The notes under the pieces: generated by a model
Told to the model about the DNA's origin: nothing
Databases searched by the model: none
The model's input: only the letters and a program-made list of their open reading frames with translations
Translations under genes and position numbers: made by a program
In this document: one piece after another, positions 1 through 56,531 of the stretch
How the letters are laid out: the number at the start of each line of letters is the position of its first letter
Position numbering within the stretch: the stretch's first letter is position 1
Source: a virus
Virus record (IMG/VR): IMGVR_UViG_3300028578_000004
Coordinates: 1 to 56,531 of that record
Reading direction: 5' to 3' (one strand)
DNA length: 56,531 bases

Positions 1-127
1 ACCCAAGCATCAGTCAGGCAAGCAGTACGCGGCGCTGTGCGGGGGACAGGTAGCGAAGCCCGATGACAATGCCGAGACCTTCAACCCCTACGGGCGCAAC
101 GTGTGCGGGACGTGCGCGGCGAAGGCG
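1..127. repeat. Terminal direct repeat identical to 56405..56531; assembly overlap of a circular or circularly permuted genome
   Basis: Bases 1-127 match the last 127 bases of the window letter for letter. The exonuclease reading frame continues through the junction. Confidence 0.95.
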
Positions 128-169
128 ACCGAGCGACCGGCCGAGACGAAAGAGGAGAGTGCTGCATGA
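2..169 (+). CDS. 3-prime end of the exonuclease gene that starts at 55419 (wraps around the circular junction)
   Basis: The frame is open from base 2 and is the same frame as the gene leaving the window at 56531. Stop TGA 167-169 overlaps ATG 166 of the next gene. Only 128-169 is sequence not already present at the window end. Confidence 0.8.
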   Translation, partial: PKHQSGKQYAALCGGQVAKPDDNAETFNPYGRNVCGTCAAKATERPAETKEESAA

Positions 170-1266
170 GCCCACTCCTAGACCTCGAGCAGCAGCAGCG
201 ATACCGCGAGCTCGGCAGGCTTCGCATGGGCGAAAAGGCCATCTCGCAGAAGTCGGGAAAGGAGTTCCCGAAGAAGCTCCTCAACTGGCGGGTCACCTCG
301 TCGTCGCGTCCTCTGCTGGAAGCCATCGCCGATCTGTACGGAGGCGAGGTCGTGCCCTGGGACGATGCACCCCAGGAGGGCGAGAACTGGCAGGTCACGA
401 CGGAGTCGAACCGCTTGCACATCGCGCTACCGCCGGGTGATGTGCTGTCGCAATACTGGGAATTGTGGTCGGGGGGCGGGTGCAAACGACGCTGCGACGG
501 GTTCGACCAACTACTGGTCGCCCGGAAATGCTCGTGCCCGAAAGACCTCAACGAACGCGCCGAGCAGGCGAGCGCGAAACCGCCGGCGGCGTGCAAGCCG
601 GTCACGCGGCTCGGGGTGCTCCTGCCGGACGTGCCGGATATCGGAGTCTGGCGGCTTGAGTCTCACGGCTACAACGCCGCGGTAGAGCTGCACTCCACGT
701 ACAAGATCCTGCAAGCCGTGCTCGACCGGGGTCTGGTCGTCGAGGCGTTCCTTCGGATCGACCCCCGCACCGCGAAGAAAGAGGGCAAGCCGATCTCCCA
801 CTTCACGGTTCCGGTGATCGAGTTCGAGCAGACCTCCGGGCAACTGGCCGAGACGCTAATGCTCGGAGCGGGAGACGAAGTGCCTGCGCTCGCTGCGGCG
901 CCCGTAGAGCCCAAGGGGTTCTCAGACGCCCCAGCGCCCCCACTTCACACTGACGAGGCTGCAGGGGCCACTACAGCGCCGGAAACGGGCGATCCTGGGA
1001 ACGGGTCGCAGGCACTTCCCCCGTGGATCATGGACCTGCCCGGCGAGGAGCCAGACATCATCGACGCGGCCCGTGAGATATGGGTTGAAAAGGGGGGCGA
1101 CCCAGAAGGGCTCCAGAGCCTCAAGCAGCTGGTCGGCATGGACCCCGCGACGCAGGCAGACCTCCGGGCCCGGATCGAACGAAACCGCGAGCAGGCGACC
1201 CCACCCCCCGAACCCGCGGACGCGTGGGACCCACCCGAAGGCACCGAGGAAGGAAAGCTCGTATGA
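166..1266 (+). CDS. Conserved phage protein with an internal Cys cluster; possible ssDNA-annealing or recombination partner of the exonuclease (function uncertain)
   Basis: ATGA overlap with the upstream stop and GAGGAG at 152-157. 366 aa with a GGGCKRRCDG..CSC..C cluster and GVWRLESHGY. The functional guess rests only on synteny with the exonuclease and RusA. Confidence 0.75.
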   Translation: MSPLLDLEQQQRYRELGRLRMGEKAISQKSGKEFPKKLLNWRVTSSSRPLLEAIADLYGGEVVPWDDAPQEGENWQVTTESNRLHIALPPGDVLSQYWELWSGGGCKRRCDGFDQLLVARKCSCPKDLNERAEQASAKPPAACKPVTRLGVLLPDVPDIGVWRLESHGYNAAVELHSTYKILQAVLDRGLVVEAFLRIDPRTAKKEGKPISHFTVPVIEFEQTSGQLAETLMLGAGDEVPALAAAPVEPKGFSDAPAPPLHTDEAAGATTAPETGDPGNGSQALPPWIMDLPGEEPDIIDAAREIWVEKGGDPEGLQSLKQLVGMDPATQADLRARIERNREQATPPPEPADAWDPPEGTEEGKLV

Positions 1267-1442
1267 GCGGGATCGCGTACGTCGCGAAGGGCGACGGATG
1301 TCTGGTGGTGGAGGCCCCGACACAGGAGGAGGCGAGGGCGCGGGCAGCACGGATCGCGAACGCAGCCTGCCGTCCGCTAGCACGCCCCTACTCGCGCGAC
1401 GAGAGAATCCTGCGCGAGCGCGAGACGAGGCGCGTGCCGTGA
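1263..1442 (+). CDS. Hypothetical protein (59 aa)
   Basis: ATG 1263 overlaps the upstream stop (ATGA). High GC3 frame, and the stop overlaps the next start. Confidence 0.6.
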   Translation: MSGIAYVAKGDGCLVVEAPTQEEARARAARIANAACRPLARPYSRDERILRERETRRVP

Positions 1443-1792
1443 CTCGGGGCACGTACGTCAACAGGGGCCGCGGTGCTCCGTGCGCTAGCTGCGGGAGGAA
1501 CCTGTACCAAAAGCGCGCCCGTGTTTGGGTGCACCGAGACACGGATCTCATGGCGTGTCGAGGAAGCGGAACCGCCCTGCCGATGCTCACCAACAACCAA
1601 GCGGACGTGCTGGAGTTCGTGCGGAGCTACATCGGTTTCAAGCGGTACCCGCCGACCATCCGTGAGATTTGCGATGCACTCGGCTACCGGTCCACGAGCA
1701 CCGTCCACCTTCACCTGCACGCGCTGGTAGCAAAGACCTACTTAGAGATCGATGGCGGGCCGCGCACCCTTCGAGTGGTGAAGTCAGCGTGA
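1439..1792 (+). CDS. DNA-binding protein with a LexA-type N-terminal winged-helix domain
   Basis: GTGA overlap start. The C-terminal part MLTNNQADVLEFVRSYIGFKRYPPTIREICDALGYRSTSTVHLHLHALVAKTYLE matches the LexA DNA-binding domain pattern. There is no S24 peptidase domain. An alternative start at ATG 1583 is possible. Confidence 0.75.
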   Translation: MTRGTYVNRGRGAPCASCGRNLYQKRARVWVHRDTDLMACRGSGTALPMLTNNQADVLEFVRSYIGFKRYPPTIREICDALGYRSTSTVHLHLHALVAKTYLEIDGGPRTLRVVKSA

Positions 1793-2247
1793 CCGCCTAC
1801 AGCTTCGAGGTCCTGGGCGACCCCGTTCCGCAGGGAAGCATGACGGCATTCATCGCGGGCGGTAAGGCGCGCGTCGCGCACAAGGCCCCGAAGGGTCTCC
1901 AAGCATTCCGTGCGGACTGTCGCAACGCGGCTGCTCAGGCCGGGGTGACGGTGATCGAGGGACCGGTTCGCCTGCGCGCGGTGTTCGTGCTGGAACGTCC
2001 GCAGAGCCATCGCGGCACCGGGAAGAACGCGGGCATGCTCAAAGCATCGGCGCCCGAGTACCACACAGGCCAACGGCCCGATGGCGACAAGATCCTGCGG
2101 AGCCTTTTTGACGCGCTCACCGGCGTGTGCTTCCGCGACGACGGCCAGGTCTGCGTCGCGTCGTTCGTCAAGCGGTACGTGCGGGAGGGCGAGGCCCCGC
2201 ACACCTCCGTCACAGTCGACAGTCTCGCGGACGAAGGGAGGCCGTAA
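1789..2247 (+). CDS. rusA: RusA-family Holliday junction resolvase
   Basis: GTGA overlap start. 152 aa with the RusA signature PDGDKILRSLFDALTGVCFRDDGQV. Confidence 0.85.
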   Translation: MTAYSFEVLGDPVPQGSMTAFIAGGKARVAHKAPKGLQAFRADCRNAAAQAGVTVIEGPVRLRAVFVLERPQSHRGTGKNAGMLKASAPEYHTGQRPDGDKILRSLFDALTGVCFRDDGQVCVASFVKRYVREGEAPHTSVTVDSLADEGRP

Positions 2248-2793
2248 GTGGTCGAGCAGAAGGGGCAGAAGAAAGCGGGGCTGAACGACTTCGAGGGGTT
2301 GTCGGTTGCAGCCGCGGGCGTGGAGATGCCGGGGGCCGCGGGCGGGTTGCGCGAGGCGATGAAGGTCGATCCCGTCGAGCTCCACCACGGCGAGGAGGGC
2401 TACGTCGTCCTGCACTTCACGGTCGGCAAGGTCCGCCACGACCCGATCGTCAAGGGCCAGACGGAGCCTCTGCGACGCGTGCACATCCTCAACGTGGACG
2501 AGGCGGCGTTCATCGGCGCCGAGTACGTCGAGGAGCACATGCAGGCGCAGCGCGCGAAGATCCAGCGGGCGAAGGAAGAGGAAGCTGGGCAGGACTCACT
2601 CGACGGTGGCGCGTACACGGCGTTCCTCATCATGCCGAGGGCGAAGCTCGCGTTCGCTTGCAAGGAGTTGCAGCTCAACGACGGCGGCAAGAAGGAAGAC
2701 CTCGCGCAACGCCTCGCAGACCACCACGCGGTCGAACCGGAAGCGGTCGAAGACGCGCTCGCGAAGTTCGAACGCGAGAACGAAGCAGGCTAG
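2248..2793 (+). CDS. Hypothetical protein with a C-terminal SAP-like DNA-binding motif
   Basis: GTG start directly after the rusA stop. The C-terminal LAFACKELQLNDGGKKEDLAQRLADH resembles a SAP helix-extension-helix motif. Confidence 0.7.
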   Translation: MVEQKGQKKAGLNDFEGLSVAAAGVEMPGAAGGLREAMKVDPVELHHGEEGYVVLHFTVGKVRHDPIVKGQTEPLRRVHILNVDEAAFIGAEYVEEHMQAQRAKIQRAKEEEAGQDSLDGGAYTAFLIMPRAKLAFACKELQLNDGGKKEDLAQRLADHHAVEPEAVEDALAKFERENEAG

Positions 2794-2800
2794 GCAGGCC

Positions 2801-3250
2801 GTGGAGTCCCTGTGGCGATCGGACGCGTTACCGGCGCGCTTCTGGTCGAAGGTCCGGCGCTCCCCGAAGGGCTGCTGGCTGTGGACCGGAGCGATCGCGA
2901 AGAGCGGCTATGGCACGTTCTCCTTGAACGGTCGGACGGAGTACGCGCACCGCGTCGCCTGGCTGGAGCTCATCGGCCCGATCCCACAGGGACTCGAGAT
3001 CGACCATGTTAAGTGCGGCAGGCATCGCTGCGTGAACCCAGCGCACCTCCGAGTCGTCACGCACGCGCAGAACATGGCGCGCGAGATGCCCAAGGCGTGG
3101 GAGGGCAACCTAAAGAAGACGCATTGCCCGGCCGGCCACGAGTACACCGCGGAGAACACGTACATGGGGCCGAAGGGCAGAGACTGTCGGGCGTGTCGCT
3201 TGGAAGCGACGCGGCGGTGGAGGAAGAGACGGAAGGAATCGGCAGCGTGA
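2801..3250 (+). CDS. HNH endonuclease (HNH_3-type)
   Basis: CWLWTGAIAKSGYGTF, AHRVAWLELIGPIPQGLEIDHVKCGRHRCVNPAHL, then a CPAGHEY..CRAC zinc ribbon. GTG 2801 is in frame. Confidence 0.85.
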   Translation: MESLWRSDALPARFWSKVRRSPKGCWLWTGAIAKSGYGTFSLNGRTEYAHRVAWLELIGPIPQGLEIDHVKCGRHRCVNPAHLRVVTHAQNMAREMPKAWEGNLKKTHCPAGHEYTAENTYMGPKGRDCRACRLEATRRWRKRRKESAA

Positions 3251-3855
3251 CGCACTCAGACCTTCGGGTGTACGCACCCCACGAACTCGGGCACGATGGC
3301 TACCCGATCGCGTGGCATGAGACGGTCAAGCATCTAGTCCGCGAGCTGGCTGGCCACCGCTGCATTCGATGCGGGCACCCGTACCCGCCGGGGATCGCAA
3401 AGCGTTGTCGGGGCGGGGAGTGGACTCCCTGTGACGCGGGCTGCACGCACGCCGGGATCGTCTCGCTGCTCAACACGGAACCGACCGGCCCGGAGTGGAT
3501 TGATACGGAACTCGACCAAGGACCCAGCGCGGGTGAGCTCGTGGTCGCCGGGAAGGACGTGCTGGCCCGTTACCGCATCCTGACTGTTCACCATCTCAAC
3601 GGACATAAAACCGACTGCCGCTGGTGGAACCTGCTGGCGCTCTGTCAGCGTTGTCATCTACAGATCCAAGGCAAGGTCAGGCCGCATCGGCCGTACCCAT
3701 GGGAACACCGCCCGTGGTTCCGCCCGTACGCGGCAGGGTTCTACGCGGCGAAGTACCTAGGCGAAGACCTCACGCGTGAGGAGACTGAGGCCCGCCTAGA
3801 CGAACTGCTTGCCCTCGGGGCACGCGAGGACGCGGTCGAGCGGATGCCGCTGTAG
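3247..3855 (+). CDS. HNH-motif nuclease
   Basis: GTGA overlap start. CIRCGHPY, then LTVHHLNGHKTDCRWWNLLALCQRCHLQIQ (H-N-H core). Confidence 0.8.
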   Translation: MTHSDLRVYAPHELGHDGYPIAWHETVKHLVRELAGHRCIRCGHPYPPGIAKRCRGGEWTPCDAGCTHAGIVSLLNTEPTGPEWIDTELDQGPSAGELVVAGKDVLARYRILTVHHLNGHKTDCRWWNLLALCQRCHLQIQGKVRPHRPYPWEHRPWFRPYAAGFYAAKYLGEDLTREETEARLDELLALGAREDAVERMPL

Positions 3856-4098
3856 ATGCCTAAGCTCCCCGGTCCCCCGTACAGCGGAGCCGATTACCCG
3901 CAACCCCAAGGCATAGAAGTCGGTTGGTGGGGCGGCAAGTTCAAAACCGATCCGGATGGGGTGCTGCACTTTCGCGCCAAAGGATTCTTCGATGACCCGA
4001 TGCGCTGCGGAGCGTCACCGCGCGAGGACTGGCGGGGGAACCCGACCGAGTGGAAGTCCGAGTGCGTCGTGTGTTTCGACCAAGGGGCGATCTTTTGA
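3856..4098 (+). CDS. Hypothetical protein (80 aa)
   Basis: ATG immediately after the upstream stop. Coding-like GC3. Confidence 0.65.
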   Translation: MPKLPGPPYSGADYPQPQGIEVGWWGGKFKTDPDGVLHFRAKGFFDDPMRCGASPREDWRGNPTEWKSECVVCFDQGAIF

Positions 4099-4463
4099 AC
4101 CCCGTGTGCGGCAAGAGACATCTCGGAGCCTTCGATCGTTGCGAGCTCCCCGCCGGCCACGACCGCGCCCCACGCAAGCCCCTTCGGCAACGCTCCGAAA
4201 AGCAGGAGGTCAAAGAGTCCGAGTGGCAAGCAATCAAGCGCCGCAAGGTCAACCGGCAACGGGCGATTCACGGCTTCACCTTCTGCGAACGATGCGGCAA
4301 GCGCACCAAATGGCTCCAGTGCCACCACACGGACTACCGGAGCCGCGGAGGGTCGAACACCGAGGACAACGCCGAACTACTCTGCACGGGCCCGGGGTCA
4401 TGCCATGAGCGTGAACACGGCACGCCCTGGCCGAAAGATCGCGAAGACCCCGAAGGTACTTGA
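4095..4463 (+). CDS. HNH endonuclease
   Basis: CERCGKRTKWLQCHHTDYRSRGGSNTEDNAELLCTGPGSCHEREH. The start is taken at TTG 4095, which overlaps the upstream stop. GTG 4104 is an alternative. Confidence 0.8.
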   Translation: MNPVCGKRHLGAFDRCELPAGHDRAPRKPLRQRSEKQEVKESEWQAIKRRKVNRQRAIHGFTFCERCGKRTKWLQCHHTDYRSRGGSNTEDNAELLCTGPGSCHEREHGTPWPKDREDPEGT

Positions 4464-4488
4464 ACCCCGACCACGCGACTGCTAATCT
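4460..4488 (+). promoter_or_regulatory. Candidate sigma-70-type promoter
   Basis: TTGAAC (4460-4465), a 17-nt spacer, then TAATCT (4483-4488). It lies in the 86-nt gap after the HNH gene and ahead of the 4550 operon. Confidence 0.4.
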
Positions 4489-4532
4489 CGGTCCCACAAC
4501 TGAATAAGCGGGGTACACCACACCCCGAGAAA

Positions 4533-4545
4533 GGGATGAGCGACC
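4533..4545 (+). promoter_or_regulatory. Copy 1 of the exact 13-nt motif GGGATGAGCGACC
   Basis: The same 13-mer occurs at 15374 and 32835, each time in an intergenic gap just upstream of a small Cys-rich ORF. The internal ATG opens a 5-codon uORF (MSDPL) whose stop overlaps ATG 4550. Confidence 0.7.
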
Positions 4546-4549
4546 CTTT

Positions 4550-4906
4550 ATGAAGACTGAGACCGATTCGGCAACGGCGCTATTTATGGGGAAGTGTCGG
4601 CGCTGCAAGGCACCCCACCGATTCGAGTTCGAGAGGTTCGGTCCTCGCGCCGAGGCGGTCGCCCGCGATGCCAATGGAGACCTTCGCAATGTGCACGAGT
4701 GGGCTTGGAATGCCCCGCTCTCTGGCGTAGCCGATAATCGGCCCACCTGTAAGGAGTGTGGCTATCAGGGTCCTTGGCGGCTTAGCCGGATCGCGGGCAC
4801 GCACAATCCCGAGGTTGCCTGCAACGCTCGCTGCATGGGCGCGACTGGCCCCTCCTGCGATTGCTCCTGTGGCGGGCGCAACCACGGCGCGAGGTACGCG
4901 GCATGA
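4550..4906 (+). CDS. Cys-rich zinc-ribbon protein (118 aa)
   Basis: ATG start after the intergenic gap. CRRC, CKEC and a CDCSCGG cluster. Confidence 0.75.
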   Translation: MKTETDSATALFMGKCRRCKAPHRFEFERFGPRAEAVARDANGDLRNVHEWAWNAPLSGVADNRPTCKECGYQGPWRLSRIAGTHNPEVACNARCMGATGPSCDCSCGGRNHGARYAA

Positions 4907-5208
4907 CTGCACAAACCCGCAACCCCCACCGCGATCACGCGCGTCTCGTAAAGGCCGTCAAGATCGCGGACTGGTTCGACTCCGCGGCCCCGGAGTTCGT
5001 GACGCTCGCGCTCGAAGACGACGGGAAGATCCTGCGCGCACTCGACCCCGACTTCTGGAAGACGCTCGCGAAGCTGATCGACATTCACCCGCCGAGTGCG
5101 GAGACGGTTGACGAAGTCCTAGACCTGTTGAAGCGCAGGCGCGAGACGAAGGCCGATCCGTTCGCGGGACTCGGGCAAGCACCGGAGCCGCGGAGCGTGG
5201 CGAGATGA
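4903..5208 (+). CDS. Hypothetical protein (101 aa)
   Basis: ATGA overlap start at 4903. Confidence 0.65.
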   Translation: MTAQTRNPHRDHARLVKAVKIADWFDSAAPEFVTLALEDDGKILRALDPDFWKTLAKLIDIHPPSAETVDEVLDLLKRRRETKADPFAGLGQAPEPRSVAR

Positions 5209-5375
5209 TGCCGATGACCGCGCAGCAGGACGCTGACCGCGCTGTTGCGGTGATACAGAAGTTCGGCGGGATATGGGAGGCGGCAGCGGCACTTGCACCT
5301 CGGAGGGACCCGTGCGTCATTAACCTCGCGTCGTGGACTCCATCCAATAGAGCAGGAGGGGCGAGCGATGGTTGA
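5205..5375 (+). CDS. Hypothetical protein (56 aa)
   Basis: Hand-translated; below the ORF-track size cutoff. ATGA overlap start, and the ORF ends 7 nt into the next gene. Confidence 0.5.
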   Translation: MMPMTAQQDADRAVAVIQKFGGIWEAAAALAPRRDPCVINLASWTPSNRAGGASDG

Positions 5376-5775
5376 GACGTTCACCTGCGAGTGGCACGGG
5401 TGCGTCGTGCCGATCGAGAAAGAGCATCCGGGCTGCCCCGACTGCAACGTCTTCCTAGACGACCCGCCCGACTCTGCACAGATGACGGGCGAGGAACGGG
5501 CCGCAGAACTGAGGGGCTGGTTCGACCGAGTCCTGACGGTGCGGTTCCCACGTCTGCATGAACGAATCGAGGCGCTTGTCGGGCGCTCAGTGTGGACGCA
5601 CGAAATGGGCGTCAACGTTGAAGGGCTGATCCAAGAGGCTGCTAGCGGACAGCACCCCGAAGACCTGCGCCGTCACGTCATCGACTCCATGTGCGACGCA
5701 GTTGGGGCCGAGAAGGTCTTCGTAGCGGACGTGCCCAGCTCTACAGAATCAAGAGCAGGAGGGGCCGATGCCTGA
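5368..5775 (+). CDS. Hypothetical protein with an N-terminal CxxxxC..CPDC motif (135 aa)
   Basis: AGGAGG RBS at 5354-5359, then ATG 5368. Confidence 0.75.
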   Translation: MVETFTCEWHGCVVPIEKEHPGCPDCNVFLDDPPDSAQMTGEERAAELRGWFDRVLTVRFPRLHERIEALVGRSVWTHEMGVNVEGLIQEAASGQHPEDLRRHVIDSMCDAVGAEKVFVADVPSSTESRAGGADA

Positions 5776-5926
5776 GCGCGAGCAACGCGGAGCGAACGGG
5801 CGGGCTCTTGGGGCCTGCGACCACTGCGCCCGCTATCCGGGCGAACAACATGCAGATTGGTGCGAATACCGATCCGAGGTCTTCGTTGCCGCCGCCTCTC
5901 CCTCTAAAGAGGAGGCCCCCCGATGA
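5768..5926 (+). CDS. Hypothetical small protein (52 aa)
   Basis: Hand-translated. ATG 5768, and the stop overlaps the next ATG (ATGA). Contains a CDHC motif. Confidence 0.5.
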   Translation: MPEREQRGANGRALGACDHCARYPGEQHADWCEYRSEVFVAAASPSKEEAPR

Positions 5927-6168
5927 GCACTACCCAATGCTCTGCATGGATTCAGTTCGACCGCATGCCCACTCGGTTCGAGTGCAAAGAGCGATACGAC
6001 CACGGGGGGGACCACGCTGACTATGCATCGGTCGAAGACCCCTCCGCCCGCCCTGACGGCTACCGAGTCATTTGGGAAGTGTCGTGGCAGGACGATGCTA
6101 TGGAACACGCGGCCTGCACCACGGGCTACGACGACCCCCTGCCCACCAAAGGAGAGTCCCGTGGCTGA
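5923..6168 (+). CDS. Hypothetical protein (81 aa)
   Basis: GAGGAGG RBS upstream and an ATGA overlap start. Confidence 0.7.
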   Translation: MSTTQCSAWIQFDRMPTRFECKERYDHGGDHADYASVEDPSARPDGYRVIWEVSWQDDAMEHAACTTGYDDPLPTKGESRG

Positions 6169-6334
6169 CGCGCCGATACCCCGTCCGAAGAGCTTCTTAG
6201 ACGAAGCCCTCCGAGCGATCGAAGCGTCTAGGCCCGAAGAAGGAATCACGCCCGGCCCTGACAAGATCATCCACGCGCTACACGCGTTGACGTGGGCGTG
6301 CCTGTCCGTCGCTGAAGAAACGAGCAGGTCGTGA
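6161..6334 (+). CDS. Hypothetical protein (57 aa)
   Basis: GTG 6161 preceded by AAAGGAGAG. Confidence 0.55.
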   Translation: MADAPIPRPKSFLDEALRAIEASRPEEGITPGPDKIIHALHALTWACLSVAEETSRS

Positions 6335-6555
6335 CGCCCCTCCCCTCCTCCGACCACTCCGGGGACCGGCCGTTCCTCATGGCGTCGGACGGTTTCGACA
6401 CACTCACCGACGAGGCCCGCGCCAAGTGGGAGACGCCCTGCGAGATTGCCTGCACCTGCGTTCACGACTCGGGGCATCCGGGACCGTGCCATGACCACGC
6501 CGGAACCGTCATTCCAAAGCGCCTTCCTCCTCGCGACTACTGGGACCTGCCGTGA
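6331..6555 (+). CDS. Hypothetical protein (74 aa)
   Basis: GTGA overlap start. Confidence 0.6.
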   Translation: MTPLPSSDHSGDRPFLMASDGFDTLTDEARAKWETPCEIACTCVHDSGHPGPCHDHAGTVIPKRLPPRDYWDLP

Positions 6556-7568
6556 CGGCCGATCACTCCGGGGACCACCGGGACCTCCGAGACATAGCGC
6601 GGCGACTGCGGGAGAAGCCGCGGCAGGCCGTTAGGGATATGGAACTCGTTACGGTAACGGGCTGGAACATTGACGAGGCCGCCGACGCTCTCGACAAAGC
6701 CGCAGACCGCATCGAACGCCTCACCCAGCCCGCGGGCGACACCGAGGAGCTGATAGAGAGGGCGCAGCGGTTCTTCGACGACCCGATTGCGGTCGGCGGC
6801 GGACGCGACCTCGTTGGGCGGCTCGTCTCTGCCCTCATAGCCGCAGAGGCCCGCCACGTACGCGACCAGGAATGGATTGACAGGTTTCAAGGCCTGGCGG
6901 CGGCTAAAGAGCTAGAACGTCTCGGGCTCTTGCAGTCCATAGCTAAGAGCGTGCAGGGATGCGAAGACGTTCTCGATGGGCCGGACCCCACCGCTCGGGT
7001 GGTCGAACTCGTTGCGGAATGGGTTACACGGGCAGAGACCTCAGAGGCCCGCACCAACGACGACCCCCTTATCAAGTCGCTGACGGAGGAACTGTCCGCA
7101 TCGGAGGCCGAGCGCGTCGCGTTGAAGGAGGACTCGAAGCGCAAGGACGCGCTGATCCAACAAGCCCGCGATGACGCGGCGAAAGTGCGAGCGGAAGTCG
7201 ATGCGTTCCTGAACGGCCCTCACTATGCGGCGATGGTCGGAGCCTCTGAGAACCTCGCCGCTGCGACCAGTAGAGAGGAAGCCCTACGAGAGGCTGCGCA
7301 GAAGGCGATCGAGCGCATGGCTTCGATGGGTGCGCCGCCTCTGGTGTGGCGTGAACTTGCTAACGCGCTGGCCGAGCCTCCTTCCTCTCCGACTAAAACC
7401 GGGCCGAATCCCAACTGCCCCGAGTGCGCTGAAGAACGTCGAGCGCGGATACAGGCCACAGTTGCTTCGGCTATGGCGTCATCGGAGCGGGTGACGCCCG
7501 ATTACGAGACAGCTAGAGAATGGCCGAATTGCACGCACTCTTCCCGTAGAGAGGGAGAGGACGCATGA
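6552..7568 (+). CDS. Hypothetical coiled-coil protein (338 aa)
   Basis: GTGA overlap start. Long Ala/Glu/Arg-rich helical regions and a CPEC motif near the C-terminus. Confidence 0.75.
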   Translation: MTADHSGDHRDLRDIARRLREKPRQAVRDMELVTVTGWNIDEAADALDKAADRIERLTQPAGDTEELIERAQRFFDDPIAVGGGRDLVGRLVSALIAAEARHVRDQEWIDRFQGLAAAKELERLGLLQSIAKSVQGCEDVLDGPDPTARVVELVAEWVTRAETSEARTNDDPLIKSLTEELSASEAERVALKEDSKRKDALIQQARDDAAKVRAEVDAFLNGPHYAAMVGASENLAAATSREEALREAAQKAIERMASMGAPPLVWRELANALAEPPSSPTKTGPNPNCPECAEERRARIQATVASAMASSERVTPDYETAREWPNCTHSSRREGEDA

Positions 7569-7705
7569 GCGACCAGGCACCGTGCATCTGCTTGTGGCGG
7601 TTGGTCGACTACCTCGGAGGCAAGGCGCGTGAACCCGTTGCCGGATGCCCTCGACACGCCGAGGAAGATACCGCCGCCTCACCTAGAGAGAAAGGGACGG
7701 AGTGA
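7565..7705 (+). CDS. Hypothetical small Cys-containing protein (46 aa)
   Basis: Hand-translated. ATGA overlap start; begins with ATGAGCGACC (MSD). Confidence 0.5.
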   Translation: MSDQAPCICLWRLVDYLGGKAREPVAGCPRHAEEDTAASPREKGTE

Positions 7706-8109
7706 GCGCCGACCTCGACAGCGTCCGACAGGGACGCCTCAATACCCGCTACACGATCCGAGAGGTCATCGGGTCGCTGGCGGGACGCGTGTGCCTTCCG
7801 AACGCTCACGATCCTCGCTGCTGCGTCTACTGCGCTGGCCGAGTGCTTGCTGAGGAAGTCCAAGGGTTGGCGGGCGGTGAGCATGAGTTAGCCCGCTATA
7901 GGCGTCTGCGTGCCGCGGCGCTGAAGGTGATCGAGCGTAACGCGCATGAAGGTGGCTGCGAGAACTACCACGGGACCACATGCAAAGAAGCCGGACGCCA
8001 GCGCGATGGCGATGGGTGGGCGACCTGGTCCCAATCGGGATGCGTGGGTGGCTCGGAGCACGTCCGGCATCTCGCCACGCCCGCTCCTACTGAGGGAGGG
8101 GCCGGGTGA
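7702..8109 (+). CDS. Hypothetical protein (135 aa)
   Basis: GTGA overlap start. Contains a CCVYC motif. Confidence 0.65.
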   Translation: MSADLDSVRQGRLNTRYTIREVIGSLAGRVCLPNAHDPRCCVYCAGRVLAEEVQGLAGGEHELARYRRLRAAALKVIERNAHEGGCENYHGTTCKEAGRQRDGDGWATWSQSGCVGGSEHVRHLATPAPTEGGAG

Positions 8110-8306
8110 GCGGTCCCCTGGTCGTCAAGACCGAAGACTGGCCGCATGGCCTCCGCTGCATGGAGTGCAACCGGGAACTAGTCGAGGGCGACCAGTACTC
8201 CGAACGCCTAAGTGGGTTCGTAGACGACACACCTGCCGTACACATCATCTGCGCTGAGTGCGCGGTCGCGGGCGCGACGGGACAGGAAGGAGCAAGCCGT
8301 GGGTGA
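8106..8306 (+). CDS. Zinc-ribbon protein (66 aa)
   Basis: GTGA overlap start. Contains CMEC and CAEC pairs. Confidence 0.65.
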   Translation: MSGPLVVKTEDWPHGLRCMECNRELVEGDQYSERLSGFVDDTPAVHIICAECAVAGATGQEGASRG

Positions 8307-8451
8307 GGCCCCGCAGACGTGGGAGGTCAAGCTGACGCTTTCGGTGGAAGCGACCTCGAAGGAAGACGCCGAGCAGTCCGTCTATGACAACCTGCTCTCG
8401 CCCCCGTTCGAGGTGCTCAACCTTCACGTTGAAAAGGCCCGCCGTGGGTGA
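8299..8451 (+). CDS. Hypothetical small protein (50 aa)
   Basis: Hand-translated. GGAAGGAG RBS, then GTG 8299. Shares its first 4 codons and 16 nt of start context with the next gene. Confidence 0.5.
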   Translation: MGEAPQTWEVKLTLSVEATSKEDAEQSVYDNLLSPPFEVLNLHVEKARRG

Positions 8452-8716
8452 GGCCCGCCGGCCGAACGCCGAAGACGTAGCCGAGGGACAGGCGTGGCTG
8501 CACAAGGCAGCGGATGAGCTCGCGGAGCAGGGGGAGATCCCTCTGATGGTCGTAACGACCTCAACGGGAAACGCTTCGGGCCTCTCTCTTGACGGCCTGC
8601 GCCTCGTGGTGGGCGACGACTGGACGGATGTCCACGTAGCAGCGCTGCTCGAATACCTGGTTGGCAAGGTCGCCTTTGACGTGTCCGAGTTCACGAGCCG
8701 AGTGGGGCGGAACTAG
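8444..8716 (+). CDS. Hypothetical protein (90 aa)
   Basis: GTG 8444 lies inside the repeated GCCGTGGGTGAGGCCC context. Confidence 0.6.
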   Translation: MGEARRPNAEDVAEGQAWLHKAADELAEQGEIPLMVVTTSTGNASGLSLDGLRLVVGDDWTDVHVAALLEYLVGKVAFDVSEFTSRVGRN

Positions 8717-8973
8717 TGAAGCTCTCCCCCACCCAGCTCCGGGTGCTCCGCTATGCCTCTGAGGGGCGACTGGTCCAGGAGTCGGATGGCCGAGCCTTCA
8801 TCGTGCGAGGTGGCCGCGTCAGGAAAGCGACGGTCGCGAGACTAGAGGCGGCAGAACTTGTTCGCTGGTTGCGATGCATCGATAGCCCCGAAAGCATTGG
8901 GCAGGTCACCCCCAAGGGCCAGGCTCTCCTAGACGAACTCAACGAGAAAGGAGCACCATGCCGAACAACGTAG
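8716..8973 (+). CDS. Hypothetical protein (85 aa)
   Basis: GTG start whose first base (8716) is the last base of the upstream TAG stop (1-nt overlap). Confidence 0.6.
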   Translation: MKLSPTQLRVLRYASEGRLVQESDGRAFIVRGGRVRKATVARLEAAELVRWLRCIDSPESIGQVTPKGQALLDELNEKGAPCRTT

Positions 8974-9311
8974 ACGCGGCACGCCATGTCCTCGAGTCGC
9001 CGGCGCTGCTGCAAAGCCGGGTGGTCGGGTACTTTGCGGTCAGCGCGGAGGGTGAGCTGACCGTCAGGTGGGATGACATCTACTCGGACCTCAAGGGCAC
9101 GCTGTCTTCCCACGAGGAGACGCTGGTGAACTTCGCTGCCGCTCTCATGGCAGGGACGGGAGGCACCGGTAACGCCTTCCTCAGCAACGGCCAGTACGGG
9201 CCGTACGCGTCATCGCTGGCGCACCTAGACGACGAACACGCAGCTCGCGTGCTCGAAGCCCTCGCGATCTCACGAGGCTTTCGGATCTCCGTATGGAAGG
9301 CAGGGCAGTAG
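8958..9311 (+). CDS. Hypothetical protein (117 aa)
   Basis: GAGAAAGGAG RBS, then ATG 8958. Confidence 0.7.
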   Translation: MPNNVDAARHVLESPALLQSRVVGYFAVSAEGELTVRWDDIYSDLKGTLSSHEETLVNFAAALMAGTGGTGNAFLSNGQYGPYASSLAHLDDEHAARVLEALAISRGFRISVWKAGQ

Positions 9312-9607
9312 TGCTCGGCCCAGACGGAGTAGACGCGCTTCGCGAGCAGGTGATCGACCTGACGGGGACGATCGACGGATTCCGCGCGCTCCTGATCGGT
9401 CTGGCGCTCACGAATTGCGCGGTGTTCGCGATCGTGCTTGGGCTGTGGCAGAAGCTGCATCCGCCCGAACGCCTGGGCCAGCTAGAGCAGGTGGAGGTGC
9501 TGCCGCTCGAGAGTGAAACCGAGGAGGGATGCACCGTCCTCCTGATGCCCGATCGCGTGGTCTGTCGGTTCGAGGAAGGACGCTGGATGCGTCTGACGCC
9601 ACTGTGA
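9293..9607 (+). CDS. Membrane protein (one predicted TM helix)
   Basis: Hydrophobic stretch LLIGLALTNCAVFAIVLGLW. The start could be ATG 9293 or GTG 9311. Confidence 0.6.
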   Translation: MEGRAVVLGPDGVDALREQVIDLTGTIDGFRALLIGLALTNCAVFAIVLGLWQKLHPPERLGQLEQVEVLPLESETEEGCTVLLMPDRVVCRFEEGRWMRLTPL

Positions 9608-9804
9608 CCTTCCCCGTCATCGACGACCTGTTCTACCCAGACGGTCGTCCGATCCTCGAAGGCCCCGAGTGCCGCTACTGCGGGTCGACAGACCTCGAAT
9701 GCAAAGAGCGCGCCGAACGCGAAGACGGGTTCGAGCTCGCGTCCTACATCTGTCGCAAGTGCAACCGGAAGACGACCTACTGCGATCCAGGAGGGAGCCC
9801 ATGA
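9604..9804 (+). CDS. Zinc-ribbon protein (66 aa)
   Basis: GTGA overlap start. Contains CRYC and CRKC pairs. Confidence 0.65.
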   Translation: MTFPVIDDLFYPDGRPILEGPECRYCGSTDLECKERAEREDGFELASYICRKCNRKTTYCDPGGSP

Positions 9805-10034
9805 GCAAGGCATATCCACCTGCCCCGCGTTGTGCGGCGCGCGAGACCAAAGGCGACATGACCCTCGTGTGCACACTGGCGCGCGGTCACGACGATCGAC
9901 GCTCGTCACGCGGCACGCGCTGGGGATGCGATCACGTCTTCGGCCTGCCCGGAGCAGAACGCGACGCGCTCGAGGCCGTCAGGGAGGTGAGGCAGGGACT
10001 ACGCGCGGCGTTGGGGTCTCTGCTGGGGGAGTGA
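9801..10034 (+). CDS. Hypothetical protein (77 aa)
   Basis: GGAGGGAG RBS and an ATGA overlap start. Confidence 0.65.
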   Translation: MSKAYPPAPRCAARETKGDMTLVCTLARGHDDRRSSRGTRWGCDHVFGLPGAERDALEAVREVRQGLRAALGSLLGE

Positions 10035-10384
10035 GCGTCCTGCACTTTCCGCGAAGCGAAACCATCATGGGCCCGCCCCTGTTCGATGAGCATGAGCTGA
10101 CGGTTCGTCTGTTTGAGATCGGCCTCGGGATGCCCACCTGCCCGGACTGCGGCGATGACCTGTACGAACCCGACTGCCACGCAGATGGCTGTCCCCGGAT
10201 CGAGACGTGCGGTCAGTGCTATCAGCGCCTCCCCGATGGGACGTTCGGCTACCTGACGCCGTATCACCCCAACCCGCCCGACCTGTACGCGGCGCGGGAG
10301 GGCGAGACGTTCGAGGAACGAGCCGTACGGATCGATGCGTGGTGGGAAGAGCACCTGCGCGAGCACCACGGGGCCGCGTCGTGA
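10031..10384 (+). CDS. Zinc-ribbon protein (117 aa)
   Basis: GTGA overlap start. Contains CPDC, C..C and CGQC motifs. Confidence 0.65.
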   Translation: MSVLHFPRSETIMGPPLFDEHELTVRLFEIGLGMPTCPDCGDDLYEPDCHADGCPRIETCGQCYQRLPDGTFGYLTPYHPNPPDLYAAREGETFEERAVRIDAWWEEHLREHHGAAS

Positions 10385-11007
10385 TCCCTCCCGAGGCCCT
10401 AATCGGAACGGCTATCGCGCTCGTGTGGATGGGGGTGGCGCTGATCGCGAAGACGCGGCGCAAGCAGGACCAGCGAGGACCGATGCTGTGGCAGACGCAC
10501 GGGTCGCCCCTCGGTTGGGTCACCGAGGTCAAAGAGGACGAGCACGGCTTGAAATGGACGGTGAAACAGACACCGGTCCAAGCGGAGCCCTGGAGGCGGG
10601 ATGGGTTCTTCGACCCGTCCCGGCGACGACGTTCGGTAGACGTTTCCAGTTGGGCGGTCATGGCCGCGGCCGTACAGCTCGGCCCCGACTCAGACGGCTA
10701 CCTCCACCTCGTAACCGATCCTGATGACGATGGGACGGCCTGCGGGCTGAACGGGGACGAGATCGGGTTCGTGCGCTACGTGAGCACCGGTCCCGTTCCT
10801 CCGGGCGTGGTCATCGACTGGAGCGGGCAGGCGCCCCCGGACCTCCCACCGATCGAGCAGGAGCTAGTCGTCTGGCAGGTCATGGCGCACCAGGATATTT
10901 GCCCCAACTGCGAAGGCTACGTGGTCGAGAAGCAGGCCGAGGCTGGGTACATCGTGCAGCACGGGCACCACCCGGCCGACCCCGAGCGGAGGCCGATCGG
11001 TGGCTAG
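10381..11007 (+). CDS. Membrane-anchored hypothetical protein (208 aa)
   Basis: GTGA overlap start. N-terminal TM segment ALIGTAIALVWMGVALIA and a CPNC motif near the C-terminus. Confidence 0.65.
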   Translation: MIPPEALIGTAIALVWMGVALIAKTRRKQDQRGPMLWQTHGSPLGWVTEVKEDEHGLKWTVKQTPVQAEPWRRDGFFDPSRRRRSVDVSSWAVMAAAVQLGPDSDGYLHLVTDPDDDGTACGLNGDEIGFVRYVSTGPVPPGVVIDWSGQAPPDLPPIEQELVVWQVMAHQDICPNCEGYVVEKQAEAGYIVQHGHHPADPERRPIGG

Positions 11008-11287
11008 CGGCCGAGAAATACGGGGGGCGATCGACCTGGCGCGTAAGGGCCACACGGGGGCGGACCTTCGCCGCAGGCGGGCGGGTCGCATCGTCCTCGA
11101 CAAGCCCACCTACCGCGCCTGGGAGACCGAACAAGAGCCCGGCCGACGATCGGTGTGGACCCACGGAGGGCATCGGTTCGAGGTCCTCGAACGCCTTCCC
11201 GTACCTCCTGAGCTCGATGGAGTGGTGTTCCTGCTGGCCGTTCCGCTGGACGCGGGGCCGAACCCGGGGGCTGCACATGGCCGATGA
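11000..11287 (+). CDS. Hypothetical protein (95 aa)
   Basis: GTG 11000 and high GC3. Confidence 0.55.
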   Translation: MASGREIRGAIDLARKGHTGADLRRRRAGRIVLDKPTYRAWETEQEPGRRSVWTHGGHRFEVLERLPVPPELDGVVFLLAVPLDAGPNPGAAHGR

Positions 11288-11669
11288 CCTGCCGGTCTAC
11301 GTGTGGGCGTTTCCGTCCGCGAAGGCAAGTGAGTCGGCGTATCTGTCGGCATCGCGACGCCTGATCGCAGAGCGGGCAGGTAAGACCGACCTGCTGATGA
11401 GCCAGGTTCACGGCGTAGGTCCCCTTGAAGGGACGCACCTGATAGTCGCCGTGGGTCGCGATGCCGGACCACGCACCTGCATGGGCGGGAAGGTCGTCAC
11501 CGATCCGCCCGAAGGTCTGGTGGAGGCCGCGAGGGCCCGCTACGCGTACATGGATACCCGCTACCGGTACCGCGGCGAACGCGATGGCGTGGTGTCACTC
11601 CACCATTCGGGAGGTGGTGGTCCAGTCGACCCGCAGGGCCGCGTGTGGGTCAAGGGCAAACCGCGGTGA
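11277..11669 (+). CDS. Hypothetical protein (130 aa)
   Basis: ATG 11277 lies in frame within the longer ORF 10899..11669. The upstream part of that ORF is Arg/Pro-rich shadow sequence. Confidence 0.6.
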   Translation: MADDLPVYVWAFPSAKASESAYLSASRRLIAERAGKTDLLMSQVHGVGPLEGTHLIVAVGRDAGPRTCMGGKVVTDPPEGLVEAARARYAYMDTRYRYRGERDGVVSLHHSGGGGPVDPQGRVWVKGKPR

Positions 11670-11881
11670 CCGAGTGCGACCACGGCATGAACCCCGCGTG
11701 GTGCGGGATCTGCCGGGCGCCCAAGCCTGAGCCTCGGTACCTCGAAGGCGTCACGGTGGCCGCGAGGTTCGCTGGCAAGTGCCCGGGCTGCGGAGACCGG
11801 ATCGAAGAGGGCGAAGACATTCACCTGACGGGAGACGGGGTCTGGGTCTGCTCGGGCTGCCGGGATCGGATCGCGCGGTGA
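11666..11881 (+). CDS. Zinc-ribbon protein (71 aa)
   Basis: GTGA overlap start. Contains CGIC, CPGC and CSGC. Confidence 0.65.
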   Translation: MTECDHGMNPAWCGICRAPKPEPRYLEGVTVAARFAGKCPGCGDRIEEGEDIHLTGDGVWVCSGCRDRIAR

Positions 11882-11885
11882 CCGT

Positions 11886-12086
11886 CTGACCACGGCCCTC
11901 GTCTTACTCGACCGCACCACCTGCCCGGACTGCGGCCAAGAGACGCGCGAGGTCGTGATCGAAGAACCAGCCCTGTTGAGACACGGAGGCTACGGAGCGA
12001 CCAGACGCTCGGACCTCACGGTCTGTCCGCGGTGCGGATGGGTCTTCGTGTCCTGCGTCCAAGAGGTGAGCCCCCGCAGGTCGTAA
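11886..12086 (+). CDS. Possible zinc-ribbon ORF without a canonical start codon
   Basis: Hand-translated frame with high GC3 and CPDC..CPRC pairs. The frame is open from 11829 to TAA 12084-12086, but there is no ATG, GTG or TTG before the first CxxC. CTG 11886 is the first NTG codon. Confidence 0.35.
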   Translation: MTTALVLLDRTTCPDCGQETREVVIEEPALLRHGGYGATRRSDLTVCPRCGWVFVSCVQEVSPRRS

Positions 12087-12096
12087 CCTGTCGGGC

Positions 12097-12231
12097 ATGG
12101 ATCAGATCGACTTCTGGAGGCGCACGGACCTCGGCCTCCTGCTCCCGCCGGTGGCCCCTGAGCCCCTGATCTTCGACCCCGCCCCCTTCGAGGGTGAGAC
12201 CGAGCCCTGCCCGTGCGGAGGGATCAGGTGA
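12097..12231 (+). CDS. Hypothetical small protein (44 aa)
   Basis: Hand-translated. ATG 12097, and the stop overlaps GTG 12228 of the terS candidate. Confidence 0.45.
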   Translation: MDQIDFWRRTDLGLLLPPVAPEPLIFDPAPFEGETEPCPCGGIR

Positions 12232-12923
12232 CGGCCGAAGACACGAAGCCCCCTCAGAGCGCACAGGAAGCCCCAGAAGGACCGAACGCGCAAACAGGTG
12301 GCGAGGGGGCCGAAGGCCAAGGGAAGTCTGCTACAGCCATCGCTGAGCGTCCTATGGAGTCCTCTGTCTCGGAGTCGTCTGGGCGTGGGGAGGGCCAGCG
12401 GACGCATCGGACGGACTCACACGCGCAGGAGCCACCCAAAAAGCGCCGTAAGCCGCCGGCCCCCGCCGACTGGAAAGAGCGATTCATCGCCTCGCTCGAG
12501 GAGTATCCGGTCGTCGCCACGGCCCTCACCCGAGCGCAGGTCTCGAAGACCCACGCCTATGACACGAAGGCAGCCGATCCCGAGTTCGCAGAGGCCTGGC
12601 GTCTGGCCCTAGAGACGGGGGCCGACAAGATCGAGCAGACCGCTCTCGAGGTCGCCCACGAAGGCGATGTGGTGATGACCTGCACGTACCACGAGAACGG
12701 TGCGCTCGCGACCTGCAAGGTGCAGCAGTTCCGCTCGAGGGGCTTCCAGGACCGTCAGATGATGCTGAAGGCCATCCGACCGGAGCGGTTCAGGGAGCGG
12801 TACGAGGTCAAGCAGACGACGGGCGACGTCGACCGGGAGATCCAAGAGCTGTTCGACGCGTTCAAGGCCGGCGGCGGGGTCGGGCCCCCGAAGGGTGGGC
12901 CGGAGAAGGCGGGGAGCGGATGA
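12228..12923 (+). CDS. terS: Terminase small subunit
   Basis: Lies two genes upstream of terL (a small zinc-finger ORF intervenes). The HTH-like segment ERFIASLEEYPVVATALTRAQVSKTHAYDTKAADPEFAEAWRLALETGADKIEQTALEVA is typical of actinophage TerS. Alternative starts are GTG 12213 and ATG 12354. Confidence 0.7.
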   Translation: MTAEDTKPPQSAQEAPEGPNAQTGGEGAEGQGKSATAIAERPMESSVSESSGRGEGQRTHRTDSHAQEPPKKRRKPPAPADWKERFIASLEEYPVVATALTRAQVSKTHAYDTKAADPEFAEAWRLALETGADKIEQTALEVAHEGDVVMTCTYHENGALATCKVQQFRSRGFQDRQMMLKAIRPERFRERYEVKQTTGDVDREIQELFDAFKAGGGVGPPKGGPEKAGSG

Positions 12924-13237
12924 GCAGGAGCCGAATACGACCTCACTCCGATGATGTGGTGAACGCCTGCCCGCTGTGCGAGGCCCGCGTTGGGCGCCCC
13001 TGTACGAACCCTCGAGGCCTCCCGCTGCCCGGGGGCCGAGTCCATGTGGCCCGTTTGCGGGCAGCCGAACCTCTGCCTGATCCAGCCGACGCAGTCGTAA
13101 TGACGTGCCCGCTGGTGACGGTCGGTGATGTTGCGGCGCTGGAGGAGGCAGGCATCTTCGATGCCTGGTGGCGCGACATGGGGCGAAGCCTTCACGCCCT
13201 CGCCCGAGTTCGAAAGGGAGCGGAGAGTGCTAGCTAG
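12920..13237 (+). CDS. Small zinc-finger protein between terS and terL
   Basis: ATGA overlap start. The motif ACPLCEARVGRPCTNPRG..VHVARL matches a CxxC..PC..H..R zinc-finger pattern common in actinobacterial phages and plasmids. Confidence 0.65.
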   Translation: MSRSRIRPHSDDVVNACPLCEARVGRPCTNPRGLPLPGGRVHVARLRAAEPLPDPADAVVMTCPLVTVGDVAALEEAGIFDAWWRDMGRSLHALARVRKGAESAS

Positions 13238-13327
13238 AGGCGAACAATGGCTGGCAGGGCCTAGGAGAAAGGCTCGAAATTCTCGGGAAAACACTTCGGG
13301 CCTGCTTGCAATCGCGAGCGCGTAGGC

Positions 13328-14974
13328 GTGGCTGACCCCGCCCCCAAGATCGAAGTCGCCCGCACCATGCCGACCGACCTGCTCACGAGCGGTCGATGGC
13401 GAACCTGGTCCGAGCCCGACAAGGTCAAGCTCCGCAACGTCTTAAGGCGCGCGAAGTTCCGGCGGACCTACGAGTACGACCCGGTCGCGTTCGTGCATGA
13501 CTGCTTCAAGTGGGACGACCTGCCGGACTCAGGGCCGGCCCCGTATCAGTCCGACGTGCTGGCGAAGCTCGTGGAGGAGCACCGGGTCGCGCTGCGCGGT
13601 CCCCACGGGTTGGGGAAAAGTTCCTGTCTGGCGTGGGCGATCCTGTGGTTCGCGCTCACCCGCGATGGCGACAACTGGAAGGTCCCGACCACGGCATCGG
13701 CACGGGCGCAACTTCGGCTCTACCTCTGGCCAGAGGTCCACGTTTGGGTTCGTCGACTACGGTGGGAGGCCATCGGTCGGGACCCGTTCATCGAAGGCCG
13801 CGACCTGCTGGACGAAGCCCTCAAACTCGACACCGGCGAGGCGTACGCGTTGGCATCGAACGACCCGGCGAAGATGGAGGGCGGCCACGCGGACCGGATG
13901 CTCATCATCTACGACGAGGCGAAGAAGATCCCGGCCGGTACGTTCGAGGCGTTCCAGGGAGCCGTGTCAAACGCCGGCCCCGAGACCGGCAGGGAAGCGC
14001 TCGAGCTGATGGGCTCGACCCCCGGCGACCCACATGGCCACTTCTACCAGGTGAACCAGAGGCGGGTCCCGGGCTACAAGCTCATCATCGTCACCAAGGA
14101 GATGGCGATCGCGGCGGGCCGGATGTCTCCCTCGTGGGTCGAGCGCATGAAGACCGTGTGGGGCGAGCACTCGGCGACGTACATCCGTAGGGTCGAGGGA
14201 AACTTCGCCGCCGGCGATGAGAAGTCCGTTCTGCCTCAAGCGTGGGTGGAGGCCGCGGTCGAGCGGTGGACGGAGGCCGCGGTCCCAGCAGTCGGTGACG
14301 CGGACCTGCTCGAGGGCAGGGTGTTCGACGGCCTGATGCTGCCGGAAGAGCTCGTGGGCCCGCTGTCGGTCGCGTCGATGGACGTCGCAGACTCGGGAGA
14401 CGACCGCACGACGATCGCACTGCGACACGGCCCGGCCATCATCCGGCTACAGGAGTTCCCGTACGACCCGGACGCCCACCTCATGGCCGCGACCGGTGCA
14501 CTGGTCGCGATCCTCAGGGGAGCGGAGGCTGGGTTCGCGACCGTTGACTCGGTCGGCGTCGGGGCCGGGGTGCTCGCGCGGCTCCAGGAGCTCCGACGCA
14601 CGGGCGAGATCCGTGAGGACCCCGTGGGCTTCATCGCCCAAGGGAAGTCCGACCTCATGGACGAGACCGGCTCTTACGGGTTCAGGGACCTGCGAGCCGA
14701 GGCGTGGTGGGGATTCCGACAGCGCCTGCACCCGACCAAGGGCGACGGGATCATGCTGCCACCTCACGATGAGCTGCAGGCCGAGCTCACGGTATCGGGA
14801 TGGCGCGCCTTGTCAGAAGGCCGCATCCGCATCGAAGAAAAGGACGAGGTCAAAAAGGCCGACCGCCTCGGCCGCTCCCCCGACCTCGCGGACGCGGTGG
14901 TCATGGCGTTCTGGGCGCGCCCCGCGGTCGCGTACTCGCAGACCGGACGGGGGCGACGGATTCCGGGGATGTAG
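13328..14974 (+). CDS. terL: Terminase large subunit
   Basis: 548 aa. Walker A LRGPHGLGKSS and Walker B LIIYDEAKK, with a C-terminal nuclease-like half. The start is GTG 13328, with ATG 13367 as an alternative. Confidence 0.9.
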   Translation: MADPAPKIEVARTMPTDLLTSGRWRTWSEPDKVKLRNVLRRAKFRRTYEYDPVAFVHDCFKWDDLPDSGPAPYQSDVLAKLVEEHRVALRGPHGLGKSSCLAWAILWFALTRDGDNWKVPTTASARAQLRLYLWPEVHVWVRRLRWEAIGRDPFIEGRDLLDEALKLDTGEAYALASNDPAKMEGGHADRMLIIYDEAKKIPAGTFEAFQGAVSNAGPETGREALELMGSTPGDPHGHFYQVNQRRVPGYKLIIVTKEMAIAAGRMSPSWVERMKTVWGEHSATYIRRVEGNFAAGDEKSVLPQAWVEAAVERWTEAAVPAVGDADLLEGRVFDGLMLPEELVGPLSVASMDVADSGDDRTTIALRHGPAIIRLQEFPYDPDAHLMAATGALVAILRGAEAGFATVDSVGVGAGVLARLQELRRTGEIREDPVGFIAQGKSDLMDETGSYGFRDLRAEAWWGFRQRLHPTKGDGIMLPPHDELQAELTVSGWRALSEGRIRIEEKDEVKKADRLGRSPDLADAVVMAFWARPAVAYSQTGRGRRIPGM

Positions 14975-15305
14975 GGGTCGGCCCGGCGAAGCTCGTGCAA
15001 GCCTGTGACCTGGGCAAACGCGCCCGATTGGCAAATCGTTTTCGCTTGGCCCCCGGCACGTTCGTACATGCCCGCCTAGGCATCGGGTCAGAATGAAATC
15101 GTTCATAAAACGTGGCGCTGAATCCGAGCGGGCCATCGCATGTCACGATGACGTCGTTCGGAGGTCGATCTGTCAACTGAGGAGCGGGGCGACCCCTTCA
15201 ACTCCGACCCGGTCTGTCTCACCGATCCCCGATGCTCGGCCGCCCCCGCCCCTTGCTCCTTCAAGGTGTTATCGGAGTGGGGGCGAAACCGAAAGCGCAT
15301 AGCCT

Positions 15306-15318
15306 GCGAATAATTCGC
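15306..15318. promoter_or_regulatory. Perfect palindrome GCGAAT-A-ATTCGC (operator-like)
   Basis: 13-nt AT-rich dyad in a GC-rich genome, 56 nt upstream of motif copy 2 and next to TTGCAA (15326-31). Confidence 0.35.
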
Positions 15319-15373
15319 GTCCCATTTGCAAACGGGAATATGACGCCCCTACCGAGTACACTTCCACCCAACA

Positions 15374-15386
15374 GGGATGAGCGACC
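15374..15386 (+). promoter_or_regulatory. Copy 2 of the 13-nt motif GGGATGAGCGACC
   Basis: Exact repeat. The internal ATG opens a 10-codon uORF (MSDLEEDPYG) whose stop overlaps the start region of the 15402 ORF. The GAGGAGGA RBS follows the motif. Confidence 0.7.
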
Positions 15387-15401
15387 TTGAGGAGGACCCC
15401 T

Positions 15402-15587
15402 ATGGCTGATGCCGCGCCCAGCGTTGCGCTGCCCGTAGACTGGGCGTGTCGACGATGCAGGTCACCGATCGAGGCGTGTGCCAACTGCCGGTTGTCGGAT
15501 CGGTCGTACATCGGTTGCGACTATCACGGCTACTGCTCAGAGTGCGCTGACGCCTTGGGTAACGAACTAGCTCGGTGGACCTCGTGA
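15402..15587 (+). CDS. Cys-rich zinc-ribbon protein (61 aa)
   Basis: GAGGAGGA RBS 7 nt upstream of ATG 15402. Contains CRRC, CANC and CSEC. Confidence 0.7.
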   Translation: MADAAPSVALPVDWACRRCRSPIEACANCRLSDRSYIGCDYHGYCSECADALGNELARWTS

Positions 15588-15766
15588 CCAACGACTGGTC
15601 CGTCACCGAGTACGCCCTCGGAACGGACGACCACCCGACACAACCCGTGACGTTGACGCGTACGGACCTCGACTGGCGCGGAACGCACTCACGCGTGATC
15701 GGTAGGTTCGCGGACGCGCGTCTAGCAGGGATAGCGAAGGCCGAAGGGGAGGCGATGGCGAGATGA
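15584..15766 (+). CDS. Hypothetical protein (60 aa)
   Basis: GTGA overlap start. GTG 15575 is an alternative. Confidence 0.55.
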   Translation: MTNDWSVTEYALGTDDHPTQPVTLTRTDLDWRGTHSRVIGRFADARLAGIAKAEGEAMAR

Positions 15767-15942
15767 TCCGTCGCATTCGCAGGATCGAGCGCGCAGTCGA
15801 AGACGAGTTCCCCGGTGCCGCGGTCGAAGTCGAGGAGGCGCGCTCGGGGTCGGGCGAGATCGTGCTGCACATCTTCACCGGCCACACGGAGTTGTCGCGT
15901 GGGCGCGTCCGTAAGATGACCGAAGAGGAGTTGGCGAGATGA
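15763..15942 (+). CDS. Hypothetical protein (59 aa)
   Basis: Hand-translated, with ATGA overlaps at both ends. Confidence 0.55.
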   Translation: MIRRIRRIERAVEDEFPGAAVEVEEARSGSGEIVLHIFTGHTELSRGRVRKMTEEELAR

Positions 15943-17462
15943 CCGAGCAGAAGATACCGACCGCGCAGGACCTGGCCGAGGCACTTCGCGCCGGGCTAAC
16001 GGCACCAGTCGGCGAGTGGTCATGTGGGGAGTTGTACTGGACCGACGTGATCGAGTTCGCAGCCCGCCGTCTCGAGCACAACGTCCTCCTGATGAGCGGG
16101 TTGGACGAGCGGTTCGCGGACGACGTGACGCGCGCTGTCTCGGAGGCGACGGGTGTCCCGGCGGTCGCTGTCCCCGCTGGCACGCATGTCACCGCGATCG
16201 AGCCGACCGAGGAGACGGTCGCGTACTTCATGCGCCGCGGGAGTGAGGAGACGCGCGGTGACCTGCGCGAGGTAGCCGAGAGGTTGCACGAGGTCACCGG
16301 CAAGCTCGTCTTCTGGACGGACGACGGAGACCTGCGATCCGTCAGCGAGGAGGAGATGCGCGAGGCTGGATGGGTGCGAGCCGAGGATGCACCTGTGCCG
16401 TGGGCAGCGGATTCGAGCGCATCGACTGTCCGCCGATTCGAGGCCCTGATCCACCTGCACGAAGGGTTCGGGGAGGAGCGCCCGATCCCCACTCAAGACG
16501 AGGTCACGGACGCGATCCACGCCGCTGTGGTCCAAGGTCTGTGGAACTTCAACGGCCAGACGCGGGTAAGGGAAGCGGGAGCGAAAGAGCAGGGGCGAGT
16601 CCTCACCGAGAAGGAAGGACCGCGCACCACCGAGACCGCTGTAGCCGAGTATCTAGAGGCGATGGCGGCGCGGCTGGACTCATCGCCCGGCGTGCAGACC
16701 TGGCAGTCGGCTGCGCTACGCGAGGCAGCGGAGGTCGTTCGCGGGCAGGCCGGTGGAGGGGGAACGTCGGACGAGGCCGAACCCCTCGAGCCTGGCACTC
16801 ACTGGGAGCACTTCCTCGGGGGCCTGTCGCTGAGGATCGGCGAGAAGGGTGAGGCGTGGCTCATCTCGGTCTATCCGCCGGATGCAGAGCCATGCCGCTA
16901 CAGCATCGGGCGAGCCGATGCGGAATACCTCGCCGACCTCCTGTCGCGCTGGGCGAAGACGTGGCCGAAGTGGGGGCCCCCGGAGGCGGACGGCCCCTCA
17001 GAGACCATCTGGCCGGAATGCCCGCAGTGCGGGAAGCACGCCACCGTGCACGATACCGGCCAGGAACTGTTCACCTGCCCAGAGGGGCACTCGTGGCCTG
17101 CACCTGTAGCGGCAGACACCGAACCGCCCGAGACAGCCGAGGTCTCCGTACCGGTGGTGAAGGTGACGGTGCCAGCGGAGCACGCGGACATGGACCACGA
17201 AGTCGATGCCTACCTCCAGGACGACGGCACGGTCATCGCGAAGTGCTCGTGCGGACAGTGGGGTACGGACAGCGGGGGACCCGTGCGCGAGAAGCCCAAG
17301 CCTCTGCGGACCAGGTGGGGATGCCAGTGCTGCACCCACGTCGTGGAACTCACGGAGGACGGTCGCTACCCCGATCACGAGTTCATGGCGGGTGTCAAGT
17401 GCGCGTGGTCCGGTAAGCCCGCAGGAGGCGGCGACCGCAGAGCCTCAGGTCGCCCAGGATGA
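15939..17462 (+). CDS. Large hypothetical protein with C-terminal zinc ribbons (507 aa)
   Basis: ATGA overlap start. The C-terminal part carries CPQCGK..CPEGH and CSCG..CQCC. I recognise no enzymatic motif. Confidence 0.8.
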   Translation: MTEQKIPTAQDLAEALRAGLTAPVGEWSCGELYWTDVIEFAARRLEHNVLLMSGLDERFADDVTRAVSEATGVPAVAVPAGTHVTAIEPTEETVAYFMRRGSEETRGDLREVAERLHEVTGKLVFWTDDGDLRSVSEEEMREAGWVRAEDAPVPWAADSSASTVRRFEALIHLHEGFGEERPIPTQDEVTDAIHAAVVQGLWNFNGQTRVREAGAKEQGRVLTEKEGPRTTETAVAEYLEAMAARLDSSPGVQTWQSAALREAAEVVRGQAGGGGTSDEAEPLEPGTHWEHFLGGLSLRIGEKGEAWLISVYPPDAEPCRYSIGRADAEYLADLLSRWAKTWPKWGPPEADGPSETIWPECPQCGKHATVHDTGQELFTCPEGHSWPAPVAADTEPPETAEVSVPVVKVTVPAEHADMDHEVDAYLQDDGTVIAKCSCGQWGTDSGGPVREKPKPLRTRWGCQCCTHVVELTEDGRYPDHEFMAGVKCAWSGKPAGGGDRRASGRPG

Positions 17463-17659
17463 CCCTTGCCCTAACGATCGCGGTGTGCGCGGTGGTCGGC
17501 GGACTCATCGGGGCCGTGATCGGTGGCGGGTTCGCCGACATCGCGAGCGACGCGGATCTGCGGGAGGAGTGGTTCCTCCATAGACTGAGGCTCATGGCGA
17601 TCATCGGTGAGGCCGCGCTACTGGGGGCCGCGACGTGGGTGGGGTCGTGGGTCGGGTGA
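17459..17659 (+). CDS. Small membrane protein (66 aa)
   Basis: ATGA overlap start. Two hydrophobic segments (LALTIAVCAVVGGLIGAVIGG and AIIGEAALLGAATWVGSWV). Confidence 0.65.
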   Translation: MTLALTIAVCAVVGGLIGAVIGGGFADIASDADLREEWFLHRLRLMAIIGEAALLGAATWVGSWVG

Positions 17660-17826
17660 ACGATGACGAACTCATGCAATGGGCGACACCCGCTGAGCGT
17701 GACCTTCTGCGATCGCTCGACCGACAACGCCGTCTTTGGACCGGCGTGATATGGCTGCTCGGGTTCGTGGCGGCGTGTTGGGCGGTTGTCATCATCGTGA
17801 TGATCGTGCGGGCGTGGGTCGGATGA
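17656..17826 (+). CDS. Small membrane protein (56 aa)
   Basis: GTGA overlap start. TM segment GVIWLLGFVAACWAVVIIVMIV. Confidence 0.6.
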   Translation: MNDDELMQWATPAERDLLRSLDRQRRLWTGVIWLLGFVAACWAVVIIVMIVRAWVG

Positions 17827-17996
17827 GACGCGACGTCTGCCCCTACTGCGGCTGGCCCCTGGTCATCGTCACGACGCCCGCGGGCATCTCGCAGCTGCAC
17901 GACTTCCCGGTCTGTCGCCAGTGGTGGAGCGAACGTAAGCCCGGGCGCGTTGTGAACCTCGCGGCGCCGTACCTGCCGGTGACCATCAGCGTATGA
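17823..17996 (+). CDS. Small Cys-containing protein (57 aa)
   Basis: ATGA overlap start. Contains a CPYC motif. Confidence 0.55.
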   Translation: MRRDVCPYCGWPLVIVTTPAGISQLHDFPVCRQWWSERKPGRVVNLAAPYLPVTISV

Positions 17997-18187
17997 GGCG
18001 TACGGAGTATGAGTTCGTAGAGAAGACCGAGGTCGTGCGGGCTGCAAGTCGTGGTGCCCTTCAGCGCGCACGTCAGGAGGGCATCAGAAGCGCGACGTTC
18101 GTCGCTGCGGAACCGATGAAGGGTGGCTATATGCGGGTCCGTCTTCGAGGTATTGATCCCTACATCGGAGCGGGAGGCCACCCATGA
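17993..18187 (+). CDS. Hypothetical protein (64 aa)
   Basis: ATGA overlap start. Confidence 0.55.
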   Translation: MRRTEYEFVEKTEVVRAASRGALQRARQEGIRSATFVAAEPMKGGYMRVRLRGIDPYIGAGGHP

Positions 18188-18209
18188 CGACCCAAGGGAG
18201 GAGTAGCCG

Positions 18210-18350
18210 GTGAGCACGCTCGTACGCGTGACGATGAGGGTTGACGACGACAACGACGTCAGGGCAGCAGAGGCCGTAGTCGACGTGCTGAACCTGGTTC
18301 CGGGCGACGTCCTGGAGACGGAGATTCTGGAGGCCACCCATGACGACTGA
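18210..18350 (+). CDS. Hypothetical acidic small protein (46 aa)
   Basis: Hand-translated. GGGAGGAG RBS, then GTG 18210. Confidence 0.5.
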   Translation: MSTLVRVTMRVDDDNDVRAAEAVVDVLNLVPGDVLETEILEATHDD

Positions 18351-18489
18351 CCCCCGCAAGCCACGCCCCACCAAGCGCAAGCGCCGAAAGAAGAGACGCG
18401 CTCGAGACCTACCGGAAGACGCCCAGCGGTCCACGAAGATGAAGCCGCGACGCGCGGTGATCGGGGACAGGGACTCGTGGGGGCGATGA
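18340..18489 (+). CDS. Hypothetical highly basic small protein (49 aa)
   Basis: Hand-translated. Contains the KRKRRKKRR run, and the stop overlaps the next ATG. Confidence 0.45.
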   Translation: MTTDPRKPRPTKRKRRKKRRARDLPEDAQRSTKMKPRRAVIGDRDSWGR

Positions 18490-18683
18490 GCGAGACCGTC
18501 AGCGCCATTCCCGATGTGTTGGAGGTCATCCCGGGCATGAGCACGCAGAGGCGCGTTGAGTTGTCGTGCGGACATCTGCGATTGCTGATGCACGCGCAAA
18601 CGGGGCATCCCCTTGTCGGGGTGTACGCAGAGTGCGATGAGTGCGGGGGTCGCCTGCGACAGGTTCAGGAGGTCATTCGGTGA
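18486..18683 (+). CDS. Hypothetical protein with a CDEC motif (65 aa)
   Basis: ATGA overlap start. GTG 18477 is an alternative. Confidence 0.6.
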   Translation: MSETVSAIPDVLEVIPGMSTQRRVELSCGHLRLLMHAQTGHPLVGVYAECDECGGRLRQVQEVIR

Positions 18684-18922
18684 CCGGCCCCCACATCTGC
18701 GGCGCCTGCGGACAGTGCGCGGTGACGGTAGAGCGCGACTCCGAAGAGGTTCGCGTCGTCTGCTCGGCCTGCAACACGAAGAGGGTGCACGTACCCGTGT
18801 GGGCGACGGCCGATGATCGGGTGCTCGCGATGGTGATCGGCCGGCCGCCCGTGAAGCGCGGGAAGCCCAGGAAGCGGAGCGGCGGGAATATCGCATCGGT
18901 GACCGGGGGAGTGCGACTGTAG
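18680..18922 (+). CDS. Zinc-ribbon protein (80 aa)
   Basis: GTGA overlap start. Contains CGAC and CSAC pairs. Confidence 0.6.
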   Translation: MTGPHICGACGQCAVTVERDSEEVRVVCSACNTKRVHVPVWATADDRVLAMVIGRPPVKRGKPRKRSGGNIASVTGGVRL

Positions 18923-19348
18923 GTGAGTGCCGAAGTGTTCTATTACCACGGTGGCCCACCCGATCTGCGCGTGGGTGATCTGATCGAGCCGCAACCCATG
19001 GACCGGGGCCGCCATCTTGTCGATGGGTGCCCGGTGTGCGAGGCCCGGAAGAACGGGAAGCCCTCCGACTACGACCAGAACCACCGATTCGATCGGGTCT
19101 ACGTCACAACCGACAAGTTCGTTGCGAAGTGTTTCGCCGCTGGCTATCCGAGAGGGAGCCTCTACCGGGTCGAGCCGATCGGCGACTTGGAACCCGATCC
19201 AGAGCATGAGCAGTCGTTTGCGGTGCCTGCGGCTCGAATCGTGAAGGTCGCTGAACGAGGGATCGACCCGAGCCGTTGGTCGAAGGCGGACGTTCGGAGG
19301 TTCCTGAAGCTCGGCGGGGTCGCCCAAAGCCTCCGTACAACCACGTAA
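18923..19348 (+). CDS. Arr-family (rifampin ADP-ribosyltransferase-like) ADP-ribosyltransferase homologue
   Basis: By eye it shows the Arr pattern: FYYHGGPPDLRVGDLIEP (compare the Arr consensus Y-x-HGT..L.VGD.L.P), RVYVTTD, then GSLYRVEPIGDLEPDPE (compare Arr consensus I-F/Y-I-VEP-x-G-x-x-E-DDPN) and RIVKV. It carries an extra CPVCEARKNG insertion. Confidence 0.65.
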   Translation: MSAEVFYYHGGPPDLRVGDLIEPQPMDRGRHLVDGCPVCEARKNGKPSDYDQNHRFDRVYVTTDKFVAKCFAAGYPRGSLYRVEPIGDLEPDPEHEQSFAVPAARIVKVAERGIDPSRWSKADVRRFLKLGGVAQSLRTTT

Positions 19349-19372
19349 TTCCCCCTGTAGCATTCCCGCCCA

Positions 19373-19714
19373 ATGAGGGCACCCACTAGAACGCGCACCC
19401 GCGTCCCCCGACAGGTCACGTCCGCGGACATCCTTCCGGCGCGCGTGGTCGGGCTCGAAGGCGGACAGGAGGCCGACCACCGCGTCTACATCTCGGACGG
19501 CACACTCCGGGTGTTCCGGGCGCGTAAGGCCCCTCAGCGTGGCTCTGAGCGCGTCCTAGAGGCAGCAGTCGCTTCCGCCACTCTGACCGGCCGCGGGACC
19601 TGGACCGTTCAGACGGAGGACGGGCAGACCCTCACCGTCACCAAGCAAGGCCGATGTGCGTGCGGGTCGCCCTTGCAGTCGATCAGTCGGCGCGAGCTCA
19701 GGGGGATGGCGTGA
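19373..19714 (+). CDS. Hypothetical protein (113 aa)
   Basis: ATG 19373 has no clear RBS, so the true start may be further downstream. Confidence 0.5.
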   Translation: MRAPTRTRTRVPRQVTSADILPARVVGLEGGQEADHRVYISDGTLRVFRARKAPQRGSERVLEAAVASATLTGRGTWTVQTEDGQTLTVTKQGRCACGSPLQSISRRELRGMA

Positions 19715-19815
19715 CCACGCGCGAAAAGACTCTCGTGTTCGCGACGCTGCTCGTCGGGTTGGTCAACAACGTGGTCCTGTTGGTCCATGCGATAGCGGCA
19801 GCGAGGGGGCGGTGA
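19711..19815 (+). CDS. Very small membrane peptide (34 aa)
   Basis: Hand-translated. GTGA overlap start and the hydrophobic core LVFATLLVGLVNNVVLLVHAIAA. Confidence 0.4.
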   Translation: MTTREKTLVFATLLVGLVNNVVLLVHAIAAARGR

Positions 19816-19819
19816 TTCG

Positions 19820-20089
19820 ATGAGGCAACGACTCCGCGACCTATGGCGACGCCTCCCGTGGGGACGGACGCGACCTCAGCCGGTGGGTGTATGTCCCTCG
19901 TGCGGGAGTTTCAAGGTTCGCGAGCGCGAGCCCGAGTGGCCGAACAAGCCGCCGTTCTGGTGTGCCGACTGCGGCGACAAGTGGGCGGGCATCTACAGCC
20001 CGGCGATCAAGGCGAGCGACCTCAGCGTCCGCGTCCTGAGTCCGATCAGGGCTGACCTCGGGGTTATCGAAGACTGGCCGGGTTCGTGA
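19820..20089 (+). CDS. Zinc-ribbon protein (89 aa)
   Basis: Contains CPSC and CADC pairs. Confidence 0.65.
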   Translation: MRQRLRDLWRRLPWGRTRPQPVGVCPSCGSFKVREREPEWPNKPPFWCADCGDKWAGIYSPAIKASDLSVRVLSPIRADLGVIEDWPGS

Positions 20090-20400
20090 TCGAAGCAGCC
20101 GCCCTCGAAGCCCTCGCCCTCTGCATCCTCATGGCCCTCGCGGCCTATCGGATCTTCCGTCTGCTCGCAGTCGACGACTTCCCGCCGATCGTGTGGGCGC
20201 GCGACCGCGTGGATGACTGGATCGCGGAGAGGTTCGGGGACGAGTGGGCGGACGGGCTGACCTGCGGGTGGTGTCTCGGCGCGTGGTGCTCATTCGCGGT
20301 GGTCGGTCTCACCGACGCGTTCACGTCCGTCCCGCTGGTCGGGCTGCAGCTAGGCGCGGTCTCGACGATCGTCGGCATTCTCGGATCGAAGGTCGACTAG
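20086..20400 (+). CDS. DUF1360-like membrane protein
   Basis: GTGA overlap start. AYRIFRLLAVDDFPPIVWARDRV..LTCGWCLGAWCS, followed by a TM segment, matches my recollection of the DUF1360 pattern. Confidence 0.6.
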   Translation: MIEAAALEALALCILMALAAYRIFRLLAVDDFPPIVWARDRVDDWIAERFGDEWADGLTCGWCLGAWCSFAVVGLTDAFTSVPLVGLQLGAVSTIVGILGSKVD

Positions 20401-20778
20401 ATGGCAGAGTGCGCCTTCTGCGAGATCATCGCTGGCAACGCTCCGGCTAAGTTTGTGAATCGCAACGCCGACGCCAGCGCGTTCGTGCCTTTGAACCCCG
20501 TGGTGGAGGGGCACGTGCTGGTGGTCCCTCACAGGCACGCCCGATACATTTGGGAACTCGACTCGTCGTCTTTAGCGATGGCTGTGGCGATGGCCGCCCA
20601 GCTGGCCACAAACATCGCCTGCAACGTCATCCAATCGAACGGGGTAGCCGCGACGCAGACGGTTCCGCACGTTCACTTCCACATCGTTCCACGGAGCGGG
20701 GGCGATGGCCTGATGTTGCCGTGGACAGGGCAGACCGAAGGCGCGGTTCCAAGCACTCCTGAAGGTCCCTGTGACTGA
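20401..20778 (+). CDS. HIT-family (histidine triad) nucleotide hydrolase or transferase
   Basis: N-terminal CAFCEII and the histidine triad VPHVHFHIVPR. Confidence 0.85.
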   Translation: MAECAFCEIIAGNAPAKFVNRNADASAFVPLNPVVEGHVLVVPHRHARYIWELDSSSLAMAVAMAAQLATNIACNVIQSNGVAATQTVPHVHFHIVPRSGGDGLMLPWTGQTEGAVPSTPEGPCD

Positions 20779-20797
20779 GCCGGGAAGGGTGGGCTAG

Positions 20798-21001
20798 ATG
20801 GCGAAGCTCGGAACCGTTCGCACCGACCCCGGCGCGATGAAGTGCCAGGTCAATGGCTGTGGCGCGGATGTGACGGCCGTGATCGAACTGAAGGCCACGC
20901 CGTTGGAGCACGAATCCGACGACGTTGTCTACTTCGGGATCGAGTCGAACATCATCGCCCTAGAAGGGTGCGAGCACGCTGAAGCCTGGGAGCCCGAGTA
21001 A
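20798..21001 (+). CDS. Hypothetical protein (67 aa)
   Basis: ATG 20798 with GGAAGGGTGGG upstream. Confidence 0.6.
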   Translation: MAKLGTVRTDPGAMKCQVNGCGADVTAVIELKATPLEHESDDVVYFGIESNIIALEGCEHAEAWEPE

Positions 21002-23377
21002 GTGGGGGCGCTCGCGCGACTTGCGCGGCGTAGGGGGCTGACGGCAGCGGCAAACGTGCTCGCCCCGGCGCACTCGGCCCTTCCGATCCCCGATGCCTGG
21101 CCGGCCCCGGTGGTCGCAGCAGCGCGCGTCATTGGGATCGCGGATGACCGCACGGAGGCCAGAAAGCTCATCGAGCGCCAGGCGAAGTGGCAGGACCACG
21201 CGTGGGACTACTTCGACGCGCTCGGCGAGGTCAAGTACTCGGGCAATTTCATCGGCAACGCGCTGTCCAAGCTGATCCTGTTCCCGGCGCGACGTCCGGC
21301 CCCCGGACAGCAGCAACCGGAGCCGATTGAGGACGCGGCCCCCATGGATGCGCTCGCCCGCCTCGAGGGCCCGCTCGGGGGCCACCCAGAAATCATGGGC
21401 GCTGCGGGCGTGCACTTCAGCATCCCCGGCGAGTGCTACCTGATCGGTCGCGAGCTGGACCCCGGCGACGAGCGATGGGAGATCCGGGCGAAGGACGAGG
21501 TCAAGCGATCGGCTGAGGGCAAGGTCATCCTCATTGACGGCGGGGACGACAAGGAGAAGGTCGAGCTCGGGGAAGACTCGATGCTCGTTCGCATGTGGAG
21601 TCCGCACCGTCGACGCGCGTGGCAGGCCGACTCACCTCTGCGCGGCGTGCTGTCTCAGTGTGAGGAGCTTCTGATCCTCGACCGCATGGCGCGCGCGACG
21701 GAGCGGAGCCGCAACAACGCTGGCGTGCTGGCCGTGCCGAACGAACTGCGCAAGGTGCGTCGGCAGGTGGGGACGGACGCGAGTTTGGTAGCGGAAGAGG
21801 GCGACCTCGTGGACGAGCTGCTCGAGGCCCTGGGTACTCCGGTCAAAGACGAGGGTCACGCCAACGCGATCGTTCCGCACCTGCTGTTCGGGGAAGAGAA
21901 GTACCTCGACAAGGTCCGGCTGATCGAGCTGTCGCGCACGCTGGACGCGTGGATCGATGTGCGCACGGAGCGCGTGCAGAAGCGGCTCGCGGGGGGTCTG
22001 AACCTTCCGATTGAAGTCGTGCTCGGTATCGGGTCCGCGAATCACTGGTCCGCCTGGGCTATCGACGAGTCGGCGTTCAAGGCGCACCTAGAGCCCCTGA
22101 CGCTGACGATCCTGTCGAGCCTCACGGTCGGATACCTGCATCCGATGCTCCGGGCCGCGGGGGTGCCGAACTGGCGCGACTACATCATTTGGTACGACCC
22201 GGTTCGTCTCGTGGCCCGACCGAACGCGGTGGGCGACGCGAAGGATCTCCACGACCGAGGGGTCATCCGAGACGAAGACCTGCGGGGGGCCGCGGGCTAC
22301 GACGAGACGTCCGCCCCGGATGAGGATGAGATTCAGCGTCGGCTCATATGGCGATCATCGGGCCGACCGTCGGTAGCCGTGGACGGGGCCGAGACCCCAG
22401 AGCAGGGTCCACCCGAGCAGGAAGACTCGCAGGCGTCCGTCACCGCGGCGGCTACCCGCGAAGACCCCGACCTCGCGCGCCTCGCGCGCCGACAGGCCGA
22501 CCTCGACCGCCAGCTGTACGCGCGTCTGGAGGCCGCGTTCGAAGCCGTACTCGACCAAGTTCTAGACCGCGCCGGTGCCCGGGTCGTGCAGGCGGCGAAC
22601 AAGGGCCGGGGCCGGACGAAGGGCACGGCAGCGGCGTCACCCGCCGTCCAAGCGCGCGTGGCCGCCGGCGCGTTGGTGAAGGACGTACCGAGGCGACAGG
22701 TGATTAAGACCCTCGGCCCGGCGATCGTGGCGCAACTCGGGCTCCAGGAGGAAGACCTGCTACGCGGTGCGTTCGACGACTTAGAAGACAGGTTCCGCGC
22801 GTGGGTAGGCCAGACGCAGACGGCAGCCCTCGGACTCGTCCCGGACTTGACGGACGCCGAGAGACGAGACGCGGAGCGGGAGTTCGAGCGCCTGCTGGAC
22901 GACGCGTGGGCGTGGACGCGAGACGCGCTGACGGACCTCGCGCGCGAACGCCTGCACGACCCCGACCCCCGCGCACCTGAGAACGGCGAGCACGACGCGA
23001 CGGCGACCGTTCCGTTTGCGATCATCCGCGAGGCCGTGGCGAGGGCAGGTGGAGCAGTCGGGCCGGACGCCCCGGTCGTGTCCGCCGCGGTTCTGGACCC
23101 CGTGAAGACGGCGCTGGGACTCGCGACCGGATGGCTCATGCAAAAGCTGTTCCGCTCCAAGGGGATCGAAACCGAAGGCTGGGTGTGGGAGTACGGCCCG
23201 TACCCCAGAACCACCGAATTCGAGCCGCACGCGGACCTCGATGGCACGGAGTTCGTGAACTTCGATGATGCGGTGCTGGCGAACAACGAGGGGTGGCCAC
23301 GGTACGCGCACTACCATCCCGGGGACCACGAGACGTGCCGTTGCTCAGCACGTCCGGCGCTGGTGAGGGTCCGATGA
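21002..23377 (+). CDS. Portal protein fused to a MuF-like minor head protein domain
   Basis: 791-aa uninterrupted ORF. The N-terminal two thirds look portal-like (WQDHAWDYFDALGEVKYSGNFIGNALSKL). The C-terminal HADLDGTEFVNFDD..YHPGDHETCRC is the SPP1 gp7 / Mu gpF signature. Confidence 0.8.
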   Translation: MGALARLARRRGLTAAANVLAPAHSALPIPDAWPAPVVAAARVIGIADDRTEARKLIERQAKWQDHAWDYFDALGEVKYSGNFIGNALSKLILFPARRPAPGQQQPEPIEDAAPMDALARLEGPLGGHPEIMGAAGVHFSIPGECYLIGRELDPGDERWEIRAKDEVKRSAEGKVILIDGGDDKEKVELGEDSMLVRMWSPHRRRAWQADSPLRGVLSQCEELLILDRMARATERSRNNAGVLAVPNELRKVRRQVGTDASLVAEEGDLVDELLEALGTPVKDEGHANAIVPHLLFGEEKYLDKVRLIELSRTLDAWIDVRTERVQKRLAGGLNLPIEVVLGIGSANHWSAWAIDESAFKAHLEPLTLTILSSLTVGYLHPMLRAAGVPNWRDYIIWYDPVRLVARPNAVGDAKDLHDRGVIRDEDLRGAAGYDETSAPDEDEIQRRLIWRSSGRPSVAVDGAETPEQGPPEQEDSQASVTAAATREDPDLARLARRQADLDRQLYARLEAAFEAVLDQVLDRAGARVVQAANKGRGRTKGTAAASPAVQARVAAGALVKDVPRRQVIKTLGPAIVAQLGLQEEDLLRGAFDDLEDRFRAWVGQTQTAALGLVPDLTDAERRDAEREFERLLDDAWAWTRDALTDLARERLHDPDPRAPENGEHDATATVPFAIIREAVARAGGAVGPDAPVVSAAVLDPVKTALGLATGWLMQKLFRSKGIETEGWVWEYGPYPRTTEFEPHADLDGTEFVNFDDAVLANNEGWPRYAHYHPGDHETCRCSARPALVRVR

Positions 23378-23384
23378 TCGAGCC

Positions 23385-23714
23385 GTGACGCAGGTAGTCG
23401 GAGCGATTGCCGGGCTCCTCATCGGGGCCGTCCTCGTGCTGTGGTGGCGGGGGCAGACAGCGTTCACACGCTGCGGCAGAAAGCCGCGAGGACTGTCGAT
23501 TCGAGTAGACCGGGCCGGGGTCGTGCCGATCCCATGGCGACAGCGTCTGTGCCGCCTCCGCATCCCCGCCTATGGCCAGACATTTCGCGAGTGGTTCATC
23601 CCGCTTCCCTTCAACGGTGTCGCCTGCGTGTGCTGGGTGCCGCTGAAGTGGCCCGACGAATCCCACATCGCTCCCGAACCCCCAAGTACCCTGACCCCGG
23701 AGGTGAAGCCATGA
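23385..23714 (+). CDS. Small membrane protein (109 aa)
   Basis: GTG start and an N-terminal TM segment VVGAIAGLLIGAVLVLWW. The stop overlaps the protease ATG. Confidence 0.5.
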   Translation: MTQVVGAIAGLLIGAVLVLWWRGQTAFTRCGRKPRGLSIRVDRAGVVPIPWRQRLCRLRIPAYGQTFREWFIPLPFNGVACVCWVPLKWPDESHIAPEPPSTLTPEVKP

Positions 23715-25228
23715 GGTGGACGGTCCAGGACGCAGAGGGCGGCGGGTTCGTCGTCACCCGCGATGACGGATCAGAAGTCGCGCAAACCGGCACGTTTCAA
23801 GAAGCACGCACGGCGATCACGACGGATGCGCGCGGGCATCTCGCGGAGATCCCGGCAGACGCCCCGAGCTCGGGCCGGGTGCGGATGCTGGCCGTACCCG
23901 AGGGCACCGAGACGTCAGACGGGCGCCTGATCGACGAGGGCGCGCTCGAGCCGAGGCCGATGCCGTTGCCGCTCATGCTCCAGACCACCACGGATATGGG
24001 CCACTTCGGGGCCGAGCTGTCGGGGCGGATCGATGCGTTCTCGCGCGACGGCAACAACGTGATCCTGACGGGCGATCTCGACGACTCGGAGGCCGGAAGA
24101 CGGTTCCGCGAGATCCTGGACCAGCACGGACGCTACGGGCTGTCGGTCGACCTCGGCCGCATGGAGGTCGACTACGAGTGCCGGGAGAAGGACGAAGACG
24201 GCTACTGCACGGATGAGCTGATGACCGTCACGTCCGGGGAACTTCTAGGGGCCACGGCCTGCCCGTTTCCTGCGTTCGCGGAGGCGTACGTGGAGCTCGA
24301 AGGCTCCGGGGGCCAGCCCGCCGAGGGCGCGCCAGACCCCGAGGAGGGTGCCGACCAAGCCGCGAACCGTCCGGCCCCCGGCCGCTGGTCTCAGGGCGAC
24401 AACCGCGCAGCCGCATCGTTCATCATGCAGACCGTCCCGTCAGAGCGCGTGGAGGTCCGTCGCGAACCGCCCCGGCCCGTCACGGCCGCGGTGGAGATCC
24501 CGGTCGACCCGCCTGCGGAGTTCTTCCTGCACCACGGGATGACGCCCGACGAGACCGGCAGCATCTCGATCGATGACGACGGCAGGGTCTACGGTTACGT
24601 TGCGGAGTGGGATCGGTGTCACGTCGGGTTCGAGGGATCGTGCGTCCCGCCGCCGAGGTCGGTGAGCGATTACGCGTACTTCCGCCACGGGTCGGTCAGG
24701 CCGTGTGGACCCGACTGCGACCCCGTACCCACCGGCACGATCATCATGGGGACCGACCATCCCTCCACGGATGCGTCGGTGTCCATGCAGGCCGCGTACT
24801 CGCACTACGCGAACACGGGCTCAGCCGCGGCGGACATCGCGTGCGGCGAGGACGACTACGGCATTTGGTTCTCTGGAGCTTTGCGTCCGGGGGTCACACC
24901 TGAGCAGATCCGGGAGCTTCGCGGGTCGTCTATCTCCGGTGACTGGCGGCCTGCGGGAGGGGCGCTGGAGCTGATTGCCGCGCTCGCGGTGAACGCGCCG
25001 GGCTTCCCGATCCCTCGAGCGCGTATGTCGCTCGCGGCGTCGGGGGCGGTCGAAGTCCAGGCGATGGTCGCGGTCGGGGCGCTCCCGGCAGACGAGACGG
25101 GCGAGAGGCGTCGGCTCAACGACCTCGAAAAGCGCATGAAGGCCGTGGAGAACATCGCGTTTGCCCCCAAGCTGAGGGCTATGGCGGCATCCGCGTATCG
25201 CGAGCAGATAGCGGGGCCAACGGGCTAG
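23711..25228 (+). CDS. Capsid maturation (prohead) protease
   Basis: ATGA overlap start. The N-terminal part looks HK97-protease-like (LPLMLQTTTDMGHFG..YGLSVDL). The C-terminal part has WDRCHVGF..CVPPPRS..GEDDYGIWFSG..ISGDWR..VNAPGFP, as in actinophage maturation proteases. Confidence 0.75.
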   Translation: MRWTVQDAEGGGFVVTRDDGSEVAQTGTFQEARTAITTDARGHLAEIPADAPSSGRVRMLAVPEGTETSDGRLIDEGALEPRPMPLPLMLQTTTDMGHFGAELSGRIDAFSRDGNNVILTGDLDDSEAGRRFREILDQHGRYGLSVDLGRMEVDYECREKDEDGYCTDELMTVTSGELLGATACPFPAFAEAYVELEGSGGQPAEGAPDPEEGADQAANRPAPGRWSQGDNRAAASFIMQTVPSERVEVRREPPRPVTAAVEIPVDPPAEFFLHHGMTPDETGSISIDDDGRVYGYVAEWDRCHVGFEGSCVPPPRSVSDYAYFRHGSVRPCGPDCDPVPTGTIIMGTDHPSTDASVSMQAAYSHYANTGSAAADIACGEDDYGIWFSGALRPGVTPEQIRELRGSSISGDWRPAGGALELIAALAVNAPGFPIPRARMSLAASGAVEVQAMVAVGALPADETGERRRLNDLEKRMKAVENIAFAPKLRAMAASAYREQIAGPTG

Positions 25229-25900
25229 ACGGGCCGGTCGCGCGCGGGCTAGGCTTCATCCCGTCACCGTTCTGAGAGCCGGTGACACCCGTCTGGGAGG
25301 GACGGGGGCGTGTGGGCCTTTCACACTGTCGGCCCTAACGGGGTCGCTCCGGGCTGTTTCGAGCGATACCCGTGCGCCCCCTCCCGTGGGCCTGTAGAGT
25401 GAGCGGACATTCCACGGCAGGCAAAGAGGTGTCCCCGAGCCGCCTTCCTAGGGCGTGGCGGTAGGGCGAGTTCCGTTCAAGGCTCGGTGCAGGACGGGAC
25501 GATGGCGAGAGGCGTCTCCAAGGATCTTCGGATCGGAGGGGGCGCCTTCGCCGCGTCTGGGCTACGATGGCAACCACGCCCATCCCCGGGCCGAGCCACC
25601 CGGAAGCCCCGTCTTCGAGTCTCTCCCAATGCTCAACGGACGGGGCTTCCCCGCGTAGAATCTCCAGCGGGGGCTACCGCCTCGGACCCGCTGGAACGGA
25701 TTCGAGAACCCCATCTCAGAGGGACCCGTTTGCACGCGGTCCCTCTTTGCGTGCCGGGGTCCGCGAAATCCTTGACAAGCCGCGGTAACGTTGCCCTCAT
25801 TCGAGCACGCCCCGTCGAAGCCACGGGGCCGCAGTCGCAGGCGATAGGCCGTAGAGCCCGCCCGACCCGCTCCTCGCATTGCCGTATCCCGCGTTTTCGC
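25229..25900 (+). ncRNA. Candidate large structured RNA (class unknown)
   Basis: There is no credible ORF. At least nine perfect helices are present:
- 25263-69/25280-86
- 25288-93/25301-06
- 25384-89/25412-17
- 25435-41/25481-87
- GGCG-TCTCC..GGAGG..CGCC enclosing GATC-TTCG-GATC at 25523-34
- A 12-bp stem at 25602-13/25639-50
- 25664-71/25687-94
- 25719-26/25738-45
- 25810-15/25823-28
There are also four TTCGAG T-loop-like elements. The strand is assumed from the operon direction. Confidence 0.45.
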
Positions 25901-25920
25901 GTACGAGGAGGACAAACCCC

Positions 25921-27792
25921 GTGGACGAGCTCCAGGAGCTTTTGGCCCGACTGAACGAGCCCGGCGACAACCCGCTGAGCGACGATGAGCTCGCAGACCT
26001 CGATCAGCGACTGCGCGCACGCGCGGCCGAGCTCGCGGAGGACGACTCCGACGACGCGCTCGAGGAGCTGCGGGGGATCGCAGAGGCCCGCACGCAGATC
26101 GACACCGAGACGCAGACGCGCACGGAGGCCGCAGAGGCCCGCCAGCGCGAGCGCGACGAGCTCCTCGGCCGCATCAACGGCAACGGAGAGGGCGAAGGCG
26201 ACGAGGGGTCCGAGGGCGACGGGGACGGCGACGAGGGGTCCGGGGCCGAGGGGGACGAAGGTTCGGAAGGCTCCGAGGGCACTCCCGCAGGCGACACTGG
26301 GGACGGGTCCGGGACCGGTGAGGGCGAGCCGGGGACGGGAGCCGAGACGCCCGAGGCACAGGCGGCGTCCGCGAGCCGCAGACGAAACATTCGACCGCCG
26401 ATCAGTGAAGCGGCTCGACGTGGCAGCGCCCGCCACGCGCCCCGACCGGAGCCCGAGACGCGCCCGCAGGCAACCATCGTGGCCGCATCCGGGGCACCGC
26501 AGGCCCGCATGGGCGAGGAGCTGACGCTCGACGGTCTGCGCCAGCAGGTGGAACGCGCCTGGCAGCTCCAGGCCGGATCGCGCGCCCGAAAGGTGGACGG
26601 TCTCAAGACGGTGGTCGCGACCGTGCGGCAGCCGATCGAGGACAGCCAGCGTCTGACCGAGCAGGACGCGACCGGCAATTCCCAGCGCATCGAAGCCCTG
26701 GCAGCCGCGGCCCGCAACCTGTCGCAGTCGGCAATCACCGCGGCGGGCGGATCGGTCAACCGCGCAGCCGCGGAGGCAATCACCGCGGCCGGCGGAACGT
26801 GCGCGCCGATCCCGTCGACCTACGACCTCGGCGACAACATCTCGAGCGCGGAGCGCCCTTTGCGCGACGCGGACGTGACGCTCCCGGCACCCAGGGGTGG
26901 CGTCAGGCGCCTCCTCGCGCCCCAGCTCGCGGACGTCGACGGCATGGCCTACGTCTGGTCGTACGCGAACGACCTCAACCCGAACTTCGCTGACACGGAC
27001 GGGCCGGACGTGCCGGTGGACGAACGGCTCGCGACCAAGCCGTGCATCCGCATCGAGTGCCCGGACGAGGACACGATCATGGCGGACGCGATCCCGCTGT
27101 GCCTCAGGACCGGCAACTTCAACCGCATGACCTTCCCCGAGCTGTTCGCCAGGTGGTGGGAGCTCGGCCAGGCCGCGCACGCGCGCCTCGCGGAGAACAA
27201 GCACTTCGCGAAGCAGGTCGATGACGCCACGAGCACCTACTCGGCGACGCAGATGCTGGGAGCGTCGATCGACGTGCTGACGGCCATCGACCGCATCATC
27301 GCGGCGCGGCGCTACCAGTACCGCATGGGCGAGAACATGCCGATCCGCTTCAAGGCCCCGGCGTGGGTCAGGGACATGATCCGCACCGACCGCACCCGCA
27401 GAGGCCGCGACAACGACGACCTGACGCTGTCCAACGAGCAGATCAACGCGTGGTTCACGGCCCGCAACGTGAACCCCACGTGGCTGCCGGACGCGAACCA
27501 GCCGATCGGTCTCGAGGACTCCGACGACCCGCAGTTCTGGCCGGACGACTTCCAGGCAGTCATCCACCATGAGGGCGCATGGGCCCACATCGACGCCGGG
27601 GAGCTCGACTTCGGAACGGAGATCAGGGACTCGACGCTCATCGCCGTCAACGACGTTCAGGCCTTCATGGAGACGTTCGAGCAGACGTTCTTCATCGGCG
27701 TGTGGTCCGACGCCGTGACCTTCGATGTCTGCCCGGACGGCACGGCATCGGCTCCGGTCGAGCTGGTCGGCGCCTGCACGCCGGGCTCGTAA
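25921..27792 (+). CDS. Putative major capsid protein with an N-terminal scaffold-like coiled coil and an acidic Gly/Glu/Asp low-complexity linker
   Basis: GAGGAGGA RBS 8 nt upstream of GTG 25921. 623 aa, directly after the protease region. The N-terminal 200 aa are helical and acidic. The fold assignment is not verified. Confidence 0.55.
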   Translation: MDELQELLARLNEPGDNPLSDDELADLDQRLRARAAELAEDDSDDALEELRGIAEARTQIDTETQTRTEAAEARQRERDELLGRINGNGEGEGDEGSEGDGDGDEGSGAEGDEGSEGSEGTPAGDTGDGSGTGEGEPGTGAETPEAQAASASRRRNIRPPISEAARRGSARHAPRPEPETRPQATIVAASGAPQARMGEELTLDGLRQQVERAWQLQAGSRARKVDGLKTVVATVRQPIEDSQRLTEQDATGNSQRIEALAAAARNLSQSAITAAGGSVNRAAAEAITAAGGTCAPIPSTYDLGDNISSAERPLRDADVTLPAPRGGVRRLLAPQLADVDGMAYVWSYANDLNPNFADTDGPDVPVDERLATKPCIRIECPDEDTIMADAIPLCLRTGNFNRMTFPELFARWWELGQAAHARLAENKHFAKQVDDATSTYSATQMLGASIDVLTAIDRIIAARRYQYRMGENMPIRFKAPAWVRDMIRTDRTRRGRDNDDLTLSNEQINAWFTARNVNPTWLPDANQPIGLEDSDDPQFWPDDFQAVIHHEGAWAHIDAGELDFGTEIRDSTLIAVNDVQAFMETFEQTFFIGVWSDAVTFDVCPDGTASAPVELVGACTPGS

Positions 27793-27818
27793 GAGCCGAG
27801 CGGCAGGTAGGCAGGTAA

Positions 27819-28661
27819 GTGGAAGTCGTCAGGACACCGGTAGTCCGGCCCCCTCGGGTCGGGCTGCTGGTGTCTGCGAACCCCGTCAACGAAACGGGCA
27901 ACCGCTGGCAGGCGGGCCTGGAGTTCAGGCCGGGCATCTGCGGTCGCGGCGGGTCGTGGATTCCGTGCGAGACGGACCCAGAGGAGCGCACGGCCACGCG
28001 CGGAGGAGCACCCGTCACCTACCGGCCGGTCGGGCTCATGGCCGATGACGCGTGCTCGGCCGTGGCGATCGACTTCGCGGAGACCAGGCAACGGGCAGAA
28101 GACACGCTCACGGTCTGGACGTCCGCCCAGCTCGAGGCCGAGCTATGGACCGGAGCCATCGGAGACGCCGCAGGCTTCACCAACCAGCGCCTGGCAAGCG
28201 ATGACGCGGAGGAGGTCTCCACCGCCCCCATGGGCTACGTAGACGCCTTAGCGTGCCTGGAGGCCGCTCTGGCGGACTGCAACGGGGGCGGGGTCGGCAT
28301 GATCCACGCGCCGCGCTCCGTCACCACCCACTGGAAGGCCGAGGGACTGCTCGACGCCCAGGGGGACCTTCGGCTCACGACGCACGGAAACATCGTGGTG
28401 CCGGGGGCCGGGTACGACGGGTCCAGGGACGCGGAGACCCCCGCGACGGACGGATCGGTGTGGGCGTACGCGACGGGCTTGGTGGACGTGCGCCTCGGGG
28501 AGATCCAGGTGCTGCCCGAAACCCTCCAGCAGGCCGTCAGTGGCGTCACGCGCGACAACACCGTGGAGGTCTTCGCCCAGCGCGTGGCCGCCGCGGTGTT
28601 CGACCCCTGCTGCCTTTTGGCCGTGGAGGTCGATGGCGTGGTCTGCGGGGCGGGGTCGTGA
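27819..28661 (+). CDS. Head-module structural protein (capsid or decoration candidate)
   Basis: 280 aa, GTG start 26 nt after the previous stop, in the head-module position. No motif is assignable by eye. Confidence 0.6.
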   Translation: MEVVRTPVVRPPRVGLLVSANPVNETGNRWQAGLEFRPGICGRGGSWIPCETDPEERTATRGGAPVTYRPVGLMADDACSAVAIDFAETRQRAEDTLTVWTSAQLEAELWTGAIGDAAGFTNQRLASDDAEEVSTAPMGYVDALACLEAALADCNGGGVGMIHAPRSVTTHWKAEGLLDAQGDLRLTTHGNIVVPGAGYDGSRDAETPATDGSVWAYATGLVDVRLGEIQVLPETLQQAVSGVTRDNTVEVFAQRVAAAVFDPCCLLAVEVDGVVCGAGS

Positions 28662-28682
28662 ACATGATCGTGAACATGATCG
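28656..28682. repeat. Tandem 12-nt repeat TCGTGAACATGA x2 plus a partial third unit
   Basis: Read directly from the sequence. It overlaps the stop codon of the 27819 gene and lies in the 54-nt gap before the next gene. Confidence 0.9.
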
Positions 28683-28715
28683 GCAAAGCCTTGACATCTC
28701 GAAAGGAGCCTCGCC

Positions 28716-29369
28716 GTGGCTGAGGATTGCGCTGGTTCGCTACAGGTCTGTGCGGCGCGATTCGCGCGGCTGGACACGGACGGAACCCCGCTCATCGGGG
28801 CCGATAACATGCTCATCACCAAGGACCTGGCAACGGTGTCCTACTCGTTCGAGCTGACCGAGGGCGAGGACTTCGAGCAGAAGAACGCGTGCGGGGATAT
28901 CTCCGTCGCGTACAAGGAGCAGGACCGAATCAAGCGCGTCAACCTCGGCTACACGTCGACCAAGCCCGCGCCGGAGCTCCACTACTTCCTGTTCGGCGGC
29001 GAGCTGATCTACGACGCGCCGGGCGGCGATGTGATCGGCTACGTGCCGCCCGGCACGGGTGAGAACCCGAACCCGAACGGCGTCTCCGCGGAATTTTTCA
29101 CGAAGGCGATCGTGGACGGTGCTCAGGCCGCGGACCTGCCGTGGTGGTGGTGGCCGTTCGTGCGCACGCGCTGGGTTCCGTCAGATCGGTCCATGGGCAA
29201 CGAGGTCCACACGGCGCCGTTCACGGGCTACACGGAGATGAACGAGAACTGGGCGCCCGGCCCCGCCGCGGACTGGGATTACGACGTGGACCCCACGCAC
29301 TTCGCGTTCGTGCGCACCGACGACATTCCGACCGCGGTGTGCGGACTGCTGCCGGTCACCGGTTCGTAG
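28716..29369 (+). CDS. Virion structural protein (possible major tail or tube protein)
   Basis: AAAGGAG RBS, then GTG 28716. 217 aa, followed by a hairpin. No other tube-sized gene sits next to the tail chaperones, hence the tentative call. Confidence 0.55.
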   Translation: MAEDCAGSLQVCAARFARLDTDGTPLIGADNMLITKDLATVSYSFELTEGEDFEQKNACGDISVAYKEQDRIKRVNLGYTSTKPAPELHYFLFGGELIYDAPGGDVIGYVPPGTGENPNPNGVSAEFFTKAIVDGAQAADLPWWWWPFVRTRWVPSDRSMGNEVHTAPFTGYTEMNENWAPGPAADWDYDVDPTHFAFVRTDDIPTAVCGLLPVTGS

Positions 29370-29373
29370 ACCT

Positions 29374-29389
29374 TCACCCGAACGGGTGA
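29374..29389 (+). terminator. Hairpin directly after the structural gene (possible I-shaped terminator)
   Basis: TCACCCG-aa-CGGGTGA, 5 nt after stop 29369. There is no U-tract. Confidence 0.3.
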
Positions 29390-29465
29390 CAGAAGTGCAA
29401 TCGCGTTTGACGCGCGGTGACCTTGGGTGTAGCAAGGCCGGGCACTCGGCGGTGAGAGGACGTAC

Positions 29466-31292
29466 ATGAGGTCGTACCGGTACACCATCGTCAGCGACGC
29501 GGCGAACGGCAACCGCATCGTCGATGCCCAGGTCGAGATTCGCGAGCTCGGCACGACCACGCTCGCGACCGGCGTCTACATCGCTGAGACCGGAGGCGAC
29601 CCGCTCGATCCACCGCGACTGCTGTCCAAGGAGTCCGGAATTGTCGAGTACTGGCTGGACGATCCGCGCGACGTCACGCTGCACATCTCGAACACGGGGG
29701 CCGCGCACTACCACGGGTCCACCGGGATACTGCCGTCGTTTTCGTACCTGATTACCTCGCGATCCGACCGCGCGGCCGGGGCGATCTTCGTGCCGGTAGG
29801 GACGCTCAACGAGACGAACGTGCAGGACGCGCTCACGCAGGAGAACGCGCAGCGCACCGCGGCAGACGCGACCCTCACGTCCGATGTGGCCGCGAAGATC
29901 CCGCTCGCGCAGAAGGGCGCGGCGAACGGTGTAGCTCCACTCGGAGCTGACTCGAAGGTGCCAGCCGCGAACCTGCCGGATGCTCCTGCCGACGCGGTTA
30001 CGTCGGTCAACACTCAGACCGGCGCGGTGGTGCTGGACGCGGGAGACGTGGGGGCCGCGGACGCGGCCTCGACCGAAACCGGGATGGCGGAACTCCTCGG
30101 GCTTCACCATCAGGAGCGGCTTCAGCGTCGACGCCTCGGCCACATGAACATCGGCGTGGCGGGCATCACGTTGCGACACGATGATGGGGACGCTGCGGAC
30201 TACACGAAGACGTTTCCGATCGAGCGCGACAGGGGCATCATCGGAACATTCGCCCTCGTCGCGAGCTACCTGAACGACCCCGGCAAGCTGACGACCGCGC
30301 AGATTGTGGAAATGCTTCAGTACGGCAACGCGATGGCCACGCACTCCGACACACATGCTAACTACGCGGCGGGAGCGTGGACAGAGGCGGACCTGCAATC
30401 AGAGGTCGTGGCTCCGAGGGAAACGATCGAAGCCCTCCACGCGCTCATCCGGGCCGAGCTTTGGGTGACCCCCGGCACCTTCAATATGTTCCTCAATGAC
30501 TCCGAGTGGGCCGAACGCCACGGCACCCTCGTCCAGAGTAATTACGTCGCGGCGACGGGTTTCTCGTACGACACGTTCCATTGGCCAAATCAGGAGATAT
30601 ACGGATCGGCCCCGTACGCGATCGACGCGGAGACCGTGGCCGCGGTGAAGGCTCGCATTGACCAGGCTGTCGCAAACCGCGACGTGCTGCACCTGTCGCT
30701 TCACTCATGGCGACTGGACACGGCCGGCTACATGACGACAGCGCAGTACACGGAGGTCTGCGACTACATCAAGAGCTACATGGACGCGGGCATGCTCGAA
30801 AGCTTGACGGTGCCGGGTGGCCTGTTCGCTCAGCCTCACGGCGAATGGGAAGACCTCATCCGCGAGGGCGACTTCGAGAACCTTCCGTACGCAAACGCGA
30901 CGTGGGGCCCGTGGTCAGCGACCGCCGCCCCGGTGCTAAAGACCGATGGTGGCGCGGACGGGACCGACAACTACGTCCAGTGTTCGTCTACCAACCGAAT
31001 CTCCCAGAGCCGTTACAACGTTGCCGACTCAGACGTCGAGAAAGCGCACTACCGTTTCCGCTGCAAGGTCCGCAACTCCACGGGAACCGGCAGCGCCTAC
31101 TCCGTTCTGCTCCAGGACTCCACCGATCCGGGGCGCTGGCTGGTCTCGCTCTCGGGCGCGGCGGCGACTTCGTGGTCGACGCTCGAACGCTGCGTCACCG
31201 TCCCCGCGGGCCTGGATCGCGTCTCAGTCGTATTGCAGTCCTCCGGTGCTGGGTTCATCGACTACGACCAGGTCGAAATGAGGCGACTCTAA
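29466..31292 (+). CDS. Tail-fibre-like protein with a polysaccharide deacetylase (CE4/NodB) domain and a C-terminal carbohydrate-binding-like domain
   Basis: Fibre repeat VTSVNTQTGAVVLDAGDVGAAD. NodB motifs LRHDDGDAADY and MATHSDTHANY. The C-terminal beta-rich domain starts at GDFENLPY. Confidence 0.75.
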   Translation: MRSYRYTIVSDAANGNRIVDAQVEIRELGTTTLATGVYIAETGGDPLDPPRLLSKESGIVEYWLDDPRDVTLHISNTGAAHYHGSTGILPSFSYLITSRSDRAAGAIFVPVGTLNETNVQDALTQENAQRTAADATLTSDVAAKIPLAQKGAANGVAPLGADSKVPAANLPDAPADAVTSVNTQTGAVVLDAGDVGAADAASTETGMAELLGLHHQERLQRRRLGHMNIGVAGITLRHDDGDAADYTKTFPIERDRGIIGTFALVASYLNDPGKLTTAQIVEMLQYGNAMATHSDTHANYAAGAWTEADLQSEVVAPRETIEALHALIRAELWVTPGTFNMFLNDSEWAERHGTLVQSNYVAATGFSYDTFHWPNQEIYGSAPYAIDAETVAAVKARIDQAVANRDVLHLSLHSWRLDTAGYMTTAQYTEVCDYIKSYMDAGMLESLTVPGGLFAQPHGEWEDLIREGDFENLPYANATWGPWSATAAPVLKTDGGADGTDNYVQCSSTNRISQSRYNVADSDVEKAHYRFRCKVRNSTGTGSAYSVLLQDSTDPGRWLVSLSGAAATSWSTLERCVTVPAGLDRVSVVLQSSGAGFIDYDQVEMRRL

Positions 31293-31774
31293 TGGGCCGA
31301 GTAGCACCACGACCGGTCGGGCTCAAGCCCAAGAAACCGCTGTACTTCAACATCGACCCAACAGGCACGGGCGCGTTCGGCTCGGCCAACCAGTTCCGAG
31401 GGTCGTTCGTCACCATCGACCGCCCGGTCCTCGTCGACCGAGCGCGTATCCGTGTCAACGCAGGCGGCGGTGCTAACAACATCTCCGTCGCCATCTACAA
31501 CCGGCAGGGCACCACTCGCCTCACTGCCAGCGGGGCCATCGCTACGCCCGCCAACGGCAACGCCGACGTGGTGCTGCCGGAAGTCTTTCTAGCCCCCGGC
31601 GTGTACTTCGTCGGAATGTCGTGTGATTCGATCACGCCCACGTTCGTCACGAACGCGTCGGCTCACGTCAAGGGCGCCGCCCTGACAGCGGGGGCTCATC
31701 CGGCGCCAGCAACGGTGGTGGTAGATGACGGGTCAGTCGGGTCGCTCCCGGTGATCGGGCTGTTCCACTCCTAG
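31292..31774 (+). CDS. Hypothetical structural-module protein (160 aa)
   Basis: ATG overlaps the upstream TAA (TAATG). Only the 3-prime third of the long ORF 30707..31774 is used. Confidence 0.6.
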   Translation: MGRVAPRPVGLKPKKPLYFNIDPTGTGAFGSANQFRGSFVTIDRPVLVDRARIRVNAGGGANNISVAIYNRQGTTRLTASGAIATPANGNADVVLPEVFLAPGVYFVGMSCDSITPTFVTNASAHVKGAALTAGAHPAPATVVVDDGSVGSLPVIGLFHS

Positions 31775-31820
31775 CCGACCCCCTTGCGCCCGGATAACCC
31801 CAAGCGCATACTGCCCCTCC

Positions 31821-31997
31821 ATGAAACAGATACCCGGCGTCGTCATCATCGTCCTGGTCGTGGCCCTGGCCTTCGGGACACTCGCGTTCGTCCGCTACCG
31901 CGAGGGCGTCGAGGAGCAGGAGCGCCGCCGCGATACCTGCGAGGGCATGCGTGACCTCGAACAGGCGGTCGCGGGCTACTCGGACGACCGCTGCTGA
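31821..31997 (+). CDS. Small membrane protein (58 aa)
   Basis: Hand-translated. TM segment GVVIIVLVVALAFGTLAFV. Confidence 0.5.
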   Translation: MKQIPGVVIIVLVVALAFGTLAFVRYREGVEEQERRRDTCEGMRDLEQAVAGYSDDRC

Positions 31998-32039
31998 ACC
32001 TCCGTCTCCGAGGCGACTTAGCCCCGTAGACTTCCGGGC

Positions 32040-32819
32040 ATGAGCGATGACGCAGGTCTCATCGGGCTGGGGTCCGCCCCCTCCCCCGTGGCAGACGCAG
32101 GCTCGGGTCCCTGTAGCCCCTGGATCAACGCGACGGACGTGGAGCAACTGACGGGCTGCACCGACGTTGACGCGGACGAACCCATGATCGAGGTCGCGTC
32201 CGGCGTGCTCTACAAGCTGTCTGGCGAGCAGTATCCGGGGGTCTGTTCCACGACGGTCAACCCCGGGGTCTACTGCGGGTGCGGGGACGCGACGGGACCG
32301 TGCTGTGCGGGGGTCCGCTACCTCGTGCTCGGGGCGCTGCCGGTCGTTGCGGTCCAGGAGATCAGGCTAGACGGTGAGGTCGTCTCGCCATTCGAGTACC
32401 GCCTGCACGGACAACGCCTCTACCGCCTGCCGGACGGGAACAACGTTCGCCAGGTGTGGCCGTGCTGCCGCAGACCCGACCGCGTACCGGACGAACGGAT
32501 CGAGGTCGACTTCACGTACGGGGAGGCACCTCCGCGCGCGGGCGTTCTGGCGGCTGCGACGCTCGCGTGCGAGCTCCTGCGTGCGACCGGCGAGACGGAG
32601 GGCGAGTGCCGTCTTCCGCAACGCGTCCAGACGATCACGCGTCAGGGGATCACGATGGCGATGCTCGACCCCATGGCGTTTCTCGACAACGGGCGAACGG
32701 GGATCTATGAGGTCGACCTCTTCCTCGCGTCGTACGTGGAGTCCGCGGGCAAGCGGTCGTCTGGCGTCGTGAACCCGGATACGGTGCGGGCGCGGCGCGC
32801 GGAGTCGTCTCCAGCGTAG
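32040..32819 (+). CDS. Head-to-tail adaptor (connector) candidate
   Basis: 259 aa. The position and general resemblance to actinophage adaptor proteins suggest the call. Not verified. Confidence 0.5.
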   Translation: MSDDAGLIGLGSAPSPVADAGSGPCSPWINATDVEQLTGCTDVDADEPMIEVASGVLYKLSGEQYPGVCSTTVNPGVYCGCGDATGPCCAGVRYLVLGALPVVAVQEIRLDGEVVSPFEYRLHGQRLYRLPDGNNVRQVWPCCRRPDRVPDERIEVDFTYGEAPPRAGVLAAATLACELLRATGETEGECRLPQRVQTITRQGITMAMLDPMAFLDNGRTGIYEVDLFLASYVESAGKRSSGVVNPDTVRARRAESSPA

Positions 32820-32834
32820 GATCAGGTGACACAA

Positions 32835-32847
32835 GGGATGAGCGACC
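32835..32847 (+). promoter_or_regulatory. Copy 3 of the 13-nt motif GGGATGAGCGACC
   Basis: Exact repeat in the 43-nt gap, followed by the AAGGAGG RBS and ATG 32863. TAGGAT (32818-23) lies upstream. Confidence 0.7.
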
Positions 32848-32862
32848 CCAAGGAGGCGCCGA

Positions 32863-33048
32863 ATGGAGACCCCCTGGGCGAACTGCACGACCTGCGGCGA
32901 ATACCGCCCGGTGTTCGTGCGCTTCGAGCCTGACGGAGCCCCGTACTGCCGCGGGTGCGGTGCACATCGCATGGAGCTGGAGGTCTTCCCCGCTGCCCTA
33001 GAAGACGTGCCGATCGTTGACGCAACGCAGGACGATCCGCCCGAGTGA
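32863..33048 (+). CDS. Zinc-ribbon protein (61 aa)
   Basis: AAGGAGG RBS. Contains CTTC and CRGC pairs. Confidence 0.7.
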   Translation: METPWANCTTCGEYRPVFVRFEPDGAPYCRGCGAHRMELEVFPAALEDVPIVDATQDDPPE

Positions 33049-34004
33049 ATCTCGCGGCGCTCCTGCACATGGGCGTTCCGCGTCACGGCGCCGGGGCGGA
33101 ATGGTACGTACATGATCTTCTGAGGTGGCTGGTCAGCCGCGGCCACACAGTGACCGTCTACGTGGCTCGCGGCAAGGACGACCCGTACGAACTTGACGGC
33201 GTCCGCTACGTCTCGTCACCGACGATCCCCGATGCCGAAGCGCGCGCTGCCGACCTGCTGGTCACGCACCTGGATATGACGCGGCACACGATCATGCTCG
33301 CCCGACGAGTGGGAAAGCCGACTGCCTTCGTCGTGCACAACCATCGCCAGCTAGCGTTTCACCGCGTACGCCCGCGCGACGCTGCGCTCGTGATCTTCAA
33401 CTCCCGGTGGGTCGCGCGTGCCTCGAAGTGGAGGGGGCCGCAGATTGTCCTTCCGCCCCCGATCCAGGCGTCCCGCTACCAGGTGACCGTAGAGGGCGAC
33501 GCGATCACACTCCTAAACCTCTCAGAGGCCAAGGGAGGGCCGCTACTGTTCGAGCTGGCCCGAAGGATGCCCGGACGCCGGTTCTTGGCTGTAAGGGGCG
33601 CATACGGCCGTCAGGAGGTCCCTGACGACGTGCCGGCCAACGTGGAGGTGTGGGACAACCAACCTGATGTCCGCGAGGTCTACCGGCAGACGCGCCTTCT
33701 GCTCATGCCGTCGGCATATGAGTCGTGGGGACGGGTCGCGGTCGAGGCTGCCGCGTCCGGCATTCCGACCATCGCGCATCCGACCGAGGGGCTGCTCGAG
33801 TCCGTGGGGCCGTGCGCGATCTTCTGCGACCGGGCCGACCCCGGCCAGTGGACGAGAGCGATCGGCGACTTGGACGACCCGGTCGAGTACCACCGGGCAT
33901 CGCGTCTGGCAGTTGCTCGTGCGACCGAGCTCGACCCCGTGCCGTGGCTGTACGAGGTCGAGGCGGCGCTACGGGAAGCGGCCGGCGCGATGGTGAAGGC
34001 GTGA
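33045..34004 (+). CDS. GT-B fold glycosyltransferase (GT4-like)
   Basis: GTGA overlap start. The C-terminal motif is LLLMPSAYESWGRVAVEAAASGIPTIAHPTEGL (E-x7-E type). Confidence 0.8.
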   Translation: MNLAALLHMGVPRHGAGAEWYVHDLLRWLVSRGHTVTVYVARGKDDPYELDGVRYVSSPTIPDAEARAADLLVTHLDMTRHTIMLARRVGKPTAFVVHNHRQLAFHRVRPRDAALVIFNSRWVARASKWRGPQIVLPPPIQASRYQVTVEGDAITLLNLSEAKGGPLLFELARRMPGRRFLAVRGAYGRQEVPDDVPANVEVWDNQPDVREVYRQTRLLLMPSAYESWGRVAVEAAASGIPTIAHPTEGLLESVGPCAIFCDRADPGQWTRAIGDLDDPVEYHRASRLAVARATELDPVPWLYEVEAALREAAGAMVKA

Positions 34005-34168
34005 GCAAAGGCGAGGTCCGCTACGACGAGAAGGGTCCATTCCGTCTCATGGCAAAGGCCGAGGGGTACGTCATGTGCCGCCGACCGGGCCTGATGGTCA
34101 CCGTGAAGACGGTCAAGGAGTGGGAGGCGTTGTCGCCCGCCCCCGTAGAACCCGAAGAGAAGCCGTGA
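34001..34168 (+). CDS. Hypothetical protein (55 aa)
   Basis: Hand-checked, with a GTGA overlap start. Confidence 0.5.
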   Translation: MSKGEVRYDEKGPFRLMAKAEGYVMCRRPGLMVTVKTVKEWEALSPAPVEPEEKP

Positions 34169-34797
34169 ATCGCTGGCGTCGGTTCCGCCGCGCCTACTAC
34201 CGGGCGTTCGTGGCGATGCTCCCGTGGCTCGGACACGCGCTCATCCTCATCGGGATCGGCGGTGCGATCGCGACGATCGTCGACAAGCAGAAGACAGCTA
34301 TCGCCGCTCAGACGCACACGAAGTACGGGTGGGTCAAAGGTCGCCCATTGCGCTTTATACGCGGGCACGCAGCGCGCAAACAGGTCTTTCCGTACCGCGA
34401 ATGGAGTGAAGCGCTCTACGTCATCAGCGACCAAGGGTACGAGAGTCCGTGCTGGCTATGGCAGGCGCTTATAGACCGTACTGGCTACGGGCGATTCGGC
34501 TCGCGAGGCCTGGCACATAGGTTTGCCTACGAGAAGTTCGTGGGACCGATCCCAGAAGGGTTCCATCTCCACCACGAGTGCCATGTGCGCTCCTGCGTCA
34601 ACCCGGCGCATCTCACGCCGTTGTCCCCCTCGGATCATCTGAGGGGGCACCGGCCACCACCACCCACCTCATGTCCACAGGGGCATCCGTACGATGAGGC
34701 GAACACCTACCTGACGCGACAGGGTCGGCGCGTATGCCGGATATGCAGACGCACCTATTTCCGGAACTGGAAGGCCAAGCAACGTGCCAACCAGTAA
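34165..34797 (+). CDS. HNH endonuclease (HNH_3-type) with an N-terminal TM-like segment
   Basis: CWLWQALIDRTGYGRF, AHRFAYEKFVGPIPEGFHLHHECHVRSCVNPAHL, and a CPQGHPY..CRIC ribbon. Same architecture as the 2801 gene. Confidence 0.85.
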   Translation: MNRWRRFRRAYYRAFVAMLPWLGHALILIGIGGAIATIVDKQKTAIAAQTHTKYGWVKGRPLRFIRGHAARKQVFPYREWSEALYVISDQGYESPCWLWQALIDRTGYGRFGSRGLAHRFAYEKFVGPIPEGFHLHHECHVRSCVNPAHLTPLSPSDHLRGHRPPPPTSCPQGHPYDEANTYLTRQGRRVCRICRRTYFRNWKAKQRANQ

Positions 34798-35284
34798 CCT
34801 CGCCCTGTGGCCCACGATCCTCAACCTCATCGAGACGGTTCCGCACGAGCGGATTCTGGATGTCGGGCCGGGCTACGGTAAGGGCGCCCAACTCGCTCGC
34901 GAGTATCTCAACGTCAAGCCCGAACGGGTCGATGCGGTCGAAGCCTGGCCGGGCTACGTGACCGACCGACTCCAATGCCTGTACGACGCGGTCTACGTGC
35001 AGGACGTCCGCACGCTCTCGGACGTGGCCCTCCGGTATTACGACCTGGTCCTGATGGTCGAGGTCCTCGAGCACTTGCCGAAGGAAGACGGGTTCGCGCT
35101 CTTGGACCGCATCCCCGGCCGGGTCGTCATCTGTACGCCCGAGACGTTCTTTCCAAACCCGTCGCACCTGCCGCCGACAGAGAAGCATCGGAGCTTGTGG
35201 GCCGTGGAGGACTTCGGGGACAGGCTCGAGGTCGATGCAAGCGAACATGGCGGGGTAGTTGTGAGACTGGGCCCTCGGGAGTAG
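34784..35284 (+). CDS. Class I SAM-dependent methyltransferase
   Basis: Motif I ILDVGPGYGKG and the post-I acidic residue, then LVLMVEVLEHLP. Confidence 0.8.
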   Translation: MPTSNLALWPTILNLIETVPHERILDVGPGYGKGAQLAREYLNVKPERVDAVEAWPGYVTDRLQCLYDAVYVQDVRTLSDVALRYYDLVLMVEVLEHLPKEDGFALLDRIPGRVVICTPETFFPNPSHLPPTEKHRSLWAVEDFGDRLEVDASEHGGVVVRLGPRE

Positions 35285-35357
35285 GCTGCGTCCACGAAAA
35301 ACGCCCGGCGGGTGCGTGAACACCCCCGGGCCGGTCGACCTAACTAGGAGGTCAGAC

Positions 35358-35612
35358 GTGCCAGACGATACCCCGCAGACGATGACCGATGTAGTCGTTA
35401 CCAATCCGTTCGTGAACCTGTGCCACATGCAGGTCTGCGCGCGACGCGATATCCCGCACGAGACGGTCGAGGTCGTGGCGAACCGCGAGAACCCTTCGGG
35501 TACATCGAACGGATGGCGTCTAGTCCTCGAAGGTGGCGACCACCCGCCAGAGTCGTGGCCCGCCCGCTGCTCGGATGATGCGGAACGCGTTCACTATCTG
35601 TTGGTGTGCTGA
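35358..35612 (+). CDS. Hypothetical protein (84 aa)
   Basis: AGGAGG RBS 6 nt upstream of GTG 35358. Confidence 0.65.
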   Translation: MPDDTPQTMTDVVVTNPFVNLCHMQVCARRDIPHETVEVVANRENPSGTSNGWRLVLEGGDHPPESWPARCSDDAERVHYLLVC

Positions 35613-35992
35613 TGGGCGACACAAACGCTCTTTCGGAGTTCCTCAATGACCTAGAGCAGAAGGCAAACGCGCTCCCGTGGTCGTCGTGGGAAGCGGTCCC
35701 ACCGGTCGACGCCGATGAAAACTGGCAGGTCGAAGGACCCGATGGCCTGCTCATCGCGGACTGCTGGCCCGCTATCGATGGCCGAGGCAGGCATGGCGCC
35801 GAAGGCGAGAAGATCGCGCAGCACATCGCGGCATTGGATCGCGAGACCGCGCTGGCGCTCGTCGCCGTCGTCAGGGCCGCGCAGAAGTTCAGCAAGGCGT
35901 ACGAGTCCGGCGCGGATGGTCCCGCGATGTTCGCTGCTGCTGAAGCCCAGAGCGAAGCACTGTCTCGTCTCGAGAAACGAAACGCCCCATGA
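35612..35992 (+). CDS. Hypothetical protein, Ea22-like pattern (126 aa)
   Basis: TGATG overlap start. There is a loose resemblance to the ead/Ea22 family (W..W, AQHIAALDRETALALVAVVRAAQ). Confidence 0.55.
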   Translation: MGDTNALSEFLNDLEQKANALPWSSWEAVPPVDADENWQVEGPDGLLIADCWPAIDGRGRHGAEGEKIAQHIAALDRETALALVAVVRAAQKFSKAYESGADGPAMFAAAEAQSEALSRLEKRNAP

Positions 35993-36426
35993 GCGAAGAC
36001 CGCCTCCCCACCAAAGAAGACGCGCTCCACTTCCTCGACAGCTTCGCGCAGCAGCTGCGCGACTTTGCCTTCCTGACCGTCACCTACGTCTCGCGCATCA
36101 CGTCATCGGACGGACTGACGAGCATCGAGGTACAGGCGAAGGGGCCGGGGATCGGGGACGAACCGCCACCCGTCGTGTGGTTGGTGGAAGATCACACCGA
36201 TGCCAGTCCTCCGCTCGGAGCGTTCGCCTCGCAGGATGCCGCGATCGAATGGCTGAAGGCCCGATTCCCTGACCCGTACCGCGTCACATGGCGCGGGCCC
36301 GAAGACGGGGACGAGGATGACAGCGTGTATTTATGGGCCGACTTCGAGGCCGTGCTCGGGTACTCGACCAAGCACATGGAGCGGTACCGCATCTGGTCGG
36401 TCCCCGTGGAAGGGATCGAGGAGTGA
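35989..36426 (+). CDS. Hypothetical protein (145 aa)
   Basis: ATGA overlap start. Confidence 0.65.
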   Translation: MSEDRLPTKEDALHFLDSFAQQLRDFAFLTVTYVSRITSSDGLTSIEVQAKGPGIGDEPPPVVWLVEDHTDASPPLGAFASQDAAIEWLKARFPDPYRVTWRGPEDGDEDDSVYLWADFEAVLGYSTKHMERYRIWSVPVEGIEE

Positions 36427-36656
36427 GCGGGCAAGGCGGCTGGTACTGCTCCGACTGCGGCCAGGTCGTATCGGGGCTCCCATCGGGAATTGTGCGCTGC
36501 CCGAACTGCGGTCACCTCGGCCTGCGTGGATTCGTCAACGCGGAACCCGTTCGAGTTCGCTGCCCCGAAGGGTGCGACTGGGAGGGCTGGGACGATGGCG
36601 GTGTCAACGATGACCTCGGCCAGCACATGCGCCGCGAGCACTTCACGCCACAATGA
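36423..36656 (+). CDS. Zinc-ribbon protein (77 aa)
   Basis: GTGA overlap start. Contains CSDC, CPNC and CPEGC. Confidence 0.65.
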   Translation: MSGQGGWYCSDCGQVVSGLPSGIVRCPNCGHLGLRGFVNAEPVRVRCPEGCDWEGWDDGGVNDDLGQHMRREHFTPQ

Positions 36657-37774
36657 GGATCGACTTCCTCGCCTCGGAGCCTCACTACTTCGATCACATT
36701 GCTCCGATCTGGGCCGCGTTGCCAGAGGCGATGAGAGGCGGTTTCCACGTTCGGCCCGCGATTGCGCCCTATGCCACTCAGAAAGGCGTTTCGGCCAACA
36801 CGCGGCTCCTGAGCGCCGCTGAGGGCGGTCCTGTGGTAGTAGCCGGATATGCCGATGTGCGCCGGGTGAAGGGGAGGCCGGTGATCCTCGCGGAACATGG
36901 GGTCGGCAACAGATACCGGAACGCCGCCGGCGAGTGGGACCGAAACCCGAGCAATCCCGGAGGCCGCGGTCGCGAGGCCGTCGCGCTGTTTCTGTGCCCG
37001 AACATCGAAACGGCCGAGGCAAACCTTGAGGTCTACCCGGACGCGAAAGTCGCTGTGGTGGGTTCCCCAAAAATGGACCGCCATCATCTAGAATCAGCGG
37101 GCGCTTTAGGCGCAACTACTAAAGACCTGGGTGCCGAGGGCCAGCGGACGAGCGGAGTGCACGCCGCGCAGACTCCGAAGGCTGGATCACAGGATCGGGG
37201 GGCGGGCCACGTAACTCTCGGCCACCCGCCCCTCACAATCGCCCTCTCGTGGCATTGGGATTGCAGGCAGGTCCCGGAGACGCGGTGGGCGTTCCCTCAC
37301 TTCGCGGATGCCGTTCGGCAGCTCCCCCACGACCTCGGCCCTGACTATCACGTCATCGGCCACGGCCATCCGCGCGCGTGGAGACGCCTGCGAGCCTTCT
37401 ACGAAGACGCGGGGATCGAACCCGTGGAGGACTTCGAGGACGTGCTGGACCGGGCCGACCTCTACGTCTGCGACACGTCCTCGACCCTGTACGAGTTCGC
37501 CTCGACCGGGCGGCCCGTGCTGTGCCTGAACGCGCCGTGGTACAGGTTCGAGGCAACCCACGGGTTGAGGTTTTGGGACGCGTTGCCGGGCGTCCCTGTA
37601 GGTGAACCGGTGTGGCTCGCCCGCATGGTCGCTGTGGCGCTCGATCCCGACACAGACGCGCTAGTCGCGAAGACCCTCCGCGAACCGGCCGTACGCCGCG
37701 CCTATGCTTTCACCGACGGACGAGCCGCGGAGCGCGCGGTGCAGGCAATCAGGGAGGTGTTCGTTGACGACTGA
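36653..37774 (+). CDS. Putative glycosyltransferase (GT-B or TagF-like)
   Basis: ATGA overlap start. The N-terminal IDFLASEPHYFDHIAPIWAAL and the C-terminal ADLYVCDTSSTLYEFASTGRPVLCL resemble actinophage glycosyltransferases. Confidence 0.6.
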   Translation: MRIDFLASEPHYFDHIAPIWAALPEAMRGGFHVRPAIAPYATQKGVSANTRLLSAAEGGPVVVAGYADVRRVKGRPVILAEHGVGNRYRNAAGEWDRNPSNPGGRGREAVALFLCPNIETAEANLEVYPDAKVAVVGSPKMDRHHLESAGALGATTKDLGAEGQRTSGVHAAQTPKAGSQDRGAGHVTLGHPPLTIALSWHWDCRQVPETRWAFPHFADAVRQLPHDLGPDYHVIGHGHPRAWRRLRAFYEDAGIEPVEDFEDVLDRADLYVCDTSSTLYEFASTGRPVLCLNAPWYRFEATHGLRFWDALPGVPVGEPVWLARMVAVALDPDTDALVAKTLREPAVRRAYAFTDGRAAERAVQAIREVFVDD

Positions 37775-37985
37775 GGTACAGGAACGCCCAGCGGAGACGG
37801 AGTCTGAGCAAGAGGTGATCTGCGCCATCATCGGCTGCCCGTTCTTCGGGGTCGACGAGCGGGGGCCGATCCACCTTCGCGTCGGGGGCGAGGCCGTGCA
37901 GGTCCGCGTCTGCACCGAACACTGGGAAGCAATCCTCGGTCCGATCGGTGCGGCAGAGTCCGCGGGAGAGGGAAGCCCCGCGTGA
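37764..37985 (+). CDS. Hypothetical protein (73 aa)
   Basis: AGGGAGG RBS, then TTG 37764. Confidence 0.5.
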   Translation: MTTEVQERPAETESEQEVICAIIGCPFFGVDERGPIHLRVGGEAVQVRVCTEHWEAILGPIGAAESAGEGSPA

Positions 37986-38323
37986 CCGACATCCTCAACG
38001 TCACCATCAGCGGACACCGCGACCCCGTCTTGTCTCCGATCCCCGATGACGCCGCGCACGGATACGACGAGCAACGCGAGGCCGCGGTTCGAGCGTTCAT
38101 CGACACGCTTCGCGAGCTCGGGGACGTCATCGACTACGCGCACTTCGGGACCACGCGCGTCAACGTCGACCTCGTGAGCGGCGCGCGTACGGCGATCGTG
38201 CCGGAGACCCCGGTCGAGGAGGTTGCGCCGGTTCCGCGGCTCGCGGACGCGCACGGGCCGCAACCGGCAGATCCGTCTGCTCCGGTGGCAGAGGAAGACG
38301 GCGGGATCGTGGGGATTCCGTGA
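37982..38323 (+). CDS. Hypothetical protein (113 aa)
   Basis: GTGA overlap start. Confidence 0.6.
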   Translation: MTDILNVTISGHRDPVLSPIPDDAAHGYDEQREAAVRAFIDTLRELGDVIDYAHFGTTRVNVDLVSGARTAIVPETPVEEVAPVPRLADAHGPQPADPSAPVAEEDGGIVGIP

Positions 38324-38550
38324 GCGGCGCGCTCGACACTTTGTTCCGACTCCCCTACGGTCCAGGGCTGCCGAACTACGGACTGCCCTCGGGCTGTCCG
38401 TGTGCCTGCTGTAAGGAAGCAGCGAACCGTTTCTTCCACGAGCGGGTCGACGCGCGTCTGGCGTGTTCGTGCGCGGATCATCCCGAGGCGACCCACTGCG
38501 ACTGCCGCTACTGTGCGGAAGTCCTCGCTGCGATGGTGCACGCATCGTGA
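38320..38550 (+). CDS. Cys-rich protein (76 aa)
   Basis: GTGA overlap start. Contains CPCACC, CSC and CDCRYC. Confidence 0.6.
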   Translation: MSGALDTLFRLPYGPGLPNYGLPSGCPCACCKEAANRFFHERVDARLACSCADHPEATHCDCRYCAEVLAAMVHAS

Positions 38551-39272
38551 GCGACGGCCTACTCGACTACATCGAAGAACACCCCTCCGAAGACGGAGGC
38601 GGGCGCCTCGGCCGAAACGTCGTCTGGCACGACCCGAGAAACCGTCAGTTCGCCGCGCGCGGAACCGTGTTCGCGGAAGACGCTCCGATCATCGACCGCT
38701 ACTGGGACCGGACCTACGCGTTCGACCAGGGCAACTCCTCGGCCTGCACGATGTTCGCCGCGGCCGGTCTGCTGCACACGCAGCCGTGGCGCGACAGCCT
38801 CTCCCGAACCGCGCTACGCGCCTATGACACCGACCGCGAGCGCGTCGCCGGGTACCGCAAGGCGCAGCGGTACGACCCGTGGCCCGGTCAGGAGCCCGCG
38901 TACTACGGGTCGAGCACGGACGCCCCGCTAAAGCTTTTACGCGTAGAGCGCCGGATCAGGGAGTGGCGCTGGTGCTTTGGTCTCAATGACGTACTCCGAA
39001 CCCTCAGTAATCACGGTCCAGTGGCAGTCGGTAGCAATTGGTACTCGGGAATGGACGTGGTCGACCCGAAGACGTGCCGCGTGAAGATCGAAGGCGATAT
39101 CCGCGGCGGCCACGCGTACGAGCTGTACGCGGTGCGCACGGACACGCGCGAGGTCGAGGTCACGAACTCGTGGGGAAATTGGGGGCCGTGCGCCGGCCGT
39201 TTCCGTCTGACCTGGGATGACCTAGAGCGACTGCTGGGTGAGGACGGTGAGGCGTGCACGATCACGCTGTAG
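38547..39272 (+). CDS. Papain-like (C1-type) cysteine peptidase
   Basis: FDQGNSSACTMFAAAG (Gln and Cys), IRGGHAYELYAV (His) and VTNSWGNWG (Asn-Ser-Trp-Gly). Confidence 0.7.
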   Translation: MSDGLLDYIEEHPSEDGGGRLGRNVVWHDPRNRQFAARGTVFAEDAPIIDRYWDRTYAFDQGNSSACTMFAAAGLLHTQPWRDSLSRTALRAYDTDRERVAGYRKAQRYDPWPGQEPAYYGSSTDAPLKLLRVERRIREWRWCFGLNDVLRTLSNHGPVAVGSNWYSGMDVVDPKTCRVKIEGDIRGGHAYELYAVRTDTREVEVTNSWGNWGPCAGRFRLTWDDLERLLGEDGEACTITL

Positions 39273-39556
39273 ATCGCGACTGCGTCTACTGCGGCGCCGA
39301 CTGCGACCTCCCCGAACCGCCCCACGCGCCCGATTGCCCGATGGTCACGGGCCTGTTCACGATCGAGCCGGATGACCTAGGCCACGAGTGCGTTCACTGC
39401 CACGAACGGACGCCGGGGATGGTGTGCGCCAGGTGCGACCACCCGTTCGAGCTAGGCGACACCTACTGCCACCAGGAGACGGACGATCCCGATATCAAAG
39501 TGGTGGTCTGCATGATGTGCGCGGTCGAGGCCCCACGAGCGGAGTCACTGCCGTGA
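39254..39556 (+). CDS. Cys/His-rich protein (100 aa)
   Basis: GTG 39254. Contains CVYC, CVHC, CARC and CMMC. Confidence 0.6.
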   Translation: MHDHAVDRDCVYCGADCDLPEPPHAPDCPMVTGLFTIEPDDLGHECVHCHERTPGMVCARCDHPFELGDTYCHQETDDPDIKVVVCMMCAVEAPRAESLP

Positions 39557-40008
39557 CCCTCTTCGAGGCCGCAGCGGCCCTCCTACAGGCTGTAGAGGAC
39601 TCCTGGACCGAGGTCGATGTCCTCCCCTCCCGCCGCTACGTCTCCAATGGCGCGGTCGCCCACGACTGCGAGCAGGCCACCGTCGCGATCCTCCGCACGT
39701 ACGCCGGGACGCCCTCCGCGCTCGCGTCCGGCCCGACTCAGGGCATGGCGACGCGCACGGCCACCCTGCGCGCGGAGGTGGCCCGGTGCGTCCCATCGAC
39801 TGACGAAGGTGGCCCGATGCCTTCGGCAGCCGGGATTCAGGACAGCGCTGAGGAGGTCCACCGCGACCACGACCTCCTAATCATCGCGGCCCGCAAGTTC
39901 GCGAAGGAATCCGGTTGCGAGGAGGTCATCATCGGTGACGCGCTTCCCTTCGGTCCCGAGGGTGGGATAGCCGGGTGGGGGCTCGAGGTCAGGGCGCAGC
40001 TCGGGTGA
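39553..40008 (+). CDS. Neck or head-tail joining module protein (151 aa)
   Basis: GTGA overlap start. Lies upstream of the gp10-like gene. Confidence 0.55.
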   Translation: MTLFEAAAALLQAVEDSWTEVDVLPSRRYVSNGAVAHDCEQATVAILRTYAGTPSALASGPTQGMATRTATLRAEVARCVPSTDEGGPMPSAAGIQDSAEEVHRDHDLLIIAARKFAKESGCEEVIIGDALPFGPEGGIAGWGLEVRAQLG

Positions 40009-40226
40009 AGGCCCATGTCTGGATAGTCCCGATCCCCTATGTCCTCACCGAAGGGCAGGCCGCGGCAGCGCAGAACGGTGCTCGCCTGACGCTCGATATT
40101 GGGAAGGTTCACCCCGACTTCTACGACCGCGCTGGCCGGGTCAAGGCCGCTATCGGTTGCTACGTGTGCGAGCAACCGTATGAGGAGGCCCGGGGAAAGC
40201 CGTGCCCGGGGGAACCGGGATCGTGA
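40005..40226 (+). CDS. Hypothetical neck-module protein (73 aa)
   Basis: GTGA overlap start. Confidence 0.5.
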   Translation: MKAHVWIVPIPYVLTEGQAAAAQNGARLTLDIGKVHPDFYDRAGRVKAAIGCYVCEQPYEEARGKPCPGEPGS

Positions 40227-40672
40227 CCGACTCCTACGTCCGCCTAGACGACGCGGCCATGTCGGACCTCCTGCGCTCGCCCAACGGCCCGGTCGGACGC
40301 CACGTTATGGACCTCGGTAACCAGGTCAGAGACCGCGCGGCCCCGAAGGTCGGGGTCTCGCCCGAGGGTCACGGGATCGGAGCGTCCGGCGCCCAGCAGC
40401 ACCTTCGGGACGCGCTGATCGTCCGGCTTGTGTCCGATGAGAAGGGACCGGCCGCGATGGTCGGAGCCGAACTCGGCCACGCGCTGTTCCACCACGAGGG
40501 CACGGCGCCCCACGTCATCCGACCCCGCAACGTCACGTTCCTGCGGTTCCCGACCTCACCGGGGGGCGCGACCTTCGTGTTTGCGAAGCAGGTGAACCAC
40601 CCCGGCACCAAGCCCAACCCGTACCTCGTGGACGCGGCGCGCGAGCTCGGGCTGGAGGTCCGCCTCGCCTGA
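40223..40672 (+). CDS. HK97 gp10-like tail completion or head-tail joining protein
   Basis: HHEGTAPHVIRP..FLRF..FAKQVNHPGTKPNPYLVDA. Confidence 0.7.
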   Translation: MTDSYVRLDDAAMSDLLRSPNGPVGRHVMDLGNQVRDRAAPKVGVSPEGHGIGASGAQQHLRDALIVRLVSDEKGPAAMVGAELGHALFHHEGTAPHVIRPRNVTFLRFPTSPGGATFVFAKQVNHPGTKPNPYLVDAARELGLEVRLA

Positions 40673-40729
40673 CCGCTCAGGTCGTATCGTGGTCGCCCTA
40701 ACCGAGGATGACCGCGAAGGGATTGAGCG

Positions 40730-41155
40730 ATGACCGAGCAGCCTGAGAAGCAGGGCACCCCGATGTGGTTCGAGCTACAGGACGAGAAGTTCCGATGCAT
40801 CCCCAAGCTCGCCGCCTCTGTGCTCATCGCCCACGAACGGGCTATGTCGGCCGAAGGGGCTGGGCGCGGGATGGTCGTGCTGGCCGAGCTCGACAACTAC
40901 CTCCGTAAGGCCCTGCTGCCTGAGGAGTACGTGCGGTACCGGACCTTCGCCGATGACCCGGCGCGTGAGATCGAGATCGAAGACATCGGATTCGCGGTCA
41001 TGGACCTGCACGCGAGGTATCTCGCCCGCCCTACCAAGCGGCCCTCGGACTCACCCGATGGGCCCGGCTCAACTGGGGATACCTCGACGGATTCCTCGCC
41101 CTCCGAGGACTCGACCTCGACACCCTCGCCCGCGGAGACGCCCGAAGGTTCCTGA
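40730..41155 (+). CDS. Tail assembly chaperone (G-like)
   Basis: Lies immediately upstream of the tape measure gene. The ending YLARPTKRPSDS is typical of actinophage chaperones. It has an S/T/P-rich tail. Confidence 0.7.
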   Translation: MTEQPEKQGTPMWFELQDEKFRCIPKLAASVLIAHERAMSAEGAGRGMVVLAELDNYLRKALLPEEYVRYRTFADDPAREIEIEDIGFAVMDLHARYLARPTKRPSDSPDGPGSTGDTSTDSSPSEDSTSTPSPAETPEGS

Positions 41156-41376
41156 ACATCGTCCACGCGCTGATGGTCGAGGACCGGACCTCACTGTTAG
41201 ACCGCCCCTCGGAAGTCCGCAAAGACCTGGATAGCGCCCTTACAGTAGGCGTCGAAGGGCGCGAAGAGTCGTCGCGCGAGGAGGTGCCTGCCGAGCCGGA
41301 CCCCGAGACGTGGGGGCTCGACCCGGAGGCCATAGCCGGCCAGGAGCGACTGATGGGGTTCGGTAACCAAGCGTGA
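40730..41376 (+). CDS. Tail assembly chaperone, frameshifted long form (GT-like)
   Basis: The -1 frame is open from 40924 to 41376 and reads coding-like sequence (WARLNWGYLDGFLALRGLDLDTL..FLNIVHALMVEDR). Its stop overlaps the tape measure GTG. The slip site was not identified. Confidence 0.5.
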
Positions 41377-43949
41377 CGATCATCGGTGAGGCGTTCATTG
41401 CCGTAAAGGCGCTGATGGATGACTTCGGCCCCGAGGTCTCGAAGTCGACCGAGGCCGCCGCAAAGGCGGCAGACGACCGCGTAAAGAAGATCCTCACCGG
41501 CGCCGGGGTCGCCGTTGCCGCCATCGCCACCGATGCGTCCGTTCAGTGGAAGGCCGGCACGGGCGAGATCATCGAGCGCACCGGGGCGACCGGGGAGGCC
41601 CTGGATGACCTCGTGGACTCCATGCGGGACGTCGGGCGGGCCGGGGACGTCGAGTCCAGCCTCGAGACCATCGGGGCCGTCACCGCGCTCCTGGCCCAGC
41701 GTCTGGAGCTCACGGACGAACCGCTCGAACGGCTGACCAAGCAGATCGTCCAGCTGTCGGAGGTCACCGGGGGCGACGCGGCAGCGAACACCACGCAGAT
41801 CATCGACCTGTTCCAGCGGTGGAACGTGCCGACCGAACGTCAAGGGGAACTCCTCGACTACCTGTTCGCGGCTTCCCAGAAGGCGGGCGTCGGGATCGAA
41901 GTCCTGATCGGTGGGTCTCATGCCGCGAAGCGCGTCGCCGATGCTCTGGGGCTGAGCCTCGAGGACATGATCGCCGTGCTGGCGAACATCGAAGCTGGGG
42001 GCGGTAACGCCGGGAAAACGCTGGCCGCGCTGTCGATGGGGTTCTCGCGGCTGGCGGGCAACACCAAAAACCCGGAGGCCGCGCTCGAGCGCGTGGCCGA
42101 GCGCATCCGCAACGCCGAGTCCGATACCAAGGCGCTTCAGATCGCGGTCGAGGTCTTCGGCACGCGCTCAGGTCCCTTGCTCGCCGGGTTCTTTCGCGGC
42201 AGCGCGAGCGACATCGAGGGATTCAACGCCTCCCTCGGGGAGACCTCTGGGCGGATCGACGACGTACGCGAGCGCACGATCACGTTCTTCGACCGCCTCG
42301 GCATCCTGCGTCGTCAGGTCGGTTCTTTCATCGGGCCGGTAGCGGACGAGCTCGCGGTCGTGGCGACGATCGTCACGGGGTTCGGCCCCGCTGCAGCGGG
42401 GATCGGCGCGGTCGCCACTAAGTTCCGCTCCGTGCGGTCGGAGGTGCAGGCACTTCAAGGGTGGTTGCAGGCCGGTGGGGAGACGATGGGGACCACCGCC
42501 GCCGCGGCGAACGTGCTCGGTGCCAAAACAGGGGGGATCGCGCTCGGCGCGGGCGCCGCGATCCTCGGCCTCGGGGCGCTGGTCACCTTCCTCAACGCCC
42601 GTCACCACGCGGCGGTTCAAGAGGCGCGTCAGGACATGGATGACCTTGCCTCATCGTTGCAGACCGCTGCGGCATCGGGTCCCGCGGCCGTACAGCGCAT
42701 CGCCCAGGACCAACTCGACCGGACGCTCGAGGCGATCGAAGCGGTACGGGGCGACGTCAACGAGGACATCGCCGCTCAGTTCGAGGGCGATGAAGCGGGG
42801 CTAGCCGCGTTCAGAAAGGAAGCGGCCCTCAGCACCCCAGAGATCGAGCGCATGGCCGAGCAGGTCGCGGCGCTCCGTCAGGAGGCTCGGGCGCTCGGCG
42901 GTGACCAGCGGGTCCAGGCATCAGCGCAGGCAGACGTCATTGCCGCGACCCGCCAGGCGGCTATCTCGTCCGCCCTGTACGGAAAGAGCTCGGAGCAGGC
43001 CCGCATTCAGGACGAGCGGCGGGTCGCCGCGATAGACGCCCTGATCGATGCCTACGGAGGCGGCAAGGGCGCGGAGGAGGCGCTAGCGGGCGCCACGGGG
43101 GAGGGAGCCGAAGCCGCCGATGATGCTGCTCAGTCCGAACGTGAGCTAGCTCGAGCCCGTCGCGAACGCGCCGACGAGACGCGCAACGCGCGAGACGCAG
43201 AGCTCGAAGCAGCCGGCGGAATCCTCGGCGTCATCGGGGCCATCTATCAGCAGCGCGACGCCCGTCAGGAGCTTGCGGCAGCCGAGGAAGAGGTCAACCG
43301 CCTCCGGGCCGAGGGCAAGCAGGGTACTGACGAGTTCTCGGCCGCAGAGCGAGACCTGCGTGACGCTCGCCTCGACGCTCTTGAGGCTGCGCGCGGGACC
43401 AAGGAATCGGCGGTCGGGCTGAGCGACAGCGTCAGGGACTCCGTCGCGAACTACGACGAGGCCCGCAAGCGCATCGCCCGATGGGCCGGGCAGATGAATC
43501 TCTCCCGTCGCGAGGTCGATGAACTGGCCCGACGCGCGGTTGGTCTGGCCCGCAACGTCGATGAGGTCCCAGAGGAGAAGGACATCCGCTTTCAGGCGCC
43601 AGGGTTGTTCGAGAGGAAGAACGAGGTTGAGGAACTAGATGCCGCGCTCGACCGCCTGCCGCGCACGAAAACGATTTCGTTTCAGCAGGTCGGCCTGAGC
43701 ACAATCCTCTCCGCTGTGGACGCTGTGGAAGACGCCTTCGCACGGGTGGGGTCCGCGAGCCCCACGTACGGCCCGCCCTCTCCGTCATCGAGTGGTGGAG
43801 GTGGCGGAGGTGGGGGCGGTCGCAGGCCACCGGCCCAGGCACAACGATCGGTCTTCCGTATCGATCTCGATGGGCGGACAATGTCGCGCGAGATCACTGC
43901 TCGTCAGGGCGAGAATCGCATCCTTCTCGGGGGCCTGCAAGATGCCTGA
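41373..43949 (+). CDS. Tape measure protein
   Basis: 858 aa, Ala-rich and helical. It follows the chaperone pair and has a G8 run near the C-terminus. Confidence 0.9.
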   Translation: MTIIGEAFIAVKALMDDFGPEVSKSTEAAAKAADDRVKKILTGAGVAVAAIATDASVQWKAGTGEIIERTGATGEALDDLVDSMRDVGRAGDVESSLETIGAVTALLAQRLELTDEPLERLTKQIVQLSEVTGGDAAANTTQIIDLFQRWNVPTERQGELLDYLFAASQKAGVGIEVLIGGSHAAKRVADALGLSLEDMIAVLANIEAGGGNAGKTLAALSMGFSRLAGNTKNPEAALERVAERIRNAESDTKALQIAVEVFGTRSGPLLAGFFRGSASDIEGFNASLGETSGRIDDVRERTITFFDRLGILRRQVGSFIGPVADELAVVATIVTGFGPAAAGIGAVATKFRSVRSEVQALQGWLQAGGETMGTTAAAANVLGAKTGGIALGAGAAILGLGALVTFLNARHHAAVQEARQDMDDLASSLQTAAASGPAAVQRIAQDQLDRTLEAIEAVRGDVNEDIAAQFEGDEAGLAAFRKEAALSTPEIERMAEQVAALRQEARALGGDQRVQASAQADVIAATRQAAISSALYGKSSEQARIQDERRVAAIDALIDAYGGGKGAEEALAGATGEGAEAADDAAQSERELARARRERADETRNARDAELEAAGGILGVIGAIYQQRDARQELAAAEEEVNRLRAEGKQGTDEFSAAERDLRDARLDALEAARGTKESAVGLSDSVRDSVANYDEARKRIARWAGQMNLSRREVDELARRAVGLARNVDEVPEEKDIRFQAPGLFERKNEVEELDAALDRLPRTKTISFQQVGLSTILSAVDAVEDAFARVGSASPTYGPPSPSSSGGGGGGGGGRRPPAQAQRSVFRIDLDGRTMSREITARQGENRILLGGLQDA

Positions 43950-44433
43950 GGTTCTGCGGACTATCAACGTGAATGGGTCGGTACGTCTGAACCTCAACGG
44001 CGAGCACCCGTCGCTCGATGGGTCGATCACGCTCGGGGAAGGACTCGACTGGGGGACGCCGGATCTGCGCGAGACGCTGCTCGGAGCAGCCGCGGGGGAC
44101 CTGGGCGAGCAGCAGTCGTCCGCGACGCTCGGCAACGCAACCGCCACCATTCCACTGATCCTCAAGGCGAACGACGGTCTGTACTCGACGCTCGTCGACC
44201 TGCACTCCGCGGTCGCGGGCGAGTTCCTGTTGGACGGCGGAAACATCATCGAATGGCAGGCCGATGAGTCGGTGGACGAGACGCGCATCTACATCCTGCG
44301 ATCGGTTCCGCCCCCCTTGCGACGCGGGCAACGCGTAGCTCCTCACTGTCTGCCGGGCATCGACCCCGAGGCGTACCTGATCCTGACGCCCAAGCGGTTG
44401 CCGTTGGTCGACGGCCCCGTGAACGTCCTGTAG
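43942..44433 (+). CDS. Minor tail protein (distal-tail position)
   Basis: ATG 43942 overlaps the end of the tape measure gene. 163 aa. Confidence 0.6.
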   Translation: MPEVLRTINVNGSVRLNLNGEHPSLDGSITLGEGLDWGTPDLRETLLGAAAGDLGEQQSSATLGNATATIPLILKANDGLYSTLVDLHSAVAGEFLLDGGNIIEWQADESVDETRIYILRSVPPPLRRGQRVAPHCLPGIDPEAYLILTPKRLPLVDGPVNVL

Positions 44434-44436
44434 ACG

Positions 44437-47400
44437 GTGGCGTACGAGGGAAAGCGGACGCCGTTCCGCATCGTCATTGAAGGGCCGGGTGGCACGCGCA
44501 CGCTGCCAAAGACCGATCCCGAAGTCGAGCTCGTGTACACCGGCTTACCGGAAGTCCAGGACCAGGCCCTAGGCGGGACGACGGATATTTCCTTCGCGCT
44601 CCCGGGATCGGAGGTCATCGCTCACCCCACGGTCTACGCGCAGGGCCAGCGCGTGCTCGTGTTCGACGACGATGACGGGGGCCGCTGCATCGGTGGTGGC
44701 GAGATATCGACGCCTCCCCAGCCCGGCACCAACGGCATGACCGTCCACGCAGACGGCGACGGCCAAAAGCCGATGCGGATGCAGGACCGCCCGATGGTGT
44801 GGCTCACCTACGAAACCGAAGGCGTGCAGCCAGCGGGTGAAAGACCGTATCGGTACCCCGTCAACGATCAGATATTCGCTCGCCTGGACGGGCGCGACAT
44901 CGAAGCCGGGTGGCGTCGCAAGGAGATGTTCAAGCGCAACGACCTCGGCAACCCCGGCGAGTGGCGCAACGGAATGATCGACCGCCTCTACGGCGAGGAC
45001 ATAAACCAAGTCGTCTTCGAGCTGAAGAAAAAGCGCAACACCTCGAACGCGGTGTGGAGACTTCACCGCCGCGCGACGGACGGAACGCTGACGCTCATAA
45101 CGACGATCGACCTGTCGAGTTCTGGGCCGGCGGACGGGACGACCATCACCGTCAACGTCGGCGGCAACCCCGATGCCCTGTACTGGCAGCTCGTTCGCCT
45201 TGACGAAGGCGTGCACACGCGGGCTTTTTGGTCCCGGATCGAAAACCGCCGCATCCTCTGTCGGGCCGACCGCGAGGACTACCCGGCATCGGCAGTCGTC
45301 CGGGACATCGGGACCATCCTCGGAGACGACCTGTCGGGAGTCGTGGACTCCGAGCGCATCGCCATGCCGCTGGACGCGCGCGGCACGTCGATGGGGGACG
45401 TCCTGACCTCCATGTCGGCGCTCACAAACCGCCCGTGGACCCGCAGACGAAGCACAGACGGCACAACGGTGGAGATGCGGTTCCGGCCGTGGCTGGACCG
45501 GATATGGGACCTGACCTCCGACTACTACACGCTGGTGAAGGTTCCGCTGCCGCGCTTCAACGTCGTAGCGATACCCGTCCGCAGGGAAGGCGGCGAGTCG
45601 GACTGGGTGAGGGAACGATGCGATCCCACACTCGACTTCGCTCCCAACGACGCGATCGTCAAGCGCATCCCATTGTCGGAACCGCTGCCGGACGAAGCAT
45701 GGGGGCGCGCGATGGCTCGCAACTTCGCAGACGAGCTCGCTCCCGAACGGTACGAGTACCGGCTGACGTTCGATCGCGTAGAGGACCCGGACAACCCGGG
45801 GGTCGCGGTGGCGCCCACGCGCGTCAACGGCGGGCACGTCGTACGCATCCCGGCCGAGGACAACCTGCACGTCCGAGTCGGAAGCGTCATAAAGCGCGAC
45901 GACGGTACGTGTGAGGCAACCACTAAGACCGTCACGGACGGGGAGACGGGCCACCCGTGGATCGATCGCATTATCAAGTCCCGGACGCTCGCGCTCGCAC
46001 GCGGCAGAGGCAACGCGTGGGCATCGCTCGTGTTCTTCGACCTCGAGCGCCCCAAGGTGCTGGGCAATCCCACCGTGGCGTTCCGCGAGACGGACGTACG
46101 CGACGGCCTGTGGGACGGAGATCTCATCTTCGATTACGTGCTGCCGACCGAAGACATCGACGGCAACGGCACGGCCATTCGCGCGGTCATCGGCGAGATG
46201 ATCTACGTGGACGGGGACGGCGTCCCGATACCCGGCTTGGAGCCCGACAAAAAGCGCATCGACCGCAAGAATCTCGACGACCCGGAGGCCGACCTTCCGA
46301 CGCGCATGGTGTGGCGCAGGCTGAGAAGGCCTCACCAGTGGAGACCGCAGGTCAGAGGATGGGCCGAGGACTACTTCGGAGAGAGATCGCGGACGACTGC
46401 GTACGGGCCTGTTCCTCCGGTCCTTCCGCCGCGCGCAGGGCCCCCGACTCCGACCGTCGCGGTGGACGTGGACGCGAACCGCGTGACCGCGAGGTTCGCC
46501 GGGATCGACGACGCCGATCGCACGGAAACGGCCAAGGGCCGGCCGATGCTCGACCGTAAGGTCCGCTGGGTCTTCGCCGAGCTCTACAAAAACGGGGTCC
46601 TGGTAACGGGGTCGCGCAGGCGATTCCAGGACGATGAAATCTCATGGAGACGCCTGGATACCGGCAACCACACATGGCGGGTAGACGCGTGGACGGTCGA
46701 CCGCTACGAAACGGCATCGGCAGTCGGGACGAACTCCAGCACGCGCGCCCGCCCGACGGCCCCATTGTTCGCCCCGTCCCTGGACTTCAAGCGTGGAGGA
46801 CGTAGGGGGCTGCGCGCGAAGGGCACGGTGCCTACCGGGTACGCATCGGGTGACTCGCGCGACATCGGCGCGTACGTCCTCCAGCTCCAGTCCGAGCCGA
46901 AGAACCCCGTGGACTCAGACGAGAAGCAGCGGCTGGTCATCGACCTCGAACCCGGCGACACTGCATCCGCGCAGTCCGGGCTATGGGAGGAGTTCATAAA
47001 GCCGGGCCACAAGTGCCGGGCGCGGTTCGCAGTGCGCGACAACGACTCGGGGAAGCTGTCGACGTTCGGCCCGTGGTCAAATCCCCCGGTCACCGCGATC
47101 CTGAACAAGAAGCCGGGCCCGGTCACGAACAAGCGACGTGAGGGCGGGCCGCGCTGGGTGGAGTGGTCGTGGAATCATCCAGTCGCCTGGGACGATGGCA
47201 CGACGGACGGATGGTCTGCATCGGAGGTCCCGGCGTTCAAGGGCAACGTCCGGCAGTTCGGCGTGCTCAACTCCGACAAGTCGTTCACCTACAAGGACTC
47301 GACTACTCATCGAATCAAGGTCCCGGCGGGTTCCGGTGGCTGGACGTGTGACGTTGAGCCCTTGGGTTGGGATGAACTGTCCGGCACCAACGACGGGGAC

Positions 47401-48096
47401 GTAACTGCTGTCGCGGAGGCGGGGTTGCAGGTCGGGTCCGCGGACATCACGGACGGCGCTATCAACGCGCTCCGCATGTTCTCCTCGGTCGGCCCTATCG
47501 AGATCGTTGGCGCGCTCCCGGTGACCGGAAACATCGACGGCCGCACGGCGTTCCTAACGTCTGACCGCAAAATCTATCGGTACTTCGCGGCAGCGACGCT
47601 GATCGGGGGCGTGAGCTACGGGCCGGGCTGGGTGCGCGCGTCGGACGGTGGCGACCTCGTTGCGGCGACGATCACGGCCGACAAACTCAACGTCGGGACC
47701 CTGAGCGCGATTACGGCGAACCTCGGGACCGTGACCGCGGGGTTCATATCGGGTATCGACATCGTCGCAGCGACCTTCCGGTCGGCGCCCGCGGGAGGGT
47801 TGCACATCCAGCTAACTTCGGGGGCGATTCGCTTTCACTACAGCAACGGCTTCTTTGCCCAGCAGATCGCATTCAACGGCTCCCGCATCGTCCATGAGGT
47901 GGATATCGGCGGCGTGACGGGACCAGAGATTCAGGCCGCCTTGCTCACTACCGTTGCCCCCCAGTGGTCGTCGGGACTCTCGGGGACCACGAGCCTAGGG
48001 TCGCTCCCCAACGCGGCGAGCGGGGCGGCCCCGATCGGCTGGGTACGCGTTATGCGCGGCGACGGGACGACCGGCCGAGTGCCGATGTATACCTAG
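44437..48096 (+). CDS. Large minor tail protein (tail tip or host recognition)
   Basis: 1219 aa. It is the largest gene and lies after the tape measure. The C-terminal region has the fibre-tip-like LNVGTLSAITANLGTVTAGFISG. Confidence 0.8.
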   Translation: MAYEGKRTPFRIVIEGPGGTRTLPKTDPEVELVYTGLPEVQDQALGGTTDISFALPGSEVIAHPTVYAQGQRVLVFDDDDGGRCIGGGEISTPPQPGTNGMTVHADGDGQKPMRMQDRPMVWLTYETEGVQPAGERPYRYPVNDQIFARLDGRDIEAGWRRKEMFKRNDLGNPGEWRNGMIDRLYGEDINQVVFELKKKRNTSNAVWRLHRRATDGTLTLITTIDLSSSGPADGTTITVNVGGNPDALYWQLVRLDEGVHTRAFWSRIENRRILCRADREDYPASAVVRDIGTILGDDLSGVVDSERIAMPLDARGTSMGDVLTSMSALTNRPWTRRRSTDGTTVEMRFRPWLDRIWDLTSDYYTLVKVPLPRFNVVAIPVRREGGESDWVRERCDPTLDFAPNDAIVKRIPLSEPLPDEAWGRAMARNFADELAPERYEYRLTFDRVEDPDNPGVAVAPTRVNGGHVVRIPAEDNLHVRVGSVIKRDDGTCEATTKTVTDGETGHPWIDRIIKSRTLALARGRGNAWASLVFFDLERPKVLGNPTVAFRETDVRDGLWDGDLIFDYVLPTEDIDGNGTAIRAVIGEMIYVDGDGVPIPGLEPDKKRIDRKNLDDPEADLPTRMVWRRLRRPHQWRPQVRGWAEDYFGERSRTTAYGPVPPVLPPRAGPPTPTVAVDVDANRVTARFAGIDDADRTETAKGRPMLDRKVRWVFAELYKNGVLVTGSRRRFQDDEISWRRLDTGNHTWRVDAWTVDRYETASAVGTNSSTRARPTAPLFAPSLDFKRGGRRGLRAKGTVPTGYASGDSRDIGAYVLQLQSEPKNPVDSDEKQRLVIDLEPGDTASAQSGLWEEFIKPGHKCRARFAVRDNDSGKLSTFGPWSNPPVTAILNKKPGPVTNKRREGGPRWVEWSWNHPVAWDDGTTDGWSASEVPAFKGNVRQFGVLNSDKSFTYKDSTTHRIKVPAGSGGWTCDVEPLGWDELSGTNDGDVTAVAEAGLQVGSADITDGAINALRMFSSVGPIEIVGALPVTGNIDGRTAFLTSDRKIYRYFAAATLIGGVSYGPGWVRASDGGDLVAATITADKLNVGTLSAITANLGTVTAGFISGIDIVAATFRSAPAGGLHIQLTSGAIRFHYSNGFFAQQIAFNGSRIVHEVDIGGVTGPEIQAALLTTVAPQWSSGLSGTTSLGSLPNAASGAAPIGWVRVMRGDGTTGRVPMYT

Positions 48097-48100
48097 GCCG

Positions 48101-48427
48101 ATGCCCCCCAAGCCGAAGAAAGCCCGCCCCACGAAAGACGCGTGGACCAAGGCGTCGGTAGACCTCCAGGAGCTCGCGCGCGATGGTGCCAGCCCGCAGA
48201 AACTCGCGCAGGGGCGCGAACGCATGGAGGCCGCGCAACGTGACTACTGGGACCACGCGAAGGAACTGGCGCGAGCATTCGTGGCCGGGACCGTGACGCA
48301 CGAGGAGGTCGAAGCCGCCGGCGTGACCCTTGACGACCTCACGGAAGCACAACGCATGATCGTCCACGACTACGAACCCCCGATGGCAGACCCCGAAGAC
48401 GAGGAGAAGACCGATGCAGATGGGTGA
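48101..48427 (+). CDS. Hypothetical protein (108 aa)
   Basis: ATG 4 nt after the upstream stop. Confidence 0.65.
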   Translation: MPPKPKKARPTKDAWTKASVDLQELARDGASPQKLAQGRERMEAAQRDYWDHAKELARAFVAGTVTHEEVEAAGVTLDDLTEAQRMIVHDYEPPMADPEDEEKTDADG

Positions 48428-48665
48428 CGAGATGACGGCAGCGCTCCTCATGGACAAAATCGCGTCCACCCTCGGCCACCAGCTCATCGAGCTACACAGC
48501 CGGGCGATCCAGGTGGAAGTCGCGCAACGTCAGGCCGAAGCCGACCGCGCACGAATCGCCGAGCTCGAGCAGGAGGTCGAAGACCTGCGCTCCGAGCTAG
48601 AAACAGCAGAGGACATCAGGGAAAACGACCGTCTAGAGGACCGCGAAGCGGAAACCCTCGGTTAA
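48414..48665 (+). CDS. Coiled-coil protein (83 aa)
   Basis: ATG 48414. Glu/Arg-rich heptad-like sequence. Confidence 0.6.
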   Translation: MQMGDEMTAALLMDKIASTLGHQLIELHSRAIQVEVAQRQAEADRARIAELEQEVEDLRSELETAEDIRENDRLEDREAETLG

Positions 48666-48671
48666 CTCGCC

Positions 48672-49478
48672 TTGCCGTGGGAACATGCGGCCATGGACTT
48701 CCTTCAGGCTAGGCACTATACGAACACCGACGGTCGCGAGATCGACCTACTCGTCATCCACGATGCGGAGTTCCCGGAGAAGCCGTCCGCGGCCGAAGAC
48801 CTGGCCAGGTTCTTCGCGACCACCGAGCGGGAGGCATCGGCCCACATCAGCATCGACAACAACTCGATCGTCCGATCCGTTCGTGACGAGGACATTGCGT
48901 GGGCGGCCCCGGGGGCCAACCACGACGGGCTACAAGCGGAGTTCGCAGGCGTGGCCGCGCAGCGCAAGCCCGAATGGAAAGACGACTTCTCGCACGCGAT
49001 GCTGTTCGACATCGGCGTCCCGCAATTCGGCAGGTGGGCCGAGGCGTACGAGATCCCGGCTCAGTTCCTGGACGCGAACGCCCTGAAGGCCCAGCGTCGC
49101 GGGATCACGACTCACGCGCAGGTGTCTATCGCGTTCCGCTTATCCACACACACCGACCCCGGCGCGGGGTTCCCGATCGCGAAGTTCGTGGCCGAGGTGC
49201 GCAAGTTCCGCGGGGGCAAGGCCGATGACGGACGCCCCGAGCGCCGCCCGCTGGGGACCATTCGCCTCAACGATGTCGGCTGGCTGGTCAAAAAGGCCCA
49301 GCGTCACCTTCGGGTCCACGGATTCCCGGGAGCGCACGTTGCCGATGGGGAGACGCGCGACGGGCGGCGCATCTTCGGCGGCGCGACCGAGAAGCTGGTC
49401 CGGGCGTTCCAGCGCAGTCGCAACCTCACGGTAGATGGCGTGATCGGCCCGGAGACCTGGCGCCGCTTGCAGGCGTAG
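48672..49478 (+). CDS. Endolysin: N-acetylmuramoyl-L-alanine amidase (Amidase_2/PGRP) plus a PG_binding_1 domain
   Basis: LLVIHDAE, ASAHISID and AWAAPGANHDGLQAEFAG. The C-terminal part is VKKAQRHLRVHG..FGGATEKLVRAFQRSRNLTVDGVIGPETWRRL. The start could be TTG 48672 or ATG 48693. Confidence 0.85.
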   Translation: MPWEHAAMDFLQARHYTNTDGREIDLLVIHDAEFPEKPSAAEDLARFFATTEREASAHISIDNNSIVRSVRDEDIAWAAPGANHDGLQAEFAGVAAQRKPEWKDDFSHAMLFDIGVPQFGRWAEAYEIPAQFLDANALKAQRRGITTHAQVSIAFRLSTHTDPGAGFPIAKFVAEVRKFRGGKADDGRPERRPLGTIRLNDVGWLVKKAQRHLRVHGFPGAHVADGETRDGRRIFGGATEKLVRAFQRSRNLTVDGVIGPETWRRLQA

Positions 49479-49491
49479 CGGGTATCACCGC

Positions 49492-50079
49492 GTGAAATTC
49501 GACCTCACGATCGTGGTCGTTGCGCTCATCGGGGCCGTGGGGCCGACTGCGCTCGTCATCGCTAACTCGCGGGCGCGCAGCCGCGAGAAGGCCGAAGATC
49601 GGGCGTGGCAGGAGCGACGCGACAAGCAACTGAAAGAGGACAGCGACGAAGTGCGGCGAGTCGCGGCGGAAGCGACCAGGGCCGCCCAGGCATCGCAGGC
49701 AGCCATCGCAGCGGGCACGGAGCAGGTCGTCGCCGCGTCATCGCAGGCGGCAGCGACACTCGTAGCATCCAACAAGGAAGTTGCAGAGCACGTCGCCGCG
49801 GCGTCTCAGGCGCAGGGCGAAAAGCTCGAGGCCATCCATACCCTCGTCAACTCGGCGATGCTGCGTCAGATGGGCGTGCTACGCAGCGCGCTCGAATCGA
49901 ACGTGCAAAAGAGCAAGGCGGCCTACGCAGGGCGCCAGCCGACCGCCGAGGAGCTTGCCGAGGTCGAGACGATCCAAGCGCAGATAGACCAGCTCAAACG
50001 GGACATGGAGGAGCTAGAGGCTGCCACCAAGTTCGCCAACGCAGCCGAGGACTACCGAGCGTCGCGGACGACCCGTTGA
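49492..50079 (+). CDS. Membrane-anchored coiled-coil protein (lysis cassette)
   Basis: GTG start. N-terminal TM LTIVVVALIGAVGPTALVIA, then a long Ala/Gln/Glu helix. Confidence 0.65.
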   Translation: MKFDLTIVVVALIGAVGPTALVIANSRARSREKAEDRAWQERRDKQLKEDSDEVRRVAAEATRAAQASQAAIAAGTEQVVAASSQAAATLVASNKEVAEHVAAASQAQGEKLEAIHTLVNSAMLRQMGVLRSALESNVQKSKAAYAGRQPTAEELAEVETIQAQIDQLKRDMEELEAATKFANAAEDYRASRTTR

Positions 50080-50576
50080 CCTGGGACAACCTCGAGCGCA
50101 TCGCGCTTCTGCTGGTCGCGGCGGCCGCGGTCATCGGGTGGATCGTCATGGCCGCTCGCAGAGGTGGGTTTCAAGCGGCGTCCGAGGCGGCGGCCGGCTG
50201 GAAGTCGAACGCCGAGGCCCAAGAGGCGAAGGTCGCGCAGCTGGAGGCTCGTCTCAGCGAATCCGAAAGCGACAGGTCCCTGCTCACCGGACGCGTCGAC
50301 GAGCTGTCCACGGCGAATGAGCAGATGCGGGCGCTGCTCATGGGCGAAAGCGTGCCGGACGCGCTGGGACAGGCTCTGAACGCTATCTCTGATGGCGTCG
50401 TGGAATACCTCGACCGCCTCATGGCCGGGCTCAACCAGCGTCTGGACGCGCACCTGAAGATCCACACGGCGCTTTTGTCGACCATGGAGACCGCATACCT
50501 GGAGCCGATCCTTAGCCGCTTGGAGCGACGCTCCACCGATCAGCCCTTCGAGGGCAAGGACAGGAGGCGACGCTAG
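50076..50576 (+). CDS. Membrane-anchored coiled-coil protein (lysis cassette)
   Basis: TTGA overlap start. TM IALLLVAAAAVIGWIVMAA, then a coiled coil. Confidence 0.6.
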   Translation: MTWDNLERIALLLVAAAAVIGWIVMAARRGGFQAASEAAAGWKSNAEAQEAKVAQLEARLSESESDRSLLTGRVDELSTANEQMRALLMGESVPDALGQALNAISDGVVEYLDRLMAGLNQRLDAHLKIHTALLSTMETAYLEPILSRLERRSTDQPFEGKDRRRR

Positions 50577-50858
50577 GTGGACAGAGACCGGTTGCAGATC
50601 ATCTCGACGTTCCTCGTGACGATGGCGCTTTTGCTGTTCGCCTACCTGCTCGTGCTCAGGGCCATCGACCTCGCGCTGGAGTCCGAACGCGTCAGCCCCG
50701 AGACCCTGACGGTCGGCATCATGGGGTTCGCGAACTTGATCCTCGTCGCGGTAGTCGCGCGGTGGCTCCAGCAGGGGTCCCAGCAGCAGGCCGAGAAGCA
50801 GGCCGAGAAGATCCAGGAGGCCATCGCGACCGTCAAGGCCGAGACTCCCCCACCATAG
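50577..50858 (+). CDS. Holin-like protein with two TM segments
   Basis: GTG start directly after the upstream stop. Two hydrophobic helices and a charged C-terminal tail. It is the last gene of the late operon. Confidence 0.6.
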   Translation: MDRDRLQIISTFLVTMALLLFAYLLVLRAIDLALESERVSPETLTVGIMGFANLILVAVVARWLQQGSQQQAEKQAEKIQEAIATVKAETPPP

Positions 50859-51211
50859 AAGGCCCCGTCAGAGCCATTGTCCGGCCCGCTACGGCGTCGT
50901 GAGGTAGCGTCCGGCGCATCCGGTAGCCCGAAGGATTCGGAGCCTCTTACGCGCTCACGTAGGCGGTGACCGAGCTTGAGGGTGATGGGGGCCGGGCGCG
51001 GTGGGTTCTATCCCTGGCCGACCAGCCCGCCCCCTTCCGGAATATCCGTCAGAAGTTCGCGCTCCGCGGGTAGCCTGTCGGGCATCCGGCCTGCCGGGGC
51101 AATGTCGGGACTTCGGCTCCACAAGCACGGATTTCCCGCGCCCCGGCTGGGCCGGAAATTCTTTCTCGGAAAGCCGCTTAGGGGAATTACAACTGTGTCA
51201 TTCTTCCTCTC
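50859..51211. other. 353-nt non-coding control region between the late and early gene blocks
   Basis: No credible ORF. Contains GC-rich hairpins such as GGGGGCCGGGC..GCCCGCCCCC around 50987-51035 and CCGGC-tgg-GCCGG at 51142-51154, followed by a T-rich run. It lies upstream of the HTH regulator gene. Confidence 0.6.
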
Positions 51212-51661
51212 GTGGAGCCGACCACCTTTACCACCGCGGAAGCCTGTGCGTTGACGGGCGTGGACTCGCGGCGCCTGACGGAGTGGATCGGGCGGGGCCT
51301 CATCCCTGGGCAGAAGCCCAAGCGTCAGGGCTCGCCGGGCAAGGAGCAACGGCGGTACACGTTTGCGCAGATCGACCGGATACGGGAGTTGAAAGCGCAG
51401 GGGCGCAAGAGAAGTAAGCGCACCCCGACCCCCTCGCCCGAGGGGTTGCTGTCCACCCAAGAGGTCTGCGATCTCACTGGCGCGACATACCGGCAGGTCA
51501 CGTACTGGGTGGATCGTGGCTACGTGAAGGCAGAGCGGCGCAAGCCTCCGGGTGTGAAGATCGCGTTCTTCTTCGATCAGATCGCTGTGGAACGGATTCA
51601 GCGCCTCAAGGCGGCTTCCGATGAGCGTCGCAAACGCCTCGATGAGCAGGTCGCGTCGTGA
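51212..51661 (+). CDS. DNA-binding protein with two MerR/excisionase-type HTH repeats
   Basis: FTTAEACALTGVDSRRLTEWIGRGLIP and LSTQEVCDLTGATYRQVTYWVDRGYVK. GTG 51212 has no obvious RBS. Confidence 0.75.
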   Translation: MEPTTFTTAEACALTGVDSRRLTEWIGRGLIPGQKPKRQGSPGKEQRRYTFAQIDRIRELKAQGRKRSKRTPTPSPEGLLSTQEVCDLTGATYRQVTYWVDRGYVKAERRKPPGVKIAFFFDQIAVERIQRLKAASDERRKRLDEQVAS

Positions 51662-52410
51662 GCATCGTCCGCGTAGCAAAGCGCGAGCGCTACGTCATCA
51701 TCGATAAGACCGGGCTTGAGGACGCAGACCTTTCGTTCCGGGCTACCGGCCTGTTGTCCTACCTGCTGTCGAAGCCGGACCACTGGACGATTTCCTACCG
51801 GGCATTGGCCGAGGTCAAAAGAGAGGGCGAGCACGCTGTACTGACGGCCCTGGCCGAGCTTGAGGAAGCGGGCTATCTCAAGAGGCACCGCAAGCAGAAC
51901 GCGAGAGGCCAGTGGGAGTGGGAGCAGGTGCTCTATGAGTGCCCGACCTGTCTGCCCGAGGACGAGGCCGTGCCGCAGGAATCCCTGCATGGCGCGACCA
52001 GCACAAACGCAGAATCCCGAGACGCGGATACCCCTTCAGGGAAAAGCGCGGCTCATAGTGAAGAAGGATCAGTGAAAACTGACAGTGAAGAAACAGATAC
52101 GTTCGCCCACTTCTGGAGCCTCTACCCGACCCGCAACGGCAAGAGGCTCTACCGCGCAAAGGCAGAAGATCAGTGGAAGCGCCTTTGTCCTCCTGAGCGC
52201 GATCGGGCTATCGCCGGGGTTGAGCACTACCGGATCGCGTGTGGTACCGGGATCACCATCGCGAAGGACGCGTTCCGCTGGCTGCGCGACAAGGCGTTCG
52301 AGGACTGGCAGACCCCGGCCACCCCCGATGCATCGACCAACGGCCACCGCGGCAGACGACCGCCTCACCGAGTAGATGACGCGTGGGTCGGGGTGGAGGA
52401 GACGGTATGA
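51658..52410 (+). CDS. Replication initiation or organiser protein with a DnaD-like N-terminal winged helix
   Basis: GTGA overlap start. YVIIDKTGLEDADLSFRATGLLSYLLSKPDHWTISYRALAEV..VLTALAELEEAGYLKR. Confidence 0.6.
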   Translation: MSIVRVAKRERYVIIDKTGLEDADLSFRATGLLSYLLSKPDHWTISYRALAEVKREGEHAVLTALAELEEAGYLKRHRKQNARGQWEWEQVLYECPTCLPEDEAVPQESLHGATSTNAESRDADTPSGKSAAHSEEGSVKTDSEETDTFAHFWSLYPTRNGKRLYRAKAEDQWKRLCPPERDRAIAGVEHYRIACGTGITIAKDAFRWLRDKAFEDWQTPATPDASTNGHRGRRPPHRVDDAWVGVEETV

Positions 52411-53657
52411 GCTTCGCCGTCGATCAGTTCGCGGGCCCCGGCGGGTGGGACGTGGCGTGCCGCGAGCTCGGGATCGAGGTCGTGGGCTACGAACTCGACC
52501 AGACCGCGTGCCAGACGCGCACGTTGGCGGGACTGCGGACGGTGCGAGCGGACGTTGCGGCCGTTGCCCTGACGGAGATTCGTTACCCCGTTGAGGGGCT
52601 GATCGCGTCGCCTCCGTGCCCTGCGTTCTCGAGCGCCGGCAAGCAGGAGGGCGTGAAGGACATCCCGAGCCTCCTGTCGATCGCGAGACACCTCAACGCG
52701 GCGGATCCCGACCATGATGAATGGGCACCCGTTTGGGATCGGTGGGTAGCTCTTGGCCGACCCGACTGGCACCATCCCGAGTCCCCGCTTGTGCTCGAAG
52801 TCCTCCGATGGGCACATCACTTCCGACCGCGCTGGATTGCGTGCGAGCAGGTGAAGGAAGTCCTGCCGTTCTGGCGGGCCGCGGCCGAGACCTTGCAGCG
52901 ATGGGGCTACCGGACCTGGGCGGGCATCCTAAATAGCGCGGACTACGGCGTCCCCCAGACTCGTCGACGAGCGATCCTCATGGCGTCTCTCGATCGACAG
53001 CCGCACGCACCGAACCCCACGCACCACGACCCGCGCAAGGGCCTGCCGATGTTCGGGCTGCCGTGGGTGAGCATGGCCGAGGCGCTGGGATGGGCAGAGG
53101 CGACCCCCGTGAACACCGGTCACGGTCAGGCGCCGATAGCAGACTCGGGGCAACCGGCGCGGACGGTCGTTCACGCATCCCGGTCGTGGCTCCTCCACAC
53201 CAACCGCGACCAGCGAGAGGACGGGTCGCGTCAGACGCGACCCGTTTCCGAACCGGCGCCTGCGCTCACCGGAAAGTCGGGAGGCCAGTGGAAGGTCACG
53301 ACGCGCGGAGACGCACGACCGCAGGACGCATTCGACCCAGAGGAGCGCCCGGCGAAGACGGTCACGGGTAAGGAGGGCTGGACGGTCGAACGCCCGGCTA
53401 CGACAGTCTGTGGGGACGCCCGAATCGGGCGTCCCGGGCACAAGGACCGCGAAGGTGGCGAGGCGCAGTTCGAGAAGGACTCGATCAAGATCACTGTGCG
53501 AGAGGCGGCGATCCTTCAAGGATTCCCGCCCGACTACCCGTGGCAGGGAACGAGGACAGCACAGTTCCGCCAAATTGGAAATGCAATTCCGGTGGGCCTG
53601 GCGAAAGCAATCCTAGAAGTGCTAGTGGGGGAGGCGGCAGATGCCGCAGCGGTATAA
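52407..53657 (+). CDS. DNA (cytosine-5)-methyltransferase
   Basis: Motif I DQFAGPGG, motif IV ASPPCPAFS, CEQVKEV (ENV-like), QTRRR, and motix X-type FRQIGNAIPV. Confidence 0.9.
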   Translation: MSFAVDQFAGPGGWDVACRELGIEVVGYELDQTACQTRTLAGLRTVRADVAAVALTEIRYPVEGLIASPPCPAFSSAGKQEGVKDIPSLLSIARHLNAADPDHDEWAPVWDRWVALGRPDWHHPESPLVLEVLRWAHHFRPRWIACEQVKEVLPFWRAAAETLQRWGYRTWAGILNSADYGVPQTRRRAILMASLDRQPHAPNPTHHDPRKGLPMFGLPWVSMAEALGWAEATPVNTGHGQAPIADSGQPARTVVHASRSWLLHTNRDQREDGSRQTRPVSEPAPALTGKSGGQWKVTTRGDARPQDAFDPEERPAKTVTGKEGWTVERPATTVCGDARIGRPGHKDREGGEAQFEKDSIKITVREAAILQGFPPDYPWQGTRTAQFRQIGNAIPVGLAKAILEVLVGEAADAAAV

Positions 53658-54000
53658 GAAGCGGAAAATCGCGGGGAAGACCTACAGCGAACACAGGCTC
53701 GTCATGGAGAAGAAGCTCGGGAGACCGCTTCGCGCCGATGAGGTCGTGCATCACATTGACCACGACCGCTTCAACAACGATCCCGACAACCTCACGGTTA
53801 TGTCGCACGCCGAGCACTCGGCGCTGCACAACAACCGGTACCCACGGGTCAAGGTATGCGAGACGTGTGGGAAGGAATACGAACCGGCACCCACCAAGCG
53901 CGCTCGGTCGAGGACGTGCTCGCGGGACTGCTTGCGGGCCTTGCAGTCGAAGATCGCGATCGAGAACAACGCCGCAAGTAGGTTGCCGTGGAACGCGTAA
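53641..54000 (+). CDS. HNH endonuclease
   Basis: EHRLVMEKKLGRPLRADEVVHHIDHDRFNNDPDNLTVMSHAEHSALH, followed by a CETCGK ribbon. Confidence 0.85.
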   Translation: MPQRYKKRKIAGKTYSEHRLVMEKKLGRPLRADEVVHHIDHDRFNNDPDNLTVMSHAEHSALHNNRYPRVKVCETCGKEYEPAPTKRARSRTCSRDCLRALQSKIAIENNAASRLPWNA

Positions 54001-54015
54001 CCGAGGGGGCCGAGC

Positions 54016-54759
54016 GTGTCGCCTGACCCCCAGCACATCGGCACAACGGTCGAGCAAGTTCGGGAAAGCCTCAACAGGGCCCGGGGGCGCAGGAACCTCC
54101 CCCCGCTCCCGGTCCCTACTCCCGAAGACCTCGAACGCATCGCGGCCGAGGAAGCCGAACGCGACCGGCAGATCGCGCTCGAGCACGTTTTGAGCTTCGT
54201 ACCCGACCAGTTCGCGGACGCGACGATCGACGACTTCCCGGCGCGCGTGCAGAAGATCGGACGCGCGTGGATCGAAGACCCCGCGTTCATCGGCGGGCTG
54301 CTAATCCTCGGGCCACTCGGAACCGGTAAGACGCGGCTGCTGTGGGCGCTGTACCGCGGGCTCGCGATGAACGCAGGGCCGCGAATGCGCGTCGCGAAGG
54401 TCGTACGCATCATGCGCGAGCTCAAGCCCGGCGGCGAGGAAGCCGACAACCCCACGGCTCTGGCACGACTGAGAGACGTTCCGATCCTCGCGCTCGATGA
54501 TCTCGGGGTCGAAGAACACACGGCCTGGGAACGCTTAAGGCTCTACGAACTGGTCGACGCGCGTTACGAGGCGAACCTACCGACGCTGGTGTCCTCGAAC
54601 CTGCCGGTGCGCGATGACCGGCTCAAGGCGCGCGAGAAGCAGCTCGGTCATCCGATCCCCGCGCTGGAAGACGCGGTGGGCGATCGCGTGGTGTCGCGGT
54701 TGGTCGGGACGTCTCAGGTGATCCAGCTGGTGGGTAGCGACCGGAGGCGGGCGAAGTGA
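54016..54759 (+). CDS. DnaC/IstB-like AAA+ helicase loader
   Basis: Walker A LILGPLGTGKT and Walker B ILALDDLG, then ELVDARY. Confidence 0.8.
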   Translation: MSPDPQHIGTTVEQVRESLNRARGRRNLPPLPVPTPEDLERIAAEEAERDRQIALEHVLSFVPDQFADATIDDFPARVQKIGRAWIEDPAFIGGLLILGPLGTGKTRLLWALYRGLAMNAGPRMRVAKVVRIMRELKPGGEEADNPTALARLRDVPILALDDLGVEEHTAWERLRLYELVDARYEANLPTLVSSNLPVRDDRLKAREKQLGHPIPALEDAVGDRVVSRLVGTSQVIQLVGSDRRRAK

Positions 54760-55019
54760 CCTGCCGTCTGATAGAGCGACTTGAGCAGTCAGAGTGCCCG
54801 GGCTGCCGTGACGCGGCGAAGGAGTTAGAACGCCTGCGCTCAATCCGCCACGCGCAGCAAGCAGAGCTGAAGTCCCTAAACAAGAGGCTAGGTGCCCTGC
54901 GGAAGAAGTACGTCGCGCTCGGCGGACACCTGCCTAAGCAGCGCCGTAAGGTCGCTCGGAGACCTCGAAGGGCAAGCCTCGCCACGGAGAGGCGGTGTGC
55001 TCGTGACGCATCGCAGTAA
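54756..55019 (+). CDS. Hypothetical protein with a CPGC motif (87 aa)
   Basis: GTGA overlap start. Confidence 0.6.
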   Translation: MTCRLIERLEQSECPGCRDAAKELERLRSIRHAQQAELKSLNKRLGALRKKYVALGGHLPKQRRKVARRPRRASLATERRCARDASQ

Positions 55020-55161
55020 GAAGCCGAAGGTCGCGGCCGAACGGCAATGTGGCGAGCTTTCACCGTTCACGCGCCGAGGGGGAGACATTCGCTGTGTCCT
55101 AAAGAAGGGTCACAAGGGACGCCACCGTGCCCGCAATCTCCACCAGTGGGAGCGCCGGTGA
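54997..55161 (+). CDS. Hypothetical basic small protein (54 aa)
   Basis: GTG 54997 after GGAGAGG. Overlaps the previous gene by 23 nt. Confidence 0.45.
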   Translation: MLVTHRSKKPKVAAERQCGELSPFTRRGGDIRCVLKKGHKGRHRARNLHQWERR

Positions 55162-55403
55162 GCACCTGCAACCGCGAAGACTGCGTGAACGGCTGGATCT
55201 TCGACCCCGAGACGAACAAGGCCCTTGACCGCTGCCGCGTGTGCGACCCGGACTACGTATCACCCGAAGAACGTGACCGCATCCGACGCGAGGAGCGCGA
55301 GGTCAAGGCGCGCCGCGCGGAGAAGCGCAGGCGCGCGGAACTAGGCGAGGCCACCAAGCAAGAGACCGAAGAGCTAAGAGGGTCGCTGCCGTACAAAGAC
55401 TGA
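55158..55403 (+). CDS. Hypothetical protein with CxxxxC..CxxC (81 aa)
   Basis: GTGA overlap start. Confidence 0.6.
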   Translation: MSTCNREDCVNGWIFDPETNKALDRCRVCDPDYVSPEERDRIRREEREVKARRAEKRRRAELGEATKQETEELRGSLPYKD

Positions 55404-55418
55404 GAAGGGACTGAGCGA

Positions 55419-56531
55419 ATGGCAGGCGGAAACCGCTACTACTTTTTCAAGCGCGACGGCGTGAACAAGCGTTACCTGCGCGTGACGACGATCATCGACC
55501 TCGGGATACCGAAGCCCGCGCTCATCGGGTGGGCGGCGCGCGTCACGGCAGAGGCCGCGTACGACGGGATCGCGACGCTGTACTCGTTCCAGAAGCGCGA
55601 TGACCGCGAGGCCGCGGTCGACTGGTTGAAGAGCCAGCGGTTCCGCAAGAAAGAGGAAGCAGCGCTCAAGGGCACGCAGATTCACACGGCGATCGAGGCG
55701 TACAAGCTCGGCCGGCCATACCCAGGGGTCCCGCGAAACGTGCGCCCGTTCTATGACGGGTTCCTGAGGATGCTGAACGACCAACGCCCGATCGTTCTCC
55801 AGACGGAGGCGAACGTCTTCAATGACAAGCGCGTATACGCGGGGACGCTCGACACGATCATGGTGTGGCCGAACCTGCCGAAGACGCTGGCTGCGCGCGG
55901 GATCGACGTCGAGGAGTTCTACCCGCAGCCGTGGAAAGACCCGCGGGGCCCGGTGCTCGTAGGCGACTACAAGTCGGGCTGGATATACCCGGAGGTCGCG
56001 TTGCAACTGACGGGGTACCGAAACAGTGAGTTCATCGGCGGGCCCGATGGCGCGGTGTACGAGATGCCGGAAACCGATGGCGGGATCGCGATCGCGCTGC
56101 GCCCGGGCTACACGGAGGTCATCCCCGTTGAGACCAGTGAGCGGGTGTGGAACGCGTTTCTGTTCGCGTACGAGATCGCGCGCTGGCAGGAGGACATCTC
56201 GAAGAACGTCATCGGCAAGCCGCTGCTCATCTACGAAGCCCCCCCCGGGCCCGAGAACCCCGACGACCTCGTCAAGCAGATAGGCGAGCTATGGGACCGA
56301 CTGGCCGCGGCAGAGGCCGAACTAGCCGACCCCCTGCCCGAGTACAAGGTCGCGACGTCAGGCCGCGGCGCGGACCCCAAGCGGCACGCGATCGCAGACC
56401 CGCCACCCAAGCATCAGTCAGGCAAGCAGTACGCGGCGCTGTGCGGGGGACAGGTAGCGAAGCCCGATGACAATGCCGAGACCTTCAACCCCTACGGGCG
56501 CAACGTGTGCGGGACGTGCGCGGCGAAGGCG
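55419..56531 (+). CDS. Cas4/RecB-like PD-(D/E)XK exonuclease with a C-terminal Cys-containing extension; runs off the window end and finishes at 128..169
   Basis: Hand-translated; absent from the ORF track because there is no stop within the window. Motifs GTLDTIMV, LVGDYKSG (D-x-K) and ALQLTGY (QxxxY). The C-terminal part has CGG..CGTC. Confidence 0.8.
   Translation, partial: MAGGNRYYFFKRDGVNKRYLRVTTIIDLGIPKPALIGWAARVTAEAAYDGIATLYSFQKRDDREAAVDWLKSQRFRKKEEAALKGTQIHTAIEAYKLGRPYPGVPRNVRPFYDGFLRMLNDQRPIVLQTEANVFNDKRVYAGTLDTIMVWPNLPKTLAARGIDVEEFYPQPWKDPRGPVLVGDYKSGWIYPEVALQLTGYRNSEFIGGPDGAVYEMPETDGGIAIALRPGYTEVIPVETSERVWNAFLFAYEIARWQEDISKNVIGKPLLIYEAPPGPENPDDLVKQIGELWDRLAAAEAELADPLPEYKVATSGRGADPKRHAIADPPPKHQSGKQYAALCGGQVAKPDDNAETFNPYGRNVCGTCAAKA
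56405..56531. repeat. Second copy of the 127-nt terminal repeat
   Basis: Identical to 1..127. Confidence 0.95.

Follow-up and report, generated by a model that had tools for sequence, protein, structure and literature searches.

A conserved start-associated 13-nt motif, a likely gene-expression signal, in an uncultured soil phage and its relatives

In the window analysed here, the 56,531 nt of IMG/VR virus record IMGVR_UViG_3300028578_000004, a 13-nt word, GGGATGAGCGACC, recurs on the coding strand just ahead of gene starts, and together with its counterparts in related phages it yields the start-associated consensus AAAGGGA-Y-GAGCGACC. From the sequence comparisons described below we take this motif to be a real, conserved gene-expression signal similar to the start-associated repeats (SAS) of actinobacteriophages, and neither a mini-gene nor an element linked to zinc-ribbon genes. 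The association with starts is constant, and both the internal ATG and the zinc-ribbon genes appear to be incidental. The exchange of T for C at position 5 between lineages amounts to a natural specificity swap and points to a shared reader. Since 2011, several actinobacteriophage clusters have been reported to carry start-associated repeats of their own, none with an assigned mechanism, and a sequence-distinct case from an uncultured soil phage clade suggests that the phenomenon is broader than the cultured clusters. In practice, the motif may help in fixing start-codon calls and in predicting internal promoters in high-GC phage genomes.

Results

Three exact matches to GGGATGAGCGACC were found in the window, all on the + strand, at 4533-4545, 15374-15386 and 32835-32847, which bears out the copies listed in a preliminary description of this DNA. 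They lie in intergenic gaps after the HNH, large terminase and head-tail adaptor genes, at 4, 15 and 15 nt from the ATGs at 4550, 15402 and 32863, in agreement with the intergenic placement and the distance of 4 to 15 nt given there. No minus-strand or intragenic copy of the 13-mer was present in the window, and an antisense partner with up to three mismatches was absent from the minus strand of the phage save for one match at chance level. None of 100 dinucleotide shuffles of the window contained any copy. The earlier claim that three copies are not due to chance is upheld by this, but the triple copy number is not unique in the genome: about six families of 13- or 14-mers reach at least three copies, where a second-order Markov model predicts 0.35 words. 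Another such word, CTCATCGGGGCCGT, is in-frame coding sequence for LIGAV within transmembrane helices. What sets the 13-mer apart is its context, not its copy count.

A scan of both strands of the window with one or two mismatches, as the preliminary description had suggested, gave no ungapped near-copies above chance. Two variants with a one-base insertion were present, GGGATTGAGCGA at 40719 and GGGACTGAGCGA at 55407, both of which run into an ATG; the former had already been recognized as a degenerate fourth copy, the latter had been overlooked. In its extended form the conserved word reads A(A/C)AGGGATGAGCGACC. The three exact and two variant copies of the window and all eight copies of a relative, phage B, lie on the coding strand. 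This supports the earlier reading of a non-random, intergenic regulatory word in a single orientation.

The sites fall into two classes, with the motif directly 5' of a canonical Shine-Dalgarno (SD) sequence at class II sites and in the position of the ribosome-binding site (RBS) itself at class I sites. Copy 1 (4533-4545, + strand) belongs to class I: it ends 4 nt before ATG 4550 with no separate SD, in an 86-nt gap after the HNH gene ending at 4463, and the 13-nt distance from its GGGA to the ATG is long. A SigA-like promoter candidate read directly from the sequence, TTGAAC-17 nt-TAATCT (4460-4488, + strand), ends 44 nt 5' of copy 1, and phage B has TTGCAC-17 nt-TAGCAT in the matching place. 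The Cys-rich ORF of 118 aa that follows (4550-4906, + strand) matches phrog_6842, of unknown function, at its C-terminus and is not related to the ORF that phage B carries at the corresponding site.

Copy 2 (15374-15386, + strand) is a class II site in a 427-nt gap after the large terminase gene ending at 14974. It is separated by 2 nt from the SD GAGGAGG at 15389-15395, and ATG 15402, which opens a Cys-rich ORF of 61 aa (15402-15587, + strand), follows 15 nt after the motif. A -10-like TANNNT hexamer, TACACT (15357-15362, + strand), ends 11 nt 5' of copy 2 and is kept in the relatives L145 and L120. A palindrome, GCGAATAATTCGC, precedes copy 2 only. Copy 3 (32835-32847, + strand), likewise class II, lies in a 43-nt gap after the head-tail adaptor gene ending at 32819; 2 nt separate it from the SD AAGGAGG at 32850-32856, and ATG 32863 of a zinc-ribbon-like ORF of 61 aa (32863-33048, + strand) follows 15 nt after the motif. 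Its -10-like hexamer TAGGAT (32817-32822, + strand) contains the stop codon of the adaptor gene, ends 12 nt 5' of the motif and is identical in phage B.

The variant GGGATTGAGCGA (40719-40730, + strand) runs into ATG 40730 of the tail assembly chaperone gene, in a region homologous to position 12870 of phage B contig L169, where the motif is exact. A decayed remnant at 40703-40713, GAGGATGACCG, aligns with that exact motif, so that the homology of the variant is ambiguous in exact terms. The -10-like hexamer TATCGT (40685-40690, + strand) 5' of the variant is kept in phage B, 14 nt 5' of its motif. The variant GGGACTGAGCGA (55407-55418, + strand) is followed directly by ATG 55419, the start of a gene (about 384 aa) that crosses the window end and precedes the Gp3-like gene. 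A promoter and terminator scanner based on the E. coli consensus, one not adjusted for actinobacterial promoters, gave no prediction at any of the three exact sites.

Taken over the window and its relatives, every site (14 of 14) adjoins an RBS or a start codon. At all eight class II sites the motif ends 0-3 nt from the SD and the start follows 14-18 nt after the motif, five times at exactly 15 nt. At the six class I sites the motif overlaps, abuts or lies 0-4 nt from the ATG, with GGGA 7-13 nt ahead of it, and at three of them the start codon overwrites the 3' end of the motif. A TANNNT hexamer ends 8-14 nt 5' of the motif at the eight class II sites. Counted by independent position (the class II positions plus copy 1, a near miss with TACACC), the hexamer was present at five of six; with a background frequency of 0.8-2.3% this corresponds to an enrichment P of about 1e-8 to 1e-10. 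Copy 1 and its homologue B8, the 55407 variant and its homologue B7, and L120:6847 either lack the -10 hexamer or have it only at a distance. By inspection, (A)AAAGGGA is complementary to a 16S rRNA tail ...CCUUUCU-3', which is that of Actinobacteria in general and may not be that of the host. The 3' half GAGCGACC is not complementary to it, and the core AGGAG is absent from the motif.

The motif is found in two relatives, phage B (three contigs of one sample, SRR33995925, namely L120, L169 and L201, about 39 kb) and the L145 phage (JGI Ga0196963), and it is positionally conserved in both, as the preliminary description had proposed to check. Phage B is 66% identical to the window at the amino acid level in terminase and adaptor and 49% in the Gp3-like protein; an adaptor homologue, P0122, is 82% identical. 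The phage studied here was found in only two sequencing runs, both of soil DNA, and in no RNA-seq run. In phage B, GGGAcGAGCGACC occurs in seven exact copies and a partial one, hence at least seven in about 39 kb, all on the + strand, intergenic and directly ahead of starts, where the word reads GGGACGAGCGACC. Five site positions are common to window and phage B despite diverged flanks. By position, copy 1 corresponds to L201:15199, with a leader about 85% identical; the copy 2 site is unchanged in L145 and corresponds to L120:4775 with a T to C change; copy 3 corresponds to L169:3985, directly after the stop codon of the adaptor gene; and the 55407 variant is homologous to L201:8843, where an exact motif abuts the ATG. 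Altogether eight independent site positions were counted in two to three phages. Position 5 is T in all canonical copies of the window and L145 and C in eight of eight phage B copies; a single reader common to all sites and different in each lineage would be expected to produce such concerted change. At copies 1 and 2 conservation extends over the whole leader, and this could stem from recent exchange instead of selection acting on the 13-mer alone.

More distant phages did not carry the motif. No copy was found in relatives whose terminase identity is at most 55% (five loci: L121, L122, L125, L126 and L128) or in L168, with an adaptor 70% identical, and a crude screen for repeated words showed no obvious substitute motif in these motif-less relatives. 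Comparisons with 50,697 phage records by megablast, blastn and tblastn gave best amino acid identities of about 30-34% for cultured phages and no motif match. A terminase-based search of IMG/VR gave no relative, and scans of IMG/VR with 14- and 15-mers returned only single scattered, chance-like matches. The pattern of motif plus SD matched 0 times in IMG/VR, 24 times in JGI metagenomes and 15 times in GTDB genomes; nearly all matches were in-frame coding sequence for 'GMSD.EE' or chance, and L145 was the sole true relative. None of 187 other matches in IMG/VR, JGI metagenomes and GTDB genomes had the start-associated arrangement. An origin of the motif in a host genome was rejected by the JGI and GTDB pattern search, the matches of which were coding or chance with the exception of L145.

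The ORFs after copies 1, 2 and 3 contain 9, 7 and 4 Cys residues and are thus Cys-rich, as stated in the preliminary description; the source gene caller had missed two of the three. The claim that the motif always stands upstream of a zinc-ribbon gene holds for the three exact window copies only. At homologous and additional sites the downstream genes encode a DNA methylase, a Clp_N-domain protein, the tail assembly chaperone, a 382-aa protein and a 106-aa Cys-free protein. The last follows the copy 2 site in L145, and a different 127-aa ORF follows it in L120; at the copy 3 position phage B has a C5 DNA methylase gene. At three of the shared sites the downstream ORFs are unrelated, so the zinc-ribbon link is incidental. 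The three zinc-ribbon ORFs were also considered as paralogues, but there is no alignment among them, and the motif is thus not a relic of gene duplication. L145 departs from the window sequence 8 nt into the ORF after copy 2, and ahead of the chaperone gene phage B has a motif-gene-motif arrangement against one site in the window. Judged from these comparisons, the motif marks the 5' edge of slots in which the downstream genes have been swapped. A neighbouring cassette on L120 is flanked by a different short direct repeat.

Helix-turn-helix (HTH) proteins detected with Pfam and PHROGs comprise a LexA-type wHTH (1439-1792), a MerR-type HTH (51212-51661) and an HTH_36 protein (51658-52410). No integrase and no L5-type repressor family was found with Pfam and PHROGs among about 50 ORFs, a set that leaves out about 38 small ORFs. 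In the same set these three were the only HTH-type proteins, and no candidate reader protein was identified.

Discussion

The closest known relatives of the motif are the SAS and ESAS of Clusters K and EF and the repeats of Cluster EC. The Cluster K SAS, GGGATAGGAGCCC, is a 13-bp asymmetric sequence 3-7 bp before the starts of genes of different families, with 3' positions unable to pair with rRNA, and about half of the copies have an upstream ESAS (PMC3203893), which was later read as a SigA-like promoter plus an inverted repeat (PMC11373665). Both this word and GGGATGAGCGACC are 13 bp long, begin with GGGAT and end in C residues, and by direct count they are identical at 9 of 13 positions. 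Both occur in a single orientation just before mostly ATG starts of unrelated gene families, favour larger upstream gaps and are conserved across diverged relatives. As in the Cluster K SAS, the 5' part of the present motif looks SD-like by inspection and its conserved 3' part would not pair with rRNA, and a putative SigA-like promoter often lies ahead. Unlike the Cluster K SAS, the motif described here is followed by a separate canonical SD at the eight class II sites, occupies the RBS position at class I sites only, and lacks the core AGGAG. It has fewer copies (5 in the window and 7 or more in the approximately 39 kb of phage B, versus 11-19), and both the structural region and the early genes have sites, while the Cluster K SAS is restricted to the non-structural arm. 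The phages themselves are unrelated, with amino acid identity of about 30% or less between the present phage and any cultured one. Promoter-like elements are present, but no shared inverted repeat comparable to the 15-17 bp imperfect one of the ESAS was seen upstream of the window motif. Cluster K SAS are defined by at most two mismatches to GGGATAGGAGCCC (PMC3203893, PMC12699233); with four mismatches to that consensus, the present motif is an analogue and not a member of the set.

The Cluster EF SAS, GGGAAAGGACCCC, is also 13 bp long and start-associated, with about ten copies, and it contains a purine-rich stretch complementary to the 16S rRNA 3' end, comparable to AAAGGGA here, as well as a short upstream element, GTAGAG, comparable to GTACAC/TANNNT (PMC7302621). 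Its 3' half differs, and it always stands in the RBS position, which applies here to class I only. The 18-bp repeat of Cluster EC, TAGaCTATaGGTgTaAgC, lies 21-30 bp before starts, upstream of the RBS (PMC7302621). Like the present motif it is asymmetric, in one orientation, placed in small intergenic gaps upstream of the RBS and scattered over early genes, the terminase-portal block and structural genes, and in our own reading of the published consensus it begins with a TANNNT-type hexamer. EC phages and the window are further alike in architecture: every gene lies on one strand, terminase and portal are separated by about 17 ORFs, and glycosyltransferases are encoded. The sequences of the two repeats are unrelated, and the hexamer and word of EC form one fixed block, unlike the spacing of 8-14 nt seen here. 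EC phages encode a sigma factor, whereas none was found among the window proteins scanned.

We favour, with confidence balanced evenly between acceptance and doubt, a promoter-proximal 5'-leader element that would act at translation initiation and be read by a lineage-specific factor; a conserved 5' leader had been among the alternatives of the preliminary description and is the best fit of those listed. According to this model, the motif would be a coding-strand element in the 5' untranslated regions of some of the genes, directly 5' of a canonical SD at class II sites and in the RBS position at class I sites. At most class II sites an internal TANNNT promoter would give rise to a short leader with the motif as its first 15-20 nt, and at copy 1 transcription may start from the -35/-10 promoter 44 nt upstream. 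The motif would act in the mRNA, when translation is initiated. The purine-rich 5' half, AAAGGGA, is predicted to pair with the 3' tail of actinobacterial 16S rRNA. At class I sites it would thereby take the part of the SD, and at class II sites it would offer a second docking site further upstream; a good SD is already there at class II sites, so a translational role of the motif is not required at these. Further points against the model are the long distance from GGGA to the ATG at copy 1, the small number of independent sites and the lack of the motif in L168 and in the relatives with lower terminase identity. The invariant 3' half GAGCGACC would be read as a linear sequence by a factor of lineage-dependent specificity. 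The internal ATG and the zinc-ribbon genes would be incidental.

A serious but doubtful alternative to the leader element is a DNA operator, an asymmetric site for a phage DNA-binding protein at about +1 to +20 that represses or gates internal transcription units, stoperator-like or promoter-proximal. The stoperators of L5-like temperate phages, 20-30 in number, are binding sites of the repressor gp71. Like these Cluster A sites, the motif is an asymmetric 13-bp word in short intergenic spaces and co-oriented with transcription. Its sequence is unrelated to the stoperator consensus, and its sites are locked to the RBS or start and not merely to intergenic space, which leaves the analogy weak. 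Stoperators were contrasted with SAS in PMC3203893, and for the ESAS part the Cluster K authors favoured DNA-binding proteins (PMC3203893). The tight link to TANNNT hexamers, which lie 8-14 nt upstream and would place the motif at about +1 to +20, fits an operator equally well, and the single orientation and intergenic placement of the word are in line with it. A lineage-fixed position 5 would fit co-evolution with a phage DNA-binding protein, for which the LexA-type wHTH, MerR-type HTH and HTH_36 proteins are available. Against this, the constant feature is adjacency to the SD or start (14/14), not the -10 hexamer, and the overwriting of the motif's 3' end by the start codon at three class I sites would be odd for a fixed 13-bp operator. 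The window has only 5 sites, compared with 20-30 stoperators in L5-like phages. Since no integrase- or immunity-repressor-type gene was present among the proteins scanned, there is no sign of a lysogenic repressor system.

It is rather unlikely, yet worth consideration, that the motif is recognized in the 5' leader, beside the RBS, by a phage-encoded, sequence-specific factor that turns translation on or off for accessory and assembly genes in a dispersed regulon. An RNA-binding protein, perhaps from among the many small zinc-ribbon proteins, could be this factor, and its specificity would have co-evolved with the motif, T5 here and C5 in the relative. If this were the case, the clade would offer a tractable pair of orthogonal motif-reader systems and possibly a first handle on the unexplained SAS-type motifs of actinobacteriophages.

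An RNA element in the form of a 5' hairpin (GGG, an 8-nt loop AYGAGCGA, CCY), which would stabilize the mRNA, mark a cleavage site or bind a protein like boxB or an operator hairpin, seems improbable. GGG and CC(C) are able to pair, the stem is longer at copy 1 (AAAGGG/CCCTTT), copy 2 (CAGGG/CCTTG) and on L120 (AGGG/CCCT), and the hairpin is the minimum free energy (MFE) structure at copies 1 and 2, with a short 3-bp form in the MFE fold of copy 3; the outline GGG-N7-CCC is moreover common to the Cluster K and EF consensus sequences (PMC3203893, PMC7302621). The folds were, however, no better than those of shuffled sequences, with z-scores that were not significant (-1.35, +0.85, +0.39, -0.38 and +1.42). 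The stem varies between 2 and 6 bp, is not kept everywhere, shows no compensatory change and is reduced to 2-3 base pairs at several sites (GG/CC at L169:13192 and L201:8843). Strict conservation falls on the 'loop', and this points to recognition of the linear sequence. No Rfam model matched at the gathering threshold or at E <=5, and a tRNA scan was empty too.

Less probable still is a recombination boundary, a short linker kept for module exchange or carried along with cassettes and devoid of a role in expression. Such a linker would account for the non-homologous genes after homologous sites, the divergence of L145 8 nt into the ORF, the motif-gene-motif arrangement before the phage B chaperone gene versus the one window site, and the different direct repeat around the neighbouring L120 cassette. 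It need not hold the distance to the SD or start, a single strand or a -10 hexamer, however, and 13 bases are very short for homologous exchange. The exactness of the word amid unrelated flanks argues for selection on the word itself.

The least probable explanation, which has very little left in its favour, is control by an upstream ORF (uORF) opened by the ATG of the motif and beginning MSD. The uORFs described earlier do exist in the window, as MSDPL, MSDLEEDPYG and one of 31 codons (5, 10 and 31 codons), and the stop codons of the first two overlap the main ATG or come shortly after it, but the uORF lengths and frames are not conserved and no SD lies at a usable distance ahead of the internal ATG. 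The codon is ATT and ACT in the variants at 40719 and 55407 and ACG in eight of eight phage B copies; this T-to-C change removes the ATG from every copy of that phage, and the uORF reading therefore fails.

Conservation of the motif

The 13-mer occurs exactly three times in the window, on the + strand only, with no copy expected from shuffles. Copies 1, 2 and 3 (4533, 15374 and 32835) are intergenic and lie 4, 15 and 15 nt ahead of an ATG. The uORFs and Cys-rich downstream ORFs noted in the preliminary description exist; that description was accurate at the surface level, and the motif itself is a real, conserved feature. The copy count alone is weaker evidence than it appears, because several other 13- and 14-mers, which stem from codon bias in similar peptides, also reach at least three copies in this genome. 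The 14-mer CTCATCGGGGCCGT, with three copies and one 13/14 copy (17504, 23418, 28791 and 49525), always reads in frame as LIGAV in the N-terminal transmembrane helices of four ORFs and is a coding-level repeat, not a regulatory one. Two gapped variants of the motif, GGGATTGAGCGA at 40719 and GGGACTGAGCGA at 55407, run directly into an ATG.

Protein searches with the terminase, the adaptor and the Gp3-like protein (66%, 66% and 49% amino acid identity, respectively) yielded a related phage, phage B, represented by contigs L120, L169 and L201 of one sample (~39 kb in total). In phage B, GGGACGAGCGACC is found in seven exact copies and one partial one. Each of them is on the + strand, intergenic and directly 5' of a start, with AAA or AAG in front. 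Rather than being absent or displaced in relatives, the motif is conserved in position, with five homologous sites in window and phage B: copy 1 corresponds to L201:15199, copy 2 to L120:4775, copy 3 to L169:3985 (immediately 3' of the adaptor stop codon), the variant at 40719 to the L169:12870 region and the variant at 55407 to L201:8843. The copy-2 site is also present in a JGI contig, L145, whose flanks are identical to the window from the −10 hexamer into the ORF except for one deleted base between hexamer and motif; divergence begins 8 nt into the ORF. The motif had no copies in more distant relatives and was not found in IMG/VR, GTDB genomes or cultured phages.

All canonical window copies and the L145 copy have T at position 5, but all eight phage B copies have C. 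This changes the ATG of the proposed uORFs to ACG throughout phage B, which refutes the uORF reading. In the window variants the same triplet is ATT and ACT.

Architecture of the sites

Nine full sites align to the consensus AAAGGGA-Y-GAGCGACC, usually followed by C. At class II sites (copies 2 and 3, L145, L120:4775, L169:3985, L169:6958, L169:12870 and L169:13192) the motif precedes a separate canonical Shine-Dalgarno (SD) sequence by 0–3 nt, and the start follows the motif by 14–18 nt, exactly 15 nt in five sites. At class I sites (copy 1, L201:15199, L201:8843, L120:6847 and both window variants) a separate SD is absent and the motif itself is in RBS position; the start overlaps it, abuts it or follows by up to 4 nt, with GGGA 7–13 nt ahead of the ATG. 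The link to start codon or RBS is seen at 14/14 sites.

A TANNNT hexamer ends 8–14 nt upstream of the motif at 8/8 class II sites, against a background of 0.8% of all positions in the TA-poor window genome and 2.3% of positions at comparable distance from starts. If only independent positions are counted and copy 1, where TACACC narrowly misses the pattern, is taken as the sixth, it is present at 5/6 (P ~1e-8 to 1e-10). Copy 1 has instead TTGAAC-17-TAATCT, ending 44 nt upstream, and its phage B counterpart TTGCAC-17-TAGCAT. The −10 link is frequent, not universal.

The ~55-nt leader before copy 1 (window 4495-4552, L201:15160-15217) is ~85% identical between both phages and includes a GC hairpin, CGGGG...CCCCG in the window and CGGGG...CTCCG in phage B; the ORFs that follow are unrelated. 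In the candidate promoter, only the −35 and −10 hexamers are kept.

Possible mechanism

On the most economical reading, the motif would be a promoter-proximal 5'-leader element. The earlier suggestion of a conserved 5' leader is supported. Spacing to the −10 varies, which argues against a core promoter element; spacing to SD or start is tight, and this favours an effect on the mRNA at translation initiation. AAAGGGA, the 5' half of the motif, would be complementary to the 3' tail expected for actinobacterial 16S rRNA. For the functional steps throughout, we infer that this half, by its placement, would act as the SD at class I sites and offer an upstream docking site at class II sites, and that the invariant GAGCGACC, which lacks such pairing, presumably has a different reader. 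At position 5 the T/C difference is lineage-wide and represents concerted change, for which the simplest explanation would be a single shared reader, encoded by phage or host, that differs between lineages.

The main rival is a DNA operator overlapping +1, which would fit the −10 association as well as the leader element does and accommodate the lineage-specific base at position 5 equally well. The proposed link to zinc-ribbon genes, like the uORF, is refuted. Such genes follow 3/3 exact copies, which is suggestive within the window, where about 12/89 ORFs have at least two CxxC-like pairs, but the pattern does not generalise: the genes after motif sites are diverse and encode, among others, a DNA methylase, a Clp_N protein, a tail chaperone and proteins of 382 aa, 64 aa (one Cys) and 106 aa (Cys-free). 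No relationship links the three window zinc-ribbon ORFs to each other or to the ORFs at homologous phage B sites. A GGG/loop/CCY hairpin is predicted as possible at some sites, but it has only 2–3 bp at others, no statistical support and no Rfam match for the motif.

Comparison with known systems

The closest analogues are the start-associated sequences (SAS) of Cluster K mycobacteriophages, GGGATAGGAGCCC, which are 13 bp long, asymmetric and 3–7 bp from starts, precede unrelated gene families and are conserved beyond their rRNA-pairing part (PMC3203893). An extended SAS (ESAS) lies upstream of about half of them (PMC3203893) and was later taken to combine a SigA-like promoter and an inverted repeat (PMC11373665). 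The motif, with 4 mismatches to the Cluster K consensus, falls outside this set by sequence. It also differs in that a separate SD follows it at most sites and that some of its sites are among the structural genes, which makes it an analogue of the set, not a member. Cluster EF Microbacterium phages have a similar SAS, GGGAAAGGACCCC (PMC7302621), and Cluster EC phages, whose genome layout resembles that of the window, an 18-bp repeat, TAGaCTATaGGTgTaAgC, upstream of the RBS and 21–30 bp before starts (PMC7302621). The analogy to L5-type stoperators (13-bp repressor sites) is weak: the asymmetric, co-oriented, intergenic 13-bp character is common to both, and nothing else is. Start-associated motifs are a known kind, mechanistically unsolved, for which this clade offers a natural one-base specificity swap for testing mechanism.

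Genome context and gene-replacement boundaries

Bases 1-127 are exactly repeated at 56405-56531. The window is therefore a complete, circularly assembled phage genome whose unit length is 56,404 bp; the gene that begins at 55419 runs on to about position 169. It comes from an ENA soil metagenome assembly, two soil DNA runs contain near-identical contigs, GC content is 66%, and the + strand carries essentially all genes. Its genes are those of a siphovirus-like actinophage: early genes (Gp3-like protein, RusA, HNH endonucleases, LexA-type wHTH, MerR-type HTH, C5 methylase, IstB-like ATPase), large terminase (13328-14974) followed by ~17 small ORFs, portal (21002), MuF-like protein, major capsid protein (25879), head-tail adaptor (32040-32819), glycosyltransferases and tail genes, and amidase endolysin (48672). 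No close cultured phage was found (best protein identities ~30–34%), and the window proteins that were scanned gave no match to an integrase, a repressor family or a sigma factor.

Accessory functions unusual for a phage lie at 18923-19348, 20401-20778, 29466-31292, 33045-34004 and 36653-37774. They include an Arr-like ADP-ribosyltransferase domain, a HIT-family hydrolase and a polysaccharide deacetylase domain in a tail protein; a GT4 glycosyltransferase and a CDP-glycerol glycerophosphotransferase lie inside the structural module. A 25-mer, CCACCTGCCCGGACTGCGGC..., repeated with 92% identity at 10134-10158 and 11917-11941 (also 7411-7435), codes for TCPDCG zinc-ribbon knuckles; the small zinc-ribbon genes of the early region may thus include paralogues. 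ORFs 4550-4906 and 15402-15587 were uncalled by the source gene caller on the parent contig L117; the latter was called on the sister contig L119, and the former has atypical codon-position GC values, yet a PHROG match at its C-terminus. Between the MuF-like and major capsid genes, ~650 nt (25229-25878) lack a + strand gene. This gap may hold a minus-strand gene, e.g. ORF 25335-25583, because a relative, L128, has three small minus-strand genes at the equivalent position.

The motif also marks where gene-replacement slots begin on their 5' side. At copies 1, 2 and 3 the phages share the upstream sequence or gene but have different downstream ORFs, and phage B has motif-gene-motif where the window has a single site. 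In our view this follows from expression signals being shared at module joints and is not the motif's primary function.

A ~120-nt block 3' of the large terminase (window 15183-15300, L120:3775-3895, L145 minus strand ~655-790) has >90% nucleotide identity in phage B and L145, while the terminase proteins are only 66% identical. It is not coding, because its indels are 1–2 nt long. Its predicted fold is stable, but the only three sequences show no covariation, and Rfam gave no match. The block may be an ncRNA, a packaging site or another cis element. Between this block and copy 2, directly after a TAGCCT hexamer, lies a perfect 13-bp palindrome, GCGAATAATTCGC (15306-15318), which is kept in L145 and looks like a candidate binding site for a dimeric DNA-binding protein. 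In phage B, a 126-aa gene (L120:3867-4503) is bracketed by direct repeats, GGGGTGAAACC(C)GAAAGC, that form the 3' end of the conserved block, as if a cassette had been inserted there at a short repeat.

Follow-up and report, generated by a model that had tools for sequence, protein, structure and literature searches.

Turnover of small genes and a promoter-like leader between the large terminase and portal genes of a soil phage

The window analysed here, a 56,531-nucleotide stretch of viral DNA detected only in soil DNA runs, carries a long series of small genes between those for the large terminase subunit and the portal protein. This raises the question of whether these genes constitute a single island inserted between two otherwise neighboring genes, with its own regulatory control, or whether the interval is a feature of the lineage to which this phage belongs.

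Gene content of the interval and synteny in relatives

The left boundary is terL (13328-14974, + strand, as are all genes described below), which was assigned by its match to phrog_2 (1.3e-26) and by tblastn to annotated terminases, the best match being the terminase of Streptomyces phage TurkishDelight (42% identical). The portal gene on the right (21002-23377) matches phrog_776 at 1.6e-98. Between them lie a 427-nt non-coding gap and 16-19 ORFs, all co-oriented; 16 of these, within 15402-21001, were called by the source collection's own gene caller, and three further possible ORFs occupy 17635-17826, 17993-18187 and 18340-18489. This layout agrees with a preliminary description of the DNA, which had counted a 427-nt non-coding region and about 19 ORFs, and the contents named there are likewise present, namely an Arr-like protein, a HIT enzyme, a DUF1360-like protein, a 507-aa protein and membrane-like peptides (o5, o6 and o15). 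The ORFs are tightly packed with 4-nt overlaps, most have GC3 values of 0.75-0.88, and the last of them, o19, directly abuts the portal start codon. The GC content of the interval (0.63-0.68) is similar to that of the remaining genome, codon bias is uniform, base composition across the genome revealed no shift between the block and the portal operon, and no + strand terminator was found between 12 and 24 kb. Because neither end has a terminator and o19 abuts the portal gene, the block is not insulated from the late operon. The window is a metagenome assembly, and the island could in principle have been mis-joined from another genome, but three separate assemblies share the arrangement, contigs L028 and L029 from independent samples confirm the junctions piecewise, and composition and codon bias are uniform, which makes such a chimera extremely improbable.

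We compared the locus with its relatives and found that terL and portal are non-adjacent in every one of them, with gaps ranging from 0.86 kb (two genes, L022) to 7.9 kb (approximately 25 genes, L025). Intermediate lengths are 1.6 kb with four genes in L020, 1.7 kb with four genes and a tRNA in L026, 1.8 kb with seven genes in L023, 2.3 kb with eight genes in L024 and 4.3 kb in TurkishDelight, and phiAsp2 has many genes at this position. The earlier idea of a single insertion between otherwise adjacent terL and portal genes is thus contradicted by synteny, as the two are never adjacent in this lineage.

Backbone genes and gene-by-gene turnover

Three genes beside portal recur across relatives and form what we call the backbone. 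The first, o14 (19373-19714, 113 aa), contains a G.C.C..PL motif, and its profile matches all seven relatives whose contigs span the region (L020, L022-L026 and L029), where the family member invariably lies 3' of terL and 5' of the DUF1360-like gene; no gene separates it from terL in L020, L022 and L023. The second, o17 (20086-20400), encodes a DUF1360-like membrane protein with three transmembrane segments and matches phrog_781 at 2.7e-12. Its own PF07098 score of 15.2 bits is under the cut-off of 21, and its orthologues match PF07098 in nine of nine cases (best 1.8e-11), the family sharing hydrophobic segments and a conserved YR...D...R...CxWC motif. This gene is kept just 5' of portal in all relatives and is also found as gp10 of TurkishDelight and gp27 of Phinky; the DUF1360-like protein, previously listed as cargo, therefore belongs to the backbone. 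The third, o19 (20798-21001), is a 67-aa cysteine-containing protein that is 63% identical to its counterpart in L029 and is matched at 9.5e-7 by a profile made from L020, L024 and L025 alone. These three genes may have a role in packaging or in building the head, and they provide a defined target for functional study.

By contrast with this backbone, the thirteen ORFs at 15402-19348, o15/o16 and the HIT gene lack a counterpart in most relatives, and some interval genes are missing or swapped even in relatives that are 87-90% identical. Compared with the window, L028 has another spacer, another first ORF after an identical leader and no o3, and L029 lacks both the Arr and HIT genes and has another gene in the place of o15/o16. 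The block begins with o1 (15402-15587, 61 aa), a variable head gene with three CxxC pairs, in place of which L028 has an unrelated 106-aa ORF immediately 3' of the shared ATGGCTGA. Next is o2 (15575-15766, 63 aa), the first gene of an o2/o4/o5 cassette, which is 72% identical to L019, 78% to L031 and, at the nucleotide level, 91% to L028. Variable o3 (15763-15942, 59 aa, GC3 0.82) follows, without which o2 abuts o4 in L028. The 507-aa protein o4 (15939-17462) is a near-orphan, with three true homologues among 1.84 billion representatives, no match in Pfam, PHROG, NCBIfam, PADLOC or PDB and an AlphaFold pLDDT of 42-43. The preliminary description saw no recognisable enzymatic motif in o4 but several zinc ribbons; the one described here is a C-terminal CxxC...H...C ribbon. 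Membrane peptide o5 (17459-17659, 66 aa) has a hydrophobic stretch, and its homologues come after an o4-like gene in L019, L031 and L032.

Among the smaller genes downstream, o6 (17635-17826, GC3 0.70) and o8 (17993-18187, GC3 0.60) went uncalled by the collection's gene caller, the former being an uncertain ORF for a possible 63-aa membrane peptide and the latter a weak, possible ORF of 64 aa. Cysteine-containing o7 (17736-17996, 86 aa) has a homologue in L032 to which it is 46% identical over 81 aa (3e-20), supporting its long start, and the Lys/Arg-rich 49-aa o10 (18340-18489) is supported as an ORF by 47% identity to L032 positions 3965-4093 (4e-9). Both o9 (18210-18350, 46 aa, GC3 0.81) and o11 (18477-18683, 68 aa) were called by the collection's gene caller, and o12 (18641-18922) encodes a 93-aa zinc-ribbon protein with CxxC pairs that is 59% identical to L029. 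The slot of the Arr-family gene o13 (18923-19348) holds a 57-aa ORF in L029. Between o14 and o17 lie the variable 53-aa membrane peptide o15 (19654-19815), replaced in L029, and o16 (19820-20089), a variable 89-aa zinc-ribbon protein with a weak Lar-like match below cut-off, of which L029 retains only a 70-nt remnant. The HIT gene o18 (20401-20778) is an inserted cassette: it is flanked by a 17-nt near-repeat and absent from L029, where o19 comes directly after the DUF1360-like gene.

In L032, o4, o5, o7 and o10 occur as a collinear block next to genes for an HNH, an HTH_36 and a DnaC-like protein, the last gene being 66% identical to window positions 54025-54756. Adjacency to replication genes indicates that this block is non-structural. 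These comparisons bear on a reading in which the entire block is not accessory but a set of genes that this lineage in particular conserves for packaging or head assembly. Such a set would explain why o14, the DUF1360-like gene and o19 keep a fixed order beside portal in all relatives and why the DUF1360-like gene extends to TurkishDelight and Phinky. Against it, the other 13-16 ORFs are missing from most relatives, ORFs are singly lost or replaced in the 87-90% identical ones, and the o4 block lies in the replication region of L032. We regard this reading as very unlikely for the block as a whole, and for most ORFs it is refuted by their absence and replacement. Universal conservation, which the preliminary description had named as the finding that would speak against an accessory island, is confined to o14, o17 and o19. 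Most ORFs are indeed accessory, with homologues in non-structural regions, but their content varies gene by gene in at least three slots rather than as one island.

The non-coding gap and its promoter-like head

The gap (14975-15401, no strand assigned) extends from the terL stop codon at 14974 to the first ATG at 15402. Its first ~210 nt are variable and its last ~215 nt conserved, such that alignment to L028 is limited to 15181-15419, where the two are 89.6% identical. No ORF with a start codon gives a coding-type GC3 signal in the gap, an Rfam search of it returned no match, and its fold z-score is -0.36. The conserved part opens with a 112-nt non-coding element (15187-15298, + strand) that accompanies the o4 block and has NNCCGA half-sites in both orientations, five in total. 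Only four copies of this element are known: it is 90% identical in L019, whose terL DNA is only 71% identical to that of the window, it is also present in L028, and L032 carries an inverted copy (nhmmer 4.5e-9). Indels of 2 and 5 nt exclude a coding role for the element, and no covariation was found in it.

Downstream are two adjacent, operator-like palindromes without assigned strand (15306-15337), GCGAATAATTCGC at 15306-15318 and TCCCATTTGCAAACGGGA at 15320-15337, both kept in L028, the first exactly and the second as GTTTGCAAAC. On the + strand, a -10-like hexamer, TACACT (15357-15362), then lies 10 nt 5' of a 14-nt start-associated motif, AGGGATGAGCGACC (15373-15386), and a GAGGAGG ribosome-binding site (15389-15395) lies 6 nt 5' of the ATG at 15402. 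The motif is the second of three exact copies in the window, a recurrence of AGGGATGAGCGACC far above chance for 56.5 kb. Both other copies are also on the + strand; the first (4532-4545) precedes a 118-aa Cys-rich gene at 4550 in the early region, and the third (32834-32847) heads a second non-structural block within the structural region. Across five genomes we found eight instances of the motif, every one ahead of a ribosome-binding site and start codon, and six of seven copies have a TAnnnT hexamer 8-13 nt upstream (background 0.66%, binomial p < 1e-7). The distance from motif to start codon is short only for the copy at 4532 and that of L031; it is 15-18 nt for the remaining copies, which have a ribosome-binding site apart from the motif. 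Since the motif usually stands upstream of a separate GAGGAGG and is preceded by a -10-like hexamer, it resembles a promoter and leader rather than a translation signal. A consensus sigma-70 scan of 12-24 kb returned no promoter, and no -35 element is evident. We infer from the sequence that the block head is a promoter-like unit. The regulatory signals earlier noted at the block start, a palindrome, a motif (now an exact 14-mer) and a strong ribosome-binding site, were recovered and are conserved in relatives. The preliminary portrayal of an independently controlled moron module is in line with this head, a putative promoter, and not with the missing terminator and the uniform composition.

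One could instead read the gap as the late promoter of the entire structural operon, with the small genes simply the first to be transcribed from it, at the same late stage as the portal and head genes and under no separate control. The co-orientation of the genes, their 4-nt overlaps, the abutment of o19 and portal and the terminator-free + strand from 12 to 24 kb are all compatible with this, as is our failure to find another motif copy or gap ahead of portal. Yet the motif and leader also precede the early-region gene at 4550 and HNH/replication genes in L032, and the spacer after terL is just 18-69 nt in L020, L022 and L023, which have two to seven gap genes, implying that portal is expressed there without such a gap promoter. 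We consider a late promoter unlikely.

Taken together, we think it probable that the stretch from terL to portal is a region of plasticity throughout the lineage, with a block under a putative non-structural-type promoter unit, and not a single inserted island. The o14 family gene, the DUF1360-like gene and o19 form a backbone kept just 5' of portal, around which small non-structural genes are gained, lost and replaced singly in three slots (terL|o14, o14|DUF1360 and DUF1360|o19). Exchange would take place at gene boundaries through short-homology recombination, as suggested by the near-repeat flanking the HIT gene and the breakpoint within the shared leader at o1. In the 87-90% identical relatives, single genes are replaced at such boundaries, the conserved leader probably serving as a recombination joint. 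The largest slot holds the block under a promoter-like unit comprising TAnnnT, an 8-13 nt spacer, AGGGAYGAGCGACC, GAGGAGG and ATG. Two other non-structural blocks of this phage are headed by the unit as well, as are genes of the replication module of a relative, and by virtue of this sharing the block is most likely transcribed in the early or middle non-structural programme; with no terminator, transcripts would run on into portal. With its -10-like hexamer, the motif could be tested as a marker of one transcription-unit class in this uncultured phage group.

The 112-nt element could also be the recombination or control site of a discrete relocatable module that comprises the element, the promoter/leader and o1-o10. 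The element, the motif and collinear o4/o5/o7/o10 do occur together elsewhere in the L032 genome with the element inverted, the element has diverged less than terL (90% versus 71% identity), and its half-sites lie in both orientations. Domain and family searches, however, found no recombinase, transposase or homing endonuclease in the block, which is not bounded by terminal repeats and whose 3' limit varies between genomes, and the known copies of the element number just four. We judge such a module unlikely, and more doubtful still is its fullest form, a self-contained early module encoding a zinc-ribbon protein that binds the element and thereby controls or moves the module. If true, this would be a promoter-carrying mobile cassette of a kind so far undescribed in actinophages, located next to replication genes in L032 and in the terL-portal interval in this phage, L019 and L028. 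The inverted element in L032 does not fit a simple promoter model, which weighs against our main reading.

Related phage systems and candidate functions

The morons known from temperate phages, lambdoid ones included, are extra, non-core genes that separate genes which are neighbors in relatives; in the classical form each has a promoter and a terminator to itself, and base composition often deviates. The HIT gene resembles a moron in separating the DUF1360-like gene and o19, as do o1-o13 in separating terL from the o14 family gene, given the arrangements in L029 and in L020, L022 and L023, respectively. Unlike morons, single genes here lack a promoter and terminator (HIT, Arr and other individual genes have no spacer able to hold a promoter of their own), a terminator is missing from the block, too, and composition is uniform.

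The interval is of a known kind, as insertions comparable to it, with start-associated motifs, have been described from Microbacterium and Arthrobacter phages. Microbacterium Clusters EC (e.g. Quhwah) and EI, the singleton Hendrix and Arthrobacter Cluster AL have small rightward ORFs of unknown function between terminase and portal, numbering 17 in Quhwah, 40 in Hendrix and 5 in Laroye (PMC7302621, PMC5513430). As in the window, the structural operon is otherwise canonical and further insertions lie among structural genes. Cluster EC also has an asymmetric short motif in single orientation, located 21-30 bp 5' of start codons and 5' of the ribosome-binding site, with copies in the terL-portal set as well as elsewhere, among non-structural genes (PMC7302621, PMC5513430). 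These phages have no detectable DNA similarity to the window, the EC motif differs in sequence and has 12 copies versus three here, and in our case metagenomic relatives resolve three backbone genes and gene-by-gene replacement. When actinophage genomes are annotated, a long stretch between terL and portal should not be treated as a single island, as part of it is backbone.

The start-associated sequence (SAS) of Cluster K mycobacteriophages is a 13-bp, asymmetric sequence in single orientation, immediately 5' of non-structural gene starts and conserved among related phages ahead of unrelated genes (PMC3203893). The window motif is likewise a single-orientation, asymmetric repeat ahead of non-structural starts; both begin GGGAT and end CC, and the SAS consensus GGGATAGGAGCCC is identical to the window motif GGGATGAGCGACC at 8 of 13 positions. 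They differ in placement, as the SAS sits at the position of the ribosome-binding site, 3-7 bp from the start codon, whereas the window motif is usually 5' of a separate GAGGAGG.

The cargo would consist of auxiliary host-interaction genes, including Arr, HIT, zinc-ribbon proteins, membrane peptides and the o2/o4/o5 cassette, and on sequence grounds candidate roles in host interaction or counter-defence, which might benefit the phage, can be proposed for Arr, HIT and the cassette. The o13 protein is a distant member of the Arr family of ADP-ribosyltransferases: it matches the Arr-ms domain PF12120 with 30.2 bits against a gathering cut-off of 25 (E 5.4e-7), and its 24.7 bits for NCBIfam rifampin_ARR, versus a cut-off of 130, do not reach equivalog level. 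Its H9, Y60 and D92 align with H19, Y49 and D84 of Arr-ms in structure 2hw2, which a 2008 study by Baysarowich is said to have identified as the catalytic His, Tyr and Asp, so these residues are intact. The substrate of the enzyme is likely either a small molecule, rifamycin-like or other, or a target in the host. Homologues of o13 occur in 46 phage records, and among the phage Arr proteins of Iyer et al. 2022 (PMC9503650) it groups with those of Gordonia, Microbacterium and Sinorhizobium PBC5 phages. The o18 protein matches PF01230 at 6e-17 (62.5 bits, cut-off 21.5) and retains an intact H-x-H-x-H-x-x motif as HVHFHIV, its VPHVHFHIVP segment aligning with PDB 3ksv (1e-20). Its best matches are HINT-like proteins, with every NCBIfam equivalog score below its cut-off; of the HINT phosphoramidase, Fhit-type Ap(n)A hydrolase and GalT branches, it may belong to the first, as a HINT-type nucleotide hydrolase. 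It matches HIT genes in 272 phage records, among them the actinophage genes annotated as histidine triad nucleotide binding proteins. In isolated actinophages the Arr and HIT homologues lie in non-structural arms, whereas here both are situated between terL and portal.

Spacing between terL and portal across the lineage

The window sequence corresponds, in rotated form, to a 56.5-kb contig of a soil metagenome, and it was also present in two other assemblies, both made from a single soil sample. It is 66% G+C, carries nearly all of its genes on the plus strand, and orders its packaging and structural genes from terS (12213-12923) and terL (13328-14974) through the portal (21002-23377), a MuF/protease-like gene (23441-25228) and the major capsid protein (25879-27792) to tail and connector genes, which precede the tape measure (41373-43949). 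For the terL-portal interval (14975-21001), a preliminary description had reported a 427-nt non-coding region and about 19 ORFs, and both counts hold: the terL stop lies at 14974 and the first start codon with a strong ribosome-binding site (RBS) is ATG 15402, and the collection's own gene calls number 16 between 15402 and 21001, to which we add three possible small ORFs, including one at 18340-18489 with a homologue in another phage. GC3 is 0.75-0.88 in most ORFs of the interval. The gene identities proposed earlier were also recovered, namely an Arr-like ADP-ribosyltransferase (Arr-ms domain, 30.2 bits against a cut-off of 25), a HIT enzyme (6e-17, HVHFHIV motif intact), a DUF1360-like membrane protein (phrog_781, with PF07098 matched by nine of nine orthologues), small hydrophobic peptides, and a 507-aa protein, o4, for which Pfam, PHROGs, NCBIfam, PADLOC and the PDB gave no match. 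The sole PADLOC match in the window is a generic HIT one.

The same description held that an island splits an otherwise adjacent terL and portal. We compared the window with contigs traced from proteins 46-66% identical to its terL, in which the interval spans 0.86 kb with two genes (L022), 1.6 kb with four genes (L020), 1.7 kb with four genes and a tRNA-Met (L026), 1.8 kb with seven genes (L023), 2.3 kb with eight genes (L024) and 7.9 kb with about 25 genes (L025), and exceeds 3.3 kb in L019, where the contig ends. Among the closest isolated relatives by terminase, Streptomyces phage TurkishDelight (42% amino acid identity) has eight genes over 4.3 kb and Actinoplanes phage phiAsp2 (39.5%) has many genes 3' of terL. 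In this lineage terL and portal are never adjacent, and the premise of a split therefore does not apply here. Near-identical DNA was absent from the isolated phages searched, an IMG/VR search based on terL gave no matches, and a scan of species genomes returned only remote alphaproteobacterial prophage terminases, useless for synteny. The window sequence was found in no RNA run among the sequencing runs checked.

The terminase genes are likewise not contiguous, since a 105-aa Cys-rich ORF (12920-13237) sits between terS and terL. Of the three assemblies of the window sequence, only that of SRR8270008 (L018) has this ORF among its gene calls, with a weak Phage_zn_bind_8 match, and there terS, upstream of terL, is also called longer than in the other two. 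In L026, the tRNA-Met (CAT, 3910-3984) begins 8 nt past the terL stop and is followed by a transglycosylase-domain gene. Portal genes of the relatives differ in extra domains: that of L023 (5447-8386) encodes 979 aa with a 2',5' RNA ligase/LigT-type domain, that of L020 (13236-16202) encodes 988 aa, and the window portal has 791 aa, with its portal profile match limited to residues 31-586.

Backbone genes and variable slots

We assigned the interval ORFs to backbone or cargo from pairwise and profile comparisons with relatives. The o14 family (19373-19714) occurs in all seven relatives whose contigs span the region, its L024 copy being an uncalled ORF. The DUF1360-like gene (20086-20400), which the preliminary description had listed as island cargo, instead belongs to the backbone: its position is always directly upstream of the portal, and its homologues include TurkishDelight gp10 and gp27 of Microbacterium phage Phinky, in which gp27 is the sole gene between terminase and portal. 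A third gene, o19 (20798-21001), matches a profile made without the window at 9.5e-7. The minimal relative, L022, has the order terL, o14-like, DUF1360-like, portal. In the window, 13 ORFs occupy the slot between terL and o14, two lie between o14 and the DUF1360-like gene, and the HIT gene lies between the latter and o19. Going by these comparisons, the interval is a plasticity region in which several slots surround conserved genes. The proposal of an independently controlled moron or anti-host module is retained in part, in that the majority of ORFs are accessory and the head of the block carries signals of its own, but the cargo is spread over several slots and does not form one island; separate early control and an anti-host role are possible features of the block.

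Closer relatives point to how the slots change. A pattern scan for a conserved 112-nt element in the gap yielded L028, about 90% identical to the window, which shares the 3' end of terL and, at 89.6%, the final ~240 nt of the gap up to and including ATGGCTGA; the first ~250 nt of its spacer are wholly unlike the window. In L028, o1 is replaced by an unrelated 106-aa first ORF, o2 is kept (91%), o3 is absent, and o4 follows. A second contig, L029 (about 87% identical), keeps o12, o14 (88%), the DUF1360-like gene (88%) and o19, and has a 57-aa ORF at the place of the Arr-like gene, a 129-aa ORF at that of o15 and o16, and no HIT gene. The stop/RBS/start junction, single-copy in L029, recurs in the window as a 17-nt near-repeat on either side of the HIT gene. 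Judged from these alignments, relatives 87-90% identical differ by single-gene turnover.

The genes of the 5' block recur in other contexts. An o2/o4/o5 cassette is also present in L019, L028 and L031, and a collinear o4/o5/o7/o10 set in L032 adjoins HNH, HTH_36 and DnaC/IstB-like genes; the last of these is 66% identical to window 54025-54756, which places this set in the L032 replication region. Arr-family and HIT homologues of isolated actinophages are located in non-structural arms. Taken together, gene content and context indicate that the 5' block is non-structural. Members of the phage Arr-family group are predicted modifiers of diffusible compounds, rifamycin-like or other (PMC9503650); the window protein retains the His/Tyr/Asp positions of Arr-ms and scores far under the rifampin-ARR equivalog threshold. 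For o4, a word-index search found only itself, its profile had no match in the PDB, and 1.84 billion representative proteins contained three true homologues; a 972-aa match, P0125, was discarded as an insect cuticle protein. Conservation in o4 covers an N-terminal alpha/beta region, EPLEPGxxWEH and SRW motifs and a C-terminal CxxC...H...C zinc ribbon, and the AlphaFold models of o4 were unusable (pLDDT 43 from a single sequence and 42 from four).

Comparable layouts have been described before. Jacobs-Sera et al. 2020 (PMC7302621) found terL and portal of Cluster EC phages to be 17 ORFs apart, and they also reported insertions for Clusters EF and EI and 40 ORFs for Hendrix; in Cluster AL, five genes of this kind were described by Klyczek et al. 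2017 (PMC5513430). The window layout resembles these but is a new, unrelated example, and it adds to them a conserved three-gene backbone, gene-by-gene replacements and a promoter-like reading of a start-associated motif.

Signals at the head of the block

As previously proposed, the block starts with signals of its own: palindromes (15306-15337), a motif copy (15373-15386) and a strong RBS (GAGGAGG, 15389-15395) preceding ATG 15402. Three places in the window carry the motif, AGGGATGAGCGACC, exactly (4532, 15373 and 32834), and each has a small Cys-rich gene downstream. Allowing one C/T variation gives eight copies across five related genomes, ahead of unrelated genes; a Shine-Dalgarno-like RBS (AGGAGG core) comes next in seven and a start codon in all eight. 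Because a TAnnnT hexamer lies 8-13 nt upstream in six of seven copies, against a background frequency of 0.66%, the unit looks like a -10 element with a conserved 5' leader. Start-associated sequences are known from Cluster K mycobacteriophages (Pope et al. 2011, PMC3203893), and in Cluster EC an 18-bp asymmetric motif lies 21-30 bp upstream of start codons in the terL-portal set and in non-structural genes (PMC7302621). A generic sigma-70 scan of window 12-24 kb found no promoter and no plus-strand terminator, and a consensus scan of L028 and L019 likewise found no promoter; promoter activity at the block head is thus inferred, and transcripts would be expected to read through into the portal. 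An alternative in which the motif's internal ATG opens a short upstream ORF was rejected, as no RBS stands at the right distance from it and copy 3 does not agree in reading-frame length.

The 112-nt element (15187-15298) is 90% identical between the window and L019, compared to 71% for terL DNA. It also occurs in L028 and, inverted, in L032, where some 100 nt separate it from the o4-like gene downstream. A small peptide gene was considered and dismissed: the window copy has no start codon, that of L019 contains a stop, and those of L028 and L032 have frame-breaking indels, and the element is therefore non-coding. Rfam searches of the gap, this element included, found no family at the gathering threshold or at E up to 1, folding predictions for the gap and the element did not surpass those for shuffled sequence, and RNAalifold detected no covariation in three or four copies. 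NNCCGA half-sites, five in all and facing both ways, are conserved in the element. Our best guess for it is a putative protein-binding role at the DNA level. IMG/VR scans for the motif and the element gave a single chance match, in the AT-rich phage L027.

A 12-mer of the element, CGATCCCCGATG (15223), has three further copies, at 21084, 33223 and 38037, all of which fall in coding sequence, namely the portal N-terminus and two further genes; for a 12-mer to be found four times exactly in the window is unexpected. By eye, the L028 spacer after terL (790-1050, minus strand) contains TTGCGT-17 nt-TAGACT and, directly ahead of the element, a GC-rich hairpin with a T-rich tail, and a related hairpin lies 3' of the element in L019 (3990-4030). 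This arrangement could be a small transcript, although the scanning tool flagged none of the sites.

Copy 1 of the motif (4532-4545) comes after an HNH gene (4095-4463), in a stretch extending to 4906, and lies 4 nt ahead of a 118-aa Cys-rich gene (phrog_6842); it has no separate RBS, unlike copies 2 and 3. The N-termini of o1 and this 118-aa protein share CRRC(K/R)(A/S)P. A second non-structural block (32834-39272) has copy 3 at its head and lies within the structural region, with the head-tail adaptor on one side and the tape measure gene on the other. Its genes include one for a 61-aa zinc-ribbon protein (32863-33048), a glycosyltransferase-like gene (33045-34004) and genes for an HNH endonuclease (34075-34797) and a peptidase (38463-39272).

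Follow-up and report, generated by a model that had tools for sequence, protein, structure and literature searches.

An Arr-like ADP-ribosyltransferase with a CxxC insertion encoded by an uncultured actinobacterial phage

No small molecules besides rifamycins are known to be ADP-ribosylated, according to one preprint (bioRxiv 10.1101/2025.02.20.639278), and the bacterial enzymes that modify them at the C23 hydroxyl, exemplified by Arr-ms, Arr-2 and Arr-X, belong to the Arr family. The roles of H19, G20, Y49, A57 and D84 of Arr-ms and of the donor-site loop (D-loop), a short β2-β3 loop whose NAD-entrance motif reads SN[Y/F] or SH[F] in Arr enzymes, are described in PMC6092378, PMC13246000 and two bioRxiv preprints. 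The D-loop of Arr-ms gates NAD+ binding. The β5-β6 loop of Arr binds rifampin, with K91 acting as a cation-pi lid and V87, L92 and P96 making up a pocket called 'hydrophobic 2'.

Phage homologues of these enzymes have already been noticed. Iyer et al. (2022) reported that Gordonia, Microbacterium and Sinorhizobium phages encode homologues of the rifampin-type ADP-ribosyltransferase (ART), many deposited phage genomes label such genes ADP-ribosyltransferase, and SEA-PHAGES does so for CxxC-bearing copies of Gordonia and Arthrobacter phages. Our search of the literature found no characterised phage Arr-like enzyme and no biochemical test of any member of the CxxC clade described below. The novelty implied by the original prediction for the present gene, which had been made from the nucleotide sequence alone, was thus overstated, and what is new here is confined to the features of the variant and its possible function.

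The gene and its relation to Arr

The DNA analysed, hereafter the window, is the 56,531-nucleotide viral record IMGVR_UViG_3300028578_000004 of IMG/VR. It encodes TerS, TerL, a portal, a major head protein, a tape measure and an endolysin, and its source is an uncultured actinobacterial phage. No near-identical DNA was found among the deposited phages searched, and identity to the best portal relatives does not exceed 34%. The ART gene lies in a block of small open reading frames (ORFs) between the TerL and portal genes (Table 1), and its translation contains all the strings named in the original prediction (YYHGG..DLRVGDLIEP, RVYVTTD, GSLYRVEPIGDLEPDPE, RIVKV and GCPVCEARKNG). The TAG stop of the preceding ORF (18920-18922) touches its GTG start. 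GC content at the three codon positions (0.68/0.46/0.74) follows a coding-type pattern that was not seen in the longer antisense ORF at 18665-19480, and a large protein collection yielded 35 homologues with E values from 3.5e-92 to 2e-17. Because the scan of positions 15000-21500 revealed neither promoter-like sites nor plus-strand terminator-like sites, the gene probably shares a transcript with its neighbours; the idea of a moron with its own signals was dropped on the same ground.

Table 1. Coordinates of the ART gene, of its predicted functional elements and of its surroundings in the window
Feature	Position	Strand	Details	Basis
Block of small ORFs between TerL and portal	14975..21001	+	about 6 kb; holds the ART gene	PHROG, Pfam
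Shine-Dalgarno-like GGGGGAG	18905..18911	+	11 nt 5' of the GTG start	read from sequence
Arr-superfamily ADP-ribosyltransferase gene	18923..19348	+	141 aa, GTG start, TAA stop	ORF and translation
H9-G10-G11	18947..18955	+	nicotinamide-site motif, equivalent to Arr-ms H19-G20-T21	hhalign mapping
H31-L32-V33-D34-G35	19013..19027	+	inherited D-loop motif, counterpart of 'HFEDG' in Arr-2 and 'NFEAG' in Arr-ms	hhalign, N38 to H31 and F39 to L32
Insertion C36-N53	19028..19081	+	18 residues in the D-loop, with C36-x-x-C39	hhalign gap in Arr
Y60	19100..19102	+	equivalent to catalytic Y49 of Arr-ms	hhalign mapping
D92-P93-E94	19196..19204	+	D92 aligned to catalytic D84 of Arr-ms	hhalign mapping
H95-S98	19205..19216	+	site of 8-residue deletion relative to Arr-ms	hhalign gap
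HIT-family gene	20401-20778	+	about 1 kb 3' of the ART gene	PHROG, Pfam

The window protein matches the Pfam Arr-ms family (PF12120) with 30.2 bits against a gathering score of 25 (E 5.4e-7), in two stretches split by an insertion, and PHROG 17296 with an E value of 6.8e-28. When the CxxC subfamily was compared with canonical Arr, hhalign returned a probability of 96.8% (E 3e-10). The AlphaFold (AF2) model of the 141-aa protein has a pLDDT of 89.9 and a pTM of 0.80, and the Foldseek search with this model retrieved only Arr structures at E<=0.001, with the Arr-ms entries 2hw2 (E 1.4e-5) and 9iaf (E 1.7e-5) both at probability 1.00 and a TM of about 0.53; the next matches were weak ones to ART toxins at E>=0.07. 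The family resemblance to Arr is not due to chance, and profiles and model together place the window protein in the Arr superfamily, with an Arr-type minimal ART fold. The Arr homology read by eye in the original prediction from landmarks in the correct order is thereby borne out by profiles and by fold alike.

Compared with Arr-ms, Arr-2 and Arr-X (PDB 2HW2, 9IAF and 9IBA; PF12120; NF033144), the protein has the same small single-domain ART fold and measures 141 aa against 143 for Arr-ms and 150 for Arr-2, but it is only about 20% identical to Arr-ms. It is carried by a phage, whereas the canonical arr examples retrieved reside on bacterial plasmids, one of them in an integron. It also failed both NCBIfam models of Arr, scoring 24.7 bits where the rifampin_ARR equivalog NF033144 requires 130 and 19.5 bits where NF000318 requires 250. 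Judged by these scores, it is not an Arr orthologue.

Donor site, D-loop and rifamycin pocket

All the donor-site residues of Arr-ms listed above are kept in the hhalign mapping (H19, G20, Y49, A57 and D84 correspond to H9, G10, Y60, A68 and D92), which supports, at the level of profiles, the NAD pocket implied by the original prediction. Every CxxC-bearing representative (66/66) has H9, G10 and G11. Y60 is invariant among close homologues, and the representatives have Tyr (58/66) or Phe (6/66) at this position. The catalytic-acid column 92 is more variable, being Ser in 46 of the 66 diverse representatives. The position of E94 is Glu in most of the wider clade (50/66), and an acid is kept at column 94 where column 92 is Ser, the clade being split between a 'D-P' and an 'S-x-E' motif. 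We predict that the window protein has a catalytically competent ART donor site.

The frequent Ser at column 92 would also fit a protein that binds NAD+ or ADP-ribose without catalysis, a plain NADase devoid of a specific acceptor or a protein subject to redox regulation through its CPxC, and so would the existence of tandem-duplicated ART copies, one repeat of which seems degenerate on visual inspection. Thiol-disulfide oxidoreductases have a CPxC-like motif at a helix N-terminus, which the CPxC of the window protein resembles in its placement. We nevertheless regard such a role as very unlikely. The window protein possesses H9, Y60 and D92 as well as a second acid, E94; the invariant H9-G10-G11 and the Tyr or Phe found at position 60 in 64/66 representatives form the pattern expected of a working donor site; and the acid of column 94 is conserved in sequences with Ser at column 92.

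The insertion lies in the region equivalent to the V32-H46 D-loop of Arr-ms, also referred to as the F39 gating loop. The 'RHLVDG' of the window protein resembles 'SHFEDG' of Arr-2, yet it is followed by 18 residues (CPVCEARKNGKPSDYDQN) that face an 18-column gap in canonical Arr exactly at C36-N53, so that the original view of a CxxC insertion foreign to Arr holds. Both C36 and C39 are present in all close homologues (34/34) and all diverse representatives (66/66), while the total Cys count of the three canonical Arr sequences is 0-1. H31 precedes the insertion and H54 directly follows it, giving the spacing H31-x4-C36-x2-C39-x14-H54, and His occurs on both sides of the CxxC in 40/66 representatives. 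In the AF2 model, a helix (37-43) starts straight after C36, and pLDDT is 82-89 across residues 21-60. With its full set of H31, C36, C39 and H54, the window protein itself possibly holds a Cys2His2-type zinc site. A Cys4 or Cys2His2 zinc site common to the clade was rejected because several members have only two Cys and two His; in seven close homologues these are the total, and one of the two His is the catalytic H9. We infer that the CxxC module may be a small metal-stabilised knuckle that would stiffen the enlarged D-loop, and such stiffening could make NAD+ binding independent of rifamycin occupancy.

On the acceptor side, the 8-residue deletion at H95-S98 takes away V87, T88, K90, K91, L92 and P96 of the β5-β6 'rifampin-binding loop', all of which fall inside it and have no counterpart. 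W59 is deleted along with its 'VWG' segment, and F9 has no equivalent since the N-terminus is 10 aa shorter than that of Arr-ms. Among 12 published rifampin-pocket residues plus S99, counterparts exist only for F39 (L32), M126 (F127) and S99 (S98). 'Hydrophobic 1' of Arr (F39, M126, L130, L133, A139 and I141; α2 M[RK][DE]xL) fares no better: only F39 and M126, replaced by L32 and F127, stay hydrophobic, L130 becomes G131, and L133, A139, V140 and I141 are past the alignable region, the C-terminus of the window protein being variable with a pLDDT of 57-64. The DPN[V/L] motif of Arr reads DPEH, and the C-terminal helix is Arg-rich whereas the M-x3-L-x2-L hydrophobic pocket of Arr is absent. As aligned, the protein has lost what equips Arr for rifamycins, namely W59, F9, the lid loop with K91 and the greater part of the hydrophobic pocket built by the C-terminal helix and tail. 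With these antibiotic-binding parts missing, the acceptor is probably not rifampicin.

These losses weigh against a genuine ansamycin (rifamycin-type) resistance enzyme, which would counter antibiotics of neighbouring actinomycetes and spare the host RNA polymerase during infection or lysogeny. The hosts are soil Actinomycetota, among which rifamycin producers live, and phages without a polymerase of their own depend on that of the host. The original prediction saw no obvious reason for a phage to protect against an antibiotic; this was mistaken, as rifamycins block the host RNA polymerase and Iyer et al. (2022) term host protection the 'straightforward interpretation'. Furthermore, the protein is a member of the Arr family, no other being known to ADP-ribosylate rifamycins, and keeps the H-Y-D site; the replacements of M126 and F39 (F127 and L32) are hydrophobic; and Arr-X, whose cleft is also less hydrophobic, modifies rifamycins all the same, sometimes faster, a point that counts against any non-rifamycin reading. 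Resistance nonetheless appears unlikely to us given NCBIfam scores far below the cut-offs, the deletion of the K91-lid loop and W59, the absence of the F9 segment, the unalignable L133, A139, V140 and I141, the change of DPN[V/L] to DPEH, a gating loop rebuilt around the CxxC module and the low identity to Arr-ms. The earlier suspicion of a substrate other than rifampicin gains support from the same scores and from the presence of only three counterparts of the pocket residues in the alignment.

Relatives and genomic context

The signature HGG...H-x(0-7)-[DE]-G-C-x-x-C...Y, present in the window protein, defines a CxxC Arr-like branch that is seen only in phages and prophages across the contexts inspected; ten out of ten long-contig homologues inspected were phages or prophages, mostly of Actinomycetota. 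The clade profile matches 317 representative clusters at E<=1e-10. Matching stretches numbered 126 in IMG/VR, and a match was present in only 34 of 185,579 species genomes.

Gp69 of Gordonia phage Bosnia and gp58 of Arthrobacter phage BruhMoment (PHROG 17296) belong to the same clade, carry the CxxC module as HHDGCPWCEARA.GEAH and are 36-45% identical to the window protein; they count among the phage homologues that Iyer et al. (2022) pointed out. Like the window gene, theirs are stand-alone small genes in phages of Actinomycetota. The two types differ in spacing (H-x4-C in the window subgroup, H-x2-C in the Bosnia/BruhMoment type), in acid motif (Arr-like 'D-P' versus 'S-x-E-D') and in location, the window gene lying between terminase and portal and the other two in the early or replication region. 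From these motifs, we assign the window protein to a separate subgroup within the CxxC clade. More distant are phage proteins without CxxC, such as gp53 of Microbacterium phage Jollipop (106 aa), orf74 of Sinorhizobium phage PBC5, gp70 of Streptomyces phage TurkishDelight and short BFVD entries (30-39% identity). They share the fold and the HGG...Y...DP motifs with the window protein and also lack the long Arr lid loop (alignment by eye), but the CxxC insertion is missing from them and their D-loop is shorter.

The ART has no conserved partner gene. A tblastn search of the 14 other ORFs of 15939-21001 against the first homologue loci left the ART as the only common gene, and in an unbiased clustering of 75 IMG/VR loci in 34 ART groups no neighbour family occurred in more than 9 of the 34 groups. 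The idea of an operon or of a toxin-antitoxin pair was rejected accordingly, as a partner was conserved nowhere in the loci compared. Antidote genes (macrodomain, ARH, NADAR) were found neither in the window ORFs scanned nor in the Pfam lists of homologue loci. PADLOC gave no match for the ART or for an ART-phosphoesterase fusion, and a known defence or anti-defence component was rejected on this result. The host-takeover or counter-defence role put forward in the original prediction consequently received no supporting result, neither from a conserved partner gene nor from the defence library.

A HIT-family gene is found within about 1.5 kb of the ART in three lineages, those of the window and two others. 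We downgraded the proposal of a functional pair given that only two other lineages show it and that HIT is a common actinophage accessory gene (265 records) also placed elsewhere in related actinophages, for instance in a different operon in Microbacterium phage Phinky. In Phinky, a distant portal relative of the window phage, the TerL and portal genes are nearly adjacent.

Homologues usually sit among replication and recombination genes (RusA, RecT, ERF and exonuclease, ParB, and an SSB-like gene recognised by eye), and one CxxC homologue is fused to RecT. Both observations would suit an effector that modifies a macromolecule, be it a host or phage protein (e.g., RNA polymerase or a factor acting in repair or recombination) or the end or base of a DNA or RNA, in order to redirect host functions or to shield phage DNA with a chemistry akin to that of T4 Alt/ModA/ModB, DarT or Tpt1. 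The argument from the neighbourhood is weak, however, because the early region hosts most actinophage accessory genes. Without the K91 lid loop, the acceptor cleft should be more open, and basic residues are conserved on both acceptor-side helices (columns 65, 69, 124 and 125). The biochemically characterised phage ART families covered by Iyer et al. (2022) target proteins or nucleic acids, and M. smegmatis Arr is reported to have roles in the DNA-damage response beyond rifampicin (PMC3138739). On the other hand, no characterised PF12120 member modifies a macromolecule, no targeting or nucleic-acid-binding domain can be recognised in the window protein, and a conserved antidote is absent from the window ORFs scanned and from the neighbourhoods although temperate phages carry the ART. 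The isoelectric point of the clade ranges from 4.9 to 9.1, hence is not uniformly basic, and a strongly basic, DarT-like nucleic-acid binder was rejected on this range. Overall, we consider a macromolecular target possible but doubtful.

Nucleotide-linked acceptors have precedents outside the Arr family. Tpt1/KptA, acting on the 2'-phosphate and 5'-phosphate ends of RNA, and DarT, acting on bases of single-stranded DNA, are ARTs with non-protein acceptors and, like the window protein, small NAD+-dependent enzymes of the ART fold; they make hydroxyl, phosphate or base acceptors on nucleotides feasible. Phosphoesterase partners, known from their pathways, are also met sporadically in the CxxC clade. 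Yet no significant sequence or fold match to the window protein was found for either, and no DarG-like antitoxin gene neighbours the window ART.

Candidate acceptors

A sizeable clade restricted to phages that keeps the NAD+ machinery and has lost the rifamycin elements points to another acceptor. We tentatively favour a stand-alone, catalytically competent NAD+-dependent mono-ADP-ribosyltransferase whose acceptor would be a low-molecular-weight compound other than a rifamycin. In this proposal, ADP-ribose would be transferred to a polar or anionic acceptor held between helix α1 and the Arg-rich C-terminal helix, preferably a metabolite with anti-phage action, or else a nucleotide or a molecule derived from NAD. 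With a small acceptor of this kind, the enzyme may act as an accessory counter-measure, expressed in the course of infection.

Several points speak for a small acceptor. All characterised PF12120 members modify a small molecule, and Iyer et al. (2022) place the phage rifampin-type ARTs in a low-molecular-weight network. The protein is minimal, near-neutral in isoelectric point and devoid of a targeting domain. The conserved basic residues on the acceptor side also count in favour of the proposal. One CxxC member is a metallophosphoesterase fusion, present in two samples and encoded directly after a DUF4326 gene, a family predicted to process phosphates on ADP-ribose derivatives, and the proximity of HIT in three lineages may be read along the same line. 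These phosphoesterase, DUF4326 and HIT associations are sporadic, however, and the RecT fusion, the replication and recombination neighbours and the open cleft are just as compatible with a macromolecular target.

A more specific version, which we hold to be quite improbable, is that the CxxC clade constitutes a phage counter-defence family that ADP-ribosylates and thereby inactivates some small molecule other than a rifamycin, for example a metabolite by which actinomycetes fight phages or an immune signal of nucleotide or NAD origin. In this version, a D-loop stabilised by metal or redox chemistry would take over from the substrate gating of NAD+ binding seen in Arr. Were it true, it would add a second natural class of small-molecule ADP-ribosylation substrates. 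More generally, an acceptor other than rifamycins would possibly represent a new phage use of NAD+ against host or competitor chemistry, and an ART of 141 aa that needs no partner is cheap to test.

The distinction also matters for resistome scoring. Some virome studies count arr matches as antibiotic-resistance genes. The CxxC clade passes the Pfam Arr-ms model, fails the NCBIfam Arr models and lacks the rifampin site, and should therefore not be scored as a resistance gene by default.

Arr-like fold and intact donor site of the window protein

The window contains an intact ORF with a GTG start whose 141-aa translation, the Arr-like ADP-ribosyltransferase (ART), includes all the peptide strings quoted in the original prediction. 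The TAG stop of the upstream ORF immediately precedes this start, a GGGGGAG motif lies 11 nt 5' of it, and codon-position GC (0.68/0.46/0.74) is coding-like. An antisense ORF of 271 aa, longer than the ART ORF and covering the entire gene, shows a non-coding-like GC pattern across codon positions (0.78/0.51/0.68) and was therefore rejected as a high-GC artefact; naive gene calling by length had preferred it to the real ART gene.

The window protein matches Pfam Arr-ms (PF12120) with 30.2 bits against a gathering score of 25 (E 5.4e-7), in two stretches because of an insertion. Among PDB sequences, phmmer retrieved Arr-ms as sole match (E 0.016), pairing H9/H19, Y60/Y49 and D92/D84 (window/Arr-ms), while hhalign comparison of a 34-sequence homologue alignment with canonical Arr proteins (Arr-ms, M. 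ulcerans Arr and Arr-2) gave a probability of 96.8% (E 3e-10). The AlphaFold2 model built from the 34 sequences is confident (pLDDT 89.9, pTM 0.80), and its only significant Foldseek matches in the PDB are two Arr-ms crystal structures (E about 1.5e-5, probability 1.00, TM about 0.53), followed by weak ART toxins (E at least 0.07). Based on these profile and structural matches, the Arr homology proposed from the sequence stands.

Published functional residues of Arr-ms (PMC6092378, bioRxiv 2025.02.20.639278, bioRxiv 2026.05.04.722716, PMC13246000) were transferred to the window protein via the hhalign alignment. The NAD+ donor site is kept, Arr-ms H19, G20, Y49, A57 and D84-P85 corresponding to H9, G10, Y60, A68 and D92-P93. 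The H-Y-D catalytic set is intact, and 'RHLVDG' of the window protein matches the Arr-2 loop motif 'SHFEDG', an SH[F] variant of SN[Y/F]. With this Arr-superfamily fold and donor site, we infer that the predicted enzyme is active; a non-catalytic protein or plain NADase seems very improbable.

D-loop enlarged by a conserved CxxC module

Relative to canonical Arr, hhalign places an 18-residue insertion (C36-N53, CPVCEARKNGKPSDYDQN) directly after the conserved loop 'DG'. Canonical Arr proteins contain 0-1 cysteines, and the CxxC insertion is indeed absent from them, as originally suspected. The Arr-ms loop V32-H46 is equivalent to the D-loop (donor-site loop) of human ARTs (bioRxiv 2025.02.20.639278), and its Phe39 gate organises the NAD+ pocket after rifamycin binding (bioRxiv 2026.05.04.722716). 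In the AlphaFold2 model a predicted helix (37-43) begins just after C36, with loop pLDDT of 82-89. Neither C36 nor C39 varies in any of the 34 close homologues or of the 66 CxxC-bearing representatives; the latter were drawn from an exhaustive profile search, which yielded 973 representative clusters at E<=1e-3 and 317 at E<=1e-10.

A histidine lies at most 10 residues upstream of the CxxC in 60 of the 66 representatives and a second one between the CxxC and the catalytic Tyr in 44, both being present in 40 and in the window protein (H31-x4-C36-x2-C39-x14-H54). In seven close homologues, Cys and His number just two each, the catalytic His included, and a four-ligand Cys/His site is therefore not universal. 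The evidence for a metal site is mixed, and these residues could form a Cys2-His-Asp site or a redox-active CPxC pair. The module would stabilise the donor loop, probably with a metal in this protein.

The Arr-like acid motif 'D-P' persists in the window protein (D92-P93, then E94) and the subgroup closest to it, and is exchanged for 'S-x-E-D' in a large part of the wider CxxC clade; 50/66 representatives carry Glu at column 94. CxxC-bearing proteins divide into 34 with 'D-P' and 34 with 'S-x-E', against 32 and 4 for CxxC-less proteins (Fisher p 8.5e-5, uncorrected for phylogeny and with close window relatives over-represented). Among homologues P0001-P0185, 'S-x-E' is thus nearly restricted to CxxC-bearing proteins (34/38 cases, phylogeny uncorrected) and CxxC-less relatives retain 'D-P'. 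Judged by these motifs, the window subgroup, combining CxxC with 'D-P', looks intermediate.

Loss of most of the rifampin site and candidate acceptors

With the curated NCBIfam equivalog model for rifampin ADP-ribosyltransferase (cut-off 130 bits), the window protein reaches 24.7 bits; by sequence, it does not qualify as an Arr orthologue. The hhalign mapping shows that the rifampin site is mostly lost. An 8-residue deletion removes the beta5-beta6 'rifampin-binding loop' (V87, T88, K90, the K91 lid, L92 and P96), W59 is deleted, F9 has no counterpart and L130 is replaced by Gly. L133, A139, V140 and I141 fall outside the alignable region, and the window-protein C-terminus is variable and of low confidence (pLDDT 57-64). 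Only F39 (L32), M126 (F127) and S99 (S98) have counterparts.

With these recognition elements lost, we infer an acceptor other than a rifamycin. Rifampin-ART members in Microbacterium and Gordonia phages and Sinorhizobium phage PBC5 were reported by Iyer et al. 2022 (PMC9503650), who proposed that they protect the host from antibiotics and also that they act on diffusible compounds of immunity. Genuine ansamycin resistance, in line with the former proposal, appears unlikely for a protein so altered. We tentatively favour a polar or anionic low-molecular-weight acceptor, a macromolecular target being somewhat less likely.

Our literature search found no paper on the CxxC insertion, the rifampin-loop loss or a biochemical test of phage homologues. 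Since the clade was reported by Iyer et al. and its members are already annotated in SEA-PHAGES genomes, the window protein is a new, divergent member of a known, uncharacterised phage clade, which is itself a structural variant of Arr.

Phage carriage and genomic context

Homologues were found by tblastn in 46 deposited phage records, all at most 45% identical and many annotated 'ADP-ribosyltransferase' (Microbacterium 24, Gordonia 16, a few Streptomyces, Sinorhizobium, Arthrobacter and Mycobacterium). Proteins of Gordonia phage Bosnia and Arthrobacter phage BruhMoment share the CxxC module with the window protein, unlike those of Microbacterium, Sinorhizobium PBC5 and Streptomyces phages. 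Many short uncharacterised phage proteins in BFVD share the Arr-like fold. Among 185,579 species genomes, a pattern-limited scan revealed 34 loci (21 with CxxC), mostly in Actinomycetota with a few in Myxococcota and Proteobacteria. All long-contig homologues inspected reside in phages or prophages, including two from 'bacterial' assemblies (Myceligenerans, Nocardia).

The ART usually lies in the early, replication and recombination region; here it sits in a ~6-kb small-ORF block between large terminase and portal, which are nearly adjacent in the distantly related Microbacterium phage Phinky. This block looks like an accessory-gene island. None of 14 other ORFs tested from 15939-21001 recurs beside ART in the first locus set. 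Across 75 IMG/VR loci, the commonest neighbour family (SSB by eye) occurs in 9/34 ART groups and the others in at most 6/34 each; the ART has no obligate partner gene.

The HIT protein of the block also matches the PADLOC ThsC model (E 4e-18). ThsC is a HIT protein accompanying 2.4% of Thoeris systems, with a hypothesised role in either producing or breaking down the ADPR-derived signal. HIT homologues lie within ~1.5 kb of ART in two further lineages (L042; L053/L057/L060), HIT genes also occur widely in ART-free actinophages (265 records), and that of Phinky is in a different operon. PADLOC left the ART unmatched, and no macrodomain, ARH or NADAR genes were found among window ORFs scanned. 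In contigs of two samples (L016 722-2217, also L017), a CxxC-ART is joined to a calcineurin-like metallophosphoesterase (P0077, 391 aa), with a gene of DUF4326 immediately upstream, a family that Iyer et al. predict to act on the phosphates of ADPr derivatives. Such fusions and duplications are sporadic: L018 4395-5453 and proteins P0039, P0046, P0073, P0081 and P0163 comprise a RecT-ART fusion, four tandem Arr-like duplications and one protein bearing an N-terminal 'DCDDT' (HAD-like motif) region without Pfam match.

Features of the window
Feature	Position	Strand	Remarks
Gp3-like 'recombination directionality factor-like' protein	103-1266	+	PF18897, E 2e-38
HNH endonuclease	3013-3855	+	
HNH endonuclease	4050-4463	+	
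Large terminase	13328-14974		
Small-ORF block	14975-21001	+	about 14 ORFs
507-aa ORF	15939-17462	+	just downstream of terminase; no Pfam, PHROG or PADLOC match
Small Cys-rich ORF	18477-18683		in block
Small Cys-rich ORF	18641-18922		in block
Antisense ORF	18665-19480	-	rejected
ART	18923-19348	+	
Weak Lar-like zinc-ribbon ORF	19820-20089		17.3 bits, below Pfam cut-off 28.6
phrog_781 protein	20086-20400		in block
HIT-family gene	20401-20778	+	Pfam HIT, E 6e-17
Portal	21002-23377		
Glycosyltransferase-type gene	33045-34004	+	
HNH endonuclease	34075-34797	+	
Glycosyltransferase-type gene	36653-37774	+	
1219-aa ORF	44437-48096	+	after tape measure; no Pfam match; marginal PHROG, E 8.8e-4
HNH endonuclease	53641-54000	+	

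The window is a complete 56.5-kb contig (JGI) of a tailed phage encoding small and large terminase, portal, major head protein, tape measure and endolysin. No near-identical DNA exists among deposited phages, and identity of its portal to those of Microbacterium, Arthrobacter and other actinophages does not exceed about 34%. No integrase was found among window ORFs scanned. One of the four scattered HNH genes lies inside the structural module, as do the two glycosyltransferase-type genes, one a GT4 enzyme also matching PF20706 ('GT4 in conflict systems') and the other CDP-glycerol glycerophosphotransferase-like; this pair may glycosylate virion or host-surface components.
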